The notes under the pieces: model-generated
Database searches by the model: none
What the model saw: the letters and a program-made list of their open reading frames with translations, nothing else
Told to the model about the DNA's origin: nothing
Program-made: the position numbers and the translations under genes
Assembly (NCBI GenBank): GCA_016218805.1
Contig: JACRCW010000065.1
Span: 94,040 to 158,039, forward strand
DNA: 64,000 nucleotides
Reading direction: 5' to 3'
DNA from: Deltaproteobacteria bacterium
Lineage (GTDB): Bacteria > Myxococcota > JACRCW01
Part shown: one piece after another, positions 1 through 64,000 of the stretch
How the letters are laid out: every line of letters starts with the position of its first letter
Position numbering within the stretch: position 1 is the first letter of the stretch

Positions 1-291
1 CCACGGGTGGACGGTGTGAGCCCCAACGAGCGGACCGCGGGGACGGGCGGCGACACTGCGATCCTGGGCCGCTACCTCAAGCCCGCGTACAACGCGTGGA
101 GTGACGACGTAACTCCGGTGCGGGCGTTTGTGGATGACCGCGAGGTCACGGTGCTGGAGGCGGACGCGGGAGGCAGCCGGCTGCGCGTGGAATTGCCGGA
201 CGACCTGGCCGCGGGGCTGCACAACGTCCGGGTGGAGAACCGGTTTGGGACGGACACGCTGGAGAACGCCTATCTTGTTGTGGGGCCCTGA
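1..291 (+). CDS. hypothetical protein, C-terminal fragment (5' end outside window)
   Basis: Open frame runs in from position 1 (…ENAYLVVGP*). Codon usage is typical of the genome. Confidence 0.4.
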   Translation, partial: PRVDGVSPNERTAGTGGDTAILGRYLKPAYNAWSDDVTPVRAFVDDREVTVLEADAGGSRLRVELPDDLAAGLHNVRVENRFGTDTLENAYLVVGP

Positions 292-297
292 CCGGCG

Positions 298-2178
298 TCA
301 TTTCATCTTGGCCTTCATCATGCGCAGCGCGGCCTGCTGGATGGCCGCGGACACGCTCTTGCTCTTGGCCACCGAGCGGATGTCGCTTTCACGCAGCATG
401 GACAGGAAGCGCTGGGACACCGCGATGGGCGCCTTGGGGTTGTTCACCAGGGCCAGCTTCACCGCGTAGGGCCGCGTCATCTCCCTGTTGTTGGCCACGT
501 AGCGGATGACCACGTCCTGCACCGAGCGGCTGTTGGCGGCGGACACCACCTCCTGCGGCGTGATGCGCGGGCTCTTGATCACCGCCTCGGCCACCATCCG
601 GTTGGACTCACGGATGAGGATGGAGCGCACTTCCTTGTTGCCCTTGAGGGCCGCCGCGATCTTCTGCGACGTGGACATCTTCATGATCTTCTGGTTGATG
701 GTGAGGCGCTTGCCCGACGCGTCCACGCTGTCGTCGTCCTCCAGCGAGGCAAGTTCCTCGGCGGACATGGCCTCCAGTTCCGCTTCGGTCTTGCCCTCCT
801 CGGTCTGCTGGCCGGGTTTCCAACCCTGCGGGGCCTTGCCTTCCCGGAACGCCCGCTCCTGCAGGTCCGGAGACAGCAGGTCAAACGGAACCTCAATGTG
901 CTTCACCGCCTCCTCAAGTTCCGTCTTGCCCAGGCGGGACACGGAGTCCTGGAACTCGGGAACGTCATCCAGCACGATGCCGACGCGCACCATGAAGTCA
1001 ATGACGTTTTCAAGCACACTCTTGAGCGTGTGCCCGTTCTCCTTGAGCGCGCGGCAGATGTCATGGTGCCGCAGGATGCGCTCCTGGTTGTTGGCAATCA
1101 GCCCGATCACCGTCTCATTGGACGTGAGCCGCGCCGCCTTGGCGTAGGTCTCGTCCGCCGTCTGGCGGTTGAGCAGGATGGTCTCCATCCACTTGGGATT
1201 GTCCACCAGCTTCTGCGCAAACAGGTCCAGGACCGGCGCGGCGATCTTCTCGCCCAGGACGGCCTGGAGGATCCGGTCCGGGAACGTGCTGAAGCTCTTG
1301 TCCGCCGCCTCCGCAATCTTGGGATCCGTGTCGCCGGTGAGCAGAAAGACGACGTGGACGAGTTCGCGCGGCGGGATGGGCGCCAGGCCTTTGGCCGCCA
1401 TCATCCGCAGCGGCGCCGGCGCCCCGCCCGTGTGCTTGCGCACCGCGTCGCTGATGAACTCCGGAGGAAGCGCTCGCTCGCCGGAGGCCGGGAGGCTTGG
1501 TGGCGGCGGGCCGCTGTCAACGGGGGCAGGGGCCGCTACCGGTGCCGGTGCGGCGGCCACGGGCGCCGGCTCCCCAACGGGAACCGCGGCGGCCGCCTTG
1601 GGGGCGGGCGGCGGCGGCGCCACCGGGGCAGGGGCCACCGGGGCAGGCGCCGGCGAACCACCGGGCGGCGTGGATTCCTCCACGGCGGACAACTCCAGGC
1701 CGATGTCCGCCGCGGCGACCGCAGCGGGCGGCGGTGCGGGCCGCGGGGCGGCAACCGCGGAACCGGGGAGCGCGGCCGGCGCGCGCGGCGCAGACCCGGG
1801 CAGCGGTGCTGGTGACGACGGGACGGCAGAACCGGGCAGCGGCGCGGCGGCGCGCGGTGGCGGTGGTGCGGAACCGGGTAGCGGCGCAGGTGACGACGGG
1901 ACGGCGGAACCAGGCAGCGGCGCGGCGGCACGTGGCGCGGGTGGGGCGGAACCGGGAAGCGGCGCGGCGGCTCGTGGTGGTGGCGGTGCGGAACCGGGCA
2001 GCGGTGCTGGTGACGACGGGACGGCAGAACCGGGCAGCGGCGCGGCGGCACGTGGCGCGGGCGGCGCGGAGCCGGGCAGCGGCGCGGGGGCCCTCGGCGC
2101 AGGCGCCGCAGTACCCGGTAGTGGCGCCGGGGCACGCGCCGGAGTGCCGGGTGGTGGCGGTTGGCGAGGTTCGTTCAT
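298..2178 (-). CDS. proline-rich tandem-repeat protein with an alpha-helical (HEAT-like) C-terminal domain. Alternative upstream start at 2295.
   Basis: Long minus-strand ORF. An internal ATG at 2178 starts 'MNEPRQPPPP', followed by about 9 copies of a 13-aa APLPGSAxPxxRA unit. The C-terminal globular region is about 350 aa. No recognisable catalytic motif. Confidence 0.5.
   Translation of the reverse strand: MNEPRQPPPPGTPARAPAPLPGTAAPAPRAPAPLPGSAPPAPRAAAPLPGSAVPSSPAPLPGSAPPPPRAAAPLPGSAPPAPRAAAPLPGSAVPSSPAPLPGSAPPPPRAAAPLPGSAVPSSPAPLPGSAPRAPAALPGSAVAAPRPAPPPAAVAAADIGLELSAVEESTPPGGSPAPAPVAPAPVAPPPPAPKAAAAVPVGEPAPVAAAPAPVAAPAPVDSGPPPPSLPASGERALPPEFISDAVRKHTGGAPAPLRMMAAKGLAPIPPRELVHVVFLLTGDTDPKIAEAADKSFSTFPDRILQAVLGEKIAAPVLDLFAQKLVDNPKWMETILLNRQTADETYAKAARLTSNETVIGLIANNQERILRHHDICRALKENGHTLKSVLENVIDFMVRVGIVLDDVPEFQDSVSRLGKTELEEAVKHIEVPFDLLSPDLQERAFREGKAPQGWKPGQQTEEGKTEAELEAMSAEELASLEDDDSVDASGKRLTINQKIMKMSTSQKIAAALKGNKEVRSILIRESNRMVAEAVIKSPRITPQEVVSAANSRSVQDVVIRYVANNREMTRPYAVKLALVNNPKAPIAVSQRFLSMLRESDIRSVAKSKSVSAAIQQAALRMMKAKMK
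1790..2150. repeat. in-frame tandem repeat of about 39 bp (13 codons), about 9 copies, inside the Pro-rich protein gene
   Basis: The unit ggaaccgggcagcggcgcggcggcacgtggcgcgggc recurs in variant forms. It encodes the PLPGSA repeats on the minus strand. Confidence 0.6.
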
Positions 2179-2356
2179 CGGTGTTCCTGCTGAGCTGCGC
2201 TCGAGGTCGGATGCGGCCCGAGGTTGCCACATCCGCGGCGGAACACCTAGGCGCGGCCCACCACACCCGCCCCCCACCCGGGCGATGCTCCGCATCGCAT
2301 CGCCCGACCTCCCCCCGCAAGCGAGGGGAGGCGGTGCTGTGTTGTGCCTTTCCGCT

Positions 2357-3559
2357 TCAGTCGTTGGGCTTCTCGGGCGCCGGCGCCGTCGCCATGAAGT
2401 CCTTCTTGAAGCGCTCGCCGTACTCGCCCATCAGCTTTTCAATGCGCTTGCAGTCCGTGGACTTCAGGATGATCCCCGCGTGGTGCTCCTTCTTCACCTG
2501 CATCACGATTTCCGGGTCCGTGTACGCCGAGTAGTCCGGCCACGCCTGCCGCGCGAGCGTCACCGCCGCGCCCGCGTAGTCCCTGCGAACATTCTTGGGC
2601 AGCTCATACGGGACCTGGCCCTTGTCGATCTCGATGTTGGCCCACTCCTCCCACAGGTTCACCCCCGTGGCCGCCTCCACCACGTCGGAGATGTGCGCCC
2701 CGCCCACGCGCGCGCTGGTCTCCATGAAGTAGAACTTCCCGTCCTTGCCCTTGATGTACTCGGTGTGGCTCACGCCGCGGACCAGGTTGAGCCGCGTCAG
2801 CACCTGCTCGTTGAGCTTGCGCAGTTCCTTCTCATCACTGCTGCCGCGCTCCACCGTGTGCGTGGTGAAGATGCCCCCGCCGTGCGCCACGTCAAACGGC
2901 GGCGTGCCGCACCGGTGCACCTCGGCAAACGCCACCTTCTTCTCGGAGATGATGGAGTCGCAGTGGTAGATGTCCCCGGGCACAAACCGCTCCAGCAGGA
3001 AGTAGCTCTGCTGGTCACCCAGGCGCTCCAGTTCCTTCCACAGCTGGTCCGGGTCCCGGATCTTGCGGATGCCGGTGGCGGACGCCTGCGAGCGCGGCTT
3101 CAGCATCCACGGCGGCGGCACGCGCGCCATGTACTCGCGCAGCTCGTCGTAGTTGAGCACGTGCACAAAGTCCGGCACGGGGATGCCCTCCTCCTGCGCC
3201 TTCACCCGCATGGCCAGCTTGTCGCGGAAGTGGCGCGCGGTGGTGTCACCCATGCCGGGGATGCGCAGGTGCTCGCGCAGGCTGGCCGCCGTCTCCACGT
3301 CGTAGTCGTCCATGGGAACAATGCGGTCAAACTTGATGGAGCGCGCCAGGTAGCTCACCGTGTTGAGCGTATGGGACAGCGGGCTGTCGTCCTGCTGGGC
3401 AAACACATCCGCGAGCACCTCGCGCGGCCAGGCCTCATTGAGGCGCTTGGCGACGGTGAGCAGGAACAGGCGCGCACCGCGGCGCGCGGCCTGGCGCATG
3501 AAACGGTCACCCTTGAAGTAGCTGGCAAGCACCAGGATGTTGAGCGGTTTCTGGGACAC
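2357..3559 (-). CDS. ATP-grasp domain protein (putative peptide/amide ligase)
   Basis: GTG start at 3559 is preceded by GGAG. The ATP-grasp fold shows in 'MLKPRSQASATGIRKI…FLLERFVPGDIYHCDS…YFMETSARVGG'. Confidence 0.7.
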   Translation of the reverse strand: MSQKPLNILVLASYFKGDRFMRQAARRGARLFLLTVAKRLNEAWPREVLADVFAQQDDSPLSHTLNTVSYLARSIKFDRIVPMDDYDVETAASLREHLRIPGMGDTTARHFRDKLAMRVKAQEEGIPVPDFVHVLNYDELREYMARVPPPWMLKPRSQASATGIRKIRDPDQLWKELERLGDQQSYFLLERFVPGDIYHCDSIISEKKVAFAEVHRCGTPPFDVAHGGGIFTTHTVERGSSDEKELRKLNEQVLTRLNLVRGVSHTEYIKGKDGKFYFMETSARVGGAHISDVVEAATGVNLWEEWANIEIDKGQVPYELPKNVRRDYAGAAVTLARQAWPDYSAYTDPEIVMQVKKEHHAGIILKSTDCKRIEKLMGEYGERFKKDFMATAPAPEKPND

Positions 3560-3614
3560 GGCGGAACTCCGGGCGCCCGGGCGCGGGCGCGGATTTGGGG
3601 GGGGGGACCGGGAT

Positions 3615-5390
3615 CTAGTAGAGCGTGTGGACCCCGTGGAAGGTGTCATAGACGGTCAGCGGGATGGCCGCGCCGCGCGCGGGGGCAAACTCCGGCCGCC
3701 CAAGCCAGCGGCGCACCCGCTCCAGCTGCGCGTCCGTGCCGTCCCAGCTCAGCGACGCAACCTGGCGCCGCAGCGTGGGCTGGACGTGGAAGGTGTGCCA
3801 GGTGTGGCCGCGCTGCACGGTCAGCGTGCAGGGGCGCCTGCGGGCAACCACCCATTGAAACGCTTTGAGGCTCCAGGGGAACCCGTCAATGCGCTGCAAC
3901 TGGTCACCGGGGGCCAGGCCCGCGCGCGCGGCCGCGGTGCCGTCAAACACGTTGAGGATCGCCGGGCCTTTCTCGTCGGCCAGCGTGACCCCCAGGCACG
4001 CCACCTCTTCGTGCGTGAGACGGAAGCCCAGCGCGCCGAGCATCTCCTCGGTGCGCAGCACACCGGCGCGCGCGGTGTCCATTTCAATGAGTTCACGCAG
4101 CGCGGGCACGCGCGCGGCAAAGAACTCCACCACGTCCGCGTGCGTGAAGCCGCGCGGCAGGTGTTGGCGGTAGAACTCACCGAATTCACGCAGCAGCGAC
4201 CGGTCCGCGCCCACCAGCACCGCGTCCATGTCAAACGCGATGAGCATCCCGACGTCATAGTAGTCCACGGAGTTGTTGGGGCTGCCCGGGTAGCGGTGGT
4301 GGTTGAGGAAGGTGGCCAGCGAGCTGTCCCGCGCGGTGGCGACGCGGTACGCCGGCGTCCAGGACAGGTGGCGGTGGAAGTTGACCACGTTGGAGAGGAA
4401 GTCCGCGGGGGCCATCTCACCGGTGCCCACCAGCAGCAGGTACTCCGCATAGCGCGTGATGCCCTCAGCCACCCACAGCAGGTCCGTGAAACTGCCGTGC
4501 TCCAGGTCCGGCCGGAGCAATTCACGGGGTTTCAGCGCGCACACGTTCCACGCGTGGTACAGCTCATGCGCCACCAGCCGCAGCGCGCGGCGGCGCTCCG
4601 CCTCGTCCACAAACGCGAGTTCGCCGAATGCGACCATGGTGGAACTGCGGTGCTCCAGTCCCCAGTGGTGCTGCGGCGCAAAGGAACAGAAGAACGTGTA
4701 GTCCGCAAACGGAAACCCGCCGAAAAGGTCCCGGCAGCGTTCCGCGACCTTCATCGCCGCGTCCAGGAACCGCTCGCGCTCTTCATCAAAGCCGACGCAG
4801 CGGTTGAGGAACACAAAGTGGAATGGCGTGCCCGCGCAGTCACGCGTGAAGCGGTCAAACGCGCCTGCGGCCACGGGCGTGTCCATCATGGCGTGGAAAT
4901 CCGCGTATTCAAAGCGTGCGCCGCCGCGGTCCACGGCGCCGTAGGGGTGGTGCAGCGGCCATTCCGGCGGGAAGCGGTAGGTCACGGAGACGGGCCCGTC
5001 CCACTCGGGGACCTGCAGCCAGGAGGTGCCCAGCAGCACCGCCTGCGTCTGTTCCAGGTAGCCGTGCAACTCGCTCCACGCGGGCTCGTACAGGTGCACG
5101 CGGTAGCGCAGCTCCACCCGGTGCACCCCGCCGCCCACCTTCCACGCGGTGAGACCGTCCCGCTCCAGCGGCAGGACCGCGCCGGTGACGGCGTCACGGG
5201 CCTCCATGGCGGAGAGGTTGCGCGCGTAGCGCAAGAACGCGTACGCGCCCGGCACCCACGTGGGAACGCGCACCCGCAGCGGGTCCGGCATCCCGCGCGC
5301 GTCCACGTCCACCACCACGTCCAGCACGTGCTCGGCGGGGTGCGCCGTCACCGTGTAGTTCACGCGCGGGGTGTCGTCGCGGGCGGGCAT
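3615..5390 (-). CDS. M61-family zinc metallopeptidase (glycyl aminopeptidase-like) with C-terminal PDZ domain
   Basis: HEXXH motif 'HELYHAWN'. Size and layout match M61 peptidases. PDZ-like region 'GVTLADEKGPAILNVFDGTAAARAGLAPGDQL'. Start chosen at ATG 5390 (MPARDDTPRVNYTV). Confidence 0.75.
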   Translation of the reverse strand: MPARDDTPRVNYTVTAHPAEHVLDVVVDVDARGMPDPLRVRVPTWVPGAYAFLRYARNLSAMEARDAVTGAVLPLERDGLTAWKVGGGVHRVELRYRVHLYEPAWSELHGYLEQTQAVLLGTSWLQVPEWDGPVSVTYRFPPEWPLHHPYGAVDRGGARFEYADFHAMMDTPVAAGAFDRFTRDCAGTPFHFVFLNRCVGFDEERERFLDAAMKVAERCRDLFGGFPFADYTFFCSFAPQHHWGLEHRSSTMVAFGELAFVDEAERRRALRLVAHELYHAWNVCALKPRELLRPDLEHGSFTDLLWVAEGITRYAEYLLLVGTGEMAPADFLSNVVNFHRHLSWTPAYRVATARDSSLATFLNHHRYPGSPNNSVDYYDVGMLIAFDMDAVLVGADRSLLREFGEFYRQHLPRGFTHADVVEFFAARVPALRELIEMDTARAGVLRTEEMLGALGFRLTHEEVACLGVTLADEKGPAILNVFDGTAAARAGLAPGDQLQRIDGFPWSLKAFQWVVARRRPCTLTVQRGHTWHTFHVQPTLRRQVASLSWDGTDAQLERVRRWLGRPEFAPARGAAIPLTVYDTFHGVHTLY

Positions 5391-5452
5391 GGCTCCTCCT
5401 GGGCGCGCCGCACTACCAGAGCACGGGACGGAATCAACCGCCGGATGGGCGT

Positions 5453-6460
5453 TCAGGACGGCAGGCGCAGCAGGCGGGCCGCGTTGCCGTACAGCACGCC
5501 GTGGCGGAGCGCGGCGTTGCCCTCGGTGGCCATGAGCACCTTCGCGAGGGCGATGGCCTGGTGGTAGAACGGCCAATCCGTCCCGTACATGATCCTGCGC
5601 GTGTCACCCTGCTCCAGCAGCCGCCGCAGCGCCGGCAGCCCTTGTGACGAGATCTCCATCCACGCATTGGGATAGCGGTTCAAGAGCGCCGTGGCCTCCT
5701 CCACCTGCAGCGCGCCGGCGTGTCCCAGCACAAAGGTCGTCTCCGGGCATTCGCGCAGCGGTCTTTCATAGAAGCGCACCTGCGACAGGTGCCGCCCCAG
5801 CCGCGGTTCAATGCCGACGGGACCGCAGTGCCACAGCACCGGCAGGCCGCGCGCGCCGCACGCGCGGTACAGCTTGATGGCGCGCTCATTGTCCGGGCGG
5901 ACGGATTGCACGGCGGGGTGCATCTTCACGCCACGCGCGCCGCGGGCCACCAGGTCATCCAGGTGGTGCTCCATGTCCACGTCATACGGGTGGATGCTGC
6001 CAAAGCAGACAATGCCCTCCACCCCGCGCGTGACCTCCAATGCGTTCTCGCTGTTGCGGGAGAGGAACGGGAAATCAATGGGCAGCAGCACGGAGCGCGC
6101 AATGCCCATCTCGCCCATCTCACGCAGCAGGTTGGGGAGCGTGTGCGTGGCGCGCAGGCCTCCCGCGGTGAGGCTCCCCAGTGTGAGGTCCCGCTTCATC
6201 TGCTTGAGCCGCGCCACCGTGAAGTTGCGGTTCACGTACACGTCCAGGTCCACCGCGCAGCACGCCGGCAGGTAGTGCTCGGTCCACGGGGTGGGCTTGC
6301 GCAGGTCCAGTTGCAGCGGGCGCACGTAGGCCAGCGCCAGGTGCGTATGCATGTCAATGATCGGCCCCACGGAGCGGTCGTGCATCACCAGCCGCCCGTC
6401 CACAACCTTGAACCAGGGAAGCCGGGCGAGGTCTGCGAGGTCGCGGAAGCGGGTCTCCAT
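5453..6460 (-). CDS. amidohydrolase-2 family metal-dependent hydrolase (TIM barrel)
   Basis: 'IDMHTHL' near the N-terminus. Amidohydrolase_2-like spacing of His and Asp residues (…VLGHAG…YGTDWPF). Confidence 0.7.
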   Translation of the reverse strand: METRFRDLADLARLPWFKVVDGRLVMHDRSVGPIIDMHTHLALAYVRPLQLDLRKPTPWTEHYLPACCAVDLDVYVNRNFTVARLKQMKRDLTLGSLTAGGLRATHTLPNLLREMGEMGIARSVLLPIDFPFLSRNSENALEVTRGVEGIVCFGSIHPYDVDMEHHLDDLVARGARGVKMHPAVQSVRPDNERAIKLYRACGARGLPVLWHCGPVGIEPRLGRHLSQVRFYERPLRECPETTFVLGHAGALQVEEATALLNRYPNAWMEISSQGLPALRRLLEQGDTRRIMYGTDWPFYHQAIALAKVLMATEGNAALRHGVLYGNAARLLRLPS

Positions 6461-6469
6461 GGGTGCGTC

Positions 6470-7792
6470 TCAGCCTGCGTCCAGCGTGTCCATGCCGTCC
6501 ATGAAGTCCAGGATGATGTCATGGATGGCGCCGCGGTCTTCCATGGAGCCCAGCATCCCGTACATGGCGGAGGAACCCTCGGGCACCACCTTGCCGTGTT
6601 CCAGTCCGTTGACGCATTCGCGCAGGTCCGTCAGGAACGCGTCCACCACGCCCTTGTGCGCCGGCGTCACCATCATGTGCAGGCACGGCGGGCGCTGCTG
6701 CCGGTCCAGCTTCCAGCCGCGCTTCTCCATCACGTCCGCCAGGCCGTACACGTCAATGACGTCAGAAGTGAACGCAAACACGCCCATCACCGGGTTGCCC
6801 ATGATTCTCAGACCGGGCGTGGCGCGGATGCCGTCCAGGATGCGCCCCGTGGTGTCCATCACGTCCCGGGCAATGGTGGTGTAGCCGTCCATGCCAATGT
6901 GGTTGAGCGCGGCCCACGCCGCGGCAATGGCGCCGCCCGGCCGGGTGCCGGTCATGGACGGGGAACCGTACAATCCGCCGGGCCAATCCCCGTAGGTGAA
7001 GTACTGGAAACGCCGCAATTCCCGCGAGCGGTACACCACGGTGGAGGCGCCCTTGGCCGCAAAGCCGTACTTGTGCAGGTCCGCAGAGATGGACGTCACG
7101 CCGTCCACCCGGAAGTCCCAGGGCGGGACGGCGCGGCCGGTACGTTCCAGAAATGGCAGGAAATACCCGCCCACGCACGCATCCACGTGGCACAGGATGC
7201 CGTGCTGCCGGGCCAGCGCGGCCAACTCCTCAATGGGATCGATCACGCCGTGCGGATAGGCGGGCGCGGACCCGACGACCAGGATGGTGTCCGCCGTGAC
7301 CAGGTCCCGCGCGCGCGCCACGTCCACGCGCAGGTCTTCCCCCAGCGGCATGTGCACGGCGGACACACCGAAGTAATGCGCGGCTTTCTCGAACGCCGGG
7401 TGCACGGACAACGGCACGAGCATTTTCGGTTGTTTCACCCCCGGGCGATTGACGCGCGCCCAGTCACGCGCGGCTTTCACCGCCATGAGGATGCTCTCAC
7501 TGCCCCCGCTGGTCATGGACCCGGCGGCACCCGGTGGCCCGTGGAACAGGTCCACCGCCATGGCCATCACCTCCTGTTCAAACCGGCGCAGCGACGGGAA
7601 CGCCATGGGGTTGAGGCCGTTTTCGGAGAAGAACTTGGTATACGCCTCCTTGACCACCGCCAGCGCCTCGTCGCTGGCCCAGTACACCAGGCTCCACGTC
7701 TTGCCGCGGCGCCAGTCGGCGTCGGACCGCGCGAGTTCATCCATGCGCGCCATCAGCGCAGCGCGCGGGGTTCCCTGCTCCGGGATCTTCAT
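6470..7792 (-). CDS. PLP-dependent group II decarboxylase (sphingosine-1-phosphate lyase / glutamate decarboxylase-like)
   Basis: PLP-lysine motif 'SISADLHKYGFAAKG'. 'GGSESILMAVKAAR'. Length 440 aa. Confidence 0.75.
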   Translation of the reverse strand: MKIPEQGTPRAALMARMDELARSDADWRRGKTWSLVYWASDEALAVVKEAYTKFFSENGLNPMAFPSLRRFEQEVMAMAVDLFHGPPGAAGSMTSGGSESILMAVKAARDWARVNRPGVKQPKMLVPLSVHPAFEKAAHYFGVSAVHMPLGEDLRVDVARARDLVTADTILVVGSAPAYPHGVIDPIEELAALARQHGILCHVDACVGGYFLPFLERTGRAVPPWDFRVDGVTSISADLHKYGFAAKGASTVVYRSRELRRFQYFTYGDWPGGLYGSPSMTGTRPGGAIAAAWAALNHIGMDGYTTIARDVMDTTGRILDGIRATPGLRIMGNPVMGVFAFTSDVIDVYGLADVMEKRGWKLDRQQRPPCLHMMVTPAHKGVVDAFLTDLRECVNGLEHGKVVPEGSSAMYGMLGSMEDRGAIHDIILDFMDGMDTLDAG

Positions 7793-7881
7793 GGTGGTGT
7801 GCTCCTCGAGGGGGTTTGGGGCGGCGGCAAGCTATCACGGCAGGGCGCGGCCCCGGGTCCTCTGGTACAACGGGCGGGCCC

Positions 7882-8325
7882 ATGACCGCCTACCTGCTGG
7901 TGGCCCTGATGGCCATGCCCGGTCCCCTGCTGTGGGCCCTCAGCACGGAGGCCATTGTCGTCTACCAGGTACACGCCGGGCTGGACCCGCTGGGCCTGGC
8001 GGCCAGCGCGGCGCTGGGCCAGGTGGGCACCTTCCTCATCCTGTACGCGCTGGGTGAAAAGGGCCTGCGGCGCATCCGCTGGTTTGATGAACGCCTCAAC
8101 CGCCTGGATGACCGCGCGCGCGAACGGATGCGCCGCTCCACGACGGGCGCGCTGGTGTCCGGGGGGCTGGTGGGGCTGCCGCCGGTGATTGCCATGGCGC
8201 CGTTCTGCGGGACGGTGTTCTACCCGCGCCTGCGCATGAGTGCGATTGTGTTCATCACGCGGATGGTGCGTTTCTCGGTGCTGACCCTGGGCGGGCAGCA
8301 GGTGCTGGCGTGGTTTGGACTGTGA
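7882..8325 (+). CDS. small integral membrane protein (VTT/YqaA-like), hypothetical
   Basis: Four predicted hydrophobic helices. ATG at 7882. Confidence 0.45.
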   Translation: MTAYLLVALMAMPGPLLWALSTEAIVVYQVHAGLDPLGLAASAALGQVGTFLILYALGEKGLRRIRWFDERLNRLDDRARERMRRSTTGALVSGGLVGLPPVIAMAPFCGTVFYPRLRMSAIVFITRMVRFSVLTLGGQQVLAWFGL

Positions 8326-9194
8326 GCGCGTGGCTGCTGGTTGCCCTGGCTGTCCCGGCGGCGGCCGCGGGGCAGTTGGAGGGGTCCGGGCATTGGGCGG
8401 CGGGCGCCGAGGGCTCAGTGGCCGGACGGTACAACCCGGTGGGCGTGTCCGCCGCGCTGCGCACCACGCTGCGGTACCGCTTCTTCCCGCCGGGCCACCC
8501 GCTGCGGCAGCCGGGACTGCGGCAGGCGCTGTTTGCCCCCTCGTCGGTGGGCCTGGCAGCGACGGTGGATGCCAATCCCGCGTTTGTGCGCGGCGGCGTG
8601 GGGGTGGAGTTCATGCCCGCCGCCGTGTGGCGCACGCGCATCACCTACCAGGCGGCGCAGACGTTTGGGACGTTTGGGTACATGACGCAATTCCCGTCAC
8701 GCGGAGACGCGTTTGATGGGTACGCGCGCTGGTGGCGCATGCGCGCGGGCGGACGCGCCACGCCGCGGATTGTGCAGCGGCTGGTGGCGGACACGCAGTG
8801 GCAGGCACGGGTGTGGCGGTTCATTGCGCTGGACCTGCTGACCGTGGATGGCAACTGGGCCGGCGCTGACGGGTGGTTCTACAACGGCGAATATGACCTG
8901 CTGGTGCACGGCCGCTTCGAAGTGGTGGTGCGCAACATTGGCCTGGTGGCGCTGTCCGTCCTGGACCGGGCCGGGTTGCCGGAGCTGTCAGTGGGCATGT
9001 TTCACGGCGTGGCGCACGCGTGGCGGTCCCGCGGGCAGAACCAGCAGCTGGGCGCGGCGGTGATCATCGGGCCGCCGCTGCGCGGCGTGGTGCGCAACGC
9101 GGTGAGCGTGATCCTGTTGGCGGGAATGCACACGCAGTCGCGCTCGCGGGAGTTGACGCCGTACATGGTGGGCCTGGCCACCGTGTCGTTCTGA
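8310..9194 (+). CDS. secreted hypothetical protein (signal peptide, Trp/Arg-rich)
   Basis: N-terminal 'WLLVALAVPAAAAGQ' signal peptide. No recognisable motif. Confidence 0.45.
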   Translation: MVWTVSAWLLVALAVPAAAAGQLEGSGHWAAGAEGSVAGRYNPVGVSAALRTTLRYRFFPPGHPLRQPGLRQALFAPSSVGLAATVDANPAFVRGGVGVEFMPAAVWRTRITYQAAQTFGTFGYMTQFPSRGDAFDGYARWWRMRAGGRATPRIVQRLVADTQWQARVWRFIALDLLTVDGNWAGADGWFYNGEYDLLVHGRFEVVVRNIGLVALSVLDRAGLPELSVGMFHGVAHAWRSRGQNQQLGAAVIIGPPLRGVVRNAVSVILLAGMHTQSRSRELTPYMVGLATVSF

Positions 9195-9335
9195 CCGCGC
9201 AGAACACGCGTTCGCGGGAACGCCGCAGGAGCAGGCGGTGGACGCGGTGAAGCGCTGCCATCCGAGGCGGGCGGCCCACTCACGGACACCCCCACCCCCC
9301 TCGCCGACGTCGCTGCGCTGCGCTCCGTCGTCGAG

Positions 9336-9382
9336 GGCCGCCCCACAGGGGGGCGGCATGGATGGCTTGCCTGCGGCAAGCC
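9336..9382. terminator. two adjacent GC-rich hairpins between convergent genes (putative bidirectional terminator)
   Basis: First hairpin: ggccgcccc-aca-ggggcggc (9336-9357). Second hairpin: ggcttgcc-tgc-ggcaagcc (9364-9382). No clear U-tract. Confidence 0.3.
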
Positions 9383-9504
9383 AAACGCACGTCATGCAAC
9401 TGATCCGCCTCGCTTCCATCGGCTGGCGTCAGCTCGCGTTCATGGGCCAAGACCGGAGCGTGGGTGACGACGTCAACGCGCCCGGAAAGGGGGGTGGTCG
9501 GCCG

Positions 9505-10008
9505 TCACCGATCTGAGTACTCGCGCGAACGCTGCCGCGGCACCATGAACGGGTCCTCGCCCTCCCACAGCTGCCCGCGGATGCGGCCGCGCGCCGTGGA
9601 CCGGTCCTGGGCCACGTTGCCCATCCACTTCTCTCCGGTCCACGCACCGGCCAGCGCCAGGAAGAACGCAATGCCCCCGCCCACCAGCAGCTTGCCCATG
9701 GACATGTTCATCCACGGCGTGGGCATGAACACTGACATCAGCATGGAGATGAACACGGACACAAACGCGCCCACCGCCGGCTCCGCCAGCCGCACGCCCG
9801 GCGAGATCACCCCCACCGCACACCCGCCCAAGAAGAAGCTGGCCAGGTGCATCCCCGTCATCACCCGCAGGTGCAGCATGGGGGACACGTACGTCCCCAC
9901 AATCAGCGGCCCCAGGAACTTCCCCAGCAGGATCTCCGCCGCGGTGTACAGGCCCACGCTGGCCACGCACCAGGCTACCGAGAACTCCTTCGACGACGGT
10001 TCGGACAT
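9505..10008 (-). CDS. hypothetical integral membrane protein
   Basis: ATG at 10008 with GGAGG 8 nt upstream. Four hydrophobic segments. Confidence 0.5.
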   Translation of the reverse strand: MSEPSSKEFSVAWCVASVGLYTAAEILLGKFLGPLIVGTYVSPMLHLRVMTGMHLASFFLGGCAVGVISPGVRLAEPAVGAFVSVFISMLMSVFMPTPWMNMSMGKLLVGGGIAFFLALAGAWTGEKWMGNVAQDRSTARGRIRGQLWEGEDPFMVPRQRSREYSDR

Positions 10009-10030
10009 ACGGGCCTCCGCGCCACCCAGA

Positions 10031-10720
10031 TCAGTCCTGCCCCGCGCCCTCAACCTCAAAGCCCGGCTTGAGCAGGATGTACTTGCCATCCATCTCAATG
10101 AGGCCACGGCGCTGGAATTCATTGAGCGCCCGGCTCACCGTCTCGCGTGAGGTGCCCACCATGGCGGCAATGTGCTGCTGCGTGGGGCGCTCGCGGATCT
10201 CCAGGCCGTCCTCGCGTTGCACGCCGTCATGCTTGCCCAGGTCCAGCAGGAACCGCGCCACGCGGCCGTACACGTCCAGCAGCGCCAGGTTGCCAATGCT
10301 CTCATCCGCGCGGCGCAGGCGCCGGCTCAACTCCGCCAGGATGGGGATGGCCATCTGCGGGCCGCCGCGCAGCACCTGGTGGAACGCGTCCCGGGACAGC
10401 ACCAGCGCGCGCGTGGGCTCAATGGCGCGGACGTTGGCGCTGCGCGGCTGGTTGTCCAGCAGGCTCATCTCGCCAAAGAAGTCCCCCTCCTTGAGCACGC
10501 TGAGGATCACCTCGCGGCCGCTCTCGCCGTACAGCACCACCTTCACCTTGCCCGCGCCAATGATGAACAGCGCGTCCCCGGGGTCCTCCGCGCCGACGAT
10601 GAGCGCGTCCTTCTCAAACGACCGCTCCACGGTGCCGGCGGCCAGGACGTCCAGCTCCTTGTCCGACAGCGCGGCGAAAATGGACACCTTCCTCAGCAAC
10701 TCGCGGTGATTGGCCATCAT
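10031..10720 (-). CDS. Crp/Fnr-family transcriptional regulator (cNMP-binding plus HTH)
   Basis: cNMP-binding '[11 protein letters not shown]'. C-terminal HTH '[17 protein letters not shown]'. Start at 'MMANHREL'. Confidence 0.8.
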
Positions 10721-10865
10721 GTCTGCCCCATGCGAAACGCGCCGCCCGGCCACCGGTGCGGGGGGCCGAAGCCTAGCGCGGACCGCTGCCCGCCGTCCCC
10801 TGCCGCGGCAGGTGCACGGCGCAACGGTTGGGGCTAAGGAGCCCCGGCCCCCACGCGGGAACCCC

Positions 10866-11066
10866 ATGCAGCTCACCGTCAACGGCGAACCCCGATCCTT
10901 CGACCGGCCCCTGACCGTGGCCGAGTTTGTGTCCACCCTGGGCCTGGGCGCCGAGCGGGTGGCCATTGAGCTCAACCGCGCCGTGGTGCCGCGCCGGGAC
11001 CACGCCACCACCGCGCTGCGCGAAGGTGACGTCCTGGAAGTGGTCACGTTTGTGGGCGGGGGCTGA
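10866..11066 (+). CDS. thiS: sulfur-carrier protein ThiS
   Basis: 66 aa ending in -GG. 'MQLTVNGEP…' matches the ThiS/MoaD fold. Lies directly upstream of thiG. Confidence 0.7.
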
Positions 11067-11075
11067 GGAGAAAGA

Positions 11076-11877
11076 CGTGACAAGCGCCGCCTTCCACGAC
11101 GATCCGCTGGTGCTGGGGCCGTACTCCTTTGGGAGCCGGCTGTTGGCGGGAACCGGCAAGTTCAAGGACAACGCGGAGACGCTGGAGGCGCTGACCGCCA
11201 GCGGCGCCGAGGTGGTCACCGTGGCAGTCCGCCGCGTGAACCTGAAAGCGGGGACGGACGGGAACCTGTTTGACCTGCTGTCCGGGCGGTTCCAGCTGCT
11301 GCCCAACACGGCGGGCTGCTTCACGGCGGATGACGCGGTGCGCACCTGCCACCTGGCGCGGGAACTGCTGGGCGAAAAGCACGGCCGCATGGTGAAGCTG
11401 GAAGTCATTGGTGACGCCAAGACGCTGTTCCCCGACGGAGCGGCCACGGTGGAAGCCGCGGCAAAGCTGGTGAAGGACGGCTTCATTGTGCTGCCGTACA
11501 TCACGGATGACCCGGTGCTGGCGCTGCGCTGCCAGGACGCGGGCTGCGCGGCGGTGATGCCGCTGGCGGCGCCCATCGGGTCAGGCCTGGGCATGCGCAA
11601 CCCGTACAACATCCGCATCATCCTGGAGCAGGCCCGCGTCCCGGTGATTGTGGATGCCGGGGTGGGCACCGCCTCGGACGCGGCTCTGGTGATGGAGCTG
11701 GGGTGCCACGGCGTGCTGATGAACACCGCCATTGCGCTGGCCAAGGAGCCGGTGTGGATGGCGGAGGCCATGCGTGACGCGGTGCGCGCGGGCCGGATGG
11801 CATTCAAGGCCGGACGAATTCCACGGAAACTCCATGCTTCCGCCTCCAGCCCGCTTGACGGGCTGGTGGGCACGTGA
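11076..11877 (+). CDS. thiG: thiazole synthase ThiG
   Basis: GTG start with GAGGAG RBS. 'KLEVIGD…LPY…VMPL(A)APIGSG(L)G…[11 protein letters not shown]'. Confidence 0.85.
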
Positions 11878-12707
11878 GCGCGACGATGCACCTGACGACC
11901 CTCCTCTCCCACAGCGTGTTCTTTCTCCTGGCCCAGGCGGAGGGCGCTCCGCCACCGGCGGAAGCGGCCCCACCGGCGGCCGTGATGCCGGACCCCGCGC
12001 CCGCCCCGGCGCCGGAGATGGCGCCCGCGCCGGCCATGCCGCCGACGACGGAAGCGGCACCCGCGCCCGGTCCCGTGGCGGCGCCCGGCAACCCGCGCCA
12101 CTGGCGTCTGTCCAAGGTGGAAGTGCCCGGCAGCGGGGGCGCCCGCCTGGAGGTCCGCGTGCTGCGCGCGGATGAGACCGCGGTCAGCCTGGGTGAAGGG
12201 CTGGCCGACGTGGGCGACACCAAGAAGCTGCAGGACCGCGCCGCGCGCCTGGATGACAGCCAGACGGGTTGGCAGGCCATCCTGGGCCGCGTGGTGGTCC
12301 TGGGCGTGGGCGGCAGTCTGACGGTGGCGGGCCTGCTGGCGGCCGGCCTGGGCGCGGGTTTCTGGGCGTGGTCCAGCGGTGGCCTGCCGGACAGCCTGCC
12401 GGCCCAGGTGTCATCCATCGTCGTGTCCGGGCCGTCCATCCTGCTGACCGGGCTCATTGCCGCGGCCATTGGGTTGTTCACGGTGGTGACCACGGCAGCG
12501 TTGTGGGCGTGGTTCATGTTGCGCGGCCCGCCGCCGGCGGACCCCGCGGTGGTGCAGGCCCTGGGCGCCGCGCTGGCGTGGGAGGAGAAGGAAGCGCTGG
12601 ACGTGGTGCGCCGCCACAATGAGCGCATGGACACCGAGGACCGCGGTGCGGCCGCCGGCATGCAGCCGCCGGTTGCCGAGACGCCTGCTCCGGCGCCTGC
12701 GCCGTGA
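11874..12707 (+). CDS. hypothetical membrane protein with Pro/Ala-rich ends, paralog A
   Basis: Signal/TM segment, then two TM helices, then the conserved tail '[20 protein letters not shown]…VVRRHNER'. Four-bp overlap with the thiG stop. Confidence 0.5.
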
Positions 12708-12740
12708 TCCAGCTCGCCCGGGCGTGACGGGACGGGGGAC

Positions 12741-13496
12741 ATGACACCGCGGAAGGGCCGCATGGCCGCGTCCACCGCGGCGTGCGTGGTGACGTCGCTG
12801 TGGGCGGCCGTGACCGCGCGCGCGGACGGCGCGGCACCCGTGGACCCCGCGGCGCAGGCGCGCGTGGCGCCTCGGTTGTGGCGGGTGGAGGCGCCGCCTG
12901 AGGTCACCGGGCGGGTCCGCGTGCTCACCGCGTTTGGCCGGCCCATCAGCCTGGCGGAGGGATACGACGACGCAGGCCTGTCCACTCGGCTGGTGGAGCA
13001 TGCGCGCCGCACGCAGCAGCAGCAGGGTGGCGTGGACCGCGAATTGCTGCGGCGGGGCGTGGTGCTGGTGGTGGCGGCGGGGATGGGCGCCGCGGGGCTG
13101 ACGGGGGTGGCTGCCGGCGGGACGCTGCTGGTGCTGGGGAGGATCTCACCGCAACCGCCCGCCGTGCTGCGCTGGTTCACGGAGGTCCCGCGGATGGGCC
13201 CCCCCTTGGCCCTGGGCGGCCTGGCCCTGCTGGGCGCCGCCGTCGCCGCGGGTGTGGCGGGTGGGATCCTGGCAGGGCTCTACGTGGTGCGGCCGCCGCC
13301 GCCGGATCCCGCCTTGGTGGACGCGCTGGGCGCAGGCACCGCGTGGGACCCGGCTGACGCGGACGAGGTGGTGCGGGTGCACAACGCGCGGCAGTGGGCG
13401 CAAGCGGGCGTGGCCCCAGCGCCCACCGCGCAGACGCCGCCGCCCGCGCCCGTCCCGCGGAAACCGCCGCGTGGCACCAAGGGGGGCAGGCGGTGA
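12741..13496 (+). CDS. hypothetical membrane protein, paralog B of the preceding gene
   Basis: Same layout. 'RPPPPDPALVDALGAGTAW…VVRVHNAR' aligns with paralog A. Confidence 0.5.
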   Translation: MTPRKGRMAASTAACVVTSLWAAVTARADGAAPVDPAAQARVAPRLWRVEAPPEVTGRVRVLTAFGRPISLAEGYDDAGLSTRLVEHARRTQQQQGGVDRELLRRGVVLVVAAGMGAAGLTGVAAGGTLLVLGRISPQPPAVLRWFTEVPRMGPPLALGGLALLGAAVAAGVAGGILAGLYVVRPPPPDPALVDALGAGTAWDPADADEVVRVHNARQWAQAGVAPAPTAQTPPPAPVPRKPPRGTKGGRR

Positions 13497-14116
13497 ACCC
13501 GGTGGTCTGGGTCCTGACGGACGACGAGGTGGAACCCGCGCGGATTGCGGCGGGCTGGGGGGCGATCACCGCGCGCGTCCCGGGTGGGCGTGCGGGCCTG
13601 TCCATCCGCAACCGCGTTCTGGAAACGCGCGCGCTGCTGGAACTGTGCCGCAACTGCGTGGGGGCGGGCGGCCCTGTCGTCGTCAGCCGGCGGGTGGACC
13701 TGGCGTGCGTGGTGGACGGGCTGGGGGTTCACCTGCCCGCGGGCGGCCTGCCCACCGCGGAGGTGCGGCGCCTGCTCCCCGCCGGGCGGCTGCTGTTGCG
13801 TGCCGCGCATGATGCGGACGAACTGCGCGCTGCCGCCGGTGCAGATGCGGTGCTGGTATCCCCCGTGTTCATGCCGCGTTCGCATGCGCCAGTCCGTCCG
13901 CCCCTGGGGAACGGTGGCCTTGCGCGGCTGGTCCGCTTGACGACGACGCCGGTGGTGGCGCTGGGGGGCATCCGAGCGCAGGACGTCTCCCTGGTGCGCG
14001 CGGCCGGCGCATCCGGAATGGCGGTGATCCGCGAGGCCTGGGGCGCTGCCGACCCGGCGGAGGCGGTGGCCGCGCTGGTTGCGGCGTGGGATGCGGCGGC
14101 GGGCGGATTGGGGTAA
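13493..14116 (+). CDS. thiE: thiamine-phosphate synthase ThiE
   Basis: GTG start overlaps the upstream stop (GTGA). 'VSRRVDLA…DGLGVHLP…LRAAHD…GADAVLVSPVF…VVALGGI'. Confidence 0.7.
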   Translation: MNPVVWVLTDDEVEPARIAAGWGAITARVPGGRAGLSIRNRVLETRALLELCRNCVGAGGPVVVSRRVDLACVVDGLGVHLPAGGLPTAEVRRLLPAGRLLLRAAHDADELRAAAGADAVLVSPVFMPRSHAPVRPPLGNGGLARLVRLTTTPVVALGGIRAQDVSLVRAAGASGMAVIREAWGAADPAEAVAALVAAWDAAAGGLG

Positions 14117-14142
14117 GCGCGCGCGCCGGAGGTACCCCGCCC

Positions 14143-14538
14143 ATGAACTGCAGCGTCGTTGAATCCGCGTCCGCACCCCGGGCCATCGGCCCTTACAGCC
14201 AGGCCATTGAGCTCAAGGTGGGCGATACCCGCATGCTCTACACCTCCGGGCAGATCCCGCTCGACCCGGTCACGGGCAACCTCGTGGAAGGCGGCATCGA
14301 CGTCGCCACCGAGCGCGTGATGAACAACCTCCAGGCCGTGCTGGCCGCCGCCCGGATGGACTTCTCCCACGTGGTGAAGACCACCATCTTCCTGGTGGAC
14401 CTGGCGGACTTTGCCAAGGTGAACGAGGTGTACGGGCGCGCGTTCACCGCGGCGCCGCCCGCGCGTTCCACCGTGCAGGTGGCCGCGCTTCCCAAGGGGG
14501 CCCGCGTGGAGATTGAGATGGTCGCCGCGCGCACCTGA
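14143..14538 (+). CDS. ridA: RidA/YjgF/TdcF-family reactive-intermediate deaminase
   Basis: 'APRAIGPYSQAI…SGQIPLDP…ARVEIE' is the classic RidA signature. Confidence 0.75.
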   Translation: MNCSVVESASAPRAIGPYSQAIELKVGDTRMLYTSGQIPLDPVTGNLVEGGIDVATERVMNNLQAVLAAARMDFSHVVKTTIFLVDLADFAKVNEVYGRAFTAAPPARSTVQVAALPKGARVEIEMVAART

Positions 14539-14685
14539 GCCCGCCGGGCCGGGAGGATCCCCCGCCGCCACCTGGGAGGGCGAGCCTCCCGGCGAGCCAC
14601 GGCGCGCGGTTGTCACGCATGGAAGAAGGACGGACGCGGGCTCGGCAGGAGCCTCGCCCTCCCAGGCCGCCCGCTTGCCGGCGAC

Positions 14686-15702
14686 TCAGATCAGCAGGTT
14701 CTTGTAGGTGTCCAGCTCCTCAAGCACCTTGCCCACGCCGTCCACCACCGCGTGCAGCGGGTTCTCCGCCAGGAACACCGGCAGCCCGCATTCTTCGCTC
14801 AGCAGCACGTCCAGCGCGGCAATCTGGCTGCCGCCGCCGCACAGCACAATCCCGCGGTCAATGATGTCCGCGCTCAGCTCCGGCGGCGTCTTCTCCAGCG
14901 TCGCCTTCACGGCGCCCACAATCGCGCGGATGCAGTCCTGCAGCGCTTCGCGGATTTCCACGCTGGTCACGTTGATGGAGCGCGGCACACCCGTGATGAG
15001 GTCCCGGCCCTTCACCTCCAGGTCCAGTTCCTCCTCCAACGAGTGCGCACTGCCGATCTTCATCTTGATGATTTCCGCCGTCCGCTCACCGACGAGGATG
15101 TTGTGCTTCTTGCGGATGTAGTTGATGATCGCCTCGTCCATCTTGTCGCCGGCCACGCGCAGCGTCTGGAAGCACACCAGGCCGCCCAGCGAGATCACCG
15201 CCACGTCCGTGGTCCCGCCGCCAATGTCCACAATCATGGAACCGCGCGCGTCCTGCACCGGCAGCCCCGCGCCCACCGCGGCCGCCATCGGCTGCTCAAT
15301 GAGGTACACCTCGCGCACGCCCGCGCCCTCTGCGGCCTCGCGCACCGCCTTCATCTCAATGCTGGTGATGCCCGCCGGGATGGAGATGAGCACGCGGCTC
15401 TTGATGAAGTAGCTGCGCTGGTTCACCTTCTGGATGAAGTGCCGGATCATCTGCTCGGTGATCGTGAAATCCGCGATCACGCCGTCACGCATGGGTCGGA
15501 TGGCCACAATGTTGCCCGGCGTCTTGCCCAGCATCTCCTTGGCTTCGCGCCCCACCGCCAGCACCTTGGGCGTCCCGCTGCCATTCTTCACAATGGCCAC
15601 CACGGACGGCTCGTTCAGCACCACGCCCTTGCCACGGACGTGGACCAGCGTGTTCGCCGTGCCCAGGTCAATGGCCAGGTCCGCGCTGAAAAGCCCGAGC
15701 AT
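14686..15702 (-). CDS. mreB: rod-shape-determining actin homolog MreB
   Basis: 'DLAIDLGTANTL…NEPSVVA…DIGGGTTDVAV'. Start taken at 'MLGLFSADLAIDLG'. Confidence 0.9.
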   Translation of the reverse strand: MLGLFSADLAIDLGTANTLVHVRGKGVVLNEPSVVAIVKNGSGTPKVLAVGREAKEMLGKTPGNIVAIRPMRDGVIADFTITEQMIRHFIQKVNQRSYFIKSRVLISIPAGITSIEMKAVREAAEGAGVREVYLIEQPMAAAVGAGLPVQDARGSMIVDIGGGTTDVAVISLGGLVCFQTLRVAGDKMDEAIINYIRKKHNILVGERTAEIIKMKIGSAHSLEEELDLEVKGRDLITGVPRSINVTSVEIREALQDCIRAIVGAVKATLEKTPPELSADIIDRGIVLCGGGSQIAALDVLLSEECGLPVFLAENPLHAVVDGVGKVLEELDTYKNLLI

Positions 15703-15980
15703 CTTGTTCCAGACCACGAATGTCCCCTGTTCGTTGCGCATGCAGGGGCACCCTGCAAGAGGGGCACCAGTGGCGCGAGCGACGGAACGTAGACGTCAGT
15801 CAGGCCACCCCGTCAAGCCACCCCCCGCCCAGACAATGCGCCGCCGCGCCGGACGTCCCCCCGCCCCGGGCGGGGGAGGCCAGCCGCCTTGACGGGAGAG
15901 CCCGTTCGTCTAGCGTCGCCCGCTCCGTCGCGGAGCCCGGGCACGCCGCCCGCCCCGTCGACGGGCGCGCTGCACCCGAC

Positions 15981-18900
15981 ATGATCTCCCCCGAGAAGAC
16001 GCCCTACGCCCCCGTCAGCCACGACGTGAACATCCCCGCCCAGGAGGCCGAGATCCTCGCAGCCTGGGACCAGGGCCACACGTTTCAGAAGTCCCTGGAC
16101 GCCACCCGGGATGCTCCCTTCTACAGCTTCTATGACGGGCCCCCGTTTGCCACCGGCCTGCCGCACTACGGCCACCTGCTCGCCGGCGTCCTCAAGGACA
16201 TTGTCCCCCGCTATTGGACCATGCGCGGCCGCCACGTCCCGCGCCGCTTTGGCTGGGACTGCCACGGTCTCCCCGTGGAATACGAGATCAACAAGGCGCT
16301 CAACGTCCAGGACCGCAAGCAGATCATCGCCATGGGCGTGGACAAGTACAACGAGGCCTGCCGCGGCATTGTCACGCGCTACACCGAGGAGTGGAAGCGC
16401 ACCGTCCGGCGCATTGGCCGCTGGGTGGACATGGACCACGCGTATTTCACCATGGACCCCTCGTTCATGCAGAGCGTGTGGTGGGTCTTCAAGCGCATGT
16501 GGGACCAGGGCCTCATCTATGAGGGCTACAAGGTGGTCCCCTACTCCGTGGGCATCTCCACGCCGCTGTCCAACTTTGAGGCCAAGCAGAACTACAAGGA
16601 CGTGCAGGACCCGGCGCTGACCCTGCTTTTCAAGGTGCGCGGCGAGGAGAACCTGTTCTTCCTGGCCTGGACGACGACACCCTGGACGCTGCCGTCCAAC
16701 CTCGGCCTCGCCGTGGGGAAGGACCTGGACTACGTCCGCGTGCGCGATCCCAAGGACGGGCGGCGCTACATCGTCGCGGAGGCGCTCCGGGGCGCGGTGT
16801 TCGGCAAGCACCCGGTGGAGGAGGAGGCGCGCTTCAAGGGCGCCGAGCTCATCGGGAAGAAGTACGAGCCGCTGTTCCCGTACTTCGCCGCCAAGGAGGC
16901 GGAGGGCGCCTTCCGCGTCATTCACGCAGACCACGTCACCATCGACGCGGGCACCGGCGTGGTGCACATGGCGCCCGCGTTTGGCGAGGAGGATTTCATT
17001 GCCGGCAAGGCCGCCGGGCTGCCCATTGTGAACCCCGTGGACGACGACGGCCTGTTCACCGCCGAGGTGAAGGACTGGGCTGGCCGCAAGCTCAAGGAGG
17101 CTGACCCCGAGATCATTGCGCACCTCAAGGCGCGCGGCATTGTCTTCAAGCACGAGACGATCACGCACGCCTACCCGTTCTGCTACCGCTCCGACACGCC
17201 GCTCATCTACCGCGCCGTGACGAGCTGGTTTGTGAAGGTGGAGGCGATCAAGGCGCGCATCATCGCCGCCAACAAGCAGACCTGCTGGGTGCCGGAGACG
17301 CTGCGGGACGGGCGGTTTGGCAACTGGCTGGAAGAGGCGCGGGACTGGGCCATCAGCCGCAACCGCTTCTGGGGCACGCCGCTGCCCGTGTGGCGCAACG
17401 CCGAGGGCGAGACGATCTGCATCGGCTCCAGCGAGGAACTGGAGCAGCTCAGTGGCACACGCGTCACCGACCTGCACACGCACCACGTGGACCGGATCAC
17501 CATCCCGTCGCAGAAGGGCGGTTCGCCGCTCAAGCGCATTGAGCCGGTGCTGGACTGCTGGTTTGAGTCCGGCTCCATGCCCTACGCGGAGCACGGCTAC
17601 CCGGTCACCGGAAAGGAGCGCTTTGAAAAGGGCTTCCCGGCGGAGTTCATTGCGGAGGGTCTGGACCAGACGCGCGGCTGGTTCTACACGCTGATGGTCA
17701 TCGGCACGGCGCTGTTTGACCGCGCGCCGTTCAAGAATGTCGTCGTCAACGGGCTGGTGCTGGCCGAGGACGGCAAGAAGATGTCCAAGCGTCTGCGCAA
17801 CTACCCGGACCCCAATGAGGTGCTGGACCGCCACGGCGCCGACGCGCTGCGGCTGTACATGATTGACAGCCCGGTGGTGAAGGCGCAGGAACTCCGCTTC
17901 TCCGAAAAGGGCGTGCGCGACGTGGTGCGGCGCATCCTGCTGCGCTGGTGGAACGCGTACAGCTTCTTTGTGAACTACGCGAACATTGACGCGTTTGTGC
18001 CGCGCGGTGACGCCGAGAAGAGCCCGAACATCCTGGACCAGTGGATCCTGTCCAAGACCAACACGCTCATCCACACCGTCAACGAGGAGATGGAGAAGTA
18101 CCGGCTCTACAACGTGGTGCCTGCGCTGCTGTCATTCATTGAGGAGCTGACCAACACGTACATCCGCTTCAACCGCCGTCACTTCTGGGCGGACGGGATG
18201 CCGGAGGACAAGCGGCTGGCGTTTGAGACGCTGTACGAGGTGCTGTTGCAGACGTCCCGCGTGATGGCGCCGTTCACGCCGTTCATGGCGGACAACGTGT
18301 TCCGCAACCTGGCCCGCGTCCGGCCCGGCCTGCAGGAGAGCGTGCACCTGGAGCGTTTCCCCGCCGCGCGCGAGGAGCTGCGCAAGCCCGCCCTGGAAGC
18401 GAGCGTGGAGCGGATGGAGAAACTGGTGGAAATGGGCCGGAACCTCCGCGAGAAGATTGGCGTGAAGGCCAAGATTCCGCTCAGGACTTTGCGCGTGATC
18501 CACCGCAACCAGGCTGTGTTGGAGGACCTCAAGCGGCTGGAGGGGTACTTTGTGGAGGAGCTCAACGTCCGCGAGGTGGTGTACGACGCTGACGAGGCCG
18601 CGCACCTCACGTTTGCGTGCAAGGCGAACTTCCCGCGCCTGGGGCCGCGCCTGGGGCCGCGCATGAAGGTGTTTGCCGCGGCGGTTTCCAAGCTCAGTCC
18701 TGACGAGCTCAACCGCCTGGAGGAGGGCGGCACGCTGACCCTGGAAGGCGAGACCATCACCCGTGAGGACGTGGACATCCGCCGCGCACCGCTGCGCACG
18801 GACGTGGTGCTGGCCTCCACCGGGGCGATTTCCATTGAATTGGACCCCACGGTCACGCGCGAGCAGCAGGTGGAAGGGCTGGGCCGCGAGGTGTTGCGGC

Positions 18901-19127
18901 GCGTGCAGATGGCCCGCAAGAGTGCGCGCCTCAAGCTGGATGACCGCATCCACCTGTCGCTTGCGCTCACCGGCGAACTGCTGGAGGCCGCGCAGGCGCA
19001 CCAGGAACGCATTGCCGCGGAGGCGCTGGCGGTCTCCGTGAAGTTTGAGGCGGAGCCCACCGGCGCGTTTGTGGAGAAGTCCGACGTGGACGGCGACGCC
19101 GTTGGCGTGGGCCTGACGAAGGCGTGA
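15981..19127 (+). CDS. ileS: isoleucine--tRNA ligase, type 2 (eukaryote-like)
   Basis: HIGH-class motif 'PPFATGLPHYGH'. 'KMSKRLRNYPDP'. 1048 aa. Confidence 0.9.
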   Translation: MISPEKTPYAPVSHDVNIPAQEAEILAAWDQGHTFQKSLDATRDAPFYSFYDGPPFATGLPHYGHLLAGVLKDIVPRYWTMRGRHVPRRFGWDCHGLPVEYEINKALNVQDRKQIIAMGVDKYNEACRGIVTRYTEEWKRTVRRIGRWVDMDHAYFTMDPSFMQSVWWVFKRMWDQGLIYEGYKVVPYSVGISTPLSNFEAKQNYKDVQDPALTLLFKVRGEENLFFLAWTTTPWTLPSNLGLAVGKDLDYVRVRDPKDGRRYIVAEALRGAVFGKHPVEEEARFKGAELIGKKYEPLFPYFAAKEAEGAFRVIHADHVTIDAGTGVVHMAPAFGEEDFIAGKAAGLPIVNPVDDDGLFTAEVKDWAGRKLKEADPEIIAHLKARGIVFKHETITHAYPFCYRSDTPLIYRAVTSWFVKVEAIKARIIAANKQTCWVPETLRDGRFGNWLEEARDWAISRNRFWGTPLPVWRNAEGETICIGSSEELEQLSGTRVTDLHTHHVDRITIPSQKGGSPLKRIEPVLDCWFESGSMPYAEHGYPVTGKERFEKGFPAEFIAEGLDQTRGWFYTLMVIGTALFDRAPFKNVVVNGLVLAEDGKKMSKRLRNYPDPNEVLDRHGADALRLYMIDSPVVKAQELRFSEKGVRDVVRRILLRWWNAYSFFVNYANIDAFVPRGDAEKSPNILDQWILSKTNTLIHTVNEEMEKYRLYNVVPALLSFIEELTNTYIRFNRRHFWADGMPEDKRLAFETLYEVLLQTSRVMAPFTPFMADNVFRNLARVRPGLQESVHLERFPAAREELRKPALEASVERMEKLVEMGRNLREKIGVKAKIPLRTLRVIHRNQAVLEDLKRLEGYFVEELNVREVVYDADEAAHLTFACKANFPRLGPRLGPRMKVFAAAVSKLSPDELNRLEEGGTLTLEGETITREDVDIRRAPLRTDVVLASTGAISIELDPTVTREQQVEGLGREVLRRVQMARKSARLKLDDRIHLSLALTGELLEAAQAHQERIAAEALAVSVKFEAEPTGAFVEKSDVDGDAVGVGLTKA

Positions 19128-19128
19128 A

Positions 19129-19506
19129 ATGATCATGGGCGTGGGGACCGACCTGGTGCACGTGCCGCGCATGGCGCGGCTGGTGGTGCGCTGGGAGCAC
19201 GACTTCCTCCGCCGCATCTTCACTGAGAACGAGATTGCGTACTGCAACCGGCACGTGGAGCCGGCGAAGCACTACGCGGCCCGGTTTGCCGCCAAGGAGG
19301 CGTTCTACAAGTCCGTGAGCGGCGGGCACCCGCTGGAACTGGGATTCCTGGATGCGTGGGTGGACAACCCGCAGCGCGCGCCCGTGCTGGGGATGTCACC
19401 CAAAGCGTGGAAATACGCGGTCGCCCGCGGCGCGAATCACTTTGATCTCAGCGTGGCGCATGACGGTGACTACGCGCTGGCGACGGTGGTGGCGTCCGCG
19501 CAGTGA
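19129..19506 (+). CDS. acpS: holo-[acyl-carrier-protein] synthase
   Basis: 'MIMGVGTDLVHVPR…FAAKEAFYK'. 125 aa, directly downstream of ileS. Confidence 0.8.
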   Translation: MIMGVGTDLVHVPRMARLVVRWEHDFLRRIFTENEIAYCNRHVEPAKHYAARFAAKEAFYKSVSGGHPLELGFLDAWVDNPQRAPVLGMSPKAWKYAVARGANHFDLSVAHDGDYALATVVASAQ

Positions 19507-19509
19507 CCG

Positions 19510-19878
19510 TCAGAGCGTCCGCTTGAGCATGATGGCAATGCGGTCCCGGTTGGTCTCTCCCACCCAGCGCCCGATCTCCTGGCCCTGTTTGAACGCGATG
19601 ATGGTGCTCTGCGACGACGCCTTGAAGCGCTTGGCCACGTCCGCCTGGTCATCAAAGTCCACCTTCAGGACCACCACGCCGGCGAACTCCTTCTGCTTGA
19701 GCAGCTCCGTCAGCGCCGCCTCCTGCGCCTTGCACACCGGGCACCACGTGGCCGCCACAAAGACCACCGTGGGTTTCTTCTGCAAGGATGCCTCGGCGTA
19801 GGCCGTGTCCTGAAAGTTCCGCAGGCCTCCGGGGGCCGCCATCCCCAGTGCCAGGGCAAGCCACAATGCGCGGGTCAT
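19510..19878 (-). CDS. secreted thioredoxin-family protein
   Basis: 'WCPVC' active site. Signal peptide 'ALWLALALGMAAP'. GGAGG RBS before ATG 19878. Confidence 0.7.
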   Translation of the reverse strand: MTRALWLALALGMAAPGGLRNFQDTAYAEASLQKKPTVVFVAATWCPVCKAQEAALTELLKQKEFAGVVVLKVDFDDQADVAKRFKASSQSTIIAFKQGQEIGRWVGETNRDRIAIMLKRTL

Positions 19879-19939
19879 CACGCCACCTCCAGCCCGGGGA
19901 CATACGGAATGCGCCGCGCCGCGCAAGGACGGGAGGGTG

Positions 19940-21850
19940 CTACCCGCCAATCTCCAGCATGCAGTCTCCCGCGCAGCCGTCTCCGTCCACGCGGTTGCCG
20001 TCGTCACACTGCTCCGGCGGCTCCTGCAGGTGCCCATCCCCGCACCGCCCACCAAACCGGCAGTCCTGTCCGCAGGCGCCGTAGCCGCCGTTGTTGACGC
20101 CGTCATCGCATTCCTCGCCGAACAGGCTGTCCACCGTCCCGTCCCCGCACGTGGACCCATTGAGGCAGCCCGGCGCGCAACCGCCGTACGGAGACAGGTT
20201 GGTCCCGTCGTCGCACTCCTCCTGCGGTGACTGGACCGTGCCATCACCGCAGCGCGGGCCCTTGCGGCAGTCGGACGTGCAGCCGCCGTAGCTGCCGTCG
20301 TTCACGCCGTCGTCACACGCCTCGTCCGGGGTGCGGATGTGGTCCCCGCAGATGCTGGCGCAGCGGGACAGGCCGTTGAGGAAGTTGCCCAGCGTGAGGC
20401 GGTAGTTGGACTCAGAGGTGTGCCGCTCCGCCTGGAACACCGCGATTTCATAGACGCGGCCCACCTGGAGGTTGAAGCTGCCGGCCGCCGTGCCGTCCAG
20501 TGTGATGCTGCCGCTGGTGGCGCCGTGCACACCGCCCAGGTCCACCGCCAGGCGGTGGTTCACAAACACCCAGACGTCATCATCACCGGTGAATTCAAGT
20601 GTTTCATTTCCACGGTATTCAAACCAGTAATGGACCTCGCTGGTGAAGTGGAAGTTGTGGCTGTTGCCTTCGTTGCCAAATCCGCTGCCGTCCAGCGGGA
20701 AGAACGAGGAATTGGAGAATTGGTAGTCGCCTGAGCCCAGCCGGCCCAGCGTGATGGTCTGCACAAACGTCTGGTTCACGCCCGGCACGTCCCGGTACCA
20801 CTGGTCAAACGCGGACTGCCCGGTCGTCGTCGCCGTGGTGGAGCCGGGATGGGCGTACACCGGTTTGCCGTCGCTCCCCAGCAGGTCCGCTACTATCCCG
20901 GTCTCCTGGCCGTTGAAGTCCTCAAAATCCGGGTGGGAGACGGGAAAGTCACGCAGGACAATGGGCAGCACCAGCGTGTCCGGCACGCTGGTGTCCGCGG
21001 TGCATGAGAACCCCGGCTCCACCGTGCACGTCGGTGAACAACCGTCACCCGCGTTGTTGTTGCCGTCCTCGCATTCCTCGGCCGGGTTGTTGGGCAGGCG
21101 GATCCCATCCCCGCACGAAGTGGAGCACGGGGAGGCGGGGCTGGCGCTGCAATCCGGTTCGCGCGTGCACGCGCCGGGCACACAGCCGTCCGCGTAGTCG
21201 TGATTGTCGTCGTCGCACTGCTCGGTGCCCTGGCGCACGCCGTCACCGCACACCGTGGGTTGGCAGGGCTGTCCGGGCGTGGGGCACTGGTACCCGGACT
21301 CCAACTGGCAGCCGTTGGTGCAGCCATCGCCACCGCCCGGCGTGCCGTCGTCGCACTGCTCGCCGCCGGCCAGGAATCCGTCGCCGCAACGGGCGGCTTC
21401 GCAGGCCGCGCCCTCGGCCGGGCAGGCCCAGCCCTGCTCCACCTGGCAGGTGGCACCGCACCCGTCACCGCCGCGGATGTTGCCATCGTCACAAGTCTCC
21501 GTGCCGGTGATGTCCGAGTTGCCGCACACCACCGTGGACACGCAGTCCTGCCCGGGGAGGGGGCAGGCCCAGCCGTTCTCCAGCGTGCACGTCCCGGAAC
21601 ACCCATCCAGGGAGGCGAGGTCGCCGTCGTCGCAGCCTTCGCCGGGGTCCAGGCGGCCGTTGCCGCACGCGGCGGCGGTGCCCCCGTCTCCGCCGGTGCT
21701 GGAGGAAGATGACGACGACGACGATGATGACCCGCCGCCGCCGCCGCTGCTGCTGCCGGAGGACGCGCCGCCGCCGTCGGTCTCACCCGTCGCAGTGGGG
21801 TTGCAGGCCAGCACGGCGACGAGGGCGAGGAGCGTGGAGGCGTGACGCAT
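19940..21850 (-). CDS. secreted protein with Ser/Gly low-complexity linker, fibro-slime/PA14-like domain and several Myxococcus cysteine-rich CDDGN repeats
   Basis: Signal peptide '[16 protein letters not shown]'. Poly-Ser/Gly run. '[12 protein letters not shown]…[14 protein letters not shown]…DDVWVFVN'. Repeats of 'CGDGxxQxxEQCDDGNxxxxDGC'. Confidence 0.6.
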
Positions 21851-22002
21851 GGGGCCGGGACCGTAGGAAGGCGCACACGGGGGGTCAAGGCCGAGGCCAC
21901 GACGACGACGGCCGGCCCGGATTGACGCGCGGGTGCGGCGGGAGGGTTCGCGTCCGCACCGCACAGGCGTATAAGGCGCCCCTTTCCCGGGAGAACCAAG
22001 CC

Positions 22003-23424
22003 ATGGCGACGTCAAAGGTGCGCGTTGAAGAGGACCTGCTGGGGCGCAAGGAGGTGCCCGCGGAGGCGTACTGGGGCATCCACACGCTGCGCGCGGTGGA
22101 GAACTTCCGCATCTCCGGGCGGGCCGTGAGCGAGGACCGCCTGTTTGTCCGCGGGCTGGCGCAGGTGAAGAAGGCGTGCGCCCTGGCCAACAAGGAACTG
22201 GGCAGCCTGCCCGCCGACAAGGCGGACATGATCACCCGCGCGTGCGACGCGATCCTGCGCGAGGACCGCTGCCTGGACCAGTTCCCGTCCGACCAGTTCC
22301 AGGGCGGCGCCGGTACCAGCGTCAACATGAATGCCAACGAGGTCATTGCCAACCTGGCGCTGGAACTCCACGGCCACGAGAAGGGCCGCTACGACGTGCT
22401 GCATCCCAACGACCACGTCAACAAATGCCAGTCCACCAACGACGCGTACCCCACGGCGTTCCGCGTGGCGTTGTGGGAACACCTGGACGTGCTCAAAGAG
22501 CGCATTGACCACATGCGCGGCGGGTTTGAGCGCAAGGCCGGCGAGTTCCACGGCGTGCTCAAGATGGGGCGGACGCAGTTGCAGGACGCGGTGCCCATGA
22601 GCCTGGGACAGGAGTTTGGCGCCTTTGCGACGCTGATGAAGGAAGAAGTGCGCATCATGGACCTGGTGCAGAAGCTGATCCTGGAAGTGAACCTGGGCGC
22701 CACCGCCATTGGCACCGGGGTCAACGCCCCGGAGGGCTACTCCGAGGTTGCCGTGCGCCACCTGCGCGAGATCACCGGCCACCCGTACGTGGTGTCACCC
22801 GACCTGGTGGAGGCCACCAGCGATTGCGGCGCGTACGTGATGATCAGCGGCGCGGCCAAGCGCCTGGCAGTCAAGCTGTCCAAGATCTGCAACGACCTGC
22901 GGCTGCTGTCTTCCGGGCCGCGCGCCGGGCTCAAGGAGATCAACCTCCCGGAGATGCAGGCCGGCAGCTCCATCATGCCTGCCAAGGTGAACCCGGTGAT
23001 TCCGGAGGTGGTCAACCAGGTGTGCTTCAAGGTGATGGGCAACGACGTCACCATCACCATGGCCGCCGAGGCCGGTCAGCTGCAGCTCAATGTGATGGAG
23101 CCCGTCATTGCGCAGGCGCTGGTGGAGAGCATCACCCTGCTGGGCAACGCGCTCACCACGCTTCGGGACAAGTGCGTGGACGGGATCACTGCCAACGCGG
23201 ACCGCTGCCGGGATTCCGTGTTCAACAGCATTGGCATCGTCACCATGCTGGATCCCATCATTGGGCATCAGGAAGGGGACCGGATTGGGAAGATCTGCGC
23301 GGAGACCGGGCGCAGCGTGGCAGAGGTGGCCCTGGAACGCGGCGTGGTCACCCGGCAACAATTGGATGAGATCTTTACCGTGGAGAACATGCTGAAACCG
23401 CGGTTTGTGTGGAAGCGCGGATGA
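22003..23424 (+). CDS. aspA: aspartate ammonia-lyase (fumarase/aspartase class II family)
   Basis: '[15 protein letters not shown]' and '[11 protein letters not shown]' signature. Confidence 0.85.
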
Positions 23425-23445
23425 AGTGGGGTGGGCCGGCGGTGG

Positions 23446-23784
23446 TCAGCGGCGCGCGGTGCGCCGCTTGGGTAGCTTGGCCGCCACCAGCGCGTGCGAC
23501 CCGGCAATCAGCCCGCACAACTCCTTCCAGGTGACCTCGGCGAACGGCTCCACGTGAACCCAGTGGTGGCGCGCCAGGTACGGCGCCGGTGTGACCCCGT
23601 GACGCCGCACCAGCCCGGCAAACACCGGCTCCGGCACCTTCAGCGACACCGCACCACCCTGCAGCGAGGTGACTGCGTACATCTTCCCGCCCACGCAGAA
23701 GCACAGGTCCGCACCCCACTTCACATCCTCGGTGGTACCGGCCAGCGTAGTGCAGAACGCGCGAAGTTTGTCGACAGCGACCAT
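23446..23784 (-). CDS. MmcQ/YjbR-family DNA-binding protein
   Basis: 112 aa. 'EDVKWGADLCFCVGGKMYAV…LKVPEP'. Confidence 0.55.
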   Translation of the reverse strand: MVAVDKLRAFCTTLAGTTEDVKWGADLCFCVGGKMYAVTSLQGGAVSLKVPEPVFAGLVRRHGVTPAPYLARHHWVHVEPFAEVTWKELCGLIAGSHALVAAKLPKRRTARR

Positions 23785-23859
23785 CCGGACTCCCAGGGCT
23801 GAGGGCCCTGGGAAGATAGCCCCATTTCCTATCGCCGCGCTTTCCGCTAGCACCGCCGC

Positions 23860-25923
23860 ATGCGACCCGTGGTTCTTGTGTACCCGCCGGCGTGCGACCC
23901 GACGGCGCCGTACCTCAGCGTGCCCACCCTGGCGGCCTACCTGCGCCGCCACGACGTCCCCGTGGTGCCCGTGGATGCCAACGTGGAGGCGTTTGACTGG
24001 CTGCTGACGCCGGCACGCATGCGCGCGTGTGCGGACCGGCTGGAGGAGCGCCTGGCCGCCCTGGAACGGAAGCCGCGCCTGCGGCACGCGGAACAGCTCC
24101 TGCTGGGTGCGCTGTGGTCCGCGCGCGGTGACGCGGTGGCCGTACCCGGCGCCATTGCCGCCGCCGTTGCGGTGCTGCGCGACCCCGCGCGGTTCTACGA
24201 CGTGGAGGCGTACGGCGGCGCGGTGGCCACGGTGGAAGCGGCCGTGCGGCTGGCCAGTGCGGCCTGCGCTCCGCTGCAGATGACCTTCACCGCGTACCGC
24301 ACACCGTTCTCACTGCTGAACGCGGAGGAGATCGCGCGGGATGCGGCACCGGAGCGCAACCCGTTTCATGGGTACTTTGCGGGCCCGCTGGTTGAGAAGA
24401 TCCGCGCCGCTGACCCGGTGCTGGTGGGCATCTCCATTGCGTTTCCGGGACAGGTGCAGCCCGCGTATGCGCTGGCCCACGTGCTGCGGCAGGCGCTGCC
24501 GGGTGTGCGCCTTGTTGCCGGGGGGCCCGCGCTGACGCAGCTGTTCCAAGGCCTGCCCGCCGGGAACGCGCAGGCGGCGGCCGCGCTGTTTGATCACGTG
24601 GTCACCTATGAAGGCGAAAAGGCGCTGCTGGGCCTGGTGCATGCGCTGGAACAGGGGGACACCCCGCCACGCTTCATTCCGGGCGAACAGGTGACCGACC
24701 TGGGCGCGCTGCCCCCCCCGGATTTTTCCGGACTGCCGCTGGAGAAGTACCTGGCACCCGAGGTGGTCCTCCCCTACGATCCCACGCGCGGCTGCTACTG
24801 GGGCAAGTGCACCTTCTGCCACTACGGCCTGGCGGAAACGGGGACGGCCGCCTACCGCGAACGCCCGGTTGACGACGTGGTGAACCACCTGGAGGACCTG
24901 CAGCGGCGGCACGGCACGCGCGTGTTCTACTTCAGCCAGGACGCGGTGAATCCCAAGACCATGCTGCGCATGGTGCAGGGGCTGCGCGCGCGCGGCGTCA
25001 CGCTGCGGTGGTCCACGGACATGCGGCCGGAGCGGTCCCTCACACCGGAGCGCTGCCGCGAGTTGCGTGACGGTGGCGCGCTGTCCATGGCGCTGGGCGT
25101 GGAGAGTGCTGCGCCGCGCGTGCTGGGCCTCATTGACAAGGGCGTGCCGGTGGAGACCGTGCGTGACGCCATGCGGGCGCTGTCCGGCGCGGACATTGGC
25201 GTGGAGGCCATGTGCTTCACCGATTTCCCGACGGAGAACTACCGCGAGGCGATGGCCACGGTGCGGTTTGTGGAGGAACTGGCGGAGCACGTGGCGCTGT
25301 TCATCTGCGGCGAGTTTGAGCTCACCAAGGGGTCATTGGTGGCGCGGGATCCCGCCAGGTTTGGTGTGGCGGAGACGTGGAAGGTGGCCGGGGATGAGCT
25401 GGGCCTGGGCCTGTTCTGGCGCGAGCAGCGCGATCCCAAGTCCGCCGACGAGCGCGCCCGCGTGGACGACGCGCTGTCCGGGTTGAGCCGGCGCTGGCGC
25501 CTGGAGCACTACCCGTGGGCGGGTGCGCTCAGCACCGCGCACACGCTGCTGTACTACGAGCGCTTCGGTCCCGACTGTTTCCGGCGGTTCTCGTCAACGG
25601 GGAAGGGGCGGGTTCCGGGTGCACAGCCGCGGACCTTCCCCTCCCGGTACGACGTGGTGGGCCTGCTGGCCACGGCCGCGGAGCATGAGGCGGCCGCCTG
25701 GGAGGAACTGATCCAGCAGCAGCGCGCCGTGTCGCGGGCGGCGTACCGCACGCGGGTGGACGGGTGGCCCGCAGCGGAGCCCCGTCCGGGCCGCTACCGC
25801 GTGGCGGCCGGGGAGCCGGTGCGCGAGGCTGGTGGCCGCAGCGCGCGCGGCCGGAACCGGGCGGGGCGGCGCGCCTCCCACGCGCACCACGCGGCCAGGG
25901 ATCCGGTGCGCGGCTGGAGTTGA
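23860..25923 (+). CDS. B12-binding-domain radical SAM protein (class B)
   Basis: N-terminal Rossmann-like B12-binding region (VVLVYPPA…). Radical SAM cluster motif 'CYWGKCTFC'. Arg-rich C-terminal tail. Confidence 0.75.
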   Translation: MRPVVLVYPPACDPTAPYLSVPTLAAYLRRHDVPVVPVDANVEAFDWLLTPARMRACADRLEERLAALERKPRLRHAEQLLLGALWSARGDAVAVPGAIAAAVAVLRDPARFYDVEAYGGAVATVEAAVRLASAACAPLQMTFTAYRTPFSLLNAEEIARDAAPERNPFHGYFAGPLVEKIRAADPVLVGISIAFPGQVQPAYALAHVLRQALPGVRLVAGGPALTQLFQGLPAGNAQAAAALFDHVVTYEGEKALLGLVHALEQGDTPPRFIPGEQVTDLGALPPPDFSGLPLEKYLAPEVVLPYDPTRGCYWGKCTFCHYGLAETGTAAYRERPVDDVVNHLEDLQRRHGTRVFYFSQDAVNPKTMLRMVQGLRARGVTLRWSTDMRPERSLTPERCRELRDGGALSMALGVESAAPRVLGLIDKGVPVETVRDAMRALSGADIGVEAMCFTDFPTENYREAMATVRFVEELAEHVALFICGEFELTKGSLVARDPARFGVAETWKVAGDELGLGLFWREQRDPKSADERARVDDALSGLSRRWRLEHYPWAGALSTAHTLLYYERFGPDCFRRFSSTGKGRVPGAQPRTFPSRYDVVGLLATAAEHEAAAWEELIQQQRAVSRAAYRTRVDGWPAAEPRPGRYRVAAGEPVREAGGRSARGRNRAGRRASHAHHAARDPVRGWS

Positions 25924-25956
25924 CGCCGGGGCGCATCAACCGCATACCTCGGCATC

Positions 25957-26562
25957 ATGACGTACTACCCGCCCATGGTCATTGAGCAGACCGCGCGTGG
26001 CGAACGCGCGTACGACATCTGGTCGCGCCTGCTGAAGGACCGCATCGTCTACCTGGGCCAGGAGGTTGACGACGACCTGGCCAACGTGATCGTCGCGCAG
26101 TTGCTGTTCCTGGAGAGCGAGGACCCGGACCGCGACATCCTGCTGTACATCAACAGCCCGGGTGGCTCGATCACGGCGGGGTTGGCCATCTACGACACCA
26201 TGCAGTACGTGCGGCCGCCCGTGTCCACCATCTGCGTGGGTATGGCAGCGTCCATGGGCGCGCTGCTGCTGACGGCGGGGGCCAAGGGGAAGCGCTTTGC
26301 CACGCCCTCCTCCGAGATCATGATCCACCAGCCGCTGGGCGGTGGGACTGGGCAGGCCACCGACGTGGACATCCAGGCGCGGGAGATCCTCCGCCTGCGC
26401 GACATGATTGACGCCATCCTCTGCCACCACACCGGCCGGAGCGCCGAGCAGATCCGCAAGGACACCGACCGGGACCACTACCTCACCGCGGCGGAAGCCA
26501 AGCAATACGGACTGATTGACGACGTGCTGGCTCCCCGCGTGAAGGCGGCGCCGGGCAAATGA
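25957..26562 (+). CDS. clpP: ATP-dependent Clp protease proteolytic subunit ClpP
   Basis: 'GMAASMG' (Ser), 'IMIHQPLGG' (His) and 'DTDRD' (Asp). 201 aa. Confidence 0.9.
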
Positions 26563-26565
26563 GTC

Positions 26566-28995
26566 TCACGGCGGGGGCGGCGGCAGGATGGGCAGATCCC
26601 CGCACTGCAGCGTGGCGACGACGAGCGCGGTGAGCGGGAAGCTGTCCCGGTACAGGCCGGCCTCCGCCAGCGCGGCCATGGCCGCGGCGGACGCGTCGGT
26701 TCCCAGCTGCGGGGCGTCCTCCGGGAAGATGCGGCTGTCCAGGTTGGGGCCGAACCCGCCAGCCGTCTCAAACCCCGGTCCCGCCAGCACCCACCGGCCT
26801 GCCACGTCCACGCCGGCCATGACCGGGATGTCCTGGAAAGACGCCACGCGGATGGCGCGCAACAGCGAGAGGGACTCCGCGCGGTGCAGCAGCGGCACCG
26901 GCTCACCGGCCACCGGGTCCAGCGTGACATCGTCGTAGGGCGCGCACACCTCGCCGGGGAAGCCCAGCCGCTGCCAGCGCACGGCGTTGCCGGTGGGCAG
27001 CAGCGTGTGCTGGTGGACCAGGGACGCGGACCGCACCGAAGGAGGGCCGTCGTCGTTGGGGGACAGGCACGCGCGCCAGGCGTCGCGGAGGGGTTCGCCC
27101 TCCGGGAAGCAGGTGCCCTCCGGGGGCGTGAAGCCGGAGGCCTGCTGCGTCCAGGTGGCGCACACGTCACCGGTGAACAGGTCCACGCCCAGGTCCAGCA
27201 CGTTGCCCTGCACGCCGGGCCAACCCATGGGGACGGTCCAGGTGGCTTCGGAGAGCGAGACCATGGGGGCCACCGAGGCGGGCGCCTGCGTCTCACGCAC
27301 AAAGGCGCGCAGCGTAAGACCGTCAAACGTGGCGTCACAGTCCGCGTTGGGCGGGCAGCCACCGTCACCGTCCGCCACCAGCGCCACCGTGCGGATGCCG
27401 TCCGTGGCCGTGCCCAGCAGCGGCAGGCCCTCCGCGGACTTGAGCCAACCGCTGACGGCATTGACCGCGTACACGTAGTCACTCCCCACCCATGCGTGCC
27501 CGGTCACGTGCAGCCCGTCCACCCCGCCCTGCACCAGCAGCAGTGCCGTCCCGGCGGGCATGCACACGCGCTCCTGGTCGGTCTGTTCGGCGCCCACCAG
27601 CATGCAGCCGCTGCAGCCATCCGCAAACCGCAGCAGCACCGCGCCGGAGAGCGCGTCCCCGTGGGCGGTGAACGCCGCGTTCCACACGGAGAACCCGGGC
27701 ATGGGCTGCGCGGAGCCCACCACCTGGGCGGACAGCGCCGCGTACGCGTCGGTGGGGTCCAACACGTGGTGCGCCAGCACATCACCCGCGGGGCCCACCC
27801 AGGTCAGCGCCAGGTCCGTGCGCGGTGACTGCACCACGCCGGACTGGCCGCACACCGGCGCTTCCGTGCAGTGTGCCGGCGCCATGTGGCAGCCCTCCCA
27901 CGGCGAGTCCGTCCCGCGCCACACCACCAGCGACGACAGCCCCGTGGTCACCTGCGTCATCAGCGGCCGCACACCGTCCACCCGCACGGGGTACAGGCCC
28001 CGCACCGGCCCTTCCCACGCCTGTGACGTGAACGCGTTCTCCGCGTCATCCATCATGACGTCATGCACCATCACCGGCGGCCCCAGCGTGAGTGACCCTC
28101 CCGGTCCGGGCAGGCACGCACCCGCGTGGCAGGTGTCCCCGGAGGTGCACGGGTTGCCGTCATCACACGGGAAGCCTTCCGGCGTGGGGAGCGGCGTGCA
28201 GTTCCCTGCCACGCACATGGACACAAGGTCACACGCGGGGGCGCCGCACAGCGTGCCATTGGGGGACACGGGGTGACGGCAACCGCGCGGGTCTGCGCCC
28301 ACGCCGGGGTCGCACGCATCGTCGGTGCAGGGGTCGTCGTCAGCGCAGCGCGCCGCGGTGGGCAGGTGCACGCAGCCGCGCGCCGCGTCACAGGTGTCCA
28401 GCGTGCAGGTGATGCCGTCCTCACAGATCACCGGCCGGCCCACGCACCGTCCCGCCACGCAGCTGTCCGCGTCCGTGCAGGCGTTGCCGTCATCACAGGC
28501 CGCTGCCGCCGGGAAGTGCACGCAGCCCCCGCCCACGGACGGGTCCGCCTGGTCAAACGTGCAAGGGTTCCCGTCGTCACAGCTGGGCGGCGGCCGCACG
28601 CGCCCGCGCACCGGGATGCGCAGCGTGCGTGACCCATCCGGCCCCGCCTGCCCGTCGTGCCGCACCACCAGCGTGGCCGCCACGTCACCCGCGTCCAGCG
28701 CAATGAGCCGCAGGTCTACCGACGCGGTTTCGCCCGGGGACACGGTGATGCGCGGGGTCAGCAACACCACGGACAGCCCGCCGCCCTCCACGCGCGCCCA
28801 CGCGGTGGTTGCGCCCGTGCCGTCGTTCATGAACACCGCGGAAGCGTCCACCGGGTGGCCGGCTTCGGTCTCCGGGAACGCCACCTCGGACTGCTCCGCG
28901 TACAGGCGCGCCGTGAATGACTTGAGGTCTTCGTCGCCCGATTGGGCGCATCCGACTGCTACCGCCACCGCCACCAGCCAGGAGAGACGCGACAT
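26566..28995 (-). CDS. lipoprotein with tandem DGNxCT(D/x) cysteine-rich repeats and a large C-terminal domain
   Basis: Lipobox 'VAVAVAVGCAQ' after ATG 28995. Repeats 'DDGNPCTFD…CDDGNACTDAD…CEDGITCTLD…CADDDPCTDD…CDDGNPCTSGD'. Confidence 0.55.
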   Translation of the reverse strand: MSRLSWLVAVAVAVGCAQSGDEDLKSFTARLYAEQSEVAFPETEAGHPVDASAVFMNDGTGATTAWARVEGGGLSVVLLTPRITVSPGETASVDLRLIALDAGDVAATLVVRHDGQAGPDGSRTLRIPVRGRVRPPPSCDDGNPCTFDQADPSVGGGCVHFPAAAACDDGNACTDADSCVAGRCVGRPVICEDGITCTLDTCDAARGCVHLPTAARCADDDPCTDDACDPGVGADPRGCRHPVSPNGTLCGAPACDLVSMCVAGNCTPLPTPEGFPCDDGNPCTSGDTCHAGACLPGPGGSLTLGPPVMVHDVMMDDAENAFTSQAWEGPVRGLYPVRVDGVRPLMTQVTTGLSSLVVWRGTDSPWEGCHMAPAHCTEAPVCGQSGVVQSPRTDLALTWVGPAGDVLAHHVLDPTDAYAALSAQVVGSAQPMPGFSVWNAAFTAHGDALSGAVLLRFADGCSGCMLVGAEQTDQERVCMPAGTALLLVQGGVDGLHVTGHAWVGSDYVYAVNAVSGWLKSAEGLPLLGTATDGIRTVALVADGDGGCPPNADCDATFDGLTLRAFVRETQAPASVAPMVSLSEATWTVPMGWPGVQGNVLDLGVDLFTGDVCATWTQQASGFTPPEGTCFPEGEPLRDAWRACLSPNDDGPPSVRSASLVHQHTLLPTGNAVRWQRLGFPGEVCAPYDDVTLDPVAGEPVPLLHRAESLSLLRAIRVASFQDIPVMAGVDVAGRWVLAGPGFETAGGFGPNLDSRIFPEDAPQLGTDASAAAMAALAEAGLYRDSFPLTALVVATLQCGDLPILPPPPP

Positions 28996-29088
28996 GGGGC
29001 CCCCGTGCAGCAAGCGGCCTGCCATGCGGCATCCGCTGCGATCCCAGCCGGTTGCGCCGCGGGCGGACCCTCGGAAAACTGAGGGGGC

Positions 29089-29685
29089 ATGGGGACGCAG
29101 AGGTTGTTTGTGGCGGTGGATCCGGGGGACGCCGTGCGCGCTGCGGTGGAAGCCCTGCTGGTGCGCCTGCGGCACCGCGTGCCACGGCGGGCGGTCCGGT
29201 GGGTGGACCCCGCGCTCATGCACGTCACGCTGAAGTTCCTGGGTGACACGCCGGACGAGCGGTTGCCCGCCGTGCGGGACGCGCTCACGCGCGCGCTGGA
29301 CGGGGTCACCATGCTGGAGGCGCGCGTCACGGGCACCGGCTGCTTCCCACCGCGGGGTGCACCGCGGGTGGCGTGGGTGGCCGTGCGTGAGGACGCGGCC
29401 GAGAGCGCTGTTGGCGCGCTGGCCGCCCGCGTGGATGCCGCGATGACGGCGCTGGGTTACCCGCCGGAGGACCGCGCGTTCCACCCGCACCTCACGCTGG
29501 GACGCGTGGCGCGTGACGTGCGCGGTGGTGCGGCCGCGCGCGTGCGGGCGGCGGTGGACGAGGTGGCGGACTTTGACGCCGGTCCGCTGGTGGTGCGCGA
29601 GGTGGCGCTGGTGCGCAGCGTGTTGTCTGCGTCCGGGCCGGTTTACACCGTGATCCACCGCGTGGCGCTGGCCGCGCCGCGCTGA
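29089..29685 (+). CDS. thpR: RNA 2',3'-cyclic phosphodiesterase (2H family, LigT/ThpR)
   Basis: Two HxT/S motifs, 'HVTLKF' and 'HLTLGR'. Confidence 0.75.
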   Translation: MGTQRLFVAVDPGDAVRAAVEALLVRLRHRVPRRAVRWVDPALMHVTLKFLGDTPDERLPAVRDALTRALDGVTMLEARVTGTGCFPPRGAPRVAWVAVREDAAESAVGALAARVDAAMTALGYPPEDRAFHPHLTLGRVARDVRGGAAARVRAAVDEVADFDAGPLVVREVALVRSVLSASGPVYTVIHRVALAAPR

Positions 29686-29753
29686 GCACCCACGCGGGGC
29701 TGTCTTGTGGCGCCCCGTCCGGCGGCATTACGACGCAGTGCACGCATACCCGC

Positions 29754-30410
29754 GTGTCGGAGAGAACCATGCTCGTCATTCGCACCCTCTGTATTGCTGC
29801 GGTGTTGTCATTGGGCGCCAACTTCACCCTGGCCGCGTCGGACGAGCCCGGGCTTGAGGATGACGAGATCCAGGAGCACGTGGTTGACCCCATCACGCCC
29901 GGCTTGGACGCCTTCAAAGCCGGCGTGGTCTGGAGCCTGTTCGGCGCGGCGTTCGTCGGGGCGTGGGGATCCCTGGTGGCGGGAGTCGCGGTCGCCCTGG
30001 CTACGTTCGTCGGCGGTATCGTGGGCGGGGTGGCGTACGGGTTCGTGGGCGGCCTTTTCACGGGCGTGGCGACGCAGAACGTGACACTCATTTTCGTGGG
30101 GCCGCTGCTGGGAGCGGTGCTCGGGCTGGTGGCCGGGTTGATCTGGGGCATCGTCGCCGGCCTCATCGGTGGCGTCGTGGCGTCGGTCGTGGGCGGCATC
30201 GTCGCCGCGCTCGCCGGCTCGCTCGGCTTCGGCATCATCGGCGTGCTCATCCACGTGTCACAGCAGTGGCTTGCGCGCGTGCCCTTTGCGCTGGCGCGTG
30301 AACGCGCCAAGCCGGCGCGCCGCACCCGCGACGACCCGCCGGACCAGGCGCCGCCGCCCGCCGCGCGCCGGCCCGCGCCGGAGGTGCGCCCCCTGTTGCC
30401 GGGAGGGTGA
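29754..30410 (+). CDS. glycine-rich polytopic membrane protein, hypothetical
   Basis: Repeated GxxxG-rich hydrophobic segments. Basic Pro-rich tail. Confidence 0.45.
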   Translation: MSERTMLVIRTLCIAAVLSLGANFTLAASDEPGLEDDEIQEHVVDPITPGLDAFKAGVVWSLFGAAFVGAWGSLVAGVAVALATFVGGIVGGVAYGFVGGLFTGVATQNVTLIFVGPLLGAVLGLVAGLIWGIVAGLIGGVVASVVGGIVAALAGSLGFGIIGVLIHVSQQWLARVPFALARERAKPARRTRDDPPDQAPPPAARRPAPEVRPLLPGG

Positions 30411-30513
30411 TTCCCGCAGTCTGGGCTGAACCGCCGTGGGCGCGGGCGCGGGAGTCTGCGGCACTTATGGTTCCGTCGCCGGTGTGCCGATATCTCCATC
30501 CGGAGGCGAGCGG

Positions 30514-32313
30514 ATGAGGTCCGGCACGTCTGTCGGGACATGGGCGCGGCGCCGGTCGCTGCGCCGGTTCTTGCTCCTGCTGCTCGTCGTGTTCGCGAGC
30601 GAGACGGTGGTCATGCTGGCCCTGGAGGCGGTGGACATCCACCTGCCGCTGTTCCAGGGGGCGGTGCTGGACGCGCTGTTGCTGTGCCTGGTGACCGCGC
30701 CCGTCATCTGGCGCCTGTTTGTGGATCCGCTGGTTGAGAAGACCGCGCACGCCCAGCAACTCGCCGCCACCGCACAGCACAACTACCAGGCGCTCATTGA
30801 ACATTCCCCGGACGCCGTCGTGGTGCACCGCCAGGGGCGTTTCGTGTACGTCAACCCCGCGTGCCTGCGCTACCTCGGCTATCAACGCGCGGAGGACTTG
30901 CTGGGCCGCAGCGTGGCGGAGGTCGTCCACCCTGATGACCGCAGCCTGGTGGCCGAGCGGATGCTCGCCGCCGGCCACGCCACGGAACCGTTGCCGCCGT
31001 TACAGGAGCGTTTTGTGCGCGCGGACGGCTCCATCGTGTTTGCAGAGATTGTTGCAATGGGGACGGTGTTTGACGGACTGCCAGCGGTGCTGGCGATAGC
31101 CCGGGACCTGACCTGGCGACGTGAACTCGACGGTCGCCTGGCCACGTCGGACCGCCTGGCTTCCATGGGAATGCTGACGGCCGGCATCGCTCATGAGATC
31201 AACAATCCGCTCTCATTCGTCCTGGCCAATGTCGGCTTTGGCGCTGACGAGGCGGCGGCCCTGGCGGAAGACCTGCGCACGCGCGAGCTGGCCCGCAGCC
31301 ACGTGATGGATCGCCTGGCTGAGATCCGCGCCGCACTGGATGACGCACGGGAAGGCGCCGGGCGCGTGCGCCAGCTGGCCCGGGACCTCAAGGGCCTGTC
31401 TCGCGTCCGGACCGACGAGGTCACGCTGGTCAACCTGCGCCCGGTGCTGGAGGGCTGCTGCAACATTGCCTGGGCGGAGATCCGGCACCGTGCGCGGCTG
31501 GTGAAGGAATACGGTGCCACGCCCCTGGTGGAGGCCAACGAAGGCCGCCTGGGCCAGGTGTTCCTCAACCTGCTGGTGAACGCGGCGCACGCGGTCCCGG
31601 AGGGCGCACCCGACCGCCACGTCATCCGGGTAGAGACGGGGCGCGACGAGAAGGGGCGCGCCCGGGTCACCATAAGCGACAGCGGCTGCGGCATGAGCCA
31701 GCAGGTCATCCAACAGCTGTTCACCCCCTTCTTCACCACCAAGCCCCCGTCTTCCGGCACCGGCCTGGGCCTGTCCATCTGTCACCGCATCATCACGGAC
31801 CTGGGGGGCGAGATTCACGTTGAAAGCACGCCGGGGCAGGGCAGCCGTTTCTCCGTCAAGCTTCCCGCTGCGGCGGAACAGCCGGCGGGCGCGGGGGCGC
31901 CACACCCCGCCACGCCGGACCGGGCGCGCGGGCGCGTGCTGCTGGTGGACGACGACCCCCACACCGCAACCCTGATCATGCGTGCGTTGGGGGGTGAGCA
32001 CGAGGTGGTGGTGACTGCGGGGGCCGCCGAGGCGGTGGCGCGGCTGGAACGCGACCCGTCCTTTGACGTGATCCTGTGTGACCTCACCAGCGCGACGTGT
32101 CCAGGTACCGCGGTCCACGCCGCATTGCGGGACCACACCGAGCTGGCCACACGCCTGGTGTTCCTCAGCGGGGACGCGGTGCCACCGTGTGCGCGCACGC
32201 TGCTGGATACGGTTGCGCTGCCGCGGCTGCAGAAACCTTTTGATGTGCGGGACCTGCGCGCCCTGGTACGCGAGCGCCTGGCCCAGCGGGCCGCGGCCCG
32301 CGTGTCAGCCTGA
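30514..32313 (+). CDS. hybrid sensor histidine kinase (TM, PAS, HisKA, HATPase_c, receiver)
   Basis: GGAGG RBS. H-box 'HEINNPLSFV'. G-boxes 'DSGCGM…GTGLGLSI'. C-terminal REC 'VLLVDDDP…'. Confidence 0.8.
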   Translation: MRSGTSVGTWARRRSLRRFLLLLLVVFASETVVMLALEAVDIHLPLFQGAVLDALLLCLVTAPVIWRLFVDPLVEKTAHAQQLAATAQHNYQALIEHSPDAVVVHRQGRFVYVNPACLRYLGYQRAEDLLGRSVAEVVHPDDRSLVAERMLAAGHATEPLPPLQERFVRADGSIVFAEIVAMGTVFDGLPAVLAIARDLTWRRELDGRLATSDRLASMGMLTAGIAHEINNPLSFVLANVGFGADEAAALAEDLRTRELARSHVMDRLAEIRAALDDAREGAGRVRQLARDLKGLSRVRTDEVTLVNLRPVLEGCCNIAWAEIRHRARLVKEYGATPLVEANEGRLGQVFLNLLVNAAHAVPEGAPDRHVIRVETGRDEKGRARVTISDSGCGMSQQVIQQLFTPFFTTKPPSSGTGLGLSICHRIITDLGGEIHVESTPGQGSRFSVKLPAAAEQPAGAGAPHPATPDRARGRVLLVDDDPHTATLIMRALGGEHEVVVTAGAAEAVARLERDPSFDVILCDLTSATCPGTAVHAALRDHTELATRLVFLSGDAVPPCARTLLDTVALPRLQKPFDVRDLRALVRERLAQRAAARVSA

Positions 32314-32429
32314 CCGCCGGGGTACGCCGGAGAGTGCGCGTGCGAAAGCGCACGGCTCTCAACCTGCGGGGAAGTGCACGCCGTCACCACCGCGACGTTG
32401 GCGGTGTCCCCCCTTGCAGGCCCAGCGGA

Positions 32430-35400
32430 TCAGCGCCGGCGGCGGCGCCAGCCTGCGAGCACCGCAGTGAATCCGATCAGCCACACGCCGGCCACCTGCG
32501 GGCTGGCCGAGCACCCGCACCCGGACGACCCACCGCCGTCATCATCACCGCCGCCACCGCCTCCGCCGGTTCCGGCGGACGACGCGGTGGCAGGTCCCGA
32601 GGTGGCCGCGGAACTCGTTGGGGCGGACGCGCTGGAGGCGGTCACCGCGGCAGAACTGCCCGCGGCCGCCGACGATGCCCCGGCTCCGGAACTGGCCGTG
32701 CCTACTGACGACGCCGCCGGACCGGAGCTGGACGCGGCACTGCGCACCTCCACCTGGAACGAGCCCGTGCCCGTCAGCGCCCCGTCATCCGCGGTCAGCG
32801 TGATGATGGCGGTGCCTCGCGCGCCCGCCGTCGGCATCAGTTGCAGCGTGCGGGCGCCCGCGCTCCCGCCCAACACCAGCGACGCCGTCGGGAACAGCGT
32901 GTTGTCATCGGAAACCGCCGTCACCGTCACGGTGGCCACATCGGTGTCCGGGTCAGCAACGGTGAACGGGAGTGCCGCGCTGGCCTCACCCACGTCCAGC
33001 ACCTGGTCTGCCGGCGGGGTCACACGCGGCGCATCCGCCACGGGCGTCACGGTCAGGGTGAACCGCCTGGCGGAGGTGGCCGTCCCGTCAGAGACAACCA
33101 GGTCAACCTGCGCGGTGCCGGACGCATCTGCCTGCGGCGTGATGGTCAGCGTGAACGGGCTCTGCGTCCCCGTCACCACCAGCCCGGCAGACGTGATGAG
33201 CGTGTCGTTGTCGGCGGACCGCACCCAGGTGAACGCGGTGGTGTCCGGGTCCGTGACGGTGAGTTCCACGGTTGCGGGGACGTCCTCGGCGGTGGTCACC
33301 GGCAGGATGGGCTCCAGCACCGGCGGATCCTCAACGGGCCGGATGACCACGTTGAAGGAACGCGTGGCCTGCGCGCCCGCGTCATCCGTGGCGGTGAGCG
33401 TGATCCCCACGGTGCCATCCACATTGGCCGCCGGCGTGAACGCCACCGTCCAGTTGGTCCCGCTGCCGGTGACCGCCAGACTGCCCCGCTGCGGGTTGTC
33501 CAGCGCACCGTCCGCAAACAGCGACGCGGCGGGACTGTCCACGTCCGACAAGGTGAACGCCACCGGCGCAAGCACTGTGTCCTCGTCAATCTGCTGTTCC
33601 GCAATGAGGCCGATGGTGGGCGGGTCATTCACTGGCCGCACCAGGACTGAAACCGTCCGCGTGGCGGTGCGCGGCGCCGCCGGGGTCTGGCCGGTGTCCA
33701 TGACGGACAGCGTGATCACGGTGGAGCCGTACGCGTCAGGCAGTGGCCACAGTTGCACCGTGCGGCTGGCCCCGGTGCCCGTCACCAGGATGGTGGAGGC
33801 GTTCCGCGGGTCAAACAGCGCCAGGTCCGCGCTGTCCACCCCCAACACCAGCTGGTCCGGGGGCGTCTCCACGTCCCCCAGCGCCAGGTCCACTTGGAAG
33901 GACCCATCCTCGTCAATGGCTGCCGAACTCAGGCTGGCGTTGAGCGTTGGCGCGTCATTCACCGGGGTCACGGTGAGCGTGAGCGTGCGGGAGACGCTGG
34001 TCTCACCGTCCGACAGCGTGAAGGTGACCGTGGCGGTCCCGGCGGCGTTGGCCGCGGGCACCAAGGCAAAGCTGGCGGAGGTGGCCGTCACCGCCGAGAA
34101 GCTGATCCCCGCGTTCGGGAGGAGCGCCGGGTCCGAACTGGACCCGGTGAGCACGGGCGTGGTGCCGTCCGGGTCCCCGAAGGTGAGGCTGCCGGTGGCG
34201 GGCGTGTCCTCGTTGACGGTGAGCGTGGCGGGAACGGTGGCAAAGGCCGGCGCGTCATTCACCGCGTTCACCTGCAGGTTGAAGGTGGTGGTGGCGGTGG
34301 CGCTTCCGTCACTGACGGTCAACGTGATGACGGTGGTGCCGTTCTGGTTGGATGCGGGGGTGGCGATCACCGTTCGGTCTGCGCCGCTGCCCCCCAGCGC
34401 CAGGGCGCCGTTGGGCACCAGCGTGGTGTTGGAGGAGGTGGCCGTCACGGTGAGCGTGGCGGTGTCCACGTCCTCCACTCTGAACGCAATGGCGCCGGTG
34501 GGCGTGTCTTCGTTGGTGGACTGGGCGGTGATGGAAGAAATGGTGGGCGCGTCATTGACCGCGTTGACGGTGAAGTCCACTGCCGTGACGGCGGTGCTCA
34601 ACGCGGAGTAACCGTTCCCCGCGCCCGTCGTCGTCACCAGAGCGCCGTTGGCGCCCTGCGTGGTGTCCCAGGCCCGGAAGCGCAGGGAGTCAACCTCGGT
34701 GCCGTTGTAGTTTGGCTGGGGCACATACCGCAGCCGGGTGGCTTCATTGAACCGCAGCAGCCGGGCCGGGCACGTCGTGTCGGCGCATGAAAGGGGAAAC
34801 CCAGCGCTCACCTGCTGCCACGTGCCGCCGCGGTCCAGGCTGTACTGCCACTGCCCGTGCCAGGCGGATGTCCAGACCACGCCCATGCCGCCAGGCCCAA
34901 TGGGGTCAGGGTCCGTCACCGGGAAGTTCCCATTGGGCGCGGCGTACAGGGCGGTGATGGCGAACCCCTGATTGGTCACGTCGTCCTCGTTGGTGGCGGG
35001 CACGGTCAGCGTGACGGTGTTGTCCAGCACCGGGGGCACGTTGGCCCCGCCGCGCAGCGTCAGCGTCACCGACCCGATGGCACCGGAAAGCCCCGTGGTG
35101 TCATCCCACGCATACAGTTCCCAGGTTCCGCCCGTGGTCCCCACCATCCGGTTGAGGTCCACGCGCCAGTCGGGGGGCACGAAGTACGGCGCGGGCGGCG
35201 TGGCGTGGATGTCAGAGGGCGCATAGTCCGTGGCGGCGTACGTGCCGGTCACCGGCAACGTGCTGTCCGGCAGCGTGGCGGTGGCCGTGGAGTCAAAGGT
35301 CAACGTCACCGGCGTGGTCATGGTGGTGGTGCCGCCCGTGTCGGACAGCACGTAGGTCACCCGGTCATCCGGTGAGACCAGCAGCATGTCCACGTCGTCC

Positions 35401-36131
35401 GGGCGGCCGTGCGAAAAGTTGGTGAGCGTGAGGGACAGCCCGGTGACGGTGCCAACGAAGAAGGGCTCGTTAAACACCATCGGATAGGAACTCGCCTTGG
35501 TGGGCGGCGTGGCGCCGTCCAGCAGCGTGATGGGGCCAGCAACCGTTGAGGTCTTGTCCCGCGCGTTGATGGTCAATGACCAGGATGCAAGCGTGCCGGT
35601 CCCCGATTGAAGGAACTGATTGTCGTCGGAAATGTAGAGCTTCCACGTGGTGTTGGGGTCCTGGCCGTAGAACGCGTGCAGGTAGGTGTCCGTTGGCGCA
35701 CCGGGGATCTCCGCAGGGAAGGTGTCAGCAAAACCGACCACACCACCCGGGGTCTGGCCCTCTGGCCGGTAGGTTCCAGAGGTGATGGTTCCCGTCGTGG
35801 GCATCCGGTTGGCGTTGAAGTCCTCGAACGTGAGGTTGAGGTTGTTGGCCGCGCCGGTCCCCATGTCACTCATGAGTTCAACCGTGGCGCCACCCGGGCC
35901 CAGCAGGACGATGTCCAGGTCACCGGTATTGGGATGCGTCAGCCCGGTCAGCGTCACCGTCACGTCGGCCACCGGGCTGTTGAAGCCCGTCACCACGATT
36001 GATGACGTCGGCGCCGAGCCGATGACCGGAATGGTGATGGGCGTGGAGTTGGTGAACGTCTGGCGAAACTGGGCGTGCGCCGTGACGGACGCGCACAGCA
36101 GCACGGGCACATGGAGAGACGATAGGCGCAT
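32430..36131 (-). CDS. cell-surface protein with two proprotein-convertase P-domains, many Ig/cadherin-like 'VNDAPT' repeats and a MYXO-CTERM anchor
   Basis: Signal peptide 'MRLSSLHVPVLLCASVTAHA'. P-domain 'DLDIVLLGPGGATVELMSDMG…' appears twice. Repeated 'VNDAP(T/A)'. Tail 'GCGCSASPQVAGVWLIGFTAVLAGWRRRRR'. Confidence 0.65.
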   Translation of the reverse strand: MRLSSLHVPVLLCASVTAHAQFRQTFTNSTPITIPVIGSAPTSSIVVTGFNSPVADVTVTLTGLTHPNTGDLDIVLLGPGGATVELMSDMGTGAANNLNLTFEDFNANRMPTTGTITSGTYRPEGQTPGGVVGFADTFPAEIPGAPTDTYLHAFYGQDPNTTWKLYISDDNQFLQSGTGTLASWSLTINARDKTSTVAGPITLLDGATPPTKASSYPMVFNEPFFVGTVTGLSLTLTNFSHGRPDDVDMLLVSPDDRVTYVLSDTGGTTTMTTPVTLTFDSTATATLPDSTLPVTGTYAATDYAPSDIHATPPAPYFVPPDWRVDLNRMVGTTGGTWELYAWDDTTGLSGAIGSVTLTLRGGANVPPVLDNTVTLTVPATNEDDVTNQGFAITALYAAPNGNFPVTDPDPIGPGGMGVVWTSAWHGQWQYSLDRGGTWQQVSAGFPLSCADTTCPARLLRFNEATRLRYVPQPNYNGTEVDSLRFRAWDTTQGANGALVTTTGAGNGYSALSTAVTAVDFTVNAVNDAPTISSITAQSTNEDTPTGAIAFRVEDVDTATLTVTATSSNTTLVPNGALALGGSGADRTVIATPASNQNGTTVITLTVSDGSATATTTFNLQVNAVNDAPAFATVPATLTVNEDTPATGSLTFGDPDGTTPVLTGSSSDPALLPNAGISFSAVTATSASFALVPAANAAGTATVTFTLSDGETSVSRTLTLTVTPVNDAPTLNASLSSAAIDEDGSFQVDLALGDVETPPDQLVLGVDSADLALFDPRNASTILVTGTGASRTVQLWPLPDAYGSTVITLSVMDTGQTPAAPRTATRTVSVLVRPVNDPPTIGLIAEQQIDEDTVLAPVAFTLSDVDSPAASLFADGALDNPQRGSLAVTGSGTNWTVAFTPAANVDGTVGITLTATDDAGAQATRSFNVVIRPVEDPPVLEPILPVTTAEDVPATVELTVTDPDTTAFTWVRSADNDTLITSAGLVVTGTQSPFTLTITPQADASGTAQVDLVVSDGTATSARRFTLTVTPVADAPRVTPPADQVLDVGEASAALPFTVADPDTDVATVTVTAVSDDNTLFPTASLVLGGSAGARTLQLMPTAGARGTAIITLTADDGALTGTGSFQVEVRSAASSSGPAASSVGTASSGAGASSAAAGSSAAVTASSASAPTSSAATSGPATASSAGTGGGGGGGDDDGGGSSGCGCSASPQVAGVWLIGFTAVLAGWRRRRR

Positions 36132-36363
36132 GAAGAACGACCCCCTTGAACGCGGCATGTAAGGTAAGACCGCCAAACCCACTGCTCGCATAGGGCGGCC
36201 GCCTCGTTCAAGTTCTAAGGCCGCTGCCTTGGCCTGGGACGCGCCGCGTCAGGCTGCGCCGTTTCTGCACCCTTTCGTCGCTCCACGTCGTGGCGGACCC
36301 ACGCAGGTGTCCGGCACGCCGGTCACGGTGTCGCGAGAATGAGACGGTCCGCGGTGTCAGCGT

Positions 36364-37416
36364 TCAGCGGCGCGCGTGCACAAACAGCTCCTGCCGGTTG
36401 TGGAACAACTGCGTCACCCGCAGGTGCGCGAACCCCGCGCCGCGAAGTTGTGCGAGCATCCAGTCCAGCCGCTCCACGTGTTCCAGCTTGTTGAGCTTCA
36501 GCGTCAGGAACGCGTGGCGCACGCCCGGGAGTCCCTGCAACAGGCGGCGCAGCGCGCCCAACACCAGCAGCGGTGACAGATTCACGTCGTACACGGCCCA
36601 GGTGAGGTCCTGCGGCAGCGCCGCGGGGTCCAGTCGCTCAAACGGCACCGCGAGATGCTGGAAGCGCGGGTGTGCCGCCACAGCCGGGTGCATGTCCCCC
36701 GGGTCTACGCCCACCACGCGCGCGCCGCGCTGCAACAACGCGAGGGTGCCGCCGCCCGGCGCGCACCCAATGTCCAGGACAACGTCGTTGTTCCCCGGTG
36801 CCACGCCGCTCCACCAGAACGCCTCTTCAATCTTCAGCCATACGCGCGAGGGAGTCTCAGGCGGGGGCGCCCGCTTGGGGGGCCGCCCGCCCGGCGTGGG
36901 GCGGTGCGCACCGCCGTGGACGTGCGCTCCGGTGAACACCACGCCCGCGTCGACCTCAATGACGTCGAGAACCAGCTGCCCACGCCGCGGCTCCGCCTGC
37001 ACCGGCCAACGGCACTCCGGTGACGCGGTCACGCGCTCGGCAAGCGACGCATCTGCAGCCCAGGTGTCGTAGCCCTCGGGCTCATCACCCGGCGGGAAGG
37101 TGTCCCGCGCGAACGCGTGCAGGACCGGGTGCCTGGCGCCCGCCAGCGACGCCAGGCGGGTGCAGGCCGCGTCCACCGCGCCCGCGCCGCGCAAGGCCGT
37201 CCCGAATGACGGGCCCCAACAACGCGCCAGCACGGTGGGCGCTTCCACGTTGGTGTGGATGGCTCCGTCCGGCCACTTGAACGTCACAAAGCCGGGCCGG
37301 GAGAAGGAGAAGCGCAGGTGCTTGTGCCGGCGTGTGACGTCCGCCTTCACAAACTTCTCCGCGCCCGGCTGGCACGTCACAAACACAAACGGCGACACCA
37401 GCTCTGAACCGCTCAT
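36364..37416 (-). CDS. THUMP-like plus FtsJ/RrmJ-type SAM-dependent RNA 2'-O-methyltransferase (RlmM-like)
   Basis: FtsJ motif 'VVLDIGCAPGGGT'. Length and order resemble RlmM. Confidence 0.6.
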   Translation of the reverse strand: MSGSELVSPFVFVTCQPGAEKFVKADVTRRHKHLRFSFSRPGFVTFKWPDGAIHTNVEAPTVLARCWGPSFGTALRGAGAVDAACTRLASLAGARHPVLHAFARDTFPPGDEPEGYDTWAADASLAERVTASPECRWPVQAEPRRGQLVLDVIEVDAGVVFTGAHVHGGAHRPTPGGRPPKRAPPPETPSRVWLKIEEAFWWSGVAPGNNDVVLDIGCAPGGGTLALLQRGARVVGVDPGDMHPAVAAHPRFQHLAVPFERLDPAALPQDLTWAVYDVNLSPLLVLGALRRLLQGLPGVRHAFLTLKLNKLEHVERLDWMLAQLRGAGFAHLRVTQLFHNRQELFVHARR

Positions 37417-37733
37417 ACCGCACCTGCCCCTTCCTCGACGGACCAGCGGCGCGCGCTACTAGCACACCGCCGGGGCACCGCGGCGGGCGGTCGTTGCGTC
37501 GGGTCACCCGGATTGCAGCGGTGTCGAATCAACAGCAGCAACGGGTAGCGGCCGGACCTGTGCCGGTGAGCGCGCAGGGGCGAACAGCGGCCTGCGGCAA
37601 ACGGGCCAAATGCTGACCGTTCGGTGCGTTGCGCAGAACCGCAGGAGGAGCGCACCATGAAGCGTCTCCTCCCCCGGAGCACGGCCGCCCGACGGGCGCC
37701 ACGTGCAGCCGGGAGCATCCGAAGAGAACGTGA

Positions 37734-38531
37734 ATGACCACCCACCACGACGCCTGGATCCGCCACGGTGACATCACGCTTCCGCCGCCGGTTGACCTGG
37801 GCCGGCTGACGCGGCGGCGGCGGGAAGCATGCGCCGCGCTGATGGGCACGCTGTGGGACGCGCACGGACGGCGGCGGTTGCCGACGGTGCGCGCGCTGGT
37901 GGCGGCGCTGGAAGCGTGTGATCGGCGGGACCCCTGGTGGGTGTGCGAGGCCACCAGCGCGGGGCCGGTGTACCTGCTGCCCACGCGCGAATGGATGCGT
38001 CACCTGGTGCGCCTGCTGGACCGTCTGGGCGTGCGGCGCGTGCTCGAGGTGGGCGCGGGGGACGGGTTCCTTGCGGAGTGTCTGGCCCGCGCGGGGAGCG
38101 GCCTGCACGTCACCGCCACCGACACGCACGCGTGGCGCCGCCCCCGGGCGCGCATGAACGCGGCGGACCGGCGCGTGTACCGCGGCGTGCGCTTCAGCGG
38201 GATCCGTCCGGGTAGTAACGTCAAACGCCTGGGGGCAGCCGCGGCCATCACGCGGTTCCGTCCGGACCTGGTGTTGGTGAGCTGGCCGCCGCCCGGAACG
38301 CTGGTGGAGCGCGCCATCCGTGCGCGGACCCGGTGGGTGCTGGACCTCAGCGTGGAGGGCGACGTGTGCGGCAACGGCGCGGCGACGTGGCGGTTCAACA
38401 AGGAGTTCCTGGGCGGGCCGCTGGAGGACCGCGCGCTGTGCCGATTGGACGCCCGTCCTTCCGAGGGCCGCGCCACGCGGGTCACGCTGTACTTCGGGCG
38501 GGCGCACCCGGAGTTCTTTGAAGAGCGGTAA
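37734..38531 (+). CDS. putative class I SAM-dependent methyltransferase, hypothetical
   Basis: Motif I-like 'VLEVGAGDGFLAECLARAG'. Confidence 0.5.
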   Translation: MTTHHDAWIRHGDITLPPPVDLGRLTRRRREACAALMGTLWDAHGRRRLPTVRALVAALEACDRRDPWWVCEATSAGPVYLLPTREWMRHLVRLLDRLGVRRVLEVGAGDGFLAECLARAGSGLHVTATDTHAWRRPRARMNAADRRVYRGVRFSGIRPGSNVKRLGAAAAITRFRPDLVLVSWPPPGTLVERAIRARTRWVLDLSVEGDVCGNGAATWRFNKEFLGGPLEDRALCRLDARPSEGRATRVTLYFGRAHPEFFEER

Positions 38532-38549
38532 CGGTGGTGCGGGTGCAGC

Positions 38550-38966
38550 ATGACGGAACGGTCACAGGCGCTGGCGCGGGACGTGGGGTTGCTGCTCTTA
38601 CGGCTGACTGCCGGCGGCATCATGGTGTTCGTGCACGGGTGGGGGAAGCTTGCGGGCTTCGCTGACAAGAGCGCCAGCTTCCCGGATCCCCTCGGCGTCG
38701 GGTCGGCGGCGAGCCTGGCGCTCGCGGTGTTCGCCGAGGTGTTCTGCGCGCTTGGCCTGGTGACGGGGACGCTGACGCGGCTGGCGGTGGTGCCGCTGGT
38801 GGTCACCATGCTGGTCGCCGCCGGCATGGTGCACGCGGGGGACCCCTGGGCAAAGAAGGAACTCGCGTTGGTGTACCTGACGCTCTTCGCGACCCTCGGC
38901 CTGACCGGGCCCGGGCGCTTCTCGGTGGACCACCTCGTCGACAAGTGGCGGTCCGGCAGGCGTTGA
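38550..38966 (+). CDS. DoxX-family membrane protein
   Basis: 138 aa with four TM helices. '[21 protein letters not shown]'. Confidence 0.7.
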
Positions 38967-39013
38967 CTCTGCCACCCGGGCGCGGCTTTTGTCCCCGGAA
39001 AACGGAGGCGGAC

Positions 39014-40168
39014 ATGCGGATCCTGTACGGCGTGGTGGGTGAGGGCATGGGCCACGCGACGCGCAGCCGCGTGTCACTGGATCACCTGTTGGCCGGCGGC
39101 CACGAAGTGCGTGTGGTGGTCAGCGGGCGCGCGCACACGTTTCTCACCGACCGTTTCAAGGACCGCCGCAACATCCGCTTTGACGAGATTCACGGCCTGC
39201 ACATGAACTACGAAGGCAACGCCGTGGACAAGTCCGAAAGCGTGCGCACCAACCTGGAGGACGCGCCGCGCGGGCTGCTGCAGAACGTGGAGGTGTACCG
39301 CAAGGTGGCGGAGGACGGCTTCAAGCCGGACGTGGTGTTCAGCGACTTTGAATCGTGGGCGTACCTGTATGGACTCAACCACCGCATCCCGGTGGTGAGC
39401 ATTGACAACATGCAGGTGCTCAACCGCTGCCGCCACGACGACGACGTGACGCATCACCGCGGGTTCCACTTCCGGCTGGCCAAGGCGGCCGTGAAGCTGA
39501 AGCTCCCCGGCGCGTACCACTACCTGGTCACCAGCTTCTTCTTCCCGGAGGTGCGCAAGCCGCGCACCACGCTGGTTCCGCCCATCCTGCGCGCGGAGAT
39601 CCTGGCCGCGCGCCGCGAGCCCGGCGCGCACGTGCTGGTGTACCAGACCGCGGCGGCCAACACGGACCTGGTGCCCACGCTCCGCAAGCTGCCCTTCCCG
39701 TTCCGCGTGTACGGCCTGGGCCGCGCGGGCACGGAGGGAAACGTCACGCTGTGTGCGTTCTCGGAGACGGGCTTTGTGGAGGACCTGCGCACGGCCAGGG
39801 CGGTGGTGGCCGGCGGCGGCTATTCGCTGATGGGTGAGGCGGTGCACCTGCACGTGCCCATGATGTCCATTCCGCTGGAGGGCCAGTACGAGCAGGAGCT
39901 CAACGCGCGCTACCTGCAGAAGCTGGGCTACGGCGTGTTTGCGCGCGCGTTGGACGTGGACGTGATGGCGCGGTTCCTGGCGGACACGGACCGCCACGCG
40001 CACGCGCTGCAGCAGTACCGGCCCGCGGACAACAGCATGCTCCTCGCCGCCGAGGACGAACTGCTGCAGCGCGTGCAGCGCGGCCAGTCCGCCCCGGTGC
40101 GCCTGGCAAGCCCATCACTGGGCAGCTACGGCGGCAAGGCCGGCGCGGACGGGGACGACGTCCACTGA
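39014..40168 (+). CDS. MJ1255/VC2487-family glycosyltransferase
   Basis: GGAGG RBS. 'MRILYGVVGEGMGHATRS' N-terminus is typical of this GT-B family. Confidence 0.7.
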   Translation: MRILYGVVGEGMGHATRSRVSLDHLLAGGHEVRVVVSGRAHTFLTDRFKDRRNIRFDEIHGLHMNYEGNAVDKSESVRTNLEDAPRGLLQNVEVYRKVAEDGFKPDVVFSDFESWAYLYGLNHRIPVVSIDNMQVLNRCRHDDDVTHHRGFHFRLAKAAVKLKLPGAYHYLVTSFFFPEVRKPRTTLVPPILRAEILAARREPGAHVLVYQTAAANTDLVPTLRKLPFPFRVYGLGRAGTEGNVTLCAFSETGFVEDLRTARAVVAGGGYSLMGEAVHLHVPMMSIPLEGQYEQELNARYLQKLGYGVFARALDVDVMARFLADTDRHAHALQQYRPADNSMLLAAEDELLQRVQRGQSAPVRLASPSLGSYGGKAGADGDDVH

Positions 40169-40235
40169 CCGGCCCAGGGTTCCCATCCCCGAGCCACTTG
40201 TCTATAGGACCCCGTCTCGTCTTCACGGAGGTCCC

Positions 40236-43200
40236 GTGCGCCACGCGCTGCTGCTGCTCCCCTTTGCTTTCGCCTCGTCGTCCGCGCTTGCGGTGGTGGG
40301 GGCCACCGAAGCCACCCACGCCAACACCCGCGGCCACGAGCACCTGGACGCGCTCAAGGTCATCCGCGGCGCCCGGACGGCGGACAAGGTGGTGACGGTG
40401 ACCGCGGAGGCGGGGGAGGGCTGGACCGCCACGGCCATTGGCGGGTTCCTGTCCGTCTCACCGTCCACACACCAGTCCGGACCGGGGCGGGTGACGGTGT
40501 CATTCAGCACGGAGACGTTGACCGGCAACGGGCCGTTCACCGGTGAAGTGGTCATCACGCCGGACACCGGCAGCGCGGTGCTCCTCCCCGTCAACCTGGA
40601 CGTCTGGCCGCGGGACCTGAGTGACCTCACGCCCGCGCAGACGCGCGACCGCGCGTTCTGGGTCTCCGACGGAGACTTTGGTGGAAGCTGGGAGCTGTGG
40701 GGCTTCCTCCCCGACGACACCAGCCATCCCGGCGAGAACGCGGGCGCGCTGCTTGACGCGCCCGAGCGCACGCCGTGCACGGGCGGGAGCATGACGGGCT
40801 GCACGCGCGCGGGCCAGGCCGGGCTGGCCGCGGGTCAGAGTGCGGACCGCGCGTGGATGCTGTCGCGCGGGGACCCGCGCGTGATGGTGGCGGTGCTGGA
40901 CTCGGGCATCCGCTGGCACGAACGCGCGCTCATCGACAAGGCGTACCTGAACGCGCGCGAGCTGGCGGTGTGTCCGCCGCCGGGCGCCACCGCCGCCAGC
41001 CCGGCCACGTTTGACGTGAACCATGACGGTGTCTTCAACGTGCGCGACTACGACTGGGCGGACCCGGCGTACGCCGACGTCAACGGCAACGGCCGGCTGG
41101 ACCCGCAGGACCTCATCCACGGCCACAACCCTGCCAACAACACGCCGTGTTCGGATGACGTGGATGATGACCTGAACGGTTACGTGGATGACATCTCCGG
41201 CTGGGACTTCTTCTGGAATGACAACGATCCTTCCGACGACACCGACTACGGCCACGGCACCGGCGAGGCCAAGGACAGCGTGGCGCAGGGCCACGATGAC
41301 ACCGGTGCGGTGGGCATCTGCATGCGCTGCACGCTGCTCAACGTGCGCGTGGGTGACAGCTTCATGGCGGACATCAACCAATTCGCCGAAGGCGTGGCGT
41401 TTTCCGTGGACAGCGGTGCCAGCGTGGTGCAGGAAGCGCTGGGCACGGTGAACAACACGCCGTTCGCGCAGCAGGCCATCACGTACGCCTGGGAGCACAA
41501 CGTGCTCGTCGTGGGGTCGGCGGCGGATGAGACCTCGCGCCACCACAACTACCCGGCCAACCTGGACCACCTCATCAACGTCCACGCCGTCCTGTACGAC
41601 ACCGACGGGCAGCCCGGCGGCTGGCGCCGGGCGACCACGTTCCTCAACTTCAACAACTGCACCAACTACGGCGGCCACCTGCAGCTCTCCACGCCGGGCG
41701 GCGGCTGTTCGTCGGAGGCCACGGGCAAGACCAGCGGGCAGACGGGGCTGCTGTACAGCTACTACCGGCAACTGCAGGACGGGGCGGACACGTATTACGA
41801 CATTCCGCTCACCGCCGCGGAGGCCTTCCAAGTGCTGATCGGTTCCGCGGATGACATTGACGTGGAGGGAGCCGAAGCCGACCCGGGCGCGTTGTCCCTC
41901 AAGAAGTACGTCTCCAATGAGGGCTGGGACGAGGCTTTTGGCTACGGCCGCAACAATGCGCGCCGCATGCTGGAGATGGTCCGGGACCGCAGGATTCCGC
42001 CCGAGGCGTACATTGAGAGTCCGAAGTTCTTTGAGCAGTTTGATCCGGACGTCACCCCGCAGATTGCCATTGCCATCACGGTGGGGAACCGGCGCTTTGA
42101 CAGCGTGGCGTGGAAGGTGGAGGCGGCGCCGGGCGTGGCGCCGCGCGAGACGGACTTTGTGCCGGTGGGGGACGGCACGCACGCGCAGGCGGGCACGCTG
42201 ACCACCACGGTGAACATGTCCGCCAGCCTGATCCCGCGCCCGGATGTGCCGTCAGCGGACGTGGACGCCTACACGGTGACGCTGCGCCTGACGGCGACGG
42301 GTACCCAGGGCACGGACACGGTGCGCGGGGAATTCCGCAAGACCATCAGCGTGCGCAAGGACCCGCAGCGGCGGCGCGCGCTGGCGCTGGACCTCAACGC
42401 ATCCGGTGAGGCGTCACCCCGGTTCTCTGACGTGGACGGCGACGGCAGGGACGAGCTGGTGCTGGCCGTTTCCGACGGGCGGGTCCACGCATTCCGCGCG
42501 GACGGCAGCGAACTGCCGGGCTGGCCGGTGAAGCTCAACCACTACCGCTCCTTCAGTGATGAAACCTGCACCGCGGCGGATGCGCCCACGCGGCGCCGCT
42601 GCCACCGCAGCGCGCCCGCGTACCAGCAGATTGACGTGACGGACCTGCGCTCCGCCACCGTGTCCGCCGCCTCGCTGGCGGACCTGGACGGCGACGGCGC
42701 ACCGGAGAAGGACGTGGTGGTGAGCGACCTGGACGGGTACGTGTACGCGTTCAGCGCGGCGGGCCAGCTGCTGCCCGGTTTTCCGGTGCACATGAACCCG
42801 GACCACGTCAGCGAGTTCATCTGGGGCAAGTACGTCCCCACCGAGGAGCGCTTTGCGGAGCAGGGCTTCTTTGCGCAGCCGGTGCTGGTGGACATGGACG
42901 GTGACGGGGACCTGGAGATTGTGCTCAGCGGCATGGACCAGTGGGTGTACGCGTGGAACCACGACGGCACAGAGGTGAACGGTTGGCCGGTGCATGTGGA
43001 GAACACCGAGGTGCCGGTGGGCCGCAACGGCCGTTTCAATGAGCGCATCATTGCGCCCGTCACGGTGGCGTTCCTGGATGACGACGAGCTGCCGGAGCTG
43101 GTGGTGGGCACCGAGGAGATCATCAACAACACGTCGTCCTCCTACCTGTACGCATTGGACCACCGCGGGAACGCGGCCCCGGGCGGCGCGTTCATGCCGG

Positions 43201-44117
43201 GCTGGCCCACCATGCTCAACGGGTTTGTGAATGACGTGCTGCCCTACGTGGGCAAGGGCATGCCCAACGCGGTGGCCGCGGCGGACCTGGACGGTGACGG
43301 CAAGGATGAGGTCATGGCGGCCAGCATGGGCGGCCCGGTGATGAAGCTGGACGGGCAGGCGCGGCCGTTTGGCCTTGTGCAGGCCACCGAAGGGAGCCGC
43401 GAGTACTTTGGTCCCGCGGCCAACACGACGGAGAACGTGGTGGCTTCGCTCATCAACAACCCCACGGTGGCGGACCTGGACCAGGACGGGATGCTGGACG
43501 TCATCAACGGCACGGCGGGGCTGCAGCTGGCCGGTGCGGCGGAGAGCGGCGGCCAGCGCATCCCGTTCCAGCACAGCGTGTCCGCGTGGAATCTGGAGAG
43601 CGGCTACCAGCTGGATGGTTTCCCGCAGGTGGTGGAGGACTACCAGTTCTTCATGAACTACGCGGTGGGTGATATTGACGGTGACGGCGCGCATGAGGCG
43701 GTGATGGGATCCGGCGTGTACCTGGTGCACGCGTTCAACCCGCAGGGCGAGGAGCCCGAGGGCTGGCCCAAGAACACGCATGGCTGGGTGATCACCACGC
43801 CCGCCCTGGGCGATCTGGATGGCGACAACAAGATGGAGGTTGCCGTCAACACGCGTGAGGGGTGGCTGTTTGTGTGGGACATGCCCGGCACCGTGCAACG
43901 CGCCAACTCCGGCGCGCCCAACCCCATCCAGTGGCCCGGTTATCACCACGACGAGCGCAACACCGGCAACATCCGCACAGCGCTGCAGGACTACGGCATG
44001 CCCCACGGGCTCGGTTTGGCGCCCTGCGGGTGCCGGTCGTCGTCGTCATCGGACGCGCCGCTGGCGTGGACGCTGCTGGGGTTGGCCGCGCTGGTGTGGC
44101 GGCGGCGGAGGCGCTGA
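40236..44117 (+). CDS. secreted subtilisin-like (S8) serine protease with FG-GAP/VCBS beta-propeller repeats and MYXO-CTERM anchor
   Basis: GTG start with GGAGG RBS. Asp 'VAVLDSGI', His 'HGTGEA', and repeated 'DLDGDG/DMDGDG/DVDGDG' FG-GAP motifs. Tail 'PCGCRSSSSSDAPLAWTLLGLAALVWRRRRR'. Confidence 0.8.
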   Translation: MRHALLLLPFAFASSSALAVVGATEATHANTRGHEHLDALKVIRGARTADKVVTVTAEAGEGWTATAIGGFLSVSPSTHQSGPGRVTVSFSTETLTGNGPFTGEVVITPDTGSAVLLPVNLDVWPRDLSDLTPAQTRDRAFWVSDGDFGGSWELWGFLPDDTSHPGENAGALLDAPERTPCTGGSMTGCTRAGQAGLAAGQSADRAWMLSRGDPRVMVAVLDSGIRWHERALIDKAYLNARELAVCPPPGATAASPATFDVNHDGVFNVRDYDWADPAYADVNGNGRLDPQDLIHGHNPANNTPCSDDVDDDLNGYVDDISGWDFFWNDNDPSDDTDYGHGTGEAKDSVAQGHDDTGAVGICMRCTLLNVRVGDSFMADINQFAEGVAFSVDSGASVVQEALGTVNNTPFAQQAITYAWEHNVLVVGSAADETSRHHNYPANLDHLINVHAVLYDTDGQPGGWRRATTFLNFNNCTNYGGHLQLSTPGGGCSSEATGKTSGQTGLLYSYYRQLQDGADTYYDIPLTAAEAFQVLIGSADDIDVEGAEADPGALSLKKYVSNEGWDEAFGYGRNNARRMLEMVRDRRIPPEAYIESPKFFEQFDPDVTPQIAIAITVGNRRFDSVAWKVEAAPGVAPRETDFVPVGDGTHAQAGTLTTTVNMSASLIPRPDVPSADVDAYTVTLRLTATGTQGTDTVRGEFRKTISVRKDPQRRRALALDLNASGEASPRFSDVDGDGRDELVLAVSDGRVHAFRADGSELPGWPVKLNHYRSFSDETCTAADAPTRRRCHRSAPAYQQIDVTDLRSATVSAASLADLDGDGAPEKDVVVSDLDGYVYAFSAAGQLLPGFPVHMNPDHVSEFIWGKYVPTEERFAEQGFFAQPVLVDMDGDGDLEIVLSGMDQWVYAWNHDGTEVNGWPVHVENTEVPVGRNGRFNERIIAPVTVAFLDDDELPELVVGTEEIINNTSSSYLYALDHRGNAAPGGAFMPGWPTMLNGFVNDVLPYVGKGMPNAVAAADLDGDGKDEVMAASMGGPVMKLDGQARPFGLVQATEGSREYFGPAANTTENVVASLINNPTVADLDQDGMLDVINGTAGLQLAGAAESGGQRIPFQHSVSAWNLESGYQLDGFPQVVEDYQFFMNYAVGDIDGDGAHEAVMGSGVYLVHAFNPQGEEPEGWPKNTHGWVITTPALGDLDGDNKMEVAVNTREGWLFVWDMPGTVQRANSGAPNPIQWPGYHHDERNTGNIRTALQDYGMPHGLGLAPCGCRSSSSSDAPLAWTLLGLAALVWRRRRR

Positions 44118-44755
44118 TGCGGCGGGGCCTTGCAGTCCTGGGGACCGCCGCGTGGGTGCTGGCCGGCAGCTGCGGGAATGTGGATCCCAACCGGCCGGAT
44201 CACGTGGTGGTGGAGCACAGCGAGAGCGTGGATATCCCGGGCGGCCCCAGCCTGGGCATCCTGGCGCCGGACGGGCTCAACCCCGCGAATGCCGGCGGCG
44301 GCCTCACGCGCGCGCTGTCCTCCACGCTGTCCAACCAGGGCGTGTCCAAGGGTGACGTGAAGAACGTGTCACTCACCCAGTTGCACCTGGCGGTGACCGC
44401 GCCGCTGCGCAACGGCGCGCCCATCCAGGATCTGCGGTTCCTGGACCGGCTCACCATGACCATGTCCGCGGAGGGACTGCCGGACGTCGTCGTCGCGGAG
44501 AGCCTGCCCGCCGCGGGCGGCGACGGGGGGACGCAGTCACCGACGTTTGGTCCGGGCGTGTTTGCAGTGGACATTCCGCCGGTGCCCGGGTTGGACCTCA
44601 AGGACTACGTCACCCAGGACGCCATGACCGTGAAGGTGGAGGTCACCGCCAACGGACGCCCCGCGCTCAGCTGCACCGTGCAGTTCACCGTGAAACTGGA
44701 CGCGCAGTTGAATCCCGTTGGCGCTGCCGCCAACCGGTTGCCGTTCTTGCCGTGA
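44117..44755 (+). CDS. lipoprotein, hypothetical (translationally coupled to the S8 protease)
   Basis: ATGA overlap with the upstream stop. Lipobox 'VLAGSCGN'. Confidence 0.5.
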   Translation: MRRGLAVLGTAAWVLAGSCGNVDPNRPDHVVVEHSESVDIPGGPSLGILAPDGLNPANAGGGLTRALSSTLSNQGVSKGDVKNVSLTQLHLAVTAPLRNGAPIQDLRFLDRLTMTMSAEGLPDVVVAESLPAAGGDGGTQSPTFGPGVFAVDIPPVPGLDLKDYVTQDAMTVKVEVTANGRPALSCTVQFTVKLDAQLNPVGAAANRLPFLP

Positions 44756-44826
44756 CGCGCGCCCGCGCCCGCGGCCCAGGCGCCTTTTCCCGACGAGCTT
44801 GACCACCGCCCGGCGCAATCCACATC

Positions 44827-45378
44827 ATGCGTCGGGGTGACGTCATGGGCGCGCTGACCGCCGTTCCGTTCCTGCTTGCATCCGTGATGGCGGCGGCCGC
44901 CGCGGAGAGCCACCGCCCGGCCGTGCTGGTCTTCCACGTGGACGCGGGGCCGGGCGCGTCCCCACAAGCCGGGCAGGACCTGGGTGATGCGGTGCTGCAG
45001 GTCACCCGCGGCTCGGAGGCGTTTGGGCGCGTGATCAGCCTGCAGGAGTTGGCGTCCGTGGTCCCGCCGGACGAGATGAAGCGGATGGGGTCCTGTACGG
45101 ACGTGTGCGGCGGCGAACTGGCGGACAGCACCGGGGCGGACTGGGTCATCACCGCCGAGGTGACCAGGAACGGACAGGCGTCCACGTTGGTGCTGCGCCT
45201 GTTTCTGGCGCGCGGCGGGAGTGCGTTTGTCGCCCGCGCGCCGCTCGGCCGCGCCGCAGGAGCCGCGTTGGCGGGTCCCGTGCGGTCGGCGCTCGCTGAC
45301 GTGCTGGGCCAGGCGAAGCTCACCGGCGTGTCCGCGCGCCCCGCGTCCGGACCCACGCCGCCGGCCCGGCCCCGCTAG
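44827..45378 (+). CDS. hypothetical secreted protein
   Basis: Signal-like 'ALTAVPFLLASVMAAAAAE'. No motif. Confidence 0.4.
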   Translation: MRRGDVMGALTAVPFLLASVMAAAAAESHRPAVLVFHVDAGPGASPQAGQDLGDAVLQVTRGSEAFGRVISLQELASVVPPDEMKRMGSCTDVCGGELADSTGADWVITAEVTRNGQASTLVLRLFLARGGSAFVARAPLGRAAGAALAGPVRSALADVLGQAKLTGVSARPASGPTPPARPR

Positions 45379-45431
45379 CCACCGTCTTCCACGACGAGAA
45401 TCCCCGGCGGCCGCCTGGTCCGGCAACACCA

Positions 45432-46007
45432 TCACGACCAGAAGTGCTCGCCGGGGCGGGGCAGGTACATGCCGGTGGTGCGCGCATACGCCGCGTACTC
45501 CTCAGCCAGGTCACTGGCGCGGAACTTCCGTTCCTCGTGGAGCGCGGCCGCGTGGAACACCGCCAGCACCAGCGCCGTGGGCACCAGCAGCCACGGCTCG
45601 CCCGTGACGACGACGCCCGCGACGTAGGACAGCGCGTAGCTGGTGTAGAAGGGATGCCGCACGTACGCGTACGGGCCGTCGCGCTGGACGTGCCGCGGCA
45701 CGTCCCCGCTGAACGCAATGCTCAGCCGGGTCCGGCGTGTGGTCACGGCGCACCAGGCGAACAGCGCCGCGGACAGCGTCAGCAGCACCAGGCCCGCCGC
45801 TGCCGCGCCCGTCCCCGGCGGGCCGGAGACCGCCAGCGCCGCGCACACGGCGACGTTGGCGGTCACCACGGCAGCGCGCACGGCCCACAACGCGCGCGGC
45901 ACGCCTTGCGGCATGGTGAACACGCGGAACACGCCCACCGCCACGACGAGGTAGGTGGCCGCGAACAGTCCGAGCGTGAGCGCGTGCAGGGCCTCCACGC
46001 CCGTCAC
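45432..46007 (-). CDS. ICMT/PEMT-family integral-membrane SAM-dependent methyltransferase
   Basis: '…VRHPFYTSYALSYVAGVVVTGEPW…HEERKFRA…EYAAYARTTGMYLP' matches the isoprenylcysteine carboxyl / phospholipid N-methyltransferase C-terminal signature. GTG 46007 overlaps the upstream TGA. Confidence 0.65.
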   Translation of the reverse strand: MTGVEALHALTLGLFAATYLVVAVGVFRVFTMPQGVPRALWAVRAAVVTANVAVCAALAVSGPPGTGAAAAGLVLLTLSAALFAWCAVTTRRTRLSIAFSGDVPRHVQRDGPYAYVRHPFYTSYALSYVAGVVVTGEPWLLVPTALVLAVFHAAALHEERKFRASDLAEEYAAYARTTGMYLPRPGEHFWS

Positions 46008-49000
46008 TCCTCCGTCACCAGGCGGCCGAACAACCCCAGCCCGGCGGCGAGCTCGTCGAGCGCTTCGATGTTCTCGCGGCGGATCCGGCCGGTGAGCTCC
46101 ATCTGCTGCTCCGCCAGCGCGGCGAGCAGGCCTTCCGCCGCGCACGCGAACAGCGTCCCCGGGGCCGTGTACGGGCTGAACCGGAAGCGGGGGTCCCGCG
46201 GCAGTGCCACCAGCCCGGCACCCACGACGCGGGCGTTGCGGCGCTCACGCGCGAGGCGCGGGGCGGTGGCCCGCGGCTGCGAGACGTCCACCACCAGCAC
46301 GGGCCGTTCCGCGGCCAGGTGCTCCGCGCGGATGACCGGCTCCGGGCTGCTCACGGCCGCGACGACCACGTCCGCGTGCTCCAGGTCCAACATGTGCGTG
46401 GACCATGCGGCCTCCACGCCGTCAGCCCGAAGCTGCGCCGCGCGCTCCTCCAGCCGCGCTTCCGAACCCGGCCGCCCGACCAGCAGGACAGAGCGGCCCA
46501 GCGCCCGCCGCCCCGCGAGAAGCTCCACCACGGCGGACCCGATGTTGCCCAACGCACCGACGACGGCGATGCGCGCGGCCTGCGGGTGTCCGCGCTCAAG
46601 GCTCATCCCGGCTTCCGCGGCGAGCTTGCGCACCTGCCGGACCAGCACCGCCGTGGTGAACGAGTTGCCGGAGACCACGCGCGTGCCCGGTGGCGGGGCC
46701 AGCAGCGTCCCGTCCCGGGACACCACGCTGGTGTGCCCGCCCAGCGCGACGACGCCGCAGCCGTGGCGCCGTGCGATGTCCGCCGCGTCCTGCAGGCGGT
46801 CCAGCAGGAAGTCACCGCGCCCGTCTGCGCGCAGGTGCTGCATCTCCGCCGCGGTCACCGGCAGCGTGATGGTCAGCAGCCAGGCGCGGCCGTCAAACAG
46901 GTTGGCGGACGACGTCACCAGCGGCTCCAGGCCGCACAGGACCTGGAAGCGGCGCACCAGCTCCAGGCGCCGGGCGGTGCCCAGCGCCGCCAGCGACGGG
47001 GAGTCGCCCACCAGTTCGCGCGTGGGATGGATGAAGTGGTGCACGAACGCGACCCGGCGCGCACCCTCCGCCGCGGGCTGCCGCTCCGTGCGGAAGGCGG
47101 ACAAGCGCCGTTCCCGGGAGGGCCGGCGGGTGGCCGCCGGCGCATGCCCCGCCAGGTGCGCCGTGAGTTCCAGCAGGTCTGCGCCCGCCAGGGCCGCTGC
47201 CAGGGCGCGGAATGCACGCGCGGTCCACTCCACCTCCGCGTCGCGCAGGAACGCGGAGGGTTCCACGCGCAGCACGTCCGGCGCGGACGTCGTTGGCAGC
47301 ACGCGCACGCGGTGGCGGTGCAGCAGGTAGGAGGCGGCCAGATGGCCCAGGCCGCGCGCGGCAATCGCCTCCAGGATGGCTGACCCGGCGGCGCGCGGGA
47401 CGCGCAACTCCACGCCCAGCAACAGGCCCCGGCCGCGCACCGCCACCACCGCGTCGGGGTGGTCCCGGTGCACGTCCTCCAGGACCGCGCGCAGCCGTTC
47501 GCCCGCGCGGCGTGCGCGGCCCGGCACGTCCTCGCGGTCCATCACGCGGAGGACCGCCATCCCCACGGTCGATGAGAAGGAGTCCTCGCCGTAGGTCGTG
47601 GCGCGGTGTTCATCCATCGCCTCCACGTAATGCGCCCGGTCCACAAGGAGCGCGGCGAGCTTGGCCACGCCGCCGCCCAGTGACTTGCCGAGCAACAGGC
47701 AGTCCGGCACCACCCGCGCGCCGGCGGGGTCGGCGCAGGCCAGAAACGTCCCGGTGCGGCCCATCCCGCACTGGATCTCGTCCAGGATGAAGGGGACACC
47801 CGGCAAGCGCAGCTGCGCAAGCCACTCGGGCGGGACCTCCACGACGCCGCCTTCACCCTGCACGGGTTCCGCGATGGTCGCCAGCACGTCCAGAAACGGG
47901 AGCCCGACGCGGGACACGCCGCCCGGACCGGTGACCAGGCCGTGCAGCCGCACCGTCTCGTGGGCCACGGTCTGGGCCAGGCGGGTCCGGGCCTCGTCGG
48001 TTCCGCGGGGGTCCAGGAACACCGTGCGCACGCCCAACAGCGCCGTGAACGGGGCGCGGTGCTCGTCGGAGCCGGTGGCCAGCAGCGCGCCCAGGGAGCG
48101 GCCGTGGAAGCCGCGCTGGAGGGCGATGACCACGGGACTCCGCCCCTGTAGGACGGACCGGTTGTGCGCGGTGACCTCGTCGACGAGCGCGCGTGGCGCG
48201 CCCCCGTGGCGCCAGCCCCGTTCCAGCGCCGCCAGCCTCGCGGCCCGGTGCAGCGCGGCGTGTTTGAGTGCCAGGTCCGTCGCCTCGGCACCCGTTGAGA
48301 CCGGGCACACCACCCAGCGCCGCCCGGTCTCTCGCCCCACGCGGCGGGCCAGCGCCTCGGCAAACCGCGTCGTCGCGGGGCGGGCTGAGAACTGGTCCAG
48401 CACGGGCACGCCTTCCAGCGCCTGCCGCGCCGCCGCCAGGACCTCGGGGTGGCCGTGGCCCAGCAGGTTGGCGCCGTACCCGCCGGCCAGGTCCAGCACC
48501 GGCTCGTCGTCACCCGCGCGGAACAGCAGGTCGCCTTCGCCGCGCGCATACGCCACGTCCAGGCCGGCTGCTGCCACCCGGGGGGCGACGCCCGGGTGCA
48601 GGAAGCGGGCGCGTGTGCCCGCGCCGGACTCCGGTGCGGGGATCCGTACGACGTGGGGATGGCACGCACCCGGAGCGCGGGCCGCGTCCAGCAGCGCGGC
48701 GTGCTCACGCTCCGCGCGTGCGTGGTCCGGTTTGCCGGGGCCGCGCAGCGGGACGCCGCCACGCACCAGTGCGACGGCATGGATGCGCGCGTGCAGGAGC
48801 GAGGTGTCGACCTCGGCACGCTGGGCACAGGCCTCGCGCACGCGCTCCTGCAGCCCCGGGTCCGCGGGGTCACCATCCACAAATGCCAGCCCCACCAGGC
48901 CGGCGTTTGCCGCGTCCGGGAACGCCAGCAGGCCGAGCACCTCGGGGAGCTGCGCGGCGTGTTCGCGCTCCACGGCGGCGCGCACGGCCTTCACCCCCAG

Positions 49001-50269
49001 GCCGGTCTTGATGACGTCGTCATCGGCGCGCCCGGCGTGGTGGATGTCCGTGCCGTCCCACCGCGCAAGGTCCCCGGTGTCCACCCATTCTCCAAGTGCG
49101 CCGTCCCCACCCAGCACGCCCGCGGCTCCAAACGGCGTGGACACCACCAGCCGTCCCGGCGCCGTCCGGTCTCCGCCGGGAAAACGCACACCCAGCCGGC
49201 AACCCGGGAGCGGCCGGCCCAGACCGCCCCCGCCCAGCAGCGTGGTGCTGACCTGTTGCGTTTCCGTGGTCCCAAACGCGTTGGCCACCCGCACGCCGCG
49301 CAACGCCGCCGCCACCGCGGGGTCCCAGCCCGTCCCGGAGAGCACCACGCACCGCAGCTGCCCGGCCAGGCGCGGCGCCGCCACCACGCCGTTGTGCGCC
49401 ATCCACGCCCGCACCAGAGCCGGCCCGCACGTCACGTGCGCCGGCGGAAAGGACGCCAGCAGGCGGAACGCGCGTTGCGGTTGCTCCGCCATCCACTCCG
49501 GGCGCACGAACAACGCCGTGGAACGGTTCCACAGCGCGTGCAGCAGCGCGCGCGCGCCCATGGTGTGGGACAGCAGCGGCACCAGCGTGGGGCCACCCAG
49601 CAGGTCCGGCGTGAACAACCCCGCCAGCTCAAACGCATGCGCGCCGGTGAGCAGGGCGGACGCGGTGTAGCGCAGCCAGCGCGGCTCACCGGTGCTGCCC
49701 GTCGTGGCGAACACCAGGGCGTCCGGGGCCGGCGGGACCTCGGGCAGCGCCGGCGCGGTACCCGTGTGCGCCAGCTCGTCGTGCAGCGTGTGGCATGCCG
49801 CGCCGTCCGCGCGGCACAGTGCGGCCAGCGTCTCCAGCGCCGCGGCCTGGGCGTCCGTTGGGCGGCTGTCCGGGGCCACCGCCACGTGCCGCGCCCCGGA
49901 ACGCCGCAACACGTCACGCAGCGCCCCGGCGTCAAACCCCATGGGCAGCACCACCCGCATGCCCGCGGCCACCAGGCCCACCGTCGCTGCGGCCAGTGGC
50001 AGCTCCGGCGCGCCGGGCAGGCGCACCAGCAGGACGGAGGCGCCGGGAGCCAGGGCGTGGTCACCCGTCCACCGCCGCAGGTTCCACGCCGTCGTGCGCA
50101 GTGCACCCAGCGTGAGCGCCAGGTCCACGCCGTCGCGCTCGCCCGCCAGGACCACCGCGTGGTCGTTGGGGTCATCCGGGCCCAGGAGCGAGGCAAATGA
50201 CCGGAACCGCGGCGCGCGCCCGTCAAGCCCGGTGCGGGACTGCAACAGGACCTCCGGTGCGGCGACCAT
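46004..50269 (-). CDS. tri-domain enzyme: acyl/aryl-AMP ligase (adenylation), class-III PLP aminotransferase, and aldehyde-forming acyl-ACP reductase (AAR)-like NAD(P)-binding domain
   Basis: Adenylation motifs 'ATTGSTGEPRW', 'FGTTETQ', 'DTGDLARW…GRADDDVIKTGLGVKAV'. Aminotransferase motifs 'LAGGYGANLLGHGHPEV', 'ILDEIQCGMGRTGTF', 'LLLGKSLGGG'. C-terminal 'ALGGHTSVV…IAVVGALGNIGSAVVELL…LFACAAEGLL' resembles cyanobacterial AAR (my recollection of '…GGFTSII…VAVVGATGDIGSAVCRWL…MFACFAEAMLL'). Confidence 0.8.
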   Translation of the reverse strand: MVAAPEVLLQSRTGLDGRAPRFRSFASLLGPDDPNDHAVVLAGERDGVDLALTLGALRTTAWNLRRWTGDHALAPGASVLLVRLPGAPELPLAAATVGLVAAGMRVVLPMGFDAGALRDVLRRSGARHVAVAPDSRPTDAQAAALETLAALCRADGAACHTLHDELAHTGTAPALPEVPPAPDALVFATTGSTGEPRWLRYTASALLTGAHAFELAGLFTPDLLGGPTLVPLLSHTMGARALLHALWNRSTALFVRPEWMAEQPQRAFRLLASFPPAHVTCGPALVRAWMAHNGVVAAPRLAGQLRCVVLSGTGWDPAVAAALRGVRVANAFGTTETQQVSTTLLGGGGLGRPLPGCRLGVRFPGGDRTAPGRLVVSTPFGAAGVLGGDGALGEWVDTGDLARWDGTDIHHAGRADDDVIKTGLGVKAVRAAVEREHAAQLPEVLGLLAFPDAANAGLVGLAFVDGDPADPGLQERVREACAQRAEVDTSLLHARIHAVALVRGGVPLRGPGKPDHARAEREHAALLDAARAPGACHPHVVRIPAPESGAGTRARFLHPGVAPRVAAAGLDVAYARGEGDLLFRAGDDEPVLDLAGGYGANLLGHGHPEVLAAARQALEGVPVLDQFSARPATTRFAEALARRVGRETGRRWVVCPVSTGAEATDLALKHAALHRAARLAALERGWRHGGAPRALVDEVTAHNRSVLQGRSPVVIALQRGFHGRSLGALLATGSDEHRAPFTALLGVRTVFLDPRGTDEARTRLAQTVAHETVRLHGLVTGPGGVSRVGLPFLDVLATIAEPVQGEGGVVEVPPEWLAQLRLPGVPFILDEIQCGMGRTGTFLACADPAGARVVPDCLLLGKSLGGGVAKLAALLVDRAHYVEAMDEHRATTYGEDSFSSTVGMAVLRVMDREDVPGRARRAGERLRAVLEDVHRDHPDAVVAVRGRGLLLGVELRVPRAAGSAILEAIAARGLGHLAASYLLHRHRVRVLPTTSAPDVLRVEPSAFLRDAEVEWTARAFRALAAALAGADLLELTAHLAGHAPAATRRPSRERRLSAFRTERQPAAEGARRVAFVHHFIHPTRELVGDSPSLAALGTARRLELVRRFQVLCGLEPLVTSSANLFDGRAWLLTITLPVTAAEMQHLRADGRGDFLLDRLQDAADIARRHGCGVVALGGHTSVVSRDGTLLAPPPGTRVVSGNSFTTAVLVRQVRKLAAEAGMSLERGHPQAARIAVVGALGNIGSAVVELLAGRRALGRSVLLVGRPGSEARLEERAAQLRADGVEAAWSTHMLDLEHADVVVAAVSSPEPVIRAEHLAAERPVLVVDVSQPRATAPRLARERRNARVVGAGLVALPRDPRFRFSPYTAPGTLFACAAEGLLAALAEQQMELTGRIRRENIEALDELAAGLGLFGRLVTEE

Positions 50270-50287
50270 GGTCCCATCCTCCCGCGC

Positions 50288-51847
50288 TCAGCGCGCGAGC
50301 AGCCAGCCCAGCACCGCGCCCAGCGCCGCAGCCACGCCCGCCAGCAGCGCCGCATCCCACGGCGCCAGGAATCCCGGCGGCGCCGGGCGCACCGCGTTGC
50401 GCGGACCCACGGTGTCCCTGACCGCGGCGGTGGGCGGCAGCAACGCGGCGCGGGCCTGCTCCACGTCGCGCCCGCTGCCCACAAACACCAGCCGCACGCG
50501 CCCCACCTGCACCTCGTCACCGTCATGGAGGACCGCGCCGGGAACCCCAATGCCGTTCACGCGGATGCCGTTGGTGCTCCCCCCGTCCACCACCTCCCAC
50601 CGCCCTGCCTCGCGCCGCAACAGGCCATGCCGCGCGGACACGGACGCGTCCTCCAGCTCCACGTCGCTGCCCGGCTCGCGCCCCACCACCACGTGGTCAG
50701 ACGCCAGGCGGAAGATGCGTCCGCGGCCGGCGCCGTCCCGCTGCACCAGGTGGCACGGACCGCGGAACACGTCAGGACGGCCGGCGGGAACGGGCACCGC
50801 CTGCTCGTCCGTGGTCCGCTCCTCCGCCGGGATACCCAGCTCGTCCGTCAACGCCGCCGCCGCGTAGGGGATGGGTGCGGGCAGCCGCGTGAGCTGGGTC
50901 CCCTCCCGCCGGACCTCGTCATGCTCCGGGCGGCGCGGGGCCGGCAGCGGGCGCGGGACCGCCCCGGCAAACGGCGCCAGCGCGTCCGCCAGCGCCCCGC
51001 CGTGCGGCGGACGCGCCACGGGGTCGGCGTCCAGCGCCCCCCGCAGCACGCGCGCCAGCCCCGTGGGGAGGTCCGGCATCTCGGCCAGGCGGTCCGTCGG
51101 CTCCGGTGTGCTCTGGGACCACGGCGGCGCATCCGGGTCACGCAGCAGCCTCCCCGTCGCCAGCGAAAACAGCAGTGCGGCCAGCGCAAACACGTCGCTG
51201 GGTGGACGGGCGCGCTCGCCCACCAATTGCTCCGGCGCCAGGAACGCCAGCGTGCCCCACACGCGCCCCTGGCCGGTCAGCGTCGTCGCATCCGGCAGCA
51301 GCGCCACGCCAAAGTCCGCCACCACCACCTGTTCGTCCGACGTCACGAACACATTGGAGGGCTTGATGTCCCGGTGGACAATCCCCTGCTGGTGGGGTTC
51401 GGCCAGGGCCGCCGCCGCGTCGTGGGCCACGCGCACGGCCTCGCTCAGCCACAGCCGCCCGCGCCGCAGCAGCAGCTGGTGCGCCGTCAGACCGCGGATG
51501 AGCGGCATGGCGTACCAGGTCAGCGGGCGCGCCCCCGCGCGGTCTTCGCCGTGGTCCAGGATCTTCACCAGGCCCGGGTGGCTGAGGCGCTTGAGAATCG
51601 CAATCTCGCGCCCAAACCGCTCCCGCATGGCGTCCGCCTCCGCGGGCCGCCGCGACGCGTCCATCACCTTGAGCGCCACCTCCTGTCCGTCACGCGTGCG
51701 CGTGGCCCGGTACACCGCCGCCATGCCACCGCGTCCCAGCAGGGAGCGCAGCGTCCACGGGCCAATCTCCACGGGTGCGCCGGGCGGCAGGGGCTGCTCA
51801 CCCTCCAGCGCTGCCGACTGGGATCCGCCCTGCGCCGTGTCACGCAC
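50288..51847 (-). CDS. Ser/Thr protein kinase with C-terminal FHA domain and TM anchor
   Basis: 'LGRGGMAAVYRA…VALK…HRDIKPSNV…DFG…APE'. FHA 'GREPGSDVELEDASVSARHGLL…GSTNGIRVNG'. Confidence 0.8.
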   Translation of the reverse strand: MRDTAQGGSQSAALEGEQPLPPGAPVEIGPWTLRSLLGRGGMAAVYRATRTRDGQEVALKVMDASRRPAEADAMRERFGREIAILKRLSHPGLVKILDHGEDRAGARPLTWYAMPLIRGLTAHQLLLRRGRLWLSEAVRVAHDAAAALAEPHQQGIVHRDIKPSNVFVTSDEQVVVADFGVALLPDATTLTGQGRVWGTLAFLAPEQLVGERARPPSDVFALAALLFSLATGRLLRDPDAPPWSQSTPEPTDRLAEMPDLPTGLARVLRGALDADPVARPPHGGALADALAPFAGAVPRPLPAPRRPEHDEVRREGTQLTRLPAPIPYAAAALTDELGIPAEERTTDEQAVPVPAGRPDVFRGPCHLVQRDGAGRGRIFRLASDHVVVGREPGSDVELEDASVSARHGLLRREAGRWEVVDGGSTNGIRVNGIGVPGAVLHDGDEVQVGRVRLVFVGSGRDVEQARAALLPPTAAVRDTVGPRNAVRPAPPGFLAPWDAALLAGVAAALGAVLGWLLAR

Positions 51848-52036
51848 CTGCTGAACCTATCCCCGGACCTCTGCCCTCCCAAGCGGGTATTCGCGCCCGG
51901 CGTCCTCGCCTCCGCTTGTGTCGGAGCTGGTGCATGGACCCGGTGCCCGCACCGCCCGCGCGTGTGGTGGCGGCCCTGTCCGGCCGCACCCGGGCGCGGA
52001 ACGCGGGGAACGCTTGTCGTCGTCACCGAGACGCCG

Positions 52037-53257
52037 ATGGCGCCCCGCCCGCGGCGGAACAAGCGGCGCCGCTTGCTTCCGCCCGCCCAATCTCCGCAAC
52101 GTGCGCGCGTGACCCGGCTGGCCCCGCTCCTGGCGCTGGTTGGCGCGCTGCTGGCTCCGTCCGCGGCGGGCGCTGCCGAGCACGCGTGGGCGCTGCGCCT
52201 GGAACGCGGGCCGGGCACGCCGGGTTGCCCGGGGCGGGCGCGGCTGGCGGCGGGGATCACGGCCCGGCTTCCGTACGACCCGTGGTCCGCCGCGGGCCCT
52301 GGGCGGGTTGACGTGCGCATTGCGCCCGAAGGCGCGCGCCTGCGCGCCGTGGTGGACATGACGGACGGGGAGGGCCGCCACCTGGGCCGGCGCGTGCTGC
52401 ATGAGTCCCCGCACCGCTGCGCGGACCTGATGGAAGCCGTGGCGCTGACGGTGAGCCTGGCCATGGACCCGCTGCGGGCGCGCACCACGCCCGTCGCGCT
52501 GCCACCGGACGCCGCCCCGGATGACGAGGACGACCCGCCCGACAGCGCACCACCGCCCGCTGAGCCACCGCCCGTCGAACCACCGCCCAGCGCACCACCG
52601 CCCGCTGAGCCACCGCCCGTCGAACCACCGCCCAGCGAACCGCCGCCCCAGCCCGCGCCCGTCCAGCACGCGCCGGCCGTGCCCGCGTCCCCCGCGCGTG
52701 GCGTACGCTTGCCGTCGCTGCCCGCGCTTGCGCGCCCGCTGCTCCCGGCGTGGCGGGTGGATGTGCAGGTGCGCGCGCACGCGCTGGTGGCGCTGGGTCT
52801 GGCACCGCGGCCGCAGCCCGGCGGCCAGGTGGGCGTGCACCTGCGCCGGGGCGTGTGGGAGGCGGGCCTGCAGGCCGGGTGGCTGCTTCCCGCGGGCGTG
52901 ACGCGTGACGGTGCCACGGTGGAGACGCAGCTCTCCACGGCCACCTTGAGCGCGTGTCTGCGCGCAGACCTGGCCTCAGCGTGCGGCCTGGGCGTGCTGG
53001 GCCTGCGGGACGCGCGCGGCCACGGCGCGGGCTTCCTGCGCGAACGCCAGGCGTGGCTCCCCTTTGTCGCCGCCGGCCCGCGTCTCACGGTGGTGCTGCC
53101 CTACGGGCGCGCCACCGCCCTGGCCTTCCACGCGGACTTCCTTGCCGTGCCCCTGCTCACGCGCCTGCGCGAGTCCGCCACGGGAACCACCCTGTGGACG
53201 CAGCCGCCGCTGGCCGTGGTGCTGGGGGTGGGGCACCAGTTCTCCGCCACTCTGTGA
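52037..53257 (+). CDS. secreted hypothetical protein with Pro-rich (EPPPVEPPPSAPPPA) linker. Start uncertain.
   Basis: Hydrophobic 'LAPLLALVGALLAPSAAGAAEHA'. A 45-bp direct repeat at about 52550-52660 encodes 'PPPAEPPPVEPPPSA' twice. Confidence 0.45.
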   Translation: MAPRPRRNKRRRLLPPAQSPQRARVTRLAPLLALVGALLAPSAAGAAEHAWALRLERGPGTPGCPGRARLAAGITARLPYDPWSAAGPGRVDVRIAPEGARLRAVVDMTDGEGRHLGRRVLHESPHRCADLMEAVALTVSLAMDPLRARTTPVALPPDAAPDDEDDPPDSAPPPAEPPPVEPPPSAPPPAEPPPVEPPPSEPPPQPAPVQHAPAVPASPARGVRLPSLPALARPLLPAWRVDVQVRAHALVALGLAPRPQPGGQVGVHLRRGVWEAGLQAGWLLPAGVTRDGATVETQLSTATLSACLRADLASACGLGVLGLRDARGHGAGFLRERQAWLPFVAAGPRLTVVLPYGRATALAFHADFLAVPLLTRLRESATGTTLWTQPPLAVVLGVGHQFSATL

Positions 53258-53331
53258 CGCAGCACTCGCCATGGAAATCCACGCTGTTTCGCGCCCTTGC
53301 GGGAAACCGTGCGCTCGGGTGGGATGCCGTC

Positions 53332-53931
53332 ATGGATCCGCGGCGGTCCCCACAAGTACCCAGCGTGACTCCTTCCGTCGCCGTTGCTGACCCGTTGTCC
53401 GCCCCCGCCGTGCCGCGGGCGGCGCCGGTGACGCTCGCGGAGATCTACGAGGCGCACTTTGACTACGTGTGGCACTGCGTGCGGCGGCTGGGCGTGCCGG
53501 AGAAGGACCTGGAGGACGCCTGCCACGACGTATTTGTCGCCGTGCACCGCCACCTGGCCGACTACGACCCGAGCCGTCCGCTGAAGCCGTGGCTCACCGC
53601 GTTCTGCGCGCGCGTGGCGTCCAACCACCGCCGCAGCGCGCCCGTCCGCCGTGAAGTGGCCCAGGACGAACTCCCCGAGCCGGATACCCACGCCCACGCA
53701 CTGCAGCGCGAGGACGACCGCGCCAACCGCCAGCTGGTGGCGCGCGCCATGGACGGGCTGGACGAGGCGCGGCGCACCGTGTTGGTGCTGCACGACGTGG
53801 AAGGCTGGTCGGTGCCGGACCTGGCGGGTCTGCTGGGTGAGCCCGAGGGGACGCTCTACTCGCGCCTGCGGACGGCGCGGGCGATGTTTGCGGACGCGGT
53901 GCGCCGCTTGCTTGGACGGGGTGACACATGA
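53332..53931 (+). CDS. ECF-subfamily RNA polymerase sigma-70 factor
   Basis: Region 2 'YDPSRPLKPWLTAFCARV'. Region 4 'RRTVLVLHDVEGWSVPDLAGLLGEPEGTLYSRLRTAR'. Confidence 0.8.
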   Translation: MDPRRSPQVPSVTPSVAVADPLSAPAVPRAAPVTLAEIYEAHFDYVWHCVRRLGVPEKDLEDACHDVFVAVHRHLADYDPSRPLKPWLTAFCARVASNHRRSAPVRREVAQDELPEPDTHAHALQREDDRANRQLVARAMDGLDEARRTVLVLHDVEGWSVPDLAGLLGEPEGTLYSRLRTARAMFADAVRRLLGRGDT

Positions 53932-54704
53932 GCACGGAGAGGCTTGCGGACCTGCCACCGGAGGTGGCGCGCGTGCTGGACGCGGAACGCCGGGCACCCC
54001 CACCGCCGGACGGAGCGCGGGACCGCGTACGGCAACGGCTGGCCCTCACCGTGGGCGCGGCTGCCGGGGTGGCGGCGTTCTCCGCCGCCAAGGGGGCGGC
54101 GCTGTCCGCCGTTTCCGGCGCGCTGGCCGGCAAGTCCGGGGCGGGTGTGGCAGGCACCACGCTGGCCTCGCTGCTCACTGCCAAGGTCGTGGTGCCCGCC
54201 GTCATGGTGGTGGCGGTGGCCGGCGGTGTGACGGTGGCGCGCGTGGTGGAGCGTCCGGCGCGCGTGGCGGCGGTGACCGCGCCGGTTGTGGCCCGGCCGG
54301 CTCCGTCCGCGGCTGCGCCCCTCGTCGTCATCCAGCCGGCACCCGCCCCGGCGCCCGCCGTGCAACCCGCCCCGGACCCACGTGCGGTCCCGTTGTCACC
54401 GGTGCCGGTGACGCGCCCGGCCACGGGCACGCTGCCCGCGGAGCGCCGCCTGCTGGACCAGGCGCGGCAGGCGCTGGCGGACCACCGCGGTGACGCGGCG
54501 CTGGTCACACTGGACAGACACCGCGAGCAGTATGCCCGCGGCCAACTGGCGGAGGAGCGTGATGCGCTGCGCGTGATGGCGCTGGCAGACCTGGGCCGCG
54601 CCCCGGAGGCGCGCCGCGCCGCCGTCCGTTTCCTGGAGCGGCACCCGCACAGCGTGCTGCGCAGCGCCGTGGAATCCGCGGTGACCACGGCATCCCCCCG
54701 TTGA
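53928..54704 (+). CDS. putative anti-sigma factor (single TM, Pro/Ala-rich linker, C-terminal helical domain)
   Basis: ATGA overlap with the sigma gene. TM 'VVVPAVMVVAVAGGV'. The position after an ECF sigma gene is typical. Confidence 0.6.
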   Translation: MSTERLADLPPEVARVLDAERRAPPPPDGARDRVRQRLALTVGAAAGVAAFSAAKGAALSAVSGALAGKSGAGVAGTTLASLLTAKVVVPAVMVVAVAGGVTVARVVERPARVAAVTAPVVARPAPSAAAPLVVIQPAPAPAPAVQPAPDPRAVPLSPVPVTRPATGTLPAERRLLDQARQALADHRGDAALVTLDRHREQYARGQLAEERDALRVMALADLGRAPEARRAAVRFLERHPHSVLRSAVESAVTTASPR

Positions 54705-54719
54705 CGGACGGAGCAGCGC

Positions 54720-54788
54720 CATGGATCCGCGCAGTGTCCCACAAGCACATCCCAAGGCGGCCACCCTCACCGGCTGCAGGGAGCAAAC
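54720..54788 (+). other. 22-codon uORF (MDPRSVPQAHPKAATLTGCREQT) whose 5' end duplicates the 5' end of the ECF sigma gene. Its stop overlaps the downstream ATG (ATGA).
   Basis: 'CATGGATCCGCG…GTCCCACAAG.AC' is shared with 53330-53362. The uORF is in the same frame as ORF 54789. Confidence 0.25.
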
Positions 54789-56333
54789 ATGAACGGGCGT
54801 GGATTCATCCTGGCGGCAGGCGTGGCGTCGTTGTGCGGGTGCCTGCAGGACGTGGGCATTGGCACGGTGAAGCCCGGCGTGTGGGGCATCAATTCCCAGG
54901 ACCCGCAGGGTGGTGGTGGCGGTGGCGGCTCGCAACCCGGCCAGGCGGGGACGGCCTGCCAGGCGGACGCGGACTGCGCCAGCGGGCTGGCCTGTCAGCA
55001 GGCGGTGTGCGCCCGGCCGGACGGAAGCGTGCCCTGCACGGCCGACAGCGACTGCGCACCAGGCGCCCGCTGTGCCAATGGGCTGTGTTTGTTCTGTGAC
55101 AGCACCGACCCCCAGTGCGGGGGTGACATCGCCTGCAGCGACGACGCGCAGTGCGGGGGCGGCGCGGTGTGTGCCGCGGGGCGCTGCGTGCCGCCGCAGA
55201 ACGGCCAGACCTGTGACGCCAACGGCGGCTGCGGCGCCGGCGAAGCGTGCATCAATGGCGTCTGCCTCTATTGCGACCCGCAGACCGGCTGCCAGCCCGG
55301 TGACCAGCCCCCCACAGACCCCTCGGTGCCTTGCGCCTCCGACGTGGACTGCCAGCAGGGCGGCCTGTGCCTCAACGGCCTGTGCTCGCTGGGCGGCATC
55401 CCGTGTGACGCCAACGCGGCGTGCCCGGGCGGGTTTGCGTGCCTCAACGGCGTCTGCCTGCAGTGTGATTCCGCGGGCAACTGCCAGGGCCCCGGCGAAC
55501 CGCCTCCCGGCACCACCGGTGCCGCCTGCTCCGGCGCAGAGCAATGCCAGGGCGGACTGTGCGTGAACGGCCGCTGCCTTGACGGCGCGCCGCCGTGCAG
55601 CGCGGACCTGCAGTGCGCCCAGGGTGAGGTGTGCATCAACGGCTATTGCCTGGCGTGTGACAGCTCCGGCAGCTGCGTGGCCGGCGGGTCCGCTCCGCCG
55701 GCGGGCGGGTGCGGGAGCGCGTGGGACTGCCCGGACGGCTCGGTGTGCCTCAACGGCGAATGCCGCAATGGCCAGGGCGGCACCTGCTCGTCGGACCTGG
55801 TGTGCCCGGGCGGGGCGGCGTGCCTCAACGGCGTGTGCATCGCGTGTGACTCAACGGGAAACTGTGACCCCGGCGCCGGCCCGGTCCCCTGCCAGGACAA
55901 CTCCCAGTGCGCGCAAGGCGAGGTGTGCGCCGGCGGCCAGTGCCTCATCTGTGACACCGCGGGCAATTGCGTGCCCGGGGGAACGCCTCCGCCTGACGCG
56001 TGCACCGCGGACAGCCAGTGCCCCGCCGGCACGGCGTGCCTCAACGGCGTGTGTCTGACGTGTGACGCCAGCACCGGTTGCCAGCCCGGCCCGCAGGCGT
56101 GCCAGGCCAGCGCGGATTGCGCGTCCGGTCAGGCGTGCCTCAACGGAATGTGCCAGGCCTGTGACGCCACCACGGGCTGCCAGTCCGACCCGACGGCGTG
56201 CCAGTCCAACAACGACTGCACCACCAGCAGCGGGCAGGGTGGCGCCTGCATCGGCGGCCGTTGCGCGCCCCCGTGCGACGCCAACTCAGTGTGCGCCGCC
56301 GGCCAGTCCTGCCTCAACGGCTACTGCCAGTGA
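54789..56333 (+). CDS. lipoprotein made of about 16 tandem ~30-aa cysteine-rich repeats (C..G.C.NG.C..CD..G.C)
   Basis: Lipobox 'ASLCGCLQ'. Gly run. Repeats such as 'CQADADCASGLACQQAVCARPDGSVPCTADSDCAPGARCANGLCLFCD'. Confidence 0.7.
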   Translation: MNGRGFILAAGVASLCGCLQDVGIGTVKPGVWGINSQDPQGGGGGGGSQPGQAGTACQADADCASGLACQQAVCARPDGSVPCTADSDCAPGARCANGLCLFCDSTDPQCGGDIACSDDAQCGGGAVCAAGRCVPPQNGQTCDANGGCGAGEACINGVCLYCDPQTGCQPGDQPPTDPSVPCASDVDCQQGGLCLNGLCSLGGIPCDANAACPGGFACLNGVCLQCDSAGNCQGPGEPPPGTTGAACSGAEQCQGGLCVNGRCLDGAPPCSADLQCAQGEVCINGYCLACDSSGSCVAGGSAPPAGGCGSAWDCPDGSVCLNGECRNGQGGTCSSDLVCPGGAACLNGVCIACDSTGNCDPGAGPVPCQDNSQCAQGEVCAGGQCLICDTAGNCVPGGTPPPDACTADSQCPAGTACLNGVCLTCDASTGCQPGPQACQASADCASGQACLNGMCQACDATTGCQSDPTACQSNNDCTTSSGQGGACIGGRCAPPCDANSVCAAGQSCLNGYCQ

Positions 56334-56339
56334 CCCGCG

Positions 56340-56372
56340 CGCCTCGCCCCGCCCGTGCGGGGCGCGCTTCAC
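56340..56372 (+). terminator. GC-rich hairpin downstream of the Cys-repeat gene (putative terminator)
   Basis: gcgcgcc(tcg)ccccgc-ccgt-gcggggcgcgc followed by ttcacgg. Confidence 0.3.
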
Positions 56373-56443
56373 GGCGGTGACCCTCCCTCGTTGTCGCCGC
56401 CGCAGGGACCCGGTTGCGGGAGTTTGACGGTCTTACGCGGCGC

Positions 56444-56740
56444 TCACTTCTTGAAGGTGCGCACGTACTTGATGAGCAGGTCCACCTGCTCCGGCGTCAG
56501 CTTCTCCTTCATGGCGGGCTTCTTCTTGTCCTTGATGCCCTCCATGATGGACTTCTTCCAGTCGTCGTCCGTGCCCTTCTGGAAGTCCTCGCTCGCCATG
56601 TCGCGGACCTTCAGCTTCTCGCCCTGCTTGCTCTTCCCTGTCCCGTCCGCCGCGTGGCAGCTGGCGCACTTGGACTTGAACAGCTTGACCGCGTCCTCGT
56701 CCGCCGCCTTGCCCGTCGAGGGAACCACCAGGAATGCCAA
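56444..56740 (-). CDS. small mono-haem c-type cytochrome. The annotated frame starts at TTG. The ATG and signal peptide lie at 56771 but need a 1-nt frameshift to read through.
   Basis: Haem-binding 'CASCH' and distal Met 'KPAMKEK'. See the frameshift finding. Confidence 0.6.
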   Translation of the reverse strand: MAFLVVPSTGKAADEDAVKLFKSKCASCHAADGTGKSKQGEKLKVRDMASEDFQKGTDDDWKKSIMEGIKDKKKPAMKEKLTPEQVDLLIKYVRTFKK

Positions 56741-57155
56741 CGTGATCGCCGCACCCAGGAACCACTTTCATGGTCTGCTCTCCTTGTTCCGCAGCGCGCG
56801 TGCTTGCGCGCAACCGCGGCTCCGGTATCACGCCTTGGACGAACAAACACATGAAATGTGCAGGCATGCCGGATCGCGCAGGAATGTCATTTCGCAGCAT
56901 TATTCGCCGGTAGCCCACCGCTTCCGCCCCGGCCCATGTCGACGTAGAGCCCCGGGTCCTGACGGTGCTGAAAAGTGCGCAGTGCCGGTGGATGAAATGA
57001 GCCGAAATGCGCGGCATGTTCGCTGCGGCGCAGATCCTGCGACGCGCGGCGACGCGACGGAACGGAGAACCCGGCCCAGCGCATCGCGGACGGGAGCGTG
57101 GACTTGATTCCCCGCGCGGTTCCGGTGACGCTGGCGTGACGGAGGACGCTGACCC

Positions 57156-58097
57156 ATGCCGGGCCCCAGAATCCTGCTCATTGAAGACGACGCCATTCAG
57201 GCCGCGCGGGTCCAGCAACTGCTGGTGGCGCGCGGCATGGAATGCCACGTTGAGGCGCGTGGGCTGGAGGGATTCAAGGTTGCGCTGGAGGCGCCGCCGG
57301 ACGTGGTGCTGCTGGACCTCATCCTGCCGGACAAGGACGGGCATGAGATCTGCCGCTTTCTCAAGGCGGAGGCCACCACCCGGGACGTGCCCGTGTTGAT
57401 GCTGACCGCCCGCACCACGCTGCGTGACCGCGTGGATGGGCTCAACATCGGCGCGGATGACTACGTTCCCAAGCCATTTGATGATGATGAATTGGTGGCG
57501 CGCATCCACGCACTGCTGCGCCTCAAGAACCTGCAGGACCAGCTCAAGGAAAAGAACCGCAACCTGCGCGAACTGCTCTCCCGCCTGGAAGTGCTGGCCA
57601 TCACCGACGCGGTGACGGGCCTCCACAACCGCCGGCATTTCATGCAGGTGCTGGAGAGCGAGTTTGCGCGCGCGGTCCGCTATGACACGCCCATGGCGCT
57701 GGCCATGCTGGATGTGGACCATTTCAAGGCCATCAATGACCGCTTTGGCCACCCCACGGGGGATACCGTGCTGGAGGAACTGGGGCTGCTGATGCGTGCG
57801 GCCATGCGGAAGATTGACGTGGTGGCGCGCTACGGCGGCGAGGAGTTCGTGGTGCTGCTCCCGCAGACCGCCGCGGCGGATTCGCTGCTGCCCTCGCGCC
57901 GCCTCGTTGCGCGCGTGGCGGAACACCCGTTTCCCGCCATCGGCGCGTGCGTGACCGTCTCCATCGGCATCGCCGGCATGCCGGACGCCCGCATCAAGCG
58001 CCCCGAGGACCTGGTGCGCCTGGCCGACGACGCGCTGTACCGCGCCAAGCGCGCCGGCCGGAACCGCGTGGAGATGGAACCCGCCCAGGCACCGTGA
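57156..58097 (+). CDS. response regulator with GGDEF diguanylate cyclase output (PleD-like)
   Basis: REC 'ILLIEDD…VLLDLILPDKDG…DDYVPKPF'. GGDEF 'RYGGEEFVVLL' with RxxD I-site. Confidence 0.85.
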   Translation: MPGPRILLIEDDAIQAARVQQLLVARGMECHVEARGLEGFKVALEAPPDVVLLDLILPDKDGHEICRFLKAEATTRDVPVLMLTARTTLRDRVDGLNIGADDYVPKPFDDDELVARIHALLRLKNLQDQLKEKNRNLRELLSRLEVLAITDAVTGLHNRRHFMQVLESEFARAVRYDTPMALAMLDVDHFKAINDRFGHPTGDTVLEELGLLMRAAMRKIDVVARYGGEEFVVLLPQTAAADSLLPSRRLVARVAEHPFPAIGACVTVSIGIAGMPDARIKRPEDLVRLADDALYRAKRAGRNRVEMEPAQAP

Positions 58098-58251
58098 CCC
58101 TCCCCGGCGTCCCCGGTATGCCGCCGTCCCGGTTGCGCTGGGCGTGGCGGCGTCCGTCGCTGGACCCGTGCTTCTCGTCGACGGGCGCGCTTGCGGCGCG
58201 CGCCCGCGGCAACCTAGTGTCCCGCGCCCGGGGGCGTGGGCGAGGACTGTC

Positions 58252-60711
58252 ATGAACGACACACCGGTTCCCCAGCATGCCCGCGCCGTCGTCATCGGCG
58301 GTGGCATCATCGGTTGTTCGGTGGCGTACCACCTGGCGGAGTTGGGCTGGAAGGACGTGGTGTTGCTGGAGCGGGACCGCCTGACGTGCGGCACCACCTG
58401 GCACGCCGCCGGCCTGATGGTCACCTTTGGCTCCACGTCCCAGACCTCCACGGAGATGCGCAAGTACACGCGGGATCTCTACGTGCGGCTGGAGAAGGAG
58501 ACCGGGTTGTCGTCGGGCTTCCGGCCCGTCGGGTTCATCCAGATCGCCACGGACGCGGACCGCCTGGAGGAATACCGGCGCGTCACCGCGTTCAACCGGC
58601 ACATGGGCGTGGACGTCCAGGAACTGTCCGCTTCTGAAGTGAAGCGCCTGTGGCCGGAGGCGCGCACGGATGACGTGCTGGCCGGGTTCTACGTCAAGGA
58701 AGACGGGCGCGTGAACCCGGTGGACGCCACCATGGTCGTGGCCAAGGGCGCGCGGCTGCGCGGGGTGAACATCCTGGAGGGCACCCCGGTCACCGGCATC
58801 CTGCGCAAGCAGGGCCGCGTCACCGGCGTGCGCACGCCCCGCGGTGACATCACCGCGGAATACGTCATCAACTGCGCTGGCATGTGGGGCCGCCAGCTGG
58901 GTGAACTGGCCGGCGTGAGCCTCCCGCTGCAGGCCACGGAGCACTACTACCTCATCACCGAGAAGATCCCGGGGCTGGACCCGTCCCGGCCCGTCATTGA
59001 GGACCCGGGGAATTACGCCTATTTCCGCGAAGAGGTCGGCGGGTTGATGATTGGCCTGTTTGAGCCGCTGGCCGCCACGTGGAAGCTGGAGGGGATTCCG
59101 CAGGATTTCTCGTTTGGTGAACTGCCGCCTGACTGGGACCGCATGGGCCCGTGGGTGGAAGCGGCCATGAAGCGCATTCCCGTCTCCACGGAGGCGGGCA
59201 TCCGCAAGTTCTTCTGCGGCCCGGAGAGCTTCACGCCGGACCTCAAGCCGCTCGTCGGCGAGTCCCCGGAGCTGCGCAACTTCTTCAACGCCGTGGGCCT
59301 CAACTCCATTGGCATCCTCACCGGCGGCGGCCTGGGCCGCGTGCTGGCCCACTGGATCAGCACCGGGCGCCCGGATGTGGACGTCACCGCGTTCAACGTG
59401 GACCGCTTCCATCCCTACCAGGCCAACCCCGCCTACCGGCGTGACCGCACGCCGGAAATGCTGGGAATGGTCTACAAGTGCCACTACCCGGGCCTGGTGC
59501 TGCAGACCGCCCGCGCCGCCAAGCGCTCACCCCTGCATGACCGCCTGGTGCAGGCCGGCGCGTACTTCAAGGACGTCTGCGGCTGGGAGTCGCCGGACTG
59601 GTACGCCCCGCCGGGCCATGCGCCAAAGATTGAGAAGCTGTCCTGGGGCCGCCAGAACTGGTTCCCCTGGTGGGAGGCGGAGCACCGCGCCGCGCGTGAC
59701 GGCGTCATCGTCATGGACATGTCGTTCATGGGCAAGTTCCTGGTGCAGGGGCGGGACGCCGGCAAATGCCTGGATTTCATCTCCGCCAATTCCGTGAATT
59801 CCGCGGATGGCCTCATCACCTACACGCAGTGGCTCAATGAGGACGGCGGCGTGGAGGCGGACCTTACCGTCACGCGCCTGGCGGAGGACCGCTTCCTGGT
59901 GGTCACCTCGGACACCACGCACCGCCACGTGGAGACCTGGCTGCGCCGCCGCATCCCGGAGGACGCGCACGCGTTTGTCACGGACGTGACCGGCGCGTAC
60001 GCGCAGCTCAACGTGCAGGGACCCCACTCACGTGCCTTGCTGCAGACGCTCACCCGCGCGGACCTGTCCAACGCGGCATTCCCCTACCGCGCCGCGCGGG
60101 AGATTGACCTGGGGTACGCGCGCGTCCTGCTGGTGCGCATCACGTACCTGGGCGAGCTGGGCTACGAGCTGTACATCCCCGCCGAACAGGCCGTGCACGT
60201 GTACGACCTCGTCGTGGAGGCGGGCCAGGCGTTGGGCCTGCGGCATGCCGGGCTCAAGGCGCTGGGCAGCCTGCGCATGGAAAAGGGCTACCGGGACTAC
60301 GGCCACGACATCGACAACACCGACAGCGTGCTGCAGGTGGGCCTTGGCTTTGCGGTGGATCTCAAGAAGCCCGGCGGGTTCATTGGCCGGGACGCCGTGG
60401 TGCGGGAGAAGGAGCGCGGTGCGCCCACGCGGCGGCTGGTGCAGGTGCAGGTGCAGGACCCCGCCGCCATGCTGTTCCACGCGGAGATCGTCAGCCGCAA
60501 TGGCCGCGAAATCGGTTACGTGCGGTCCGCCTCGTGGGGTTTCACGCTGGGCGGCGCCGTGGGCCTGGTCATGTTGGAGGCCGGTGAGCCGGTGAACCAG
60601 GCGTTCCTCGACGCCGGCACCTGGGAGGTCAACATCGCCGGGCGGCGCTACCCCGCGTCGGTGTCGCTGCGCCCGCTGTATGACCCGGACATGAAGCGCG
60701 TGAAGGCGTGA
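58252..60711 (+). CDS. FAD-dependent oxidoreductase fused to aminomethyltransferase (GcvT-like) domain: dimethylglycine/sarcosine dehydrogenase family
   Basis: FAD motif 'AVVIGGGIIGCSVAYHL'. C-terminal GcvT-type folate-binding domain. 819 aa. Confidence 0.8.
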   Translation: MNDTPVPQHARAVVIGGGIIGCSVAYHLAELGWKDVVLLERDRLTCGTTWHAAGLMVTFGSTSQTSTEMRKYTRDLYVRLEKETGLSSGFRPVGFIQIATDADRLEEYRRVTAFNRHMGVDVQELSASEVKRLWPEARTDDVLAGFYVKEDGRVNPVDATMVVAKGARLRGVNILEGTPVTGILRKQGRVTGVRTPRGDITAEYVINCAGMWGRQLGELAGVSLPLQATEHYYLITEKIPGLDPSRPVIEDPGNYAYFREEVGGLMIGLFEPLAATWKLEGIPQDFSFGELPPDWDRMGPWVEAAMKRIPVSTEAGIRKFFCGPESFTPDLKPLVGESPELRNFFNAVGLNSIGILTGGGLGRVLAHWISTGRPDVDVTAFNVDRFHPYQANPAYRRDRTPEMLGMVYKCHYPGLVLQTARAAKRSPLHDRLVQAGAYFKDVCGWESPDWYAPPGHAPKIEKLSWGRQNWFPWWEAEHRAARDGVIVMDMSFMGKFLVQGRDAGKCLDFISANSVNSADGLITYTQWLNEDGGVEADLTVTRLAEDRFLVVTSDTTHRHVETWLRRRIPEDAHAFVTDVTGAYAQLNVQGPHSRALLQTLTRADLSNAAFPYRAAREIDLGYARVLLVRITYLGELGYELYIPAEQAVHVYDLVVEAGQALGLRHAGLKALGSLRMEKGYRDYGHDIDNTDSVLQVGLGFAVDLKKPGGFIGRDAVVREKERGAPTRRLVQVQVQDPAAMLFHAEIVSRNGREIGYVRSASWGFTLGGAVGLVMLEAGEPVNQAFLDAGTWEVNIAGRRYPASVSLRPLYDPDMKRVKA

Positions 60712-60719
60712 GGTGACCC

Positions 60720-61493
60720 ATGCACGTGCTCGCCGCCACCCTGCTGCTGGCCCTGGGCGCGCAGGCGCCCGCCGCCCCGGACGCCGGCGCCGCGCCCACG
60801 CCGGGCGAGGCCCACTTTGAACGGGCCGAACGGATTCTGGAGGACGAGGACAACACCCCCGCCAACATTGACCGCGCGCTCCAGGCGCTGGATGACGCCC
60901 TGGCCGCCGGGCTGACACCCGCGCGCCGGGCGGAGGCTCACGCGGAAAAGGCCATGGCGCTGCTGCGGGCCGGTGACCTGGCGCGGGACAAGGACAAGGC
61001 CCGCGGGCTGGCGCTGTACCAGGCCGGCAAGCGCGAAGCGGACAAGGGCATCGCGGCCGACCCGCAATGCGCCAACGCGCACTTCTACCGCGGCTCCAAC
61101 CTGGGGCGGTGGGCGGAGACCCGGGGGCTGTTCCAATCCATGTTCGCGCTCACGGACATCAAGGCGGCGTTTGCCCGCACGCTGCAGCTGCAACCGCAGC
61201 ACCTGGAGGCGCAGCTGGCCCGCGCCGTCATGGATGACCGGCTGCCCGGATTTGCCGGCGGGGACAGCCAGCGCGCCGAGCGCACCTACCGCGCGCTGCT
61301 GCAGAAGTACCCGCACTACACGCGCGCCATGCTGGACTTTGCGGAGTACCTGGAGAACGACGGCCGCCGCGCCGAGGCGCTCAAGTGGGCCGCCGCCGCA
61401 CGGGATGAGCGGGCGCCGCTGCGCCCCGGGGACTGGCGCCGCTTTGACCGGCCGCGCGCCGAGGACATGCTCCGCACGTGGCAACAACGCTGA
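60720..61493 (+). CDS. secreted TPR-like helical-repeat protein, hypothetical
   Basis: Signal peptide 'MHVLAATLLLALGAQAPAAP'. Helical repeat content. Confidence 0.5.
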   Translation: MHVLAATLLLALGAQAPAAPDAGAAPTPGEAHFERAERILEDEDNTPANIDRALQALDDALAAGLTPARRAEAHAEKAMALLRAGDLARDKDKARGLALYQAGKREADKGIAADPQCANAHFYRGSNLGRWAETRGLFQSMFALTDIKAAFARTLQLQPQHLEAQLARAVMDDRLPGFAGGDSQRAERTYRALLQKYPHYTRAMLDFAEYLENDGRRAEALKWAAAARDERAPLRPGDWRRFDRPRAEDMLRTWQQR

Positions 61494-61777
61494 CCACGGT
61501 GATCTGCGGGCGGGTGCGCGGGCGCGTCCGGGCCCGGGCCGCCGCCGGGCTGGTTGCGCTGGCGGCCTGCGGGGTGGGGTGCGCCCCCGTGGTCCCCCGG
61601 CCCGCCTGTGACGAGATCTCCAACCGCTGCGCCAGCGCCACCACCGACGGTGGGGTGGCGTGCCATCACCTGGGCGCGGATCCGCTGACCGCGGAGCTGC
61701 ACTGTCGCGCCCGGCGCAACGGCTGCCTCAAGGAGTGTGCGGAGAGTGAGGGCGTGGACGCGGGCCACGGACACTGA
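61478..61777 (+). CDS. small Cys-containing lipoprotein, hypothetical
   Basis: Lipobox 'LAACGVGC'. 99 aa. Weak support. Confidence 0.35.
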   Translation: MATTLTTVICGRVRGRVRARAAAGLVALAACGVGCAPVVPRPACDEISNRCASATTDGGVACHHLGADPLTAELHCRARRNGCLKECAESEGVDAGHGH

Positions 61778-61880
61778 CGGCGGGGTCTTTGTTGACGCCT
61801 CGGGAAGGGCCACCCTACAACGCGGGGCAATGGACCGGTCCGGCGGAGTTGCCCGCGGCCGTTCCTGGGAGGCCTCCATC

Positions 61881-63239
61881 ATGCGTCGGCTCTTCGCGTA
61901 CGTCGTGGCCGTGTTCTTCTGCGTGCTTGCCCCGCGCCTGGTCCAGGCCCAGGAGCTCAAGACCATCAACAAGCCCGGGGTCATGCAGGCCAACGTGTCC
62001 TCGGAGGACGAGAACAAGAAGCCCCTCAAGCTCAAGAAGGGCGAGAAGGTCACCGTCATCTACAGCCGTGATGACTGGATGTGGGTGAAGGCCAAGAGCG
62101 GCCGGGGTGGCTGGGTCCTCAAGAAGGAAGTGAAGGTGGAGGACACCGCGGCCGCCGCGCCCGCGGGTGGCGAGGACGCCAAGAAGAAGAAGGAGGAGGA
62201 CGCCGCCGCCAAGAAGGCCGCCGCCGAAGAGGCCAAGAAGAAGAAGGAGGACGCCGCCGCCGCCAAGAAGGCCGCCGCCGAGGAGGCCAAGCGCAAGAAG
62301 GAGGAGGCCGCCGCCGCCAAGAAGGCCGCCGCCGAAGAGGCCAAGCGCAAGAAGGAGGACGCCGCCGCCGCCAAGAAGGCCGCCGCCGAGGAGGCCAAGC
62401 GCAAGAAGGAGGAGGAGGCCGCCGCCAAGAAGGCCGGCACCGAGACGCCCAAGCCCGCCCCCGCCGAGGAACCCGCGAAGGCCGCCCCCGTCGTCGCCAC
62501 GCCCGCCCCGGTCCAGCCCACCCCGGAGCCGGCGCCCATGCCGGCCCCCGAGACCCAGCCCGCCCCGCAGCCGGTGGCCATGGTCCAGCCGGTGGCCCCC
62601 GCCCCCGTGGTCCCCATGGCCCCCGTGGCCGTCCCCGAGTCCGCGCCCGCACCCATGGCGGCCGGCTTCCTCACCGTCATTGCCAGCGAACCCGGCGCCG
62701 CCGTCATCCTGGACGGGCGCCGCGTGGGCGATGCCCCCATCCGCCGCCTCGCCGTGGAGGGCGGCCGCCACCAGGTGGCCGTGATGAAGGATGAGTTCGC
62801 ACCCACCACCCAGGACGTGGAGATCAACGGCAACGAGGCCACCGCCTCGCTCGCACTCGCCCCGTCGCCGGATCTGGTGTCCCGCCACCGCACCAACGTG
62901 TTCATCCGCTGGGGCGCCGGGTTCGGCGTGTTGGCCGTGGGCGCGGGGCTGTCGCTGCTGTCCAGCGCGGTCGGCGTCGGGGGCGCCATGCTGTGGATTG
63001 CCTCCTCCGTGGCCGCCATCAGCGAGAAGACCACGGTGGACTACAAGGATCCGCTGTCCGCTGCCCTAGCGCCCGTGTTGGGCGGCGCGCTGTCCCCGGT
63101 GACCAGCATCGGCGGGGCGGCACTCACCTTTGCCGGGCCCGCGCTGGCCCTGCTGTGCGCGGTGGGCGGCGCGGTGGGCGCGGCGGCGCTGTTCATGACG
63201 GCCGGTGACGTGGGGCGCTACAGCGCCTACCAGGAGTGA
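61881..63239 (+). CDS. secreted/membrane protein: SH3b-like domain, Lys/Ala/Glu tandem repeats, Pro-rich linker, PEGA domain, and C-terminal TM helices
   Basis: Signal peptide. 'KVTVIYSRDDWMWVKAKSGRGGWVLKKEV'. 'AAAAKKAAAEEAKRKKEEA' repeated five times. PEGA 'AAVILDGRRVGDAP'. Gly/Ala-rich TM tail. Confidence 0.6.
   Translation: MRRLFAYVVAVFFCVLAPRLVQAQELKTINKPGVMQANVSSEDENKKPLKLKKGEKVTVIYSRDDWMWVKAKSGRGGWVLKKEVKVEDTAAAAPAGGEDAKKKKEEDAAAKKAAAEEAKKKKEDAAAAKKAAAEEAKRKKEEAAAAKKAAAEEAKRKKEDAAAAKKAAAEEAKRKKEEEAAAKKAGTETPKPAPAEEPAKAAPVVATPAPVQPTPEPAPMPAPETQPAPQPVAMVQPVAPAPVVPMAPVAVPESAPAPMAAGFLTVIASEPGAAVILDGRRVGDAPIRRLAVEGGRHQVAVMKDEFAPTTQDVEINGNEATASLALAPSPDLVSRHRTNVFIRWGAGFGVLAVGAGLSLLSSAVGVGGAMLWIASSVAAISEKTTVDYKDPLSAALAPVLGGALSPVTSIGGAALTFAGPALALLCAVGGAVGAAALFMTAGDVGRYSAYQE
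62160..62430. repeat. about 57-bp in-frame tandem repeat (about 5 copies) encoding AAAAKKAAAEEAKRKKE(E/D)A
   Basis: The unit gccgccgccgccaagaaggccgccgccgaggaggccaagcgcaagaaggaggag recurs almost exactly. Confidence 0.6.
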
Positions 63240-63261
63240 CCCGCCCGGGCGTCCATCCACC

Positions 63262-64000
63262 ATGTTGGTCCTGAACGGCCCCGCGGCCGCCTCCTCGCTG
63301 CCGGCGGGCGGGGCGGTGGCCCTGGGAAACTTTGACGGCGTGCACCGCGGACACCAGGAACTGGTGCGGCGCGCGCGCGCCCACGCCGCGCGCCTGGGCG
63401 GCCCGTCCATCGTGCTCACGTTTGATCCGCATCCCAGCCGCGTACTGGCCCCCGCGCGCGCGCCGCCGTTGATCCTGCCCACCCCCCACCGGCTGGACCT
63501 GCTGGCCGGGCTGGGTGTGGACGCCGTGGTGCTCGTCCCCTTCACCGCCGAGCTTGCCCGCGTGCCCGCGGACGCCTTTGTGCGGGACGTGCTGGCCGGC
63601 GCGCTGCGCGCGGCCGTCGTCGTGGTCGGCTTCAATTTCACCTTTGGCCACGGGCGCGCCGGCACGCCCGCGCTCCTGCACACCCTGGGGGCCGCGCACG
63701 GTTTCACGGTGGACGTGGTGGACGGGGTGCTGGAGGGCGGCGAGCCCATCTCCTCCACCCGCGCGCGCCTGGCCATCCAGCAGGGAGACATGGCGGCTGC
63801 CACCCGCCTGCTGGGGCGCCCGTTCGCGGTGCGCGGCACCGTGGTGCACGGCCACCACCGCGGCCGCACGCTGGGCTTCCCCACCGCCAACCTGGCGGCG
63901 CACGTGGAACTGCTCCCCGCCCTGGGCGTCTACGCCGCGCGCGTGGACGCCGTGGGGGGCGGTCCGCCCGTGGCGCACCCCGCCGTCGTCAACGTCGGCA
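63262..64000 (+). CDS. ribF: bifunctional riboflavin kinase / FMN adenylyltransferase, 5' part (runs past window end)
   Basis: 'ALGNFDGVHRGHQ' nucleotidyl-transferase motif. 'GFNFTFGHGRAG'. 'VHGHHRGRTLGFPTAN' riboflavin-kinase motif. Confidence 0.8.
   Translation, partial: MLVLNGPAAASSLPAGGAVALGNFDGVHRGHQELVRRARAHAARLGGPSIVLTFDPHPSRVLAPARAPPLILPTPHRLDLLAGLGVDAVVLVPFTAELARVPADAFVRDVLAGALRAAVVVVGFNFTFGHGRAGTPALLHTLGAAHGFTVDVVDGVLEGGEPISSTRARLAIQQGDMAAATRLLGRPFAVRGTVVHGHHRGRTLGFPTANLAAHVELLPALGVYAARVDAVGGGPPVAHPAVVNVG

Follow-up and report, generated by a model that had tools for sequence, protein, structure and literature searches.

The question raised by this locus is whether four closely spaced enzyme genes form one system or two separate gene pairs. 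The window, which is the whole 64-kb (64,000-nucleotide) stretch analysed here, contains a minus-strand run of five genes, in which the enzyme genes are separated by gaps of 9, 62, and 55 bp and the ATP-grasp gene lies 61-178 bp from a gene for a Pro-rich protein. The features are as follows:

6470-7792, minus strand: PLP enzyme, 440 aa
5453-6460, minus strand: predicted Amidohydro_2 enzyme (AH2), 335 aa, 9 nt from the PLP enzyme gene
3615-5390, minus strand: predicted M61 aminopeptidase, 591 aa, 62 nt from the Amidohydro_2 gene
2357-3559, minus strand: predicted ATP-grasp ligase (ATPg400), 400 aa with GTG as start codon, 55 nt from the M61 gene
298-2295, minus strand: Pro-rich open reading frame, likely true start at 2178
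1796-2136: DNA tandem repeats with periods of 42, 78, and 120 (Tandem Repeats Finder), encoding PLPGSA motifs
7816-8325, plus strand: p169, divergent from the PLP enzyme gene
8310-9194, plus strand: p294, overlapping p169

All coordinates of the four enzymes agreed with those of the original prediction, and Pfam searches returned the same domain identity for each of them, including the pairing of a ligase (ATP-grasp) with a hydrolase (M61). The ATG of the M61 gene is preceded by AGGAGG, and the NCBI start is identical (MBI5495428.1). For the ATP-grasp gene, GGAG lies upstream of the GTG, and the resulting 400 aa agrees with the lengths of homologs (396-401 aa); the NCBI model of 430 aa begins from an ATG at 3649 and would give a 35-nt overlap with M61. 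A pattern scan detected no terminator-like sites in the intergenic gaps, so co-transcription is plausible from the sequence. Scanning positions 200-8400 for sigma-70-like promoters gave no match, as expected for this phylum, and no promoter-like block was conserved when the 62 bp between AH2 and M61 were aligned with the sequences that precede M61 in relatives. The base composition was uniform over the junction and did not indicate a recent insertion. As runs of five co-directional genes are common in bacteria, the arrangement by itself is no proof.

Neighbourhood surveys were anchored on the ATP-grasp gene (80 genome loci and 5 others, ±10 kb) and on AH2 (80 metagenome loci, with absences counted only where flanks exist, many contigs being short). 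Neither SPL, the sphingosine-1-phosphate lyase family to which the PLP enzyme is assigned below, nor AH2 was found within 10 kb of the ATP-grasp homologs (0/85 loci), and neither M61 nor ATP-grasp was found near the AH2 homologs (0/80 loci). Each pair was conserved by itself. Of the 56 informative loci, 30 had an SPL homolog adjoining AH2 and co-directional with it, 23 of these 30 having gaps of 14-77 bp; the order of SPL then AH2 recurred in many metagenomic lineages and was kept with SPL identity down to 54%. In L114, L118, and L119, the genes were arranged differently, an SPL paralog being located downstream. Where SPL was most similar (70% identity; contigs L091 and L093), no M61 gene followed AH2. 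In GC3-filtered clustering of open reading frames from the high-GC AH2 flanks, the genes recovered were limited to SPL, an EamA transporter (identified by Pfam), a secreted protein, and kinases.

M61 was followed by ATP-grasp in all eight relatives with 66%-81% ATP-grasp identity (L086, L087, L088, L169, L170, L171, L174, and L175). Across the whole survey, M61 was located directly upstream of ATP-grasp in L003/4, L007, L012, L044, L086-88, L169-171, L174, and L175, and among the 85 ATP-grasp loci it was seen in those of Myxococcota only; in L001, the two genes were in divergent orientation. The flanks changed completely among relatives while the pair was kept. The region upstream of M61 was visible in four of the eight close relatives, where it held p169/p294 (L171), p169 (L086), RimK-like and Est1 genes (L088), or GCS2 and a 403-aa gene (L174), and none of these four had SPL or AH2 there. 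In L169, L170, and L175, the closest by ATP-grasp identity, the contig stops inside M61, so the four-gene order could occur in them.

The genes p169 and p294, which had no Pfam or NCBIfam match, occur beside either module on different contigs. In L171, the pair p169/p294 adjoins M61 and points away from M61 and ATP-grasp, with p169 nearer, and the window has SPL and AH2 between p169 and M61. The same pair adjoins AH2 in L092 and L094. On the 6-kb contig L094, AH2 and a homolog of a 399-aa protein that is usual beside ATP-grasp lie roughly 3 kb apart, so in some Myxococcota both modules are located in one region of the chromosome. Taken together, the zero co-occurrence in both surveys and the relatives without SPL-AH2 upstream of M61 speak against the original reading of the four genes as one system, and four-gene synteny was not found outside close relatives. 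We conclude that the minus-strand run is probably a mosaic in which two modules, each conserved on its own, do not make up one pathway, although they may be read through together in this Myxococcota MAG. Among about 170 related loci, this genome was the only one in which the two pairs were found side by side.

The first module begins with the PLP enzyme, which matched Pyridoxal_deC in Pfam (64.9 bits) and carries the NCBI name 'aspartate aminotransferase family protein' (MBI5495430.1). A phmmer search of the PDB gave E-values of 1.8e-119 for the S. thermophilum SPL (3mad; residues 2-438), 2e-110 for human SPL, and 6.3e-100 for yeast SPL, but only 6.3e-29 for the decarboxylase MfnA, whose model was the top one in NCBIfam at 231.7 bits, under its cut-off of 299.4. 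Judged by these matches, the protein is a predicted member of the sphingosine-1-phosphate-lyase family, cytosolic and without an N-terminal membrane segment; the earlier assignment to an SPL/GAD type was right. With StSPL (3MAD), human SGPL1 (4Q6R), the B. pseudomallei enzyme (5K1R), and yeast Dpl1 (3MC6), it has full-length similarity (1e-119 to 1e-100) and the PLP lysine motif SADxHKYGxxAKG in common. Unlike them, it lacks an N-terminal extension or membrane anchor, its gene is paired with an Amidohydro_2 gene, and its head-group site reads ENALNPM instead of the canonical SNPLHPD. We found no relevant report in the literature of an SPL paired with an amidohydrolase.

The PLP-binding residues of StSPL are K311, D274, H201, H310, G168/T169, and S353 (PMC10243590). 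In StSPL numbering, the K, D, H, and H of this set are identical in the PLP enzyme, with the conservative changes T169 to S and S353 to T. Among the head-group contacts, Y105, N126, and K317 are kept, while H129 is changed to N and A103 to L. Position 129, which is H in both StSPL and human SPL, was N, S, or D in 27 of the 28 AH2-linked SPL homologs, the remaining match having no coverage there. This clade-wide change at the head-group site suggests that the substrate may differ from canonical S1P, and the AH2-linked clade with H129 changed to N may be a lyase or decarboxylase of new specificity and not an S1P lyase.

The partner of this enzyme scored 105 bits against the Amidohydro_2 profile (PF04909; Pfam cut-off 26.4), and D36/H38/H40, H181, H211, H247, and D295 were invariant among 23 homologs. 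Its AF2 model had a pLDDT of 91.4 and matched AH2 structures with a Foldseek probability of 1.00. From sequence and model, the 5453-6460 product is predicted to be a metal-dependent TIM-barrel enzyme of the Amidohydro_2 family. The nearest structure was the uncharacterised BB4693 (3IRS), followed by IDCase, gamma-resorcylate decarboxylase, ACMSD, LigW, and COG3618 lactonases, with 13%-19% identity to characterised members. The fold and the HxH...H...H...D metal-site pattern are common to all of these, whereas an identity of at most 19% to those decarboxylases, lactonases, and hydratases is too low for subfamily assignment. We propose that the SPL-family enzyme would act on a phosphorylated 2-amino-alcohol, for instance the phosphate of a long-chain base, by retro-aldol cleavage or a similar reaction at the alpha carbon, and that the TIM-barrel enzyme would then handle a precursor or product. 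Sphingolipids are made by myxobacteria. Sphingolipid synthesis genes are present in Myxococcus, Stigmatella, and Sorangium (PMC9386255).

The second module consists of the M61 and ATP-grasp genes. The M61 product matched Peptidase_M61 (87.8 bits) and M61_N (68.6 bits) in Pfam, its translation shows the HELYH and WVAEG motifs, and it was similar to PDB entries 4fgm (2.7e-32) and 8j9c, a glycyl aminopeptidase (2.4e-11). The C-terminal PDZ matches were under cut-off (PDZ_2, 19.9 bits against 27; PDZ, 18.5 bits), and PDZ_2/PDZ_6 are annotated on M61 homologs. The 3615-5390 product is a predicted zinc aminopeptidase of the M61 family, with a putative PDZ-like domain at its C-terminus. The M61_N and M61 domains and the HExxH...E zinc site are common to it and the M61 glycyl aminopeptidases (Idiomarina 4FGM and 8J9C/8J9D), as may be the PDZ-type domain. 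Unlike those enzymes, it is predicted to be cytoplasmic (a signal peptide is absent) and is encoded immediately 5' of an ATP-grasp ligase. The literature search returned no relevant report of an M61 and ATP-grasp pairing.

ATPg400 matched the Pfam ATP-grasp profile at 28.4 bits (cut-off 27) and ATPgrasp_N at 20.9 bits, under cut-off. Its top PDB matches were L-amino acid ligases (LALs), namely 4wd3 (1.1e-18) and 3vot (1.9e-9), together with 30VH (2.7e-9); D-Ala-D-Ala ligases and BacD ranked behind them. These rankings point to a LAL-type ATP-grasp enzyme. Its nearest relatives, 4WD3, BL00235/3VOT, and BacD (1e-18, 2e-9, and 2e-4), likewise have about 400 aa and an ATPgrasp_N-type N-terminal domain, but they are distant, and ATPg400 represents a separate, strongly conserved family rather than a secondary-metabolite enzyme. 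This family is very large, with thousands of members and an identity of at least 52% among Myxococcota, Acidobacteriota, Gemmatimonadota, Ignavibacteria, and Chloroflexota. Nothing relevant was found in the literature on LALs in Acidobacteria or Myxococcus. Of the subfamilies suggested earlier for the ligase, the cyanophycin-synthetase-like and RimK-like ones do not fit: the cyanophycin-synthetase model TIGR02068 gave 22.3 bits against a cut-off of 850, over the ATP-grasp core only, and RimK was absent from the 24 NCBIfam matches. The CphA architecture, with two domains in about 870 aa, also differs from a protein of 400 aa. The RimK-like member is a separate 325-aa cluster partner in other genomes (1.5e-8).

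In other lineages, ATPg400 is encoded beside GCS2, this RimK-like ATP-grasp, a circularly permuted ATP-grasp (CP_ATPgrasp), and two PF00756 alpha/beta-hydrolases (Est1 and Est2). The order is GCS2-RimK-like-CP_ATPgrasp-M29-Est1-Est2-ATPg400 in L022, Est1-RimK-like-GCS2-M29-399aa-ATPg400 in L076, and Est1-RimK-like-M61-ATPg400-399aa in L003 and L012. The aminopeptidase slot is occupied by M61 in Myxococcota and by M29 in Acidobacteriota and Bryobacteraceae. Clusters of this type ranged over Myxococcota, Acidobacteriota, Vicinamibacteria, Bryobacteraceae, and Binatus, and none of Est1, Est2, GCS2, RimK-like, CP_ATPgrasp, and M29 is encoded within the 64-kb window. Iyer, Abhiman, Burroughs, and Aravind reportedly described, in 2009, neighbourhoods of ATP-grasp, GCS2/COG2170, and circularly permuted ATP-grasp genes with peptidases. 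Those amidoligase-plus-peptidase neighbourhoods likewise combine several carboxylate-amine ligases with hydrolases and were reportedly predicted to synthesise small peptides or peptide tags; the set compared with them here comprises the LAL-like ATPg400, M61 or M29, two PF00756 hydrolases, GCS2, the RimK-like enzyme, and the 399-aa protein.

Downstream of ATP-grasp, the Pro-rich reading frame is open to 2295, but translation probably begins with the Met of MNEPRQPPPPGT at 2178. The protein has a disordered N-terminal region with ten (A)PLPG(S/T)A motifs, nine of them LPGSA and one LPGTA, followed by a 366-aa all-alpha ARM/HEAT-like solenoid domain (AF2 pLDDT 91.8) with weak armadillo-type Foldseek matches. 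Orthologs in L169, L174, and L175 also lie downstream of ATP-grasp; their C-terminal domains are 66%-74% identical, they begin with M(N/S/A)(E/D)PR(Q/R)P, they conserve the C-terminal KAKMK, and they carry about 9, 4, and 1-2 in-frame PLPG copies, respectively. The family has 169 members, all hypothetical and none with a Pfam domain. The gene is missing from most ATP-grasp loci and follows ATP-grasp in three of the eight close relatives. An untranslated PLPGSA region was suggested by the in-frame GC3 (0.64-0.72 vs. 0.85-0.98 elsewhere in the gene) and by gene callers, which place ortholog starts downstream, but was rejected because L169, L174, and L175 keep MxxPRQP and in-frame PLPG by different codons. 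A graspetide (RiPP) system, which would have a precursor peptide with Ser/Thr/Lys and Asp/Glu cores beside ATP-grasp, was also rejected: acidic residues are absent from the A/P/L/G/S repeats of the sole neighbour that carries any, and this protein is 626 aa long and folded in its C-terminal part.

The earlier proposal of synthesis and turnover of a small peptide is supported for M61 and ATP-grasp, a conserved pair in a neighbourhood of ligases, aminopeptidases, and esterases, and is not supported for SPL and AH2. ATPg400 would use ATP to link amino acids into a small cytoplasmic peptide, which the aminopeptidase would trim or recycle, with the PLPG-repeat/ARM-like protein added in the closest clade only. 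Tentatively, and at rather less than even probability, the M61-ATP-grasp pair may be the core of an undescribed, widespread cytoplasmic pathway for the synthesis and turnover of a small peptide of its own. Such a pathway may involve up to four carboxylate-amine ligases, interchangeable M61/M29 aminopeptidases, and two PF00756 alpha/beta-hydrolases, and candidate products would include cofactors of the gamma-glutamyl or thiol type and peptides that serve for storage or as osmolytes.

Three other explanations were weighed. In methanofuran biosynthesis, MfnA is a group II PLP decarboxylase and MfnD an ATP-grasp amine-glutamate ligase, and the four-gene run also pairs a PLP enzyme of the group II fold with a ligase of the ATP-grasp type. 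By analogy, the four enzymes, perhaps together with the Pro-rich protein, could form a single pathway in this organism, in which, for instance, an amine is produced by the PLP enzyme, ATP-grasp couples an amino acid to it, and M61 and AH2 turn the amide over. The short gaps (9, 62, and 55 bp) without a terminator-like site, the rank of MfnA as top NCBIfam model (231.7 bits, under the cut-off of 299.4), and the L094 contig of 6 kb holding AH2 and a supercluster-associated gene are all consistent with such a pathway. We nevertheless regard it as very unlikely, since co-occurrence within 10 kb was 0/85 and 0/80, relatives with 66%-75% ATP-grasp identity keep M61-ATP-grasp without SPL-AH2, and both pairs are conserved separately in many lineages. 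Moreover, the PLP enzyme, unlike MfnA, falls in the SPL clade (1e-119 to S1P lyases vs. 6e-29 to MfnA) and is unlinked to ATP-grasp in the other loci surveyed. There is similarly little chance that all these neighbour relations, M61-ATP-grasp and SPL-AH2 included, are inherited gene order without functional meaning. M61-positive loci are indeed mostly from Myxococcota, and the SPL-AH2 counts come from metagenome contigs without taxonomy; however, SPL-AH2 is kept down to 54% SPL identity and has a second arrangement (L114, L118, and L119), M61-ATP-grasp outlasts a complete change of flanks and occurs in divergent orientation in L001, and the unrelated aminopeptidase M29 takes the same position in Acidobacteriota.

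A slightly better, though still unlikely, alternative is that the second module modifies a protein and not a metabolite. RimK acts on S6 and TTL on tubulin, and by analogy ATP-grasp would add terminal residues and a PDZ-guided M61 would trim them, with the PLPG-repeat protein as target or scaffold. The order of M61, ATP-grasp, and Pro-rich gene in the window, L169, L174, and L175 would suit this explanation, as would the retention of the PLPG motif and the C-terminal KAKMK while copy number ranges from 10 to 1; peptide binding is a function of PDZ-like domains and ARM/HEAT-like folds alike. However, the Pro-rich gene is beside ATP-grasp in the closest clade only (169 members vs. thousands), the ATP-grasp enzyme resembles free-amino-acid ligases rather than RimK, and GCS2, esterases, and M29 give the wider cluster a metabolic appearance.

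These results show that unrelated modules can become merged by close packing of genes in a high-GC MAG, and they define two conserved, uncharacterised gene pairs. The ATPg400 family, which crosses phyla and is tied to amide ligases and an exchangeable aminopeptidase, is a reasonable target in the search for a new small-peptide metabolite, and the SPL-like/Amidohydro_2 pair offers an entry to bacterial catabolism of long-chain-base or related amino-alcohol phosphates.

The window, with a G+C content of about 68-70%, lies on a 166.6-kb contig in a metagenome-assembled genome labelled "Deltaproteobacteria bacterium" (locus tags HY904_...). On its minus strand there are five head-to-tail open reading frames with coding-type GC3 values of 0.82-0.91:

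6470-7792, minus strand, PLP enzyme, 440 aa
5453-6460, minus strand, Amidohydro_2 protein (AH2), 335 aa
3615-5390, minus strand, M61 peptidase, 591 aa; AGGAGG ahead of its ATG, start as in NCBI MBI5495428.1
2357-3559, minus strand, ATP-grasp ligase, 400 aa; GTG start
298-2295, minus strand, Pro-rich protein (ProC), extent of the open reading frame

The gaps between the four enzyme genes are 9, 62 and 55 nt as originally predicted, each predicted enzyme domain was borne out by Pfam, and a pattern scan detected no terminator-like sites in the spaces between the genes, which together confirm the tight co-directional run and make its co-transcription plausible. For the ATP-grasp gene, NCBI gives a 430-aa model from the ATG at 3649 (3560-3649 being extra), overlapping the M61 stop by 35 nt. 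Since the homologs are 396-401 aa long and align from a consensus start xxxxPLNxLxLASYF, the GTG at 3559 was preferred.

Housekeeping genes surround the run (Crp-family regulator, ThiG, MreB, IleRS, AcpS, aspartase/fumarase and ClpP), and an overlapping gene pair without family assignment, p169/p294, lies at 7816-9194 (+). Elsewhere the window encodes a B12-binding radical SAM protein immediately upstream of ClpP (23851-25923, +), a 1,272-aa protein carrying cadherin-like/Big_9 repeats (32430-36248, -) and a 1,383-aa subtilase that contains FG-GAP repeats (39966-44117, +). In a further protein of 1,427 aa (46004-50287, -), an AMP-binding domain is fused to a class-III aminotransferase and a Shikimate_DH-type NAD(P)-binding domain; it may act on a carboxylic acid by loading, transamination and reduction.

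The original prediction treated the four enzymes as one system and named missing synteny as grounds for refuting it; the synteny check did not support the single system. The ATP-grasp family proved very large: of 8,000 scored candidates, 7,982 passed, and the top 120 are at least 60% identical. Scanning one genome per species gave 80 loci with 10-kb flanks (52-63% identity), spread over Myxococcota, Acidobacteriota, Gemmatimonadota, Ignavibacteria, Chloroflexota, Binatus and others. When 85 loci were searched by tblastn with the window's proteins, neither an SPL-like (sphingosine-1-phosphate lyase-like) gene nor AH2 was found near ATP-grasp in any of them, and M61 occurred in Myxococcota-type loci only. 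Conversely, none of 80 metagenome loci retrieved with AH2 (56-65% identity) had M61 or ATP-grasp nearby. An SPL homolog was the same-strand neighbor of AH2 in 30 of the 56 loci with enough flank; SPL lay upstream in 27, with gaps of 14-77 bp in 23 of these, while the other three had a more distant SPL paralog downstream of AH2. An EamA-family transporter (PF00892, 110.9 bits) recurs near such pairs (L093:2293-3147 and nine other AH2 loci).

Where their contigs extend beyond M61, the closest relatives of the window show the same division.

Gene order in the window and its closest relatives, with ATP-grasp identity
Window: p294 and p169, divergent from SPL, AH2, M61, ATP-grasp, ProC
L171, 75%: p294 and p169, divergent from M61, ATP-grasp
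L086, 74%: p169, divergent from M61, ATP-grasp
L174, 66%: RimK-like (-), GCS2, 403-aa protein (-), then M61, ATP-grasp, ProC
L088, 68%: Est1, RimK-like, then M61, ATP-grasp
L169 and L170, 81%: M61, ATP-grasp (then ProC in L169); contigs stop within M61
L175, 75%: M61, ATP-grasp, ProC; contig stops within M61

Compared with L171 and L086, the SPL-AH2 pair in the window fills the interval from p169 to M61. The p169/p294 pair directly adjoins M61-ATP-grasp in L171 (p169 alone in L086) and AH2 in L092 and L094; it is a local anchor beside which either pair is found. On L091 and L093, whose SPL comes closest (70% identity), no M61 lies beyond SPL-AH2. In L088, the Est1 (6533-7251) and GCS2 (18243-19333) homologs are broken into several frames, as pseudogenes or by assembly frameshifts. 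We consider it fairly probable that the run consists of two juxtaposed modules, SPL-AH2 and M61-ATP-grasp, the latter with ProC in the closest clade.

When the flanks of the ATP-grasp loci were clustered and representatives annotated, a wider cluster emerged. Recurrent members were two PF00756 alpha/beta-hydrolases (Est1 and Est2), a 325-aa divergent ATP-grasp (RimK family 1.5e-8, D-Ala-D-Ala ligase 2.9e-4), GCS2 (223.7 bits), a circularly permuted ATP-grasp (PF14403, CP_ATPgrasp), an M29 aminopeptidase and a 399-aa protein without family assignment.

Representative clusters (ATPg400, the 400-aa ligase)
L022:3540-11188, Acidobacteriota: GCS2, RimK-like, CP_ATPgrasp, M29, Est1 (reversed), Est2, ATPg400
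L076:4854-11194, Bryobacteraceae: Est1, RimK-like, GCS2, M29, 399-aa protein, ATPg400
L003:6462-15528, L007 and L012:6578-12422, Myxococcales: Est1, RimK-like, M61, ATPg400, 399-aa protein

GCS2 and a second RimK-like gene lie nearby in L003 and L007, and Est2 was present in 23 of the 80 loci, directly upstream of ATP-grasp in most of them. Four Pyrinomonadaceae loci (L029:10001-12517, L035:290-2769, L058:10001-12833 and L077:10001-12510) carry two convergent ATPg400 paralogs, the second copy being 46-48% identical to the window's protein. As the aminopeptidase beside ATPg400, Acidobacteriota and Bryobacteraceae carry M29 and Myxococcota carry M61, apparently a non-orthologous replacement. As two unrelated aminopeptidase families occupy the same position by the ligase, this is good evidence for a functional link between ligase and aminopeptidase. 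The window has the M61-ATP-grasp core only; Est1, Est2, GCS2, RimK-like, CP_ATPgrasp, M29 and the 399-aa protein are not encoded in its 64 kb. The suggested pairing of a ligase with a hydrolase was supported for M61 and ATP-grasp, and not for the whole four-gene run.

The window's ATP-grasp was closest to L-amino-acid ligases (4WD3, 1.1e-18; BL00235, 1.9e-9). It did not match cyanophycin synthetase, reaching 22 bits where the cut-off is 850, or the RimK model. The M61 protein contains the HELYH...WVAEG motifs and no signal peptide; its PDZ match is sub-threshold and backed by orthologs.

ProC was found downstream of ATP-grasp only in the window, L169, L174 and L175 among the loci examined. Its repeat region was first suspected to be untranslated (low GC3; ortholog gene calls starting downstream), which comparison with these relatives ruled out. 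In all four, the N-terminus reads M(N/S/A)(E/D)PR(Q/R)P and (A)PLPG(S/T/M/V)A motifs come after it in frame; the window has 10 copies, L169 about 9, L174 4 and L175 1-2. The motifs are written in different codons across relatives, so the start in the window is likely the Met at 2178. At L169:1846-2222, L174:8103-8555 and L175:1880-2287, the public ortholog calls begin too late and lose the MxxPRQP N-terminus and PLPG repeats. Over the last 366 residues, identity to the three relatives is 66-74%, and this region is confidently predicted to form an all-alpha solenoid (pLDDT 91.8) with only weak armadillo/HEAT-type matches; its family comprises 169 hypothetical proteins and lacks a Pfam domain. 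ProC is a possible partner or substrate limited to this clade.

The PLP enzyme aligned over its full length with solved SPLs (StSPL 1.8e-119, human 2e-110, Burkholderia 2.1e-100, yeast 6.3e-100) and far more weakly with the decarboxylase MfnA (6.3e-29); it is no generic decarboxylase. Compared with StSPL it is 70 residues shorter at the N-terminus, and it contains no membrane segment. Judged by a published residue list (PMC10243590; StSPL numbering), the Schiff-base lysine, D274, H201, H310, K317, Y105 and N126 are kept, but Asn takes the place of the phosphate-contacting head-group residue H129, the motif reading ENGLNPM (residues 56-62; 7609-7629) versus SNPLHPD in StSPL and human SPL. This position is N, S or D in 27 of 28 AH2-adjacent SPL homologs (L090-L167; the 28th match did not span it), whose motif is ENALNPM, and the replacement suggests a distinct specificity subclade of AH2-linked SPLs. 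In AH2 the D-x-H-x-H, H, H, D pattern is invariant and a TIM-barrel is confidently predicted (pLDDT 91.4); the closest structure, BB4693, is uncharacterised, and AH2 is at most 19% identical to characterised decarboxylases and lactonases of its family.

Both pairs are built of well-known enzyme families, and neither was described in the literature as far as it was searchable. M61-ATP-grasp is a conserved pairing of an L-amino-acid-ligase-like enzyme and an aminopeptidase within a multi-ligase cluster, in which the ligase would use ATP to form a small cytoplasmic peptide that the aminopeptidase would trim or recycle. SPL-AH2 is likewise a conserved enzyme pairing, sometimes with an EamA transporter nearby. 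Its SPL-family member would cleave a phosphorylated 2-amino-alcohol, plausibly a long-chain-base phosphate, as myxobacteria have serine palmitoyltransferase and produce sphingolipids (PMC9386255), and a precursor or product of that reaction would be the substrate of AH2. The Asn at H129 leaves room for another head group or even another reaction type.

Follow-up and report, generated by a model that had tools for sequence, protein, structure and literature searches.

The 1421-aa protein encoded in the window (the whole 64,000-nucleotide stretch of DNA analysed) joins an adenylate-forming (ANL) domain, a class-III PLP-dependent transaminase (TA) and an AAR-like thioester reductase (TR). We propose, at a probability of about one half, that it is a single-chain converter of carboxylic acids to primary amines of the TamA/TamH type. 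The ANL domain would convert a lipophilic carboxylic acid (most likely a fatty acid) to its adenylate with ATP, and the acyl group would be handed as a thioester to Cys1376 of the reductase. NAD(P)H would reduce this thioester to an aldehyde, which the central transaminase would turn into a primary amine. A translationally coupled PEMT/ICMT-family enzyme would then most probably methylate the hydrophobic amine in the membrane. Both the class of substrate and the sequence of reactions are taken from the characterised PtTamA/PtTamH pair; N-methylation is proposed because the amine is the sole nucleophile on a simple fatty amine.

To our knowledge, natural conversion of fatty acids to amines occurs in two pigment pathways only, and there a carrier protein is required. 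If the protein does carry out all three steps carrier-free, the question arises how the adenylated acyl group gets to the cysteine of the reductase. For one-step fatty amine biocatalysis, the aim that motivated the work on TamA/TamH, an enzyme of this sort would be attractive. The chemistry is probably familiar, and the architecture is what is new. A sequence-only reading of this DNA had known of no characterised enzyme with the tri-domain fusion; our literature search found no characterised ANL-TA-TR fusion either, so this part of the novelty claim stands. The chemistry itself, however, is known from PtTamA and PtTamH, which that reading had overlooked.

Locus organisation

Positions 45432-51847 of the window hold three genes, all on the minus strand, encoding an FHA-domain Ser/Thr kinase, the 1421-aa fusion and a PEMT/ICMT-family membrane methyltransferase. 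The features are as follows.

50288..51847, minus strand: kinase gene, 519 aa, first gene of the minus-strand unit
50270..50287, minus strand: 18-nt intergenic spacer between the kinase and tri-domain genes, with a GGGAGGA Shine-Dalgarno-like run before the tri-domain ATG
46004..50269, minus strand: tri-domain gene, 1421 aa
48635..50269, minus strand: ANL (adenylate-forming) domain, residues 1-545 of the tri-domain protein, from Pfam, a structural model and Foldseek
47150..48634, minus strand: class-III PLP-dependent (omega-)transaminase domain, residues ~546-1040, from Pfam Aminotran_3
46007..47149, minus strand: AAR-like thioester reductase domain, residues ~1041-1421, from PDB, NCBIfam and Pfam matches
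45432..46007, minus strand: methyltransferase gene, 191 aa; the NCBI version has 188 aa and starts three codons later (alternative GTG at 45998)

The three-gene layout had been described from the sequence alone and holds: the open reading frames lie at these coordinates, and third-codon-position GC (0.90 in both the kinase and the tri-domain frame, 0.90-0.95 along the methyltransferase gene) supports coding. The 18-bp spacing between the first two genes and the GTGA stop/start overlap between the last two, both also reported earlier, can be read directly in the DNA. An identical 1421-aa protein is held at NCBI as 'MAG: aminotransferase class III-fold PLP-dependent enzyme [Deltaproteobacteria bacterium]'. 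The size of the 18-nt spacer is compatible with co-transcription of the kinase and tri-domain genes, which is probable. No promoter-like or relevant terminator-like sites were found in 45000-52400, a scan that is uninformative in DNA of 75% GC. Other neighbours in the window include an S8 peptidase/FG-GAP protein, an ECF sigma factor and a Cys-rich repeat protein. Membership of a tambjamine or prodiginine (pyrrole-alkaloid) cluster is ruled out by the gene neighbours.

Domain architecture of the fusion protein

The adenylation, class-III aminotransferase and AAR-like reductase domains named by the sequence-only reading are confirmed by Pfam, NCBIfam and PDB matches. Pfam places AMP-binding at residues 93-383 (59 bits, cutoff 29.9), Aminotran_3 at residues 572-979 (172 bits) and a Shikimate_DH-type NAD-binding domain at residues 1230-1340 (34 bits), as had been expected. 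Residue conservation was counted over 47 full-length relatives of the tri-domain protein.

The ANL domain has zero matches in the PDB by sequence, and its best NCBIfam match is the generic amino-acid adenylation model TIGR01733 (E=1e-10). The core motifs A3 TTGSTGEPR (189-197), A5 NAFGTTE (330-336) and A7 TGD (398-400) are intact, as are A8 GRADDDVIKTG (413-423) and A10 GPGK (510-513), and the ANL motifs are kept in 47/47 relatives. An AlphaFold2 model of the domain (pLDDT 87.2, pTM 0.88) gave 640 PDB matches at E<=1e-3 in Foldseek; the best 50 of the 640 are all ANL enzymes, headed by the olefin-synthase FAAL 7r7e (E=6.6e-26). Values of ~1e-22 to 1e-26 are reached alike by FAALs, aryl-CoA ligases, NRPS A domains and amide synthetases, so these matches do not separate one substrate class from another, a point against the converter reading. 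The model superposes best on the thioester-forming conformers 3cw9, 5t3d, 3rg2 and 7thq (TM ~0.66-0.70, rmsd ~5 A), which weakly supports a second half-reaction directed at a thiol. Judged by its motifs and model, the N-terminus of the protein is a divergent yet intact two-subdomain ANL enzyme. Only 52 representatives among 1.84 billion match it at E<=1e-30; by this count it is part of a small, deeply divergent clade that is almost confined to this fusion.

In the transaminase domain, the Schiff-base lysine K862 (codon 47684-47686) lies within GKSLGGG; D830, E831 and Q833 lie within DEIQCGMGRTG, and H722-G723 are also present. In NCBIfam the whole protein scores best on PigE (217 bits); acetylornithine transaminase follows with 162 bits, and all matches fall far short of the equivalog cutoffs.

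The C-terminal domain had been predicted to be reductase-like, and this is borne out by the cyanobacterial AAR structures 6jzu and 6jzq, which match it at E=4e-10 with FACAAE aligned on the catalytic-Cys motif FACFAE. Residues 74-336 of PigE (4ppm) match at E=4e-6. The domain carries the Rossmann motif G1238-A-L-G1241-N-I-G1244, GGHTS (1177-1181) and SGNSFT (1200-1205), and its catalytic cysteine is C1376 (codon 46142-46144), within LFACAAEG. In NCBIfam it scores 63 bits on the PigE N-terminal region and 62.5 bits on the AAR model TIGR04058, and weakly on a glutamyl-tRNA reductase model too. With a TIGR04058 cutoff of 449.7, and being fused rather than stand-alone, it is not assigned to the cyanobacterial AAR equivalog. 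Conservation of the reductase Cys and the aminotransferase Lys, singled out beforehand as a check, is complete: K862, D830, Q833 and H722 of the transaminase and C1376, E1379, G1238, G1241 and G1244 of the reductase are invariant in all 47 relatives. By these likenesses residues 546-1421 are a TamH-like TA-TR unit, and the window protein is an ANL domain plus that unit in one chain.

Acyl transfer without a carrier domain

Pfam and NCBIfam bear out the earlier view that this is no NRPS or PKS module: carrier, condensation and ketosynthase domains were found neither in the window protein nor in six diverse relatives. The inter-domain linkers (~40 aa between ANL and TA, ~30 aa between TA and TR) are too short, so that a carrier domain has no room, and no ACP gene was detectable within the 64-kb window. 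Given a family with no carrier domain, acyl transfer would proceed by free CoA, by a housekeeping ACP in trans, or by attack of Cys1376 on the acyl-adenylate. Free CoA, with the ANL domain as an acyl-CoA synthetase, is the simplest reading of the hand-off. In FAALs a specific insertion in the N-terminal subdomain blocks CoA thioesterification. The A5-to-A7 spacing of the window domain is ~62 residues and is longer in ordinary ANLs; judged by this spacing, a FAAL-type insertion appears to be absent. Against the converter reading stands the lack of any carrier, fused or encoded nearby, whereas the PtTamH reductase refuses C12-CoA and requires acyl-ACP (PMC9594044).

Relatives that consist of TA and TR alone bear on this point. 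No ANL gene lies within 7 kb of these two-domain loci, and some of them have a fused or adjacent ACP (the ACP-TA-TR relative P0020; L074). It follows that the TR may draw acyl-ACP directly and that the ANL domain may be free for another role. The steps could then run in reversed order, which we consider unlikely: the TR would take acyl-ACP from fatty-acid synthesis, the TA would make the amine, and the ANL domain would adenylate a second carboxylic acid and join it to that amine to give an N-acyl alkylamide lipid. Such an order explains the missing carrier protein. At the two-domain loci, FemAB-like or GNAT-type enzymes that form amides are often encoded separately, which suggests that the amine there is normally acylated, and the ANL model has the amide-bond synthetase McbA as its third-ranked structural match (6sq8, TM 0.68). 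A precedent exists in OlsH, an ANL-superfamily (GH3) amide synthetase that builds a planctomycete aminolipid and is encoded in an operon with an N-methyltransferase (PMC12493201). However, the McbA score is inseparable from those of dozens of thioester-forming ANLs, an amide nitrogen would be a poor substrate for the coupled methyltransferase, and the sole characterised TA-TR system places the ANL step before the reductase (PMC9594044). The DUF3419 protein and 370-aa protein found with the fusion in Bacteroidota also fit a free amine intermediate.

Family distribution and conserved partners

At least 52 GTDB species representatives, from Planctomycetota, Myxococcota, Bacteroidota and other groups, carry the ANL-TA-TR fusion. 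Cultured carriers are Tamlana flava MA10, Carboxylicivirga caseinilyticus A049, Flavobacteriaceae bacterium SZ-1-7 and Ca. Uabimicrobium amorphum SRT547. The kinase/tri-domain/methyltransferase synteny sought in other genomes is not conserved. Instead, the fusion is usually preceded by a gene of the FA_desaturase family, as in 20 GTDB loci and another 5 contigs, or followed by a DUF3419 gene, as in 33 loci. The desaturase is typical of the window's clade and is missing from the window locus, which counts against the converter reading. The DUF3419 clade also has an RND-like transporter, and in the Bacteroidota clade DUF3419 and an unannotated 370-aa protein are additional modifying genes.

The conserved membrane- or lipid-type neighbours, together with the membrane methyltransferase of the window, hint at a lipid substrate. 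The FA_desaturase-family partner is no proof of this because it scores weakly on the arginine hydroxylase GntB. That score would also suit a polar substrate, in which one carboxylate of a polar amino acid or a dicarboxylic acid is adenylated and reduced to a semialdehyde that transamination then turns into a diamine or diamino acid, following GluRS/GluTR/GSA-aminomutase logic (for example aspartate via aspartate semialdehyde to 2,4-diaminobutyrate, or glutamate via glutamate semialdehyde to ornithine). The TA domain does as well on acetylornithine, putrescine and diaminobutyrate transaminase models as on PigE, the amino-acid adenylation model is the best NCBIfam match of the ANL domain, and the TR has its weak glutamyl-tRNA reductase score; GluTR ranks second among the structural templates for the PigE reductase (PMC8341465). 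We nonetheless regard a polar substrate as improbable. All of these scores are far under every equivalog cutoff, the partners (PEMT/ICMT, FA desaturase family, DUF3419, RND-like transporter) are of membrane or lipid type, and the closest TR relatives by sequence and architecture, AAR, TamH and PigE, all act on alkyl thioesters (PMC9594044; PMC8341465).

Members of the family occur in environmentally abundant phyla, always beside membrane- or lipid-modifying partners and never within a pigment cluster, which suggests that an amine-based lipid or surfactant has gone unrecognised. A more specific proposal, and a rather doubtful one, is that the reductase Cys attacks the acyl-adenylate directly in a LuxE/LuxC-like relay within one polypeptide, and that Planctomycetota, Myxococcota and Bacteroidota build from the product an undescribed class of membrane lipids or surfactants derived from fatty amines. 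The predicted modifications are N-methylation in the window lineage, desaturation or hydroxylation where a desaturase partner is present, and both 3-amino-3-carboxypropylation and acylation in the DUF3419 clade.

The methyltransferase and the kinase

The downstream gene had been assigned to the ICMT/PEMT family, and its product passes both Pfam cutoffs (PEMT 35.5 bits, cutoff 25; ICMT 31.1 bits, cutoff 24). Hydropathy gives 4-5 hydrophobic helices, a RHPFY...HEERKF cofactor motif is present, and the ICMT structure 4a2n aligns on the C-terminal SAM-binding region (RHPxY...E). The 191-aa protein is, on these features, an integral-membrane SAM-dependent methyltransferase of the PEMT/ICMT superfamily. 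It shares with PEMT, ICMT (Ste14), LmtA and MddA the Pfam thresholds, the multi-helix membrane topology and the C-terminal motif. It differs in that its NCBIfam matches to ICMT, LmtA and MddA are weak, far under every equivalog cutoff and spread equally over O-, phosphate- and S-methylating relatives; the acceptor atom in known members may be N, O (of a carboxyl or phosphate group) or S. The activity of PEMT/ICMT relatives on carboxylates, phosphates and thiols counts against amine methylation, as does a linkage seen at two loci only.

The second of these loci holds the closest homologue (P0025, 56% identity), which has a 4-nt overlap with the end of its upstream gene; the last 271 aa encoded there are 52% identical to the window TR domain. 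The coupling recurs in this one other, independent relative only (L088), and the persistence of the overlap at 52-56% identity speaks for selection keeping TR and methyltransferase together.

For the upstream gene, the identity as a Ser/Thr FHA kinase and the 18-bp spacing stand (Pkinase 116 bits at residues ~33-280, FHA 52 bits at 386-449 in Pfam; HRDIKPSN, DFG and APE motifs; a C-terminal transmembrane anchor at 494-519, from a hydrophobic segment in the hydropathy profile), whereas conservation does not support a functional linkage to the downstream genes. Counting the window, 9 loci have a kinase homologue near a tri-domain gene, with neither distance nor orientation fixed. Myxococcota and Planctomycetota are generally very rich in Ser/Thr kinases. 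The FHA kinase would be a local regulator at most and not a conserved partner.

Both genes might be mere neighbours, with the fusion working alone or with partners elsewhere and the methyltransferase and kinase serving unrelated membrane and signalling roles. In the 80 GTDB loci (L006-L085) and the other contigs then examined, neither was found directly beside the tri-domain gene; more distant methyltransferase homologues lie in unrelated contexts, and the kinases near other fusions are scattered. For the two genes together we judge this quite unlikely, given the 4-nt stop/start overlap in the window and its recurrence in the diverged L088; for the kinase it is probably right.

Comparison with known systems

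The TR shares with cyanobacterial AAR (6jzu/6jzq) its fold, the GGxTS, TGN and GxxGxIGS motifs and the FAC...E cysteine motif, and in AAR the catalytic Cys forms an acyl-enzyme thioester ahead of hydride transfer (summarised in PMC9594044). AAR differs in being a stand-alone enzyme of 340 aa that takes acyl-ACP from fatty-acid synthesis and passes the aldehyde to the deformylating oxygenase ADO, whereas the window TR is fused to a transaminase and an ANL domain.

Carboxylic acid reductase (CAR; A-PCP-R) and alpha-aminoadipate reductase likewise adenylate an acid with ATP and then reduce a thioester to the aldehyde with NADPH. Engineered cascades of CAR and an omega-transaminase yield amines. 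CAR, however, needs a phosphopantetheinylated PCP and an SDR-type terminal reductase; the window protein has no Pfam match to PP-binding or NAD_binding_4, its linkers are too short for a carrier, and its identification as a CAR was rejected. For direct transfer from ANL to Cys the mechanistic precedent is LuxE/LuxC of bioluminescence, a carrier-free relay in which a fatty acid becomes acyl-AMP, then a Cys thioester, and is reduced with NADPH to the aldehyde. LuxC is an aldehyde-dehydrogenase-type reductase, not AAR-like, and that system has separate subunits and no transaminase.

PigE of prodigiosin MAP biosynthesis (PDB 4ppm; NCBIfam NF053554) is the best NCBIfam match and combines an AAR-like TR with a class-III TA. 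The same two domains stand in reversed order (TR then TA), with the thioester reduced and then transaminated (PMC8341465). PigE also differs in having no ANL domain and in acting on a 3-acetyloctanoyl thioester within the pig cluster, and the window protein scores 217 against its cutoff of 850.

The closest parallel to the proposed function is the tambjamine YP1 tail pathway of Pseudoalteromonas tunicata, which PtTamA and PtTamH serve (PMC5939613; PMC9594044). PtTamA (ANL-ACP) and PtTamH make the C12 amine from the C12 acid in one pot, an experimental precedent for the acid-to-aldehyde-to-amine logic that the sequence-only reading had put forward (PMC9594044; PMC5939613). PtTamH has 941 aa, with G707xxG710xxG713 and C887 (PMC9594044); by its published description it shares with the window protein a TA, a linker (~30-50 aa; ~50 in PtTamH) and an AAR-like TR with GxxGxxG and a Cys. 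PtTamA supplies the adenylation step, as the window ANL domain is proposed to do. The PtTamA domain, however, lies on a separate protein fused to an ACP, whereas the window ANL domain is fused to TA-TR with no ACP in the protein or nearby, and the partner at the window locus is a methyltransferase (a desaturase or DUF3419 in relatives) in place of the other Tam enzymes.

Organisation of the unit

The unit under study consists of three minus-strand genes, listed here in their order of transcription.

50288-51847, minus strand, FHA-domain Ser/Thr kinase, 519 aa
46004-50269, minus strand, tri-domain protein, 1421 aa, joining an adenylating domain (ANL), a class-III PLP transaminase (TA) and a thioester reductase (TR) resembling the cyanobacterial acyl-ACP reductase (AAR)
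45432-46007, minus strand, PEMT/ICMT-family methyltransferase, 191 aa; the NCBI version starts three codons later

The tight packing that had been described from the DNA alone is present at each of these positions: 18 nt, containing a GGGAGGA run, separate the kinase stop from the tri-domain ATG, and a GTGA overlap joins the tri-domain stop to the methyltransferase start. Scanning 45000-52400 gave no promoter-like or relevant terminator-like site, a result of little weight in DNA of 75% GC. Third-codon-position GC (0.90 in the kinase and tri-domain ORFs, 0.90-0.95 across the methyltransferase) carries the mark of coding sequence in a genome of roughly 70-75% GC. NCBI holds the identical 1421-aa protein, from a MAG labelled 'Deltaproteobacteria bacterium', on a 166.6-kb contig.

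The unit comprises exactly three genes, since a convergent plus-strand ORF without a family hit (44827-45375) lies 3' of the methyltransferase and the genes upstream of the kinase are divergent, on the plus strand. A minus-strand ORF of 276 aa (44605-45435), whose start forms a second GTGA overlap with the methyltransferase stop codon, was considered as a fourth member and rejected because codon-position GC favours the plus-strand ORF as the better-supported gene. No further biosynthetic genes were found near the unit.

The three genes lie in a block of about 12 kb (44001-56000) with a GC content of 72.6-75.9%, versus 65.5-72.5% in most other 2-kb bins. Two repeat-rich ORFs and an ECF sigma factor paired with a putative anti-sigma gene also fall within the block, which may be an island or a local codon-usage effect. 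Other features of the window are as follows.

38945-40165, plus strand, Glyco_trans_1_3-family glycosyltransferase (397 bits), 5 kb from the three-gene unit
52118-53254, plus strand, 379-aa ORF without a Pfam hit, carrying a tandem proline-rich repeat (PPPAEPPPVEPPPSAPPPAEPPPVEPPPSEPPP), divergent from the kinase
53332-53928, ECF sigma factor
53928-54701, putative anti-sigma gene
54789-56330, plus strand, Cys-rich protein of 514 aa with repeated DUF7107/Dickkopf-like/EB-like modules, just downstream of the ECF sigma/anti-sigma genes

The tri-domain protein

The three domains proposed by the sequence-only reading were all returned by Pfam, and the C-terminal domain matches the AAR crystal structures 6jzu/6jzq (E=4e-10).

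Residues 93-383, AMP-binding (59 bits)
Residues 572-979, Aminotran_3 (172 bits)
Residues 1230-1340, Shikimate_DH-type NAD-binding region (34 bits)

Linkers of about 40 (ANL-TA) and 30 (TA-TR) residues connect the domains. AAR motifs, the catalytic-Cys motif FACFAE among them, align with GGHTS, SGNSFT, GALGNIGSA and LFACAAEG of the TR domain. Over its full length the protein scores highest in NCBIfam on PigE, the prodigiosin MAP aminotransferase, with 217 bits against a cutoff of 850; the last 391 residues alone match PigE's N-terminal region (63 bits) and TIGR04058, the cyanobacterial acyl-ACP reductase (62.5 bits). The active sites are intact. All 47 full-length relatives (47/47) keep ANL motifs A3, A5, A7, A8 and an A10 lysine, transaminase residues K862, D830, Q833 and H722, and reductase residues G1238, G1241, G1244, C1376 and E1379; these include the catalytic cysteine (C1376) and transaminase lysine (K862) on which the proposed chemistry had been made to depend.

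No PP-binding domain was detected by Pfam in the tri-domain protein, nor in any of six diverse relatives. A hidden ACP was considered for the long gaps between ANL and TA in two relatives (locus L037 and protein P0015); the additional residues proved to be low-complexity inserts within ANL. The tri-domain protein lacks carrier, condensation, ketosynthase and SDR-reductase domains and is therefore neither an NRPS/PKS module, as had been recognised, nor a CAR. A GluTR/GSAM fusion of the haem pathway, named beforehand among the readings that would overturn the proposal, was rejected on its weak hemA similarity (28.6 bits versus a cutoff of 209). Family searches, the structure model, residue conservation and carrier-domain absence together establish that the earlier anatomical description was right in every respect.

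A dedicated ANL clade

The ANL domain has diverged so far that its sequence has no significant match in the PDB. An AlphaFold2 model of residues 1-545 (m672d1b198407, built on 17 family members) is confident (pLDDT 87.2, pTM 0.88). With this model, Foldseek listed ANL enzymes exclusively among the best 50 of its 640 PDB hits (E<=1e-3). FAALs, aryl-CoA ligases, NRPS A domains and amide synthetases score alike (E about 1e-22 to 1e-26), and the structural match does not discriminate among these substrate classes. Among the matches listed, the model superposes best on the thioester-forming conformers 3cw9, 5t3d, 3rg2 and 7thq (TM ~0.66-0.70, rmsd ~5 Å), versus an rmsd of ~10-12 Å for most other listed structures, AMP-, ATP- and acyl-adenylate-bound forms included. 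The C-terminal subdomain is predicted by AlphaFold2 in the thioester-forming orientation. Motifs A5 and A7 are about 62 residues apart, and at that spacing a FAAL-type insertion looks absent. Predicted conformation and spacing are weak hints that would fit a thiol-directed second half-reaction.

An exhaustive HMMER search with the ANL domain (1.84 billion representatives, E<=1e-30) returned only 52 clusters, most of them 1350-1560 aa long. This indicates that the clade exists almost only inside the ANL-TA-TR fusion.

Distribution and recurring neighbours

Word-indexed searching recovered no more than about 19 full-length relatives, and a metagenome scan with the single tri-domain protein gave one unrelated transaminase locus and nothing else. 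When one genome per GTDB species was scanned for the pattern, 80 loci emerged. An ANL-TA-TR gene is present in at least 52 of them, and the scan also gave 28 two-domain TA-TR genes. Carriers of the fusion include Planctomycetota (Fuerstiella, Rubripirellula, Gemmata), Myxococcales/Anaeromyxobacteraceae MAGs, Aminicenantes, Ca. Uabimicrobium amorphum and Bacteroidota, among them the cultured Tamlana flava, Carboxylicivirga caseinilyticus and Flavobacteriaceae bacterium SZ-1-7. Neighbour clustering and a tree separate two clades, A and B, with the following partners (L numbers denote loci or contigs carrying relatives).

FA_desaturase gene directly upstream, same strand (clade B): L003, L005-L013, L015-L017, L022, L028, L037, L039, L043, L049, L051, L086, L087
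DUF3419 cassette flanking the tri-domain gene (clade A): L014, L018-L021, L023-L027, L029-L036, L038, L040-L042, L044, L045, L048, L050, L052-L057, L085

Clade A (Bacteroidota, Aminicenantes and others) has a DUF3419 gene (PF11899, 168 bits) directly downstream in 33 loci, an unannotated gene of ~370 aa also downstream in 28 and an RND-like membrane protein of ~640 aa upstream in 10. We take DUF3419 to be the BtaA family of 3-amino-3-carboxypropyl-transferases. The arrangement resembles a conserved amine-lipid cassette in its own right. Neither the DUF3419 protein nor the 370-aa neighbour had a match in the PDB.

Clade B (Planctomycetota, Myxococcota, Uabimicrobium) has an FA_desaturase-family gene (PF00487, ~270-330 aa) directly upstream, often overlapping, in 20 GTDB loci and on the contigs of the homologues P0002, P0004, P0005, P0006 and P0009. 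The window protein falls in this clade, and no desaturase homologue was found in the 64-kb window, even at E<=10. Another clade-B relative (L001/L046, the P0019 locus of MAG 2_bin.46) is likewise without a desaturase; it has a penicillin-amidase-family gene (N-acyl-amide hydrolase type) 20 nt upstream and a PAE-family esterase downstream of the tri-domain gene.

In NCBIfam the desaturase-family partner has only weak matches, to DesA (a Delta5 desaturase) and to GntB (an arginine hydroxylase). The GntB match would suit a polar substrate, either an amino acid or a dicarboxylic acid, and a diamine as product, as would the TA domain's equal scores on models for acetylornithine and for diaminobutyrate transaminases and the ANL domain's top NCBIfam match, an amino-acid adenylation model. 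The nearest relatives of the TR domain all act on alkyl thioesters, however, and the partners are membrane proteins, and we regard a polar substrate as quite improbable.

The two-domain TA-TR loci (L058-L084) come from Pyrinomonadaceae, cyanobacteria, Rokubacteria and others. Their recurring flanks are alpha-oxoamine-synthase-like (Aminotran_1_2), acyl-CoA dehydrogenase, FemAB-like/GNAT, amino-acid permease and GMC oxidoreductase genes; a small protein, maybe SCP2-like by eye, is also seen. None of these loci has an ANL gene within 7 kb. P0020 (942 aa, JGI metagenome) is an ACP-TA-TR fusion with an N-terminal PP-binding domain where the window protein has ANL, and an ACP-like ORF (L074:9630-9785) lies directly upstream of one two-domain gene. 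Carrier-dependent and carrier-less versions of the TA-TR core thus coexist.

In a rival order of steps the ANL domain would act last, as an amide synthetase, and TR, like AAR, would draw on acyl-ACP supplied by fatty-acid synthesis. Such an order would account for the missing carrier, and it draws support from the two-domain relatives with a fused or adjacent ACP and no nearby ANL, from the amide-forming GNAT or FemAB-like genes that their loci often carry, and from OlsH, an ANL-superfamily amide synthetase known from planctomycete aminolipid synthesis (PMC12493201). Yet in the sole characterised TA-TR system the ANL step comes first, and amides suit the coupled methyltransferase poorly as substrates; we consider this order unlikely.

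Methyltransferase and kinase

The methyltransferase is an integral-membrane protein of the PEMT/ICMT family, with no homologue near loci L001-L085, even at E<=10. Its closest database homologue, P0025 (56% identity), lies on the 2.3-kb metagenomic contig L088, where it shares a 4-nt overlap with the end of a neighbouring gene; the final 271 residues encoded by that gene show 52% identity to the TR domain of the window protein. Retention of the stop/start overlap at 52-56% identity in two loci (n=2) argues for a TR-methyltransferase functional pair. More distant homologues occur in unrelated contexts. PEMT/ICMT relatives methylate amines, carboxylates, phosphates or thiols, so N-methylation can reasonably be expected only for a simple amine product.

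Besides its FHA domain the kinase carries a membrane anchor at the C-terminus, and its catalytic motifs are intact. Around other tri-domain genes, kinases vary in distance and strand, a scatter that fits chance in kinase-rich phyla, and the kinase was rejected as a conserved partner. The anticipated three-gene synteny is thus not conserved: the methyltransferase recurs in one other relative (L088), and kinase placement is scattered. The kinase is a probable operon mate of the tri-domain gene; its membership of the pathway is not supported by conservation. That the three genes are merely adjacent is doubtful for the set as a whole; mere adjacency is probably true of the kinase and less likely of the methyltransferase.

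Proposed mechanism

We propose that ANL would adenylate a lipophilic carboxylic acid in an ATP-dependent step, an acyl thioester would form on C1376, NAD(P)H would reduce it to the aldehyde, and PLP-dependent amination would yield a primary amine for methylation in the membrane. This is the best supported reading, at a probability of about one half. Domain identities and intact active sites are observed. The order of steps and the fatty substrate are inferred by analogy with the tambjamine pathway proteins PtTamA and PtTamH, and the lipid nature of the substrate is supported by context, from membrane/lipid-type partners in every clade.

Acyl transfer could follow one of three routes. Free CoA would be the simplest, yet the PtTamH reductase does not accept C12-CoA and needs TamA acyl-ACP (PMC9594044). 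A housekeeping ACP might serve in trans; no ACP gene was found near the window tri-domain gene. Finally, C1376 might attack the acyl-adenylate directly, in a LuxE/LuxC-like relay.

Comparison with known systems

The acid-to-aldehyde-to-amine logic of the sequence-only reading has a direct precedent that it did not cite. In PtTamH (WP_009837236.1; 941 aa), which belongs to the tambjamine YP1 pathway, a class-III transaminase at the N-terminus is joined through ~50 linker residues to a C-terminal AAR-like TR with G707xxG710xxG713 and C887 (PMC9594044). Together with PtTamA, an ANL-ACP didomain, it turns C12 fatty acid into C12 amine in a one-pot reaction (PMC9594044; PMC5939613). PigE, of the prodigiosin pathway, has TR and TA domains in the opposite order, and thioester reduction followed by transamination was demonstrated (PMC8341465). 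Given these precedents, the chemistry proposed is already established. By the published description of PtTamH, residues 546-1421 of the window protein share its TA-then-TR layout; residues 1-545 would supply the adenylation function of PtTamA but, unlike PtTamA, without an ACP.

The literature searched holds no paper on the ANL-TA-TR fusion or on amine lipids of the phyla that have it, in agreement with the sequence-only reading, which knew of no characterised enzyme of this architecture. Fatty-acid-to-amine chemistry and the TA-TR fusion are therefore already known; what is uncharacterised is the carrier-less ANL-TA-TR fusion, with its dedicated divergent ANL clade, its wide range beyond pigment clusters and the membrane partners specific to each clade.
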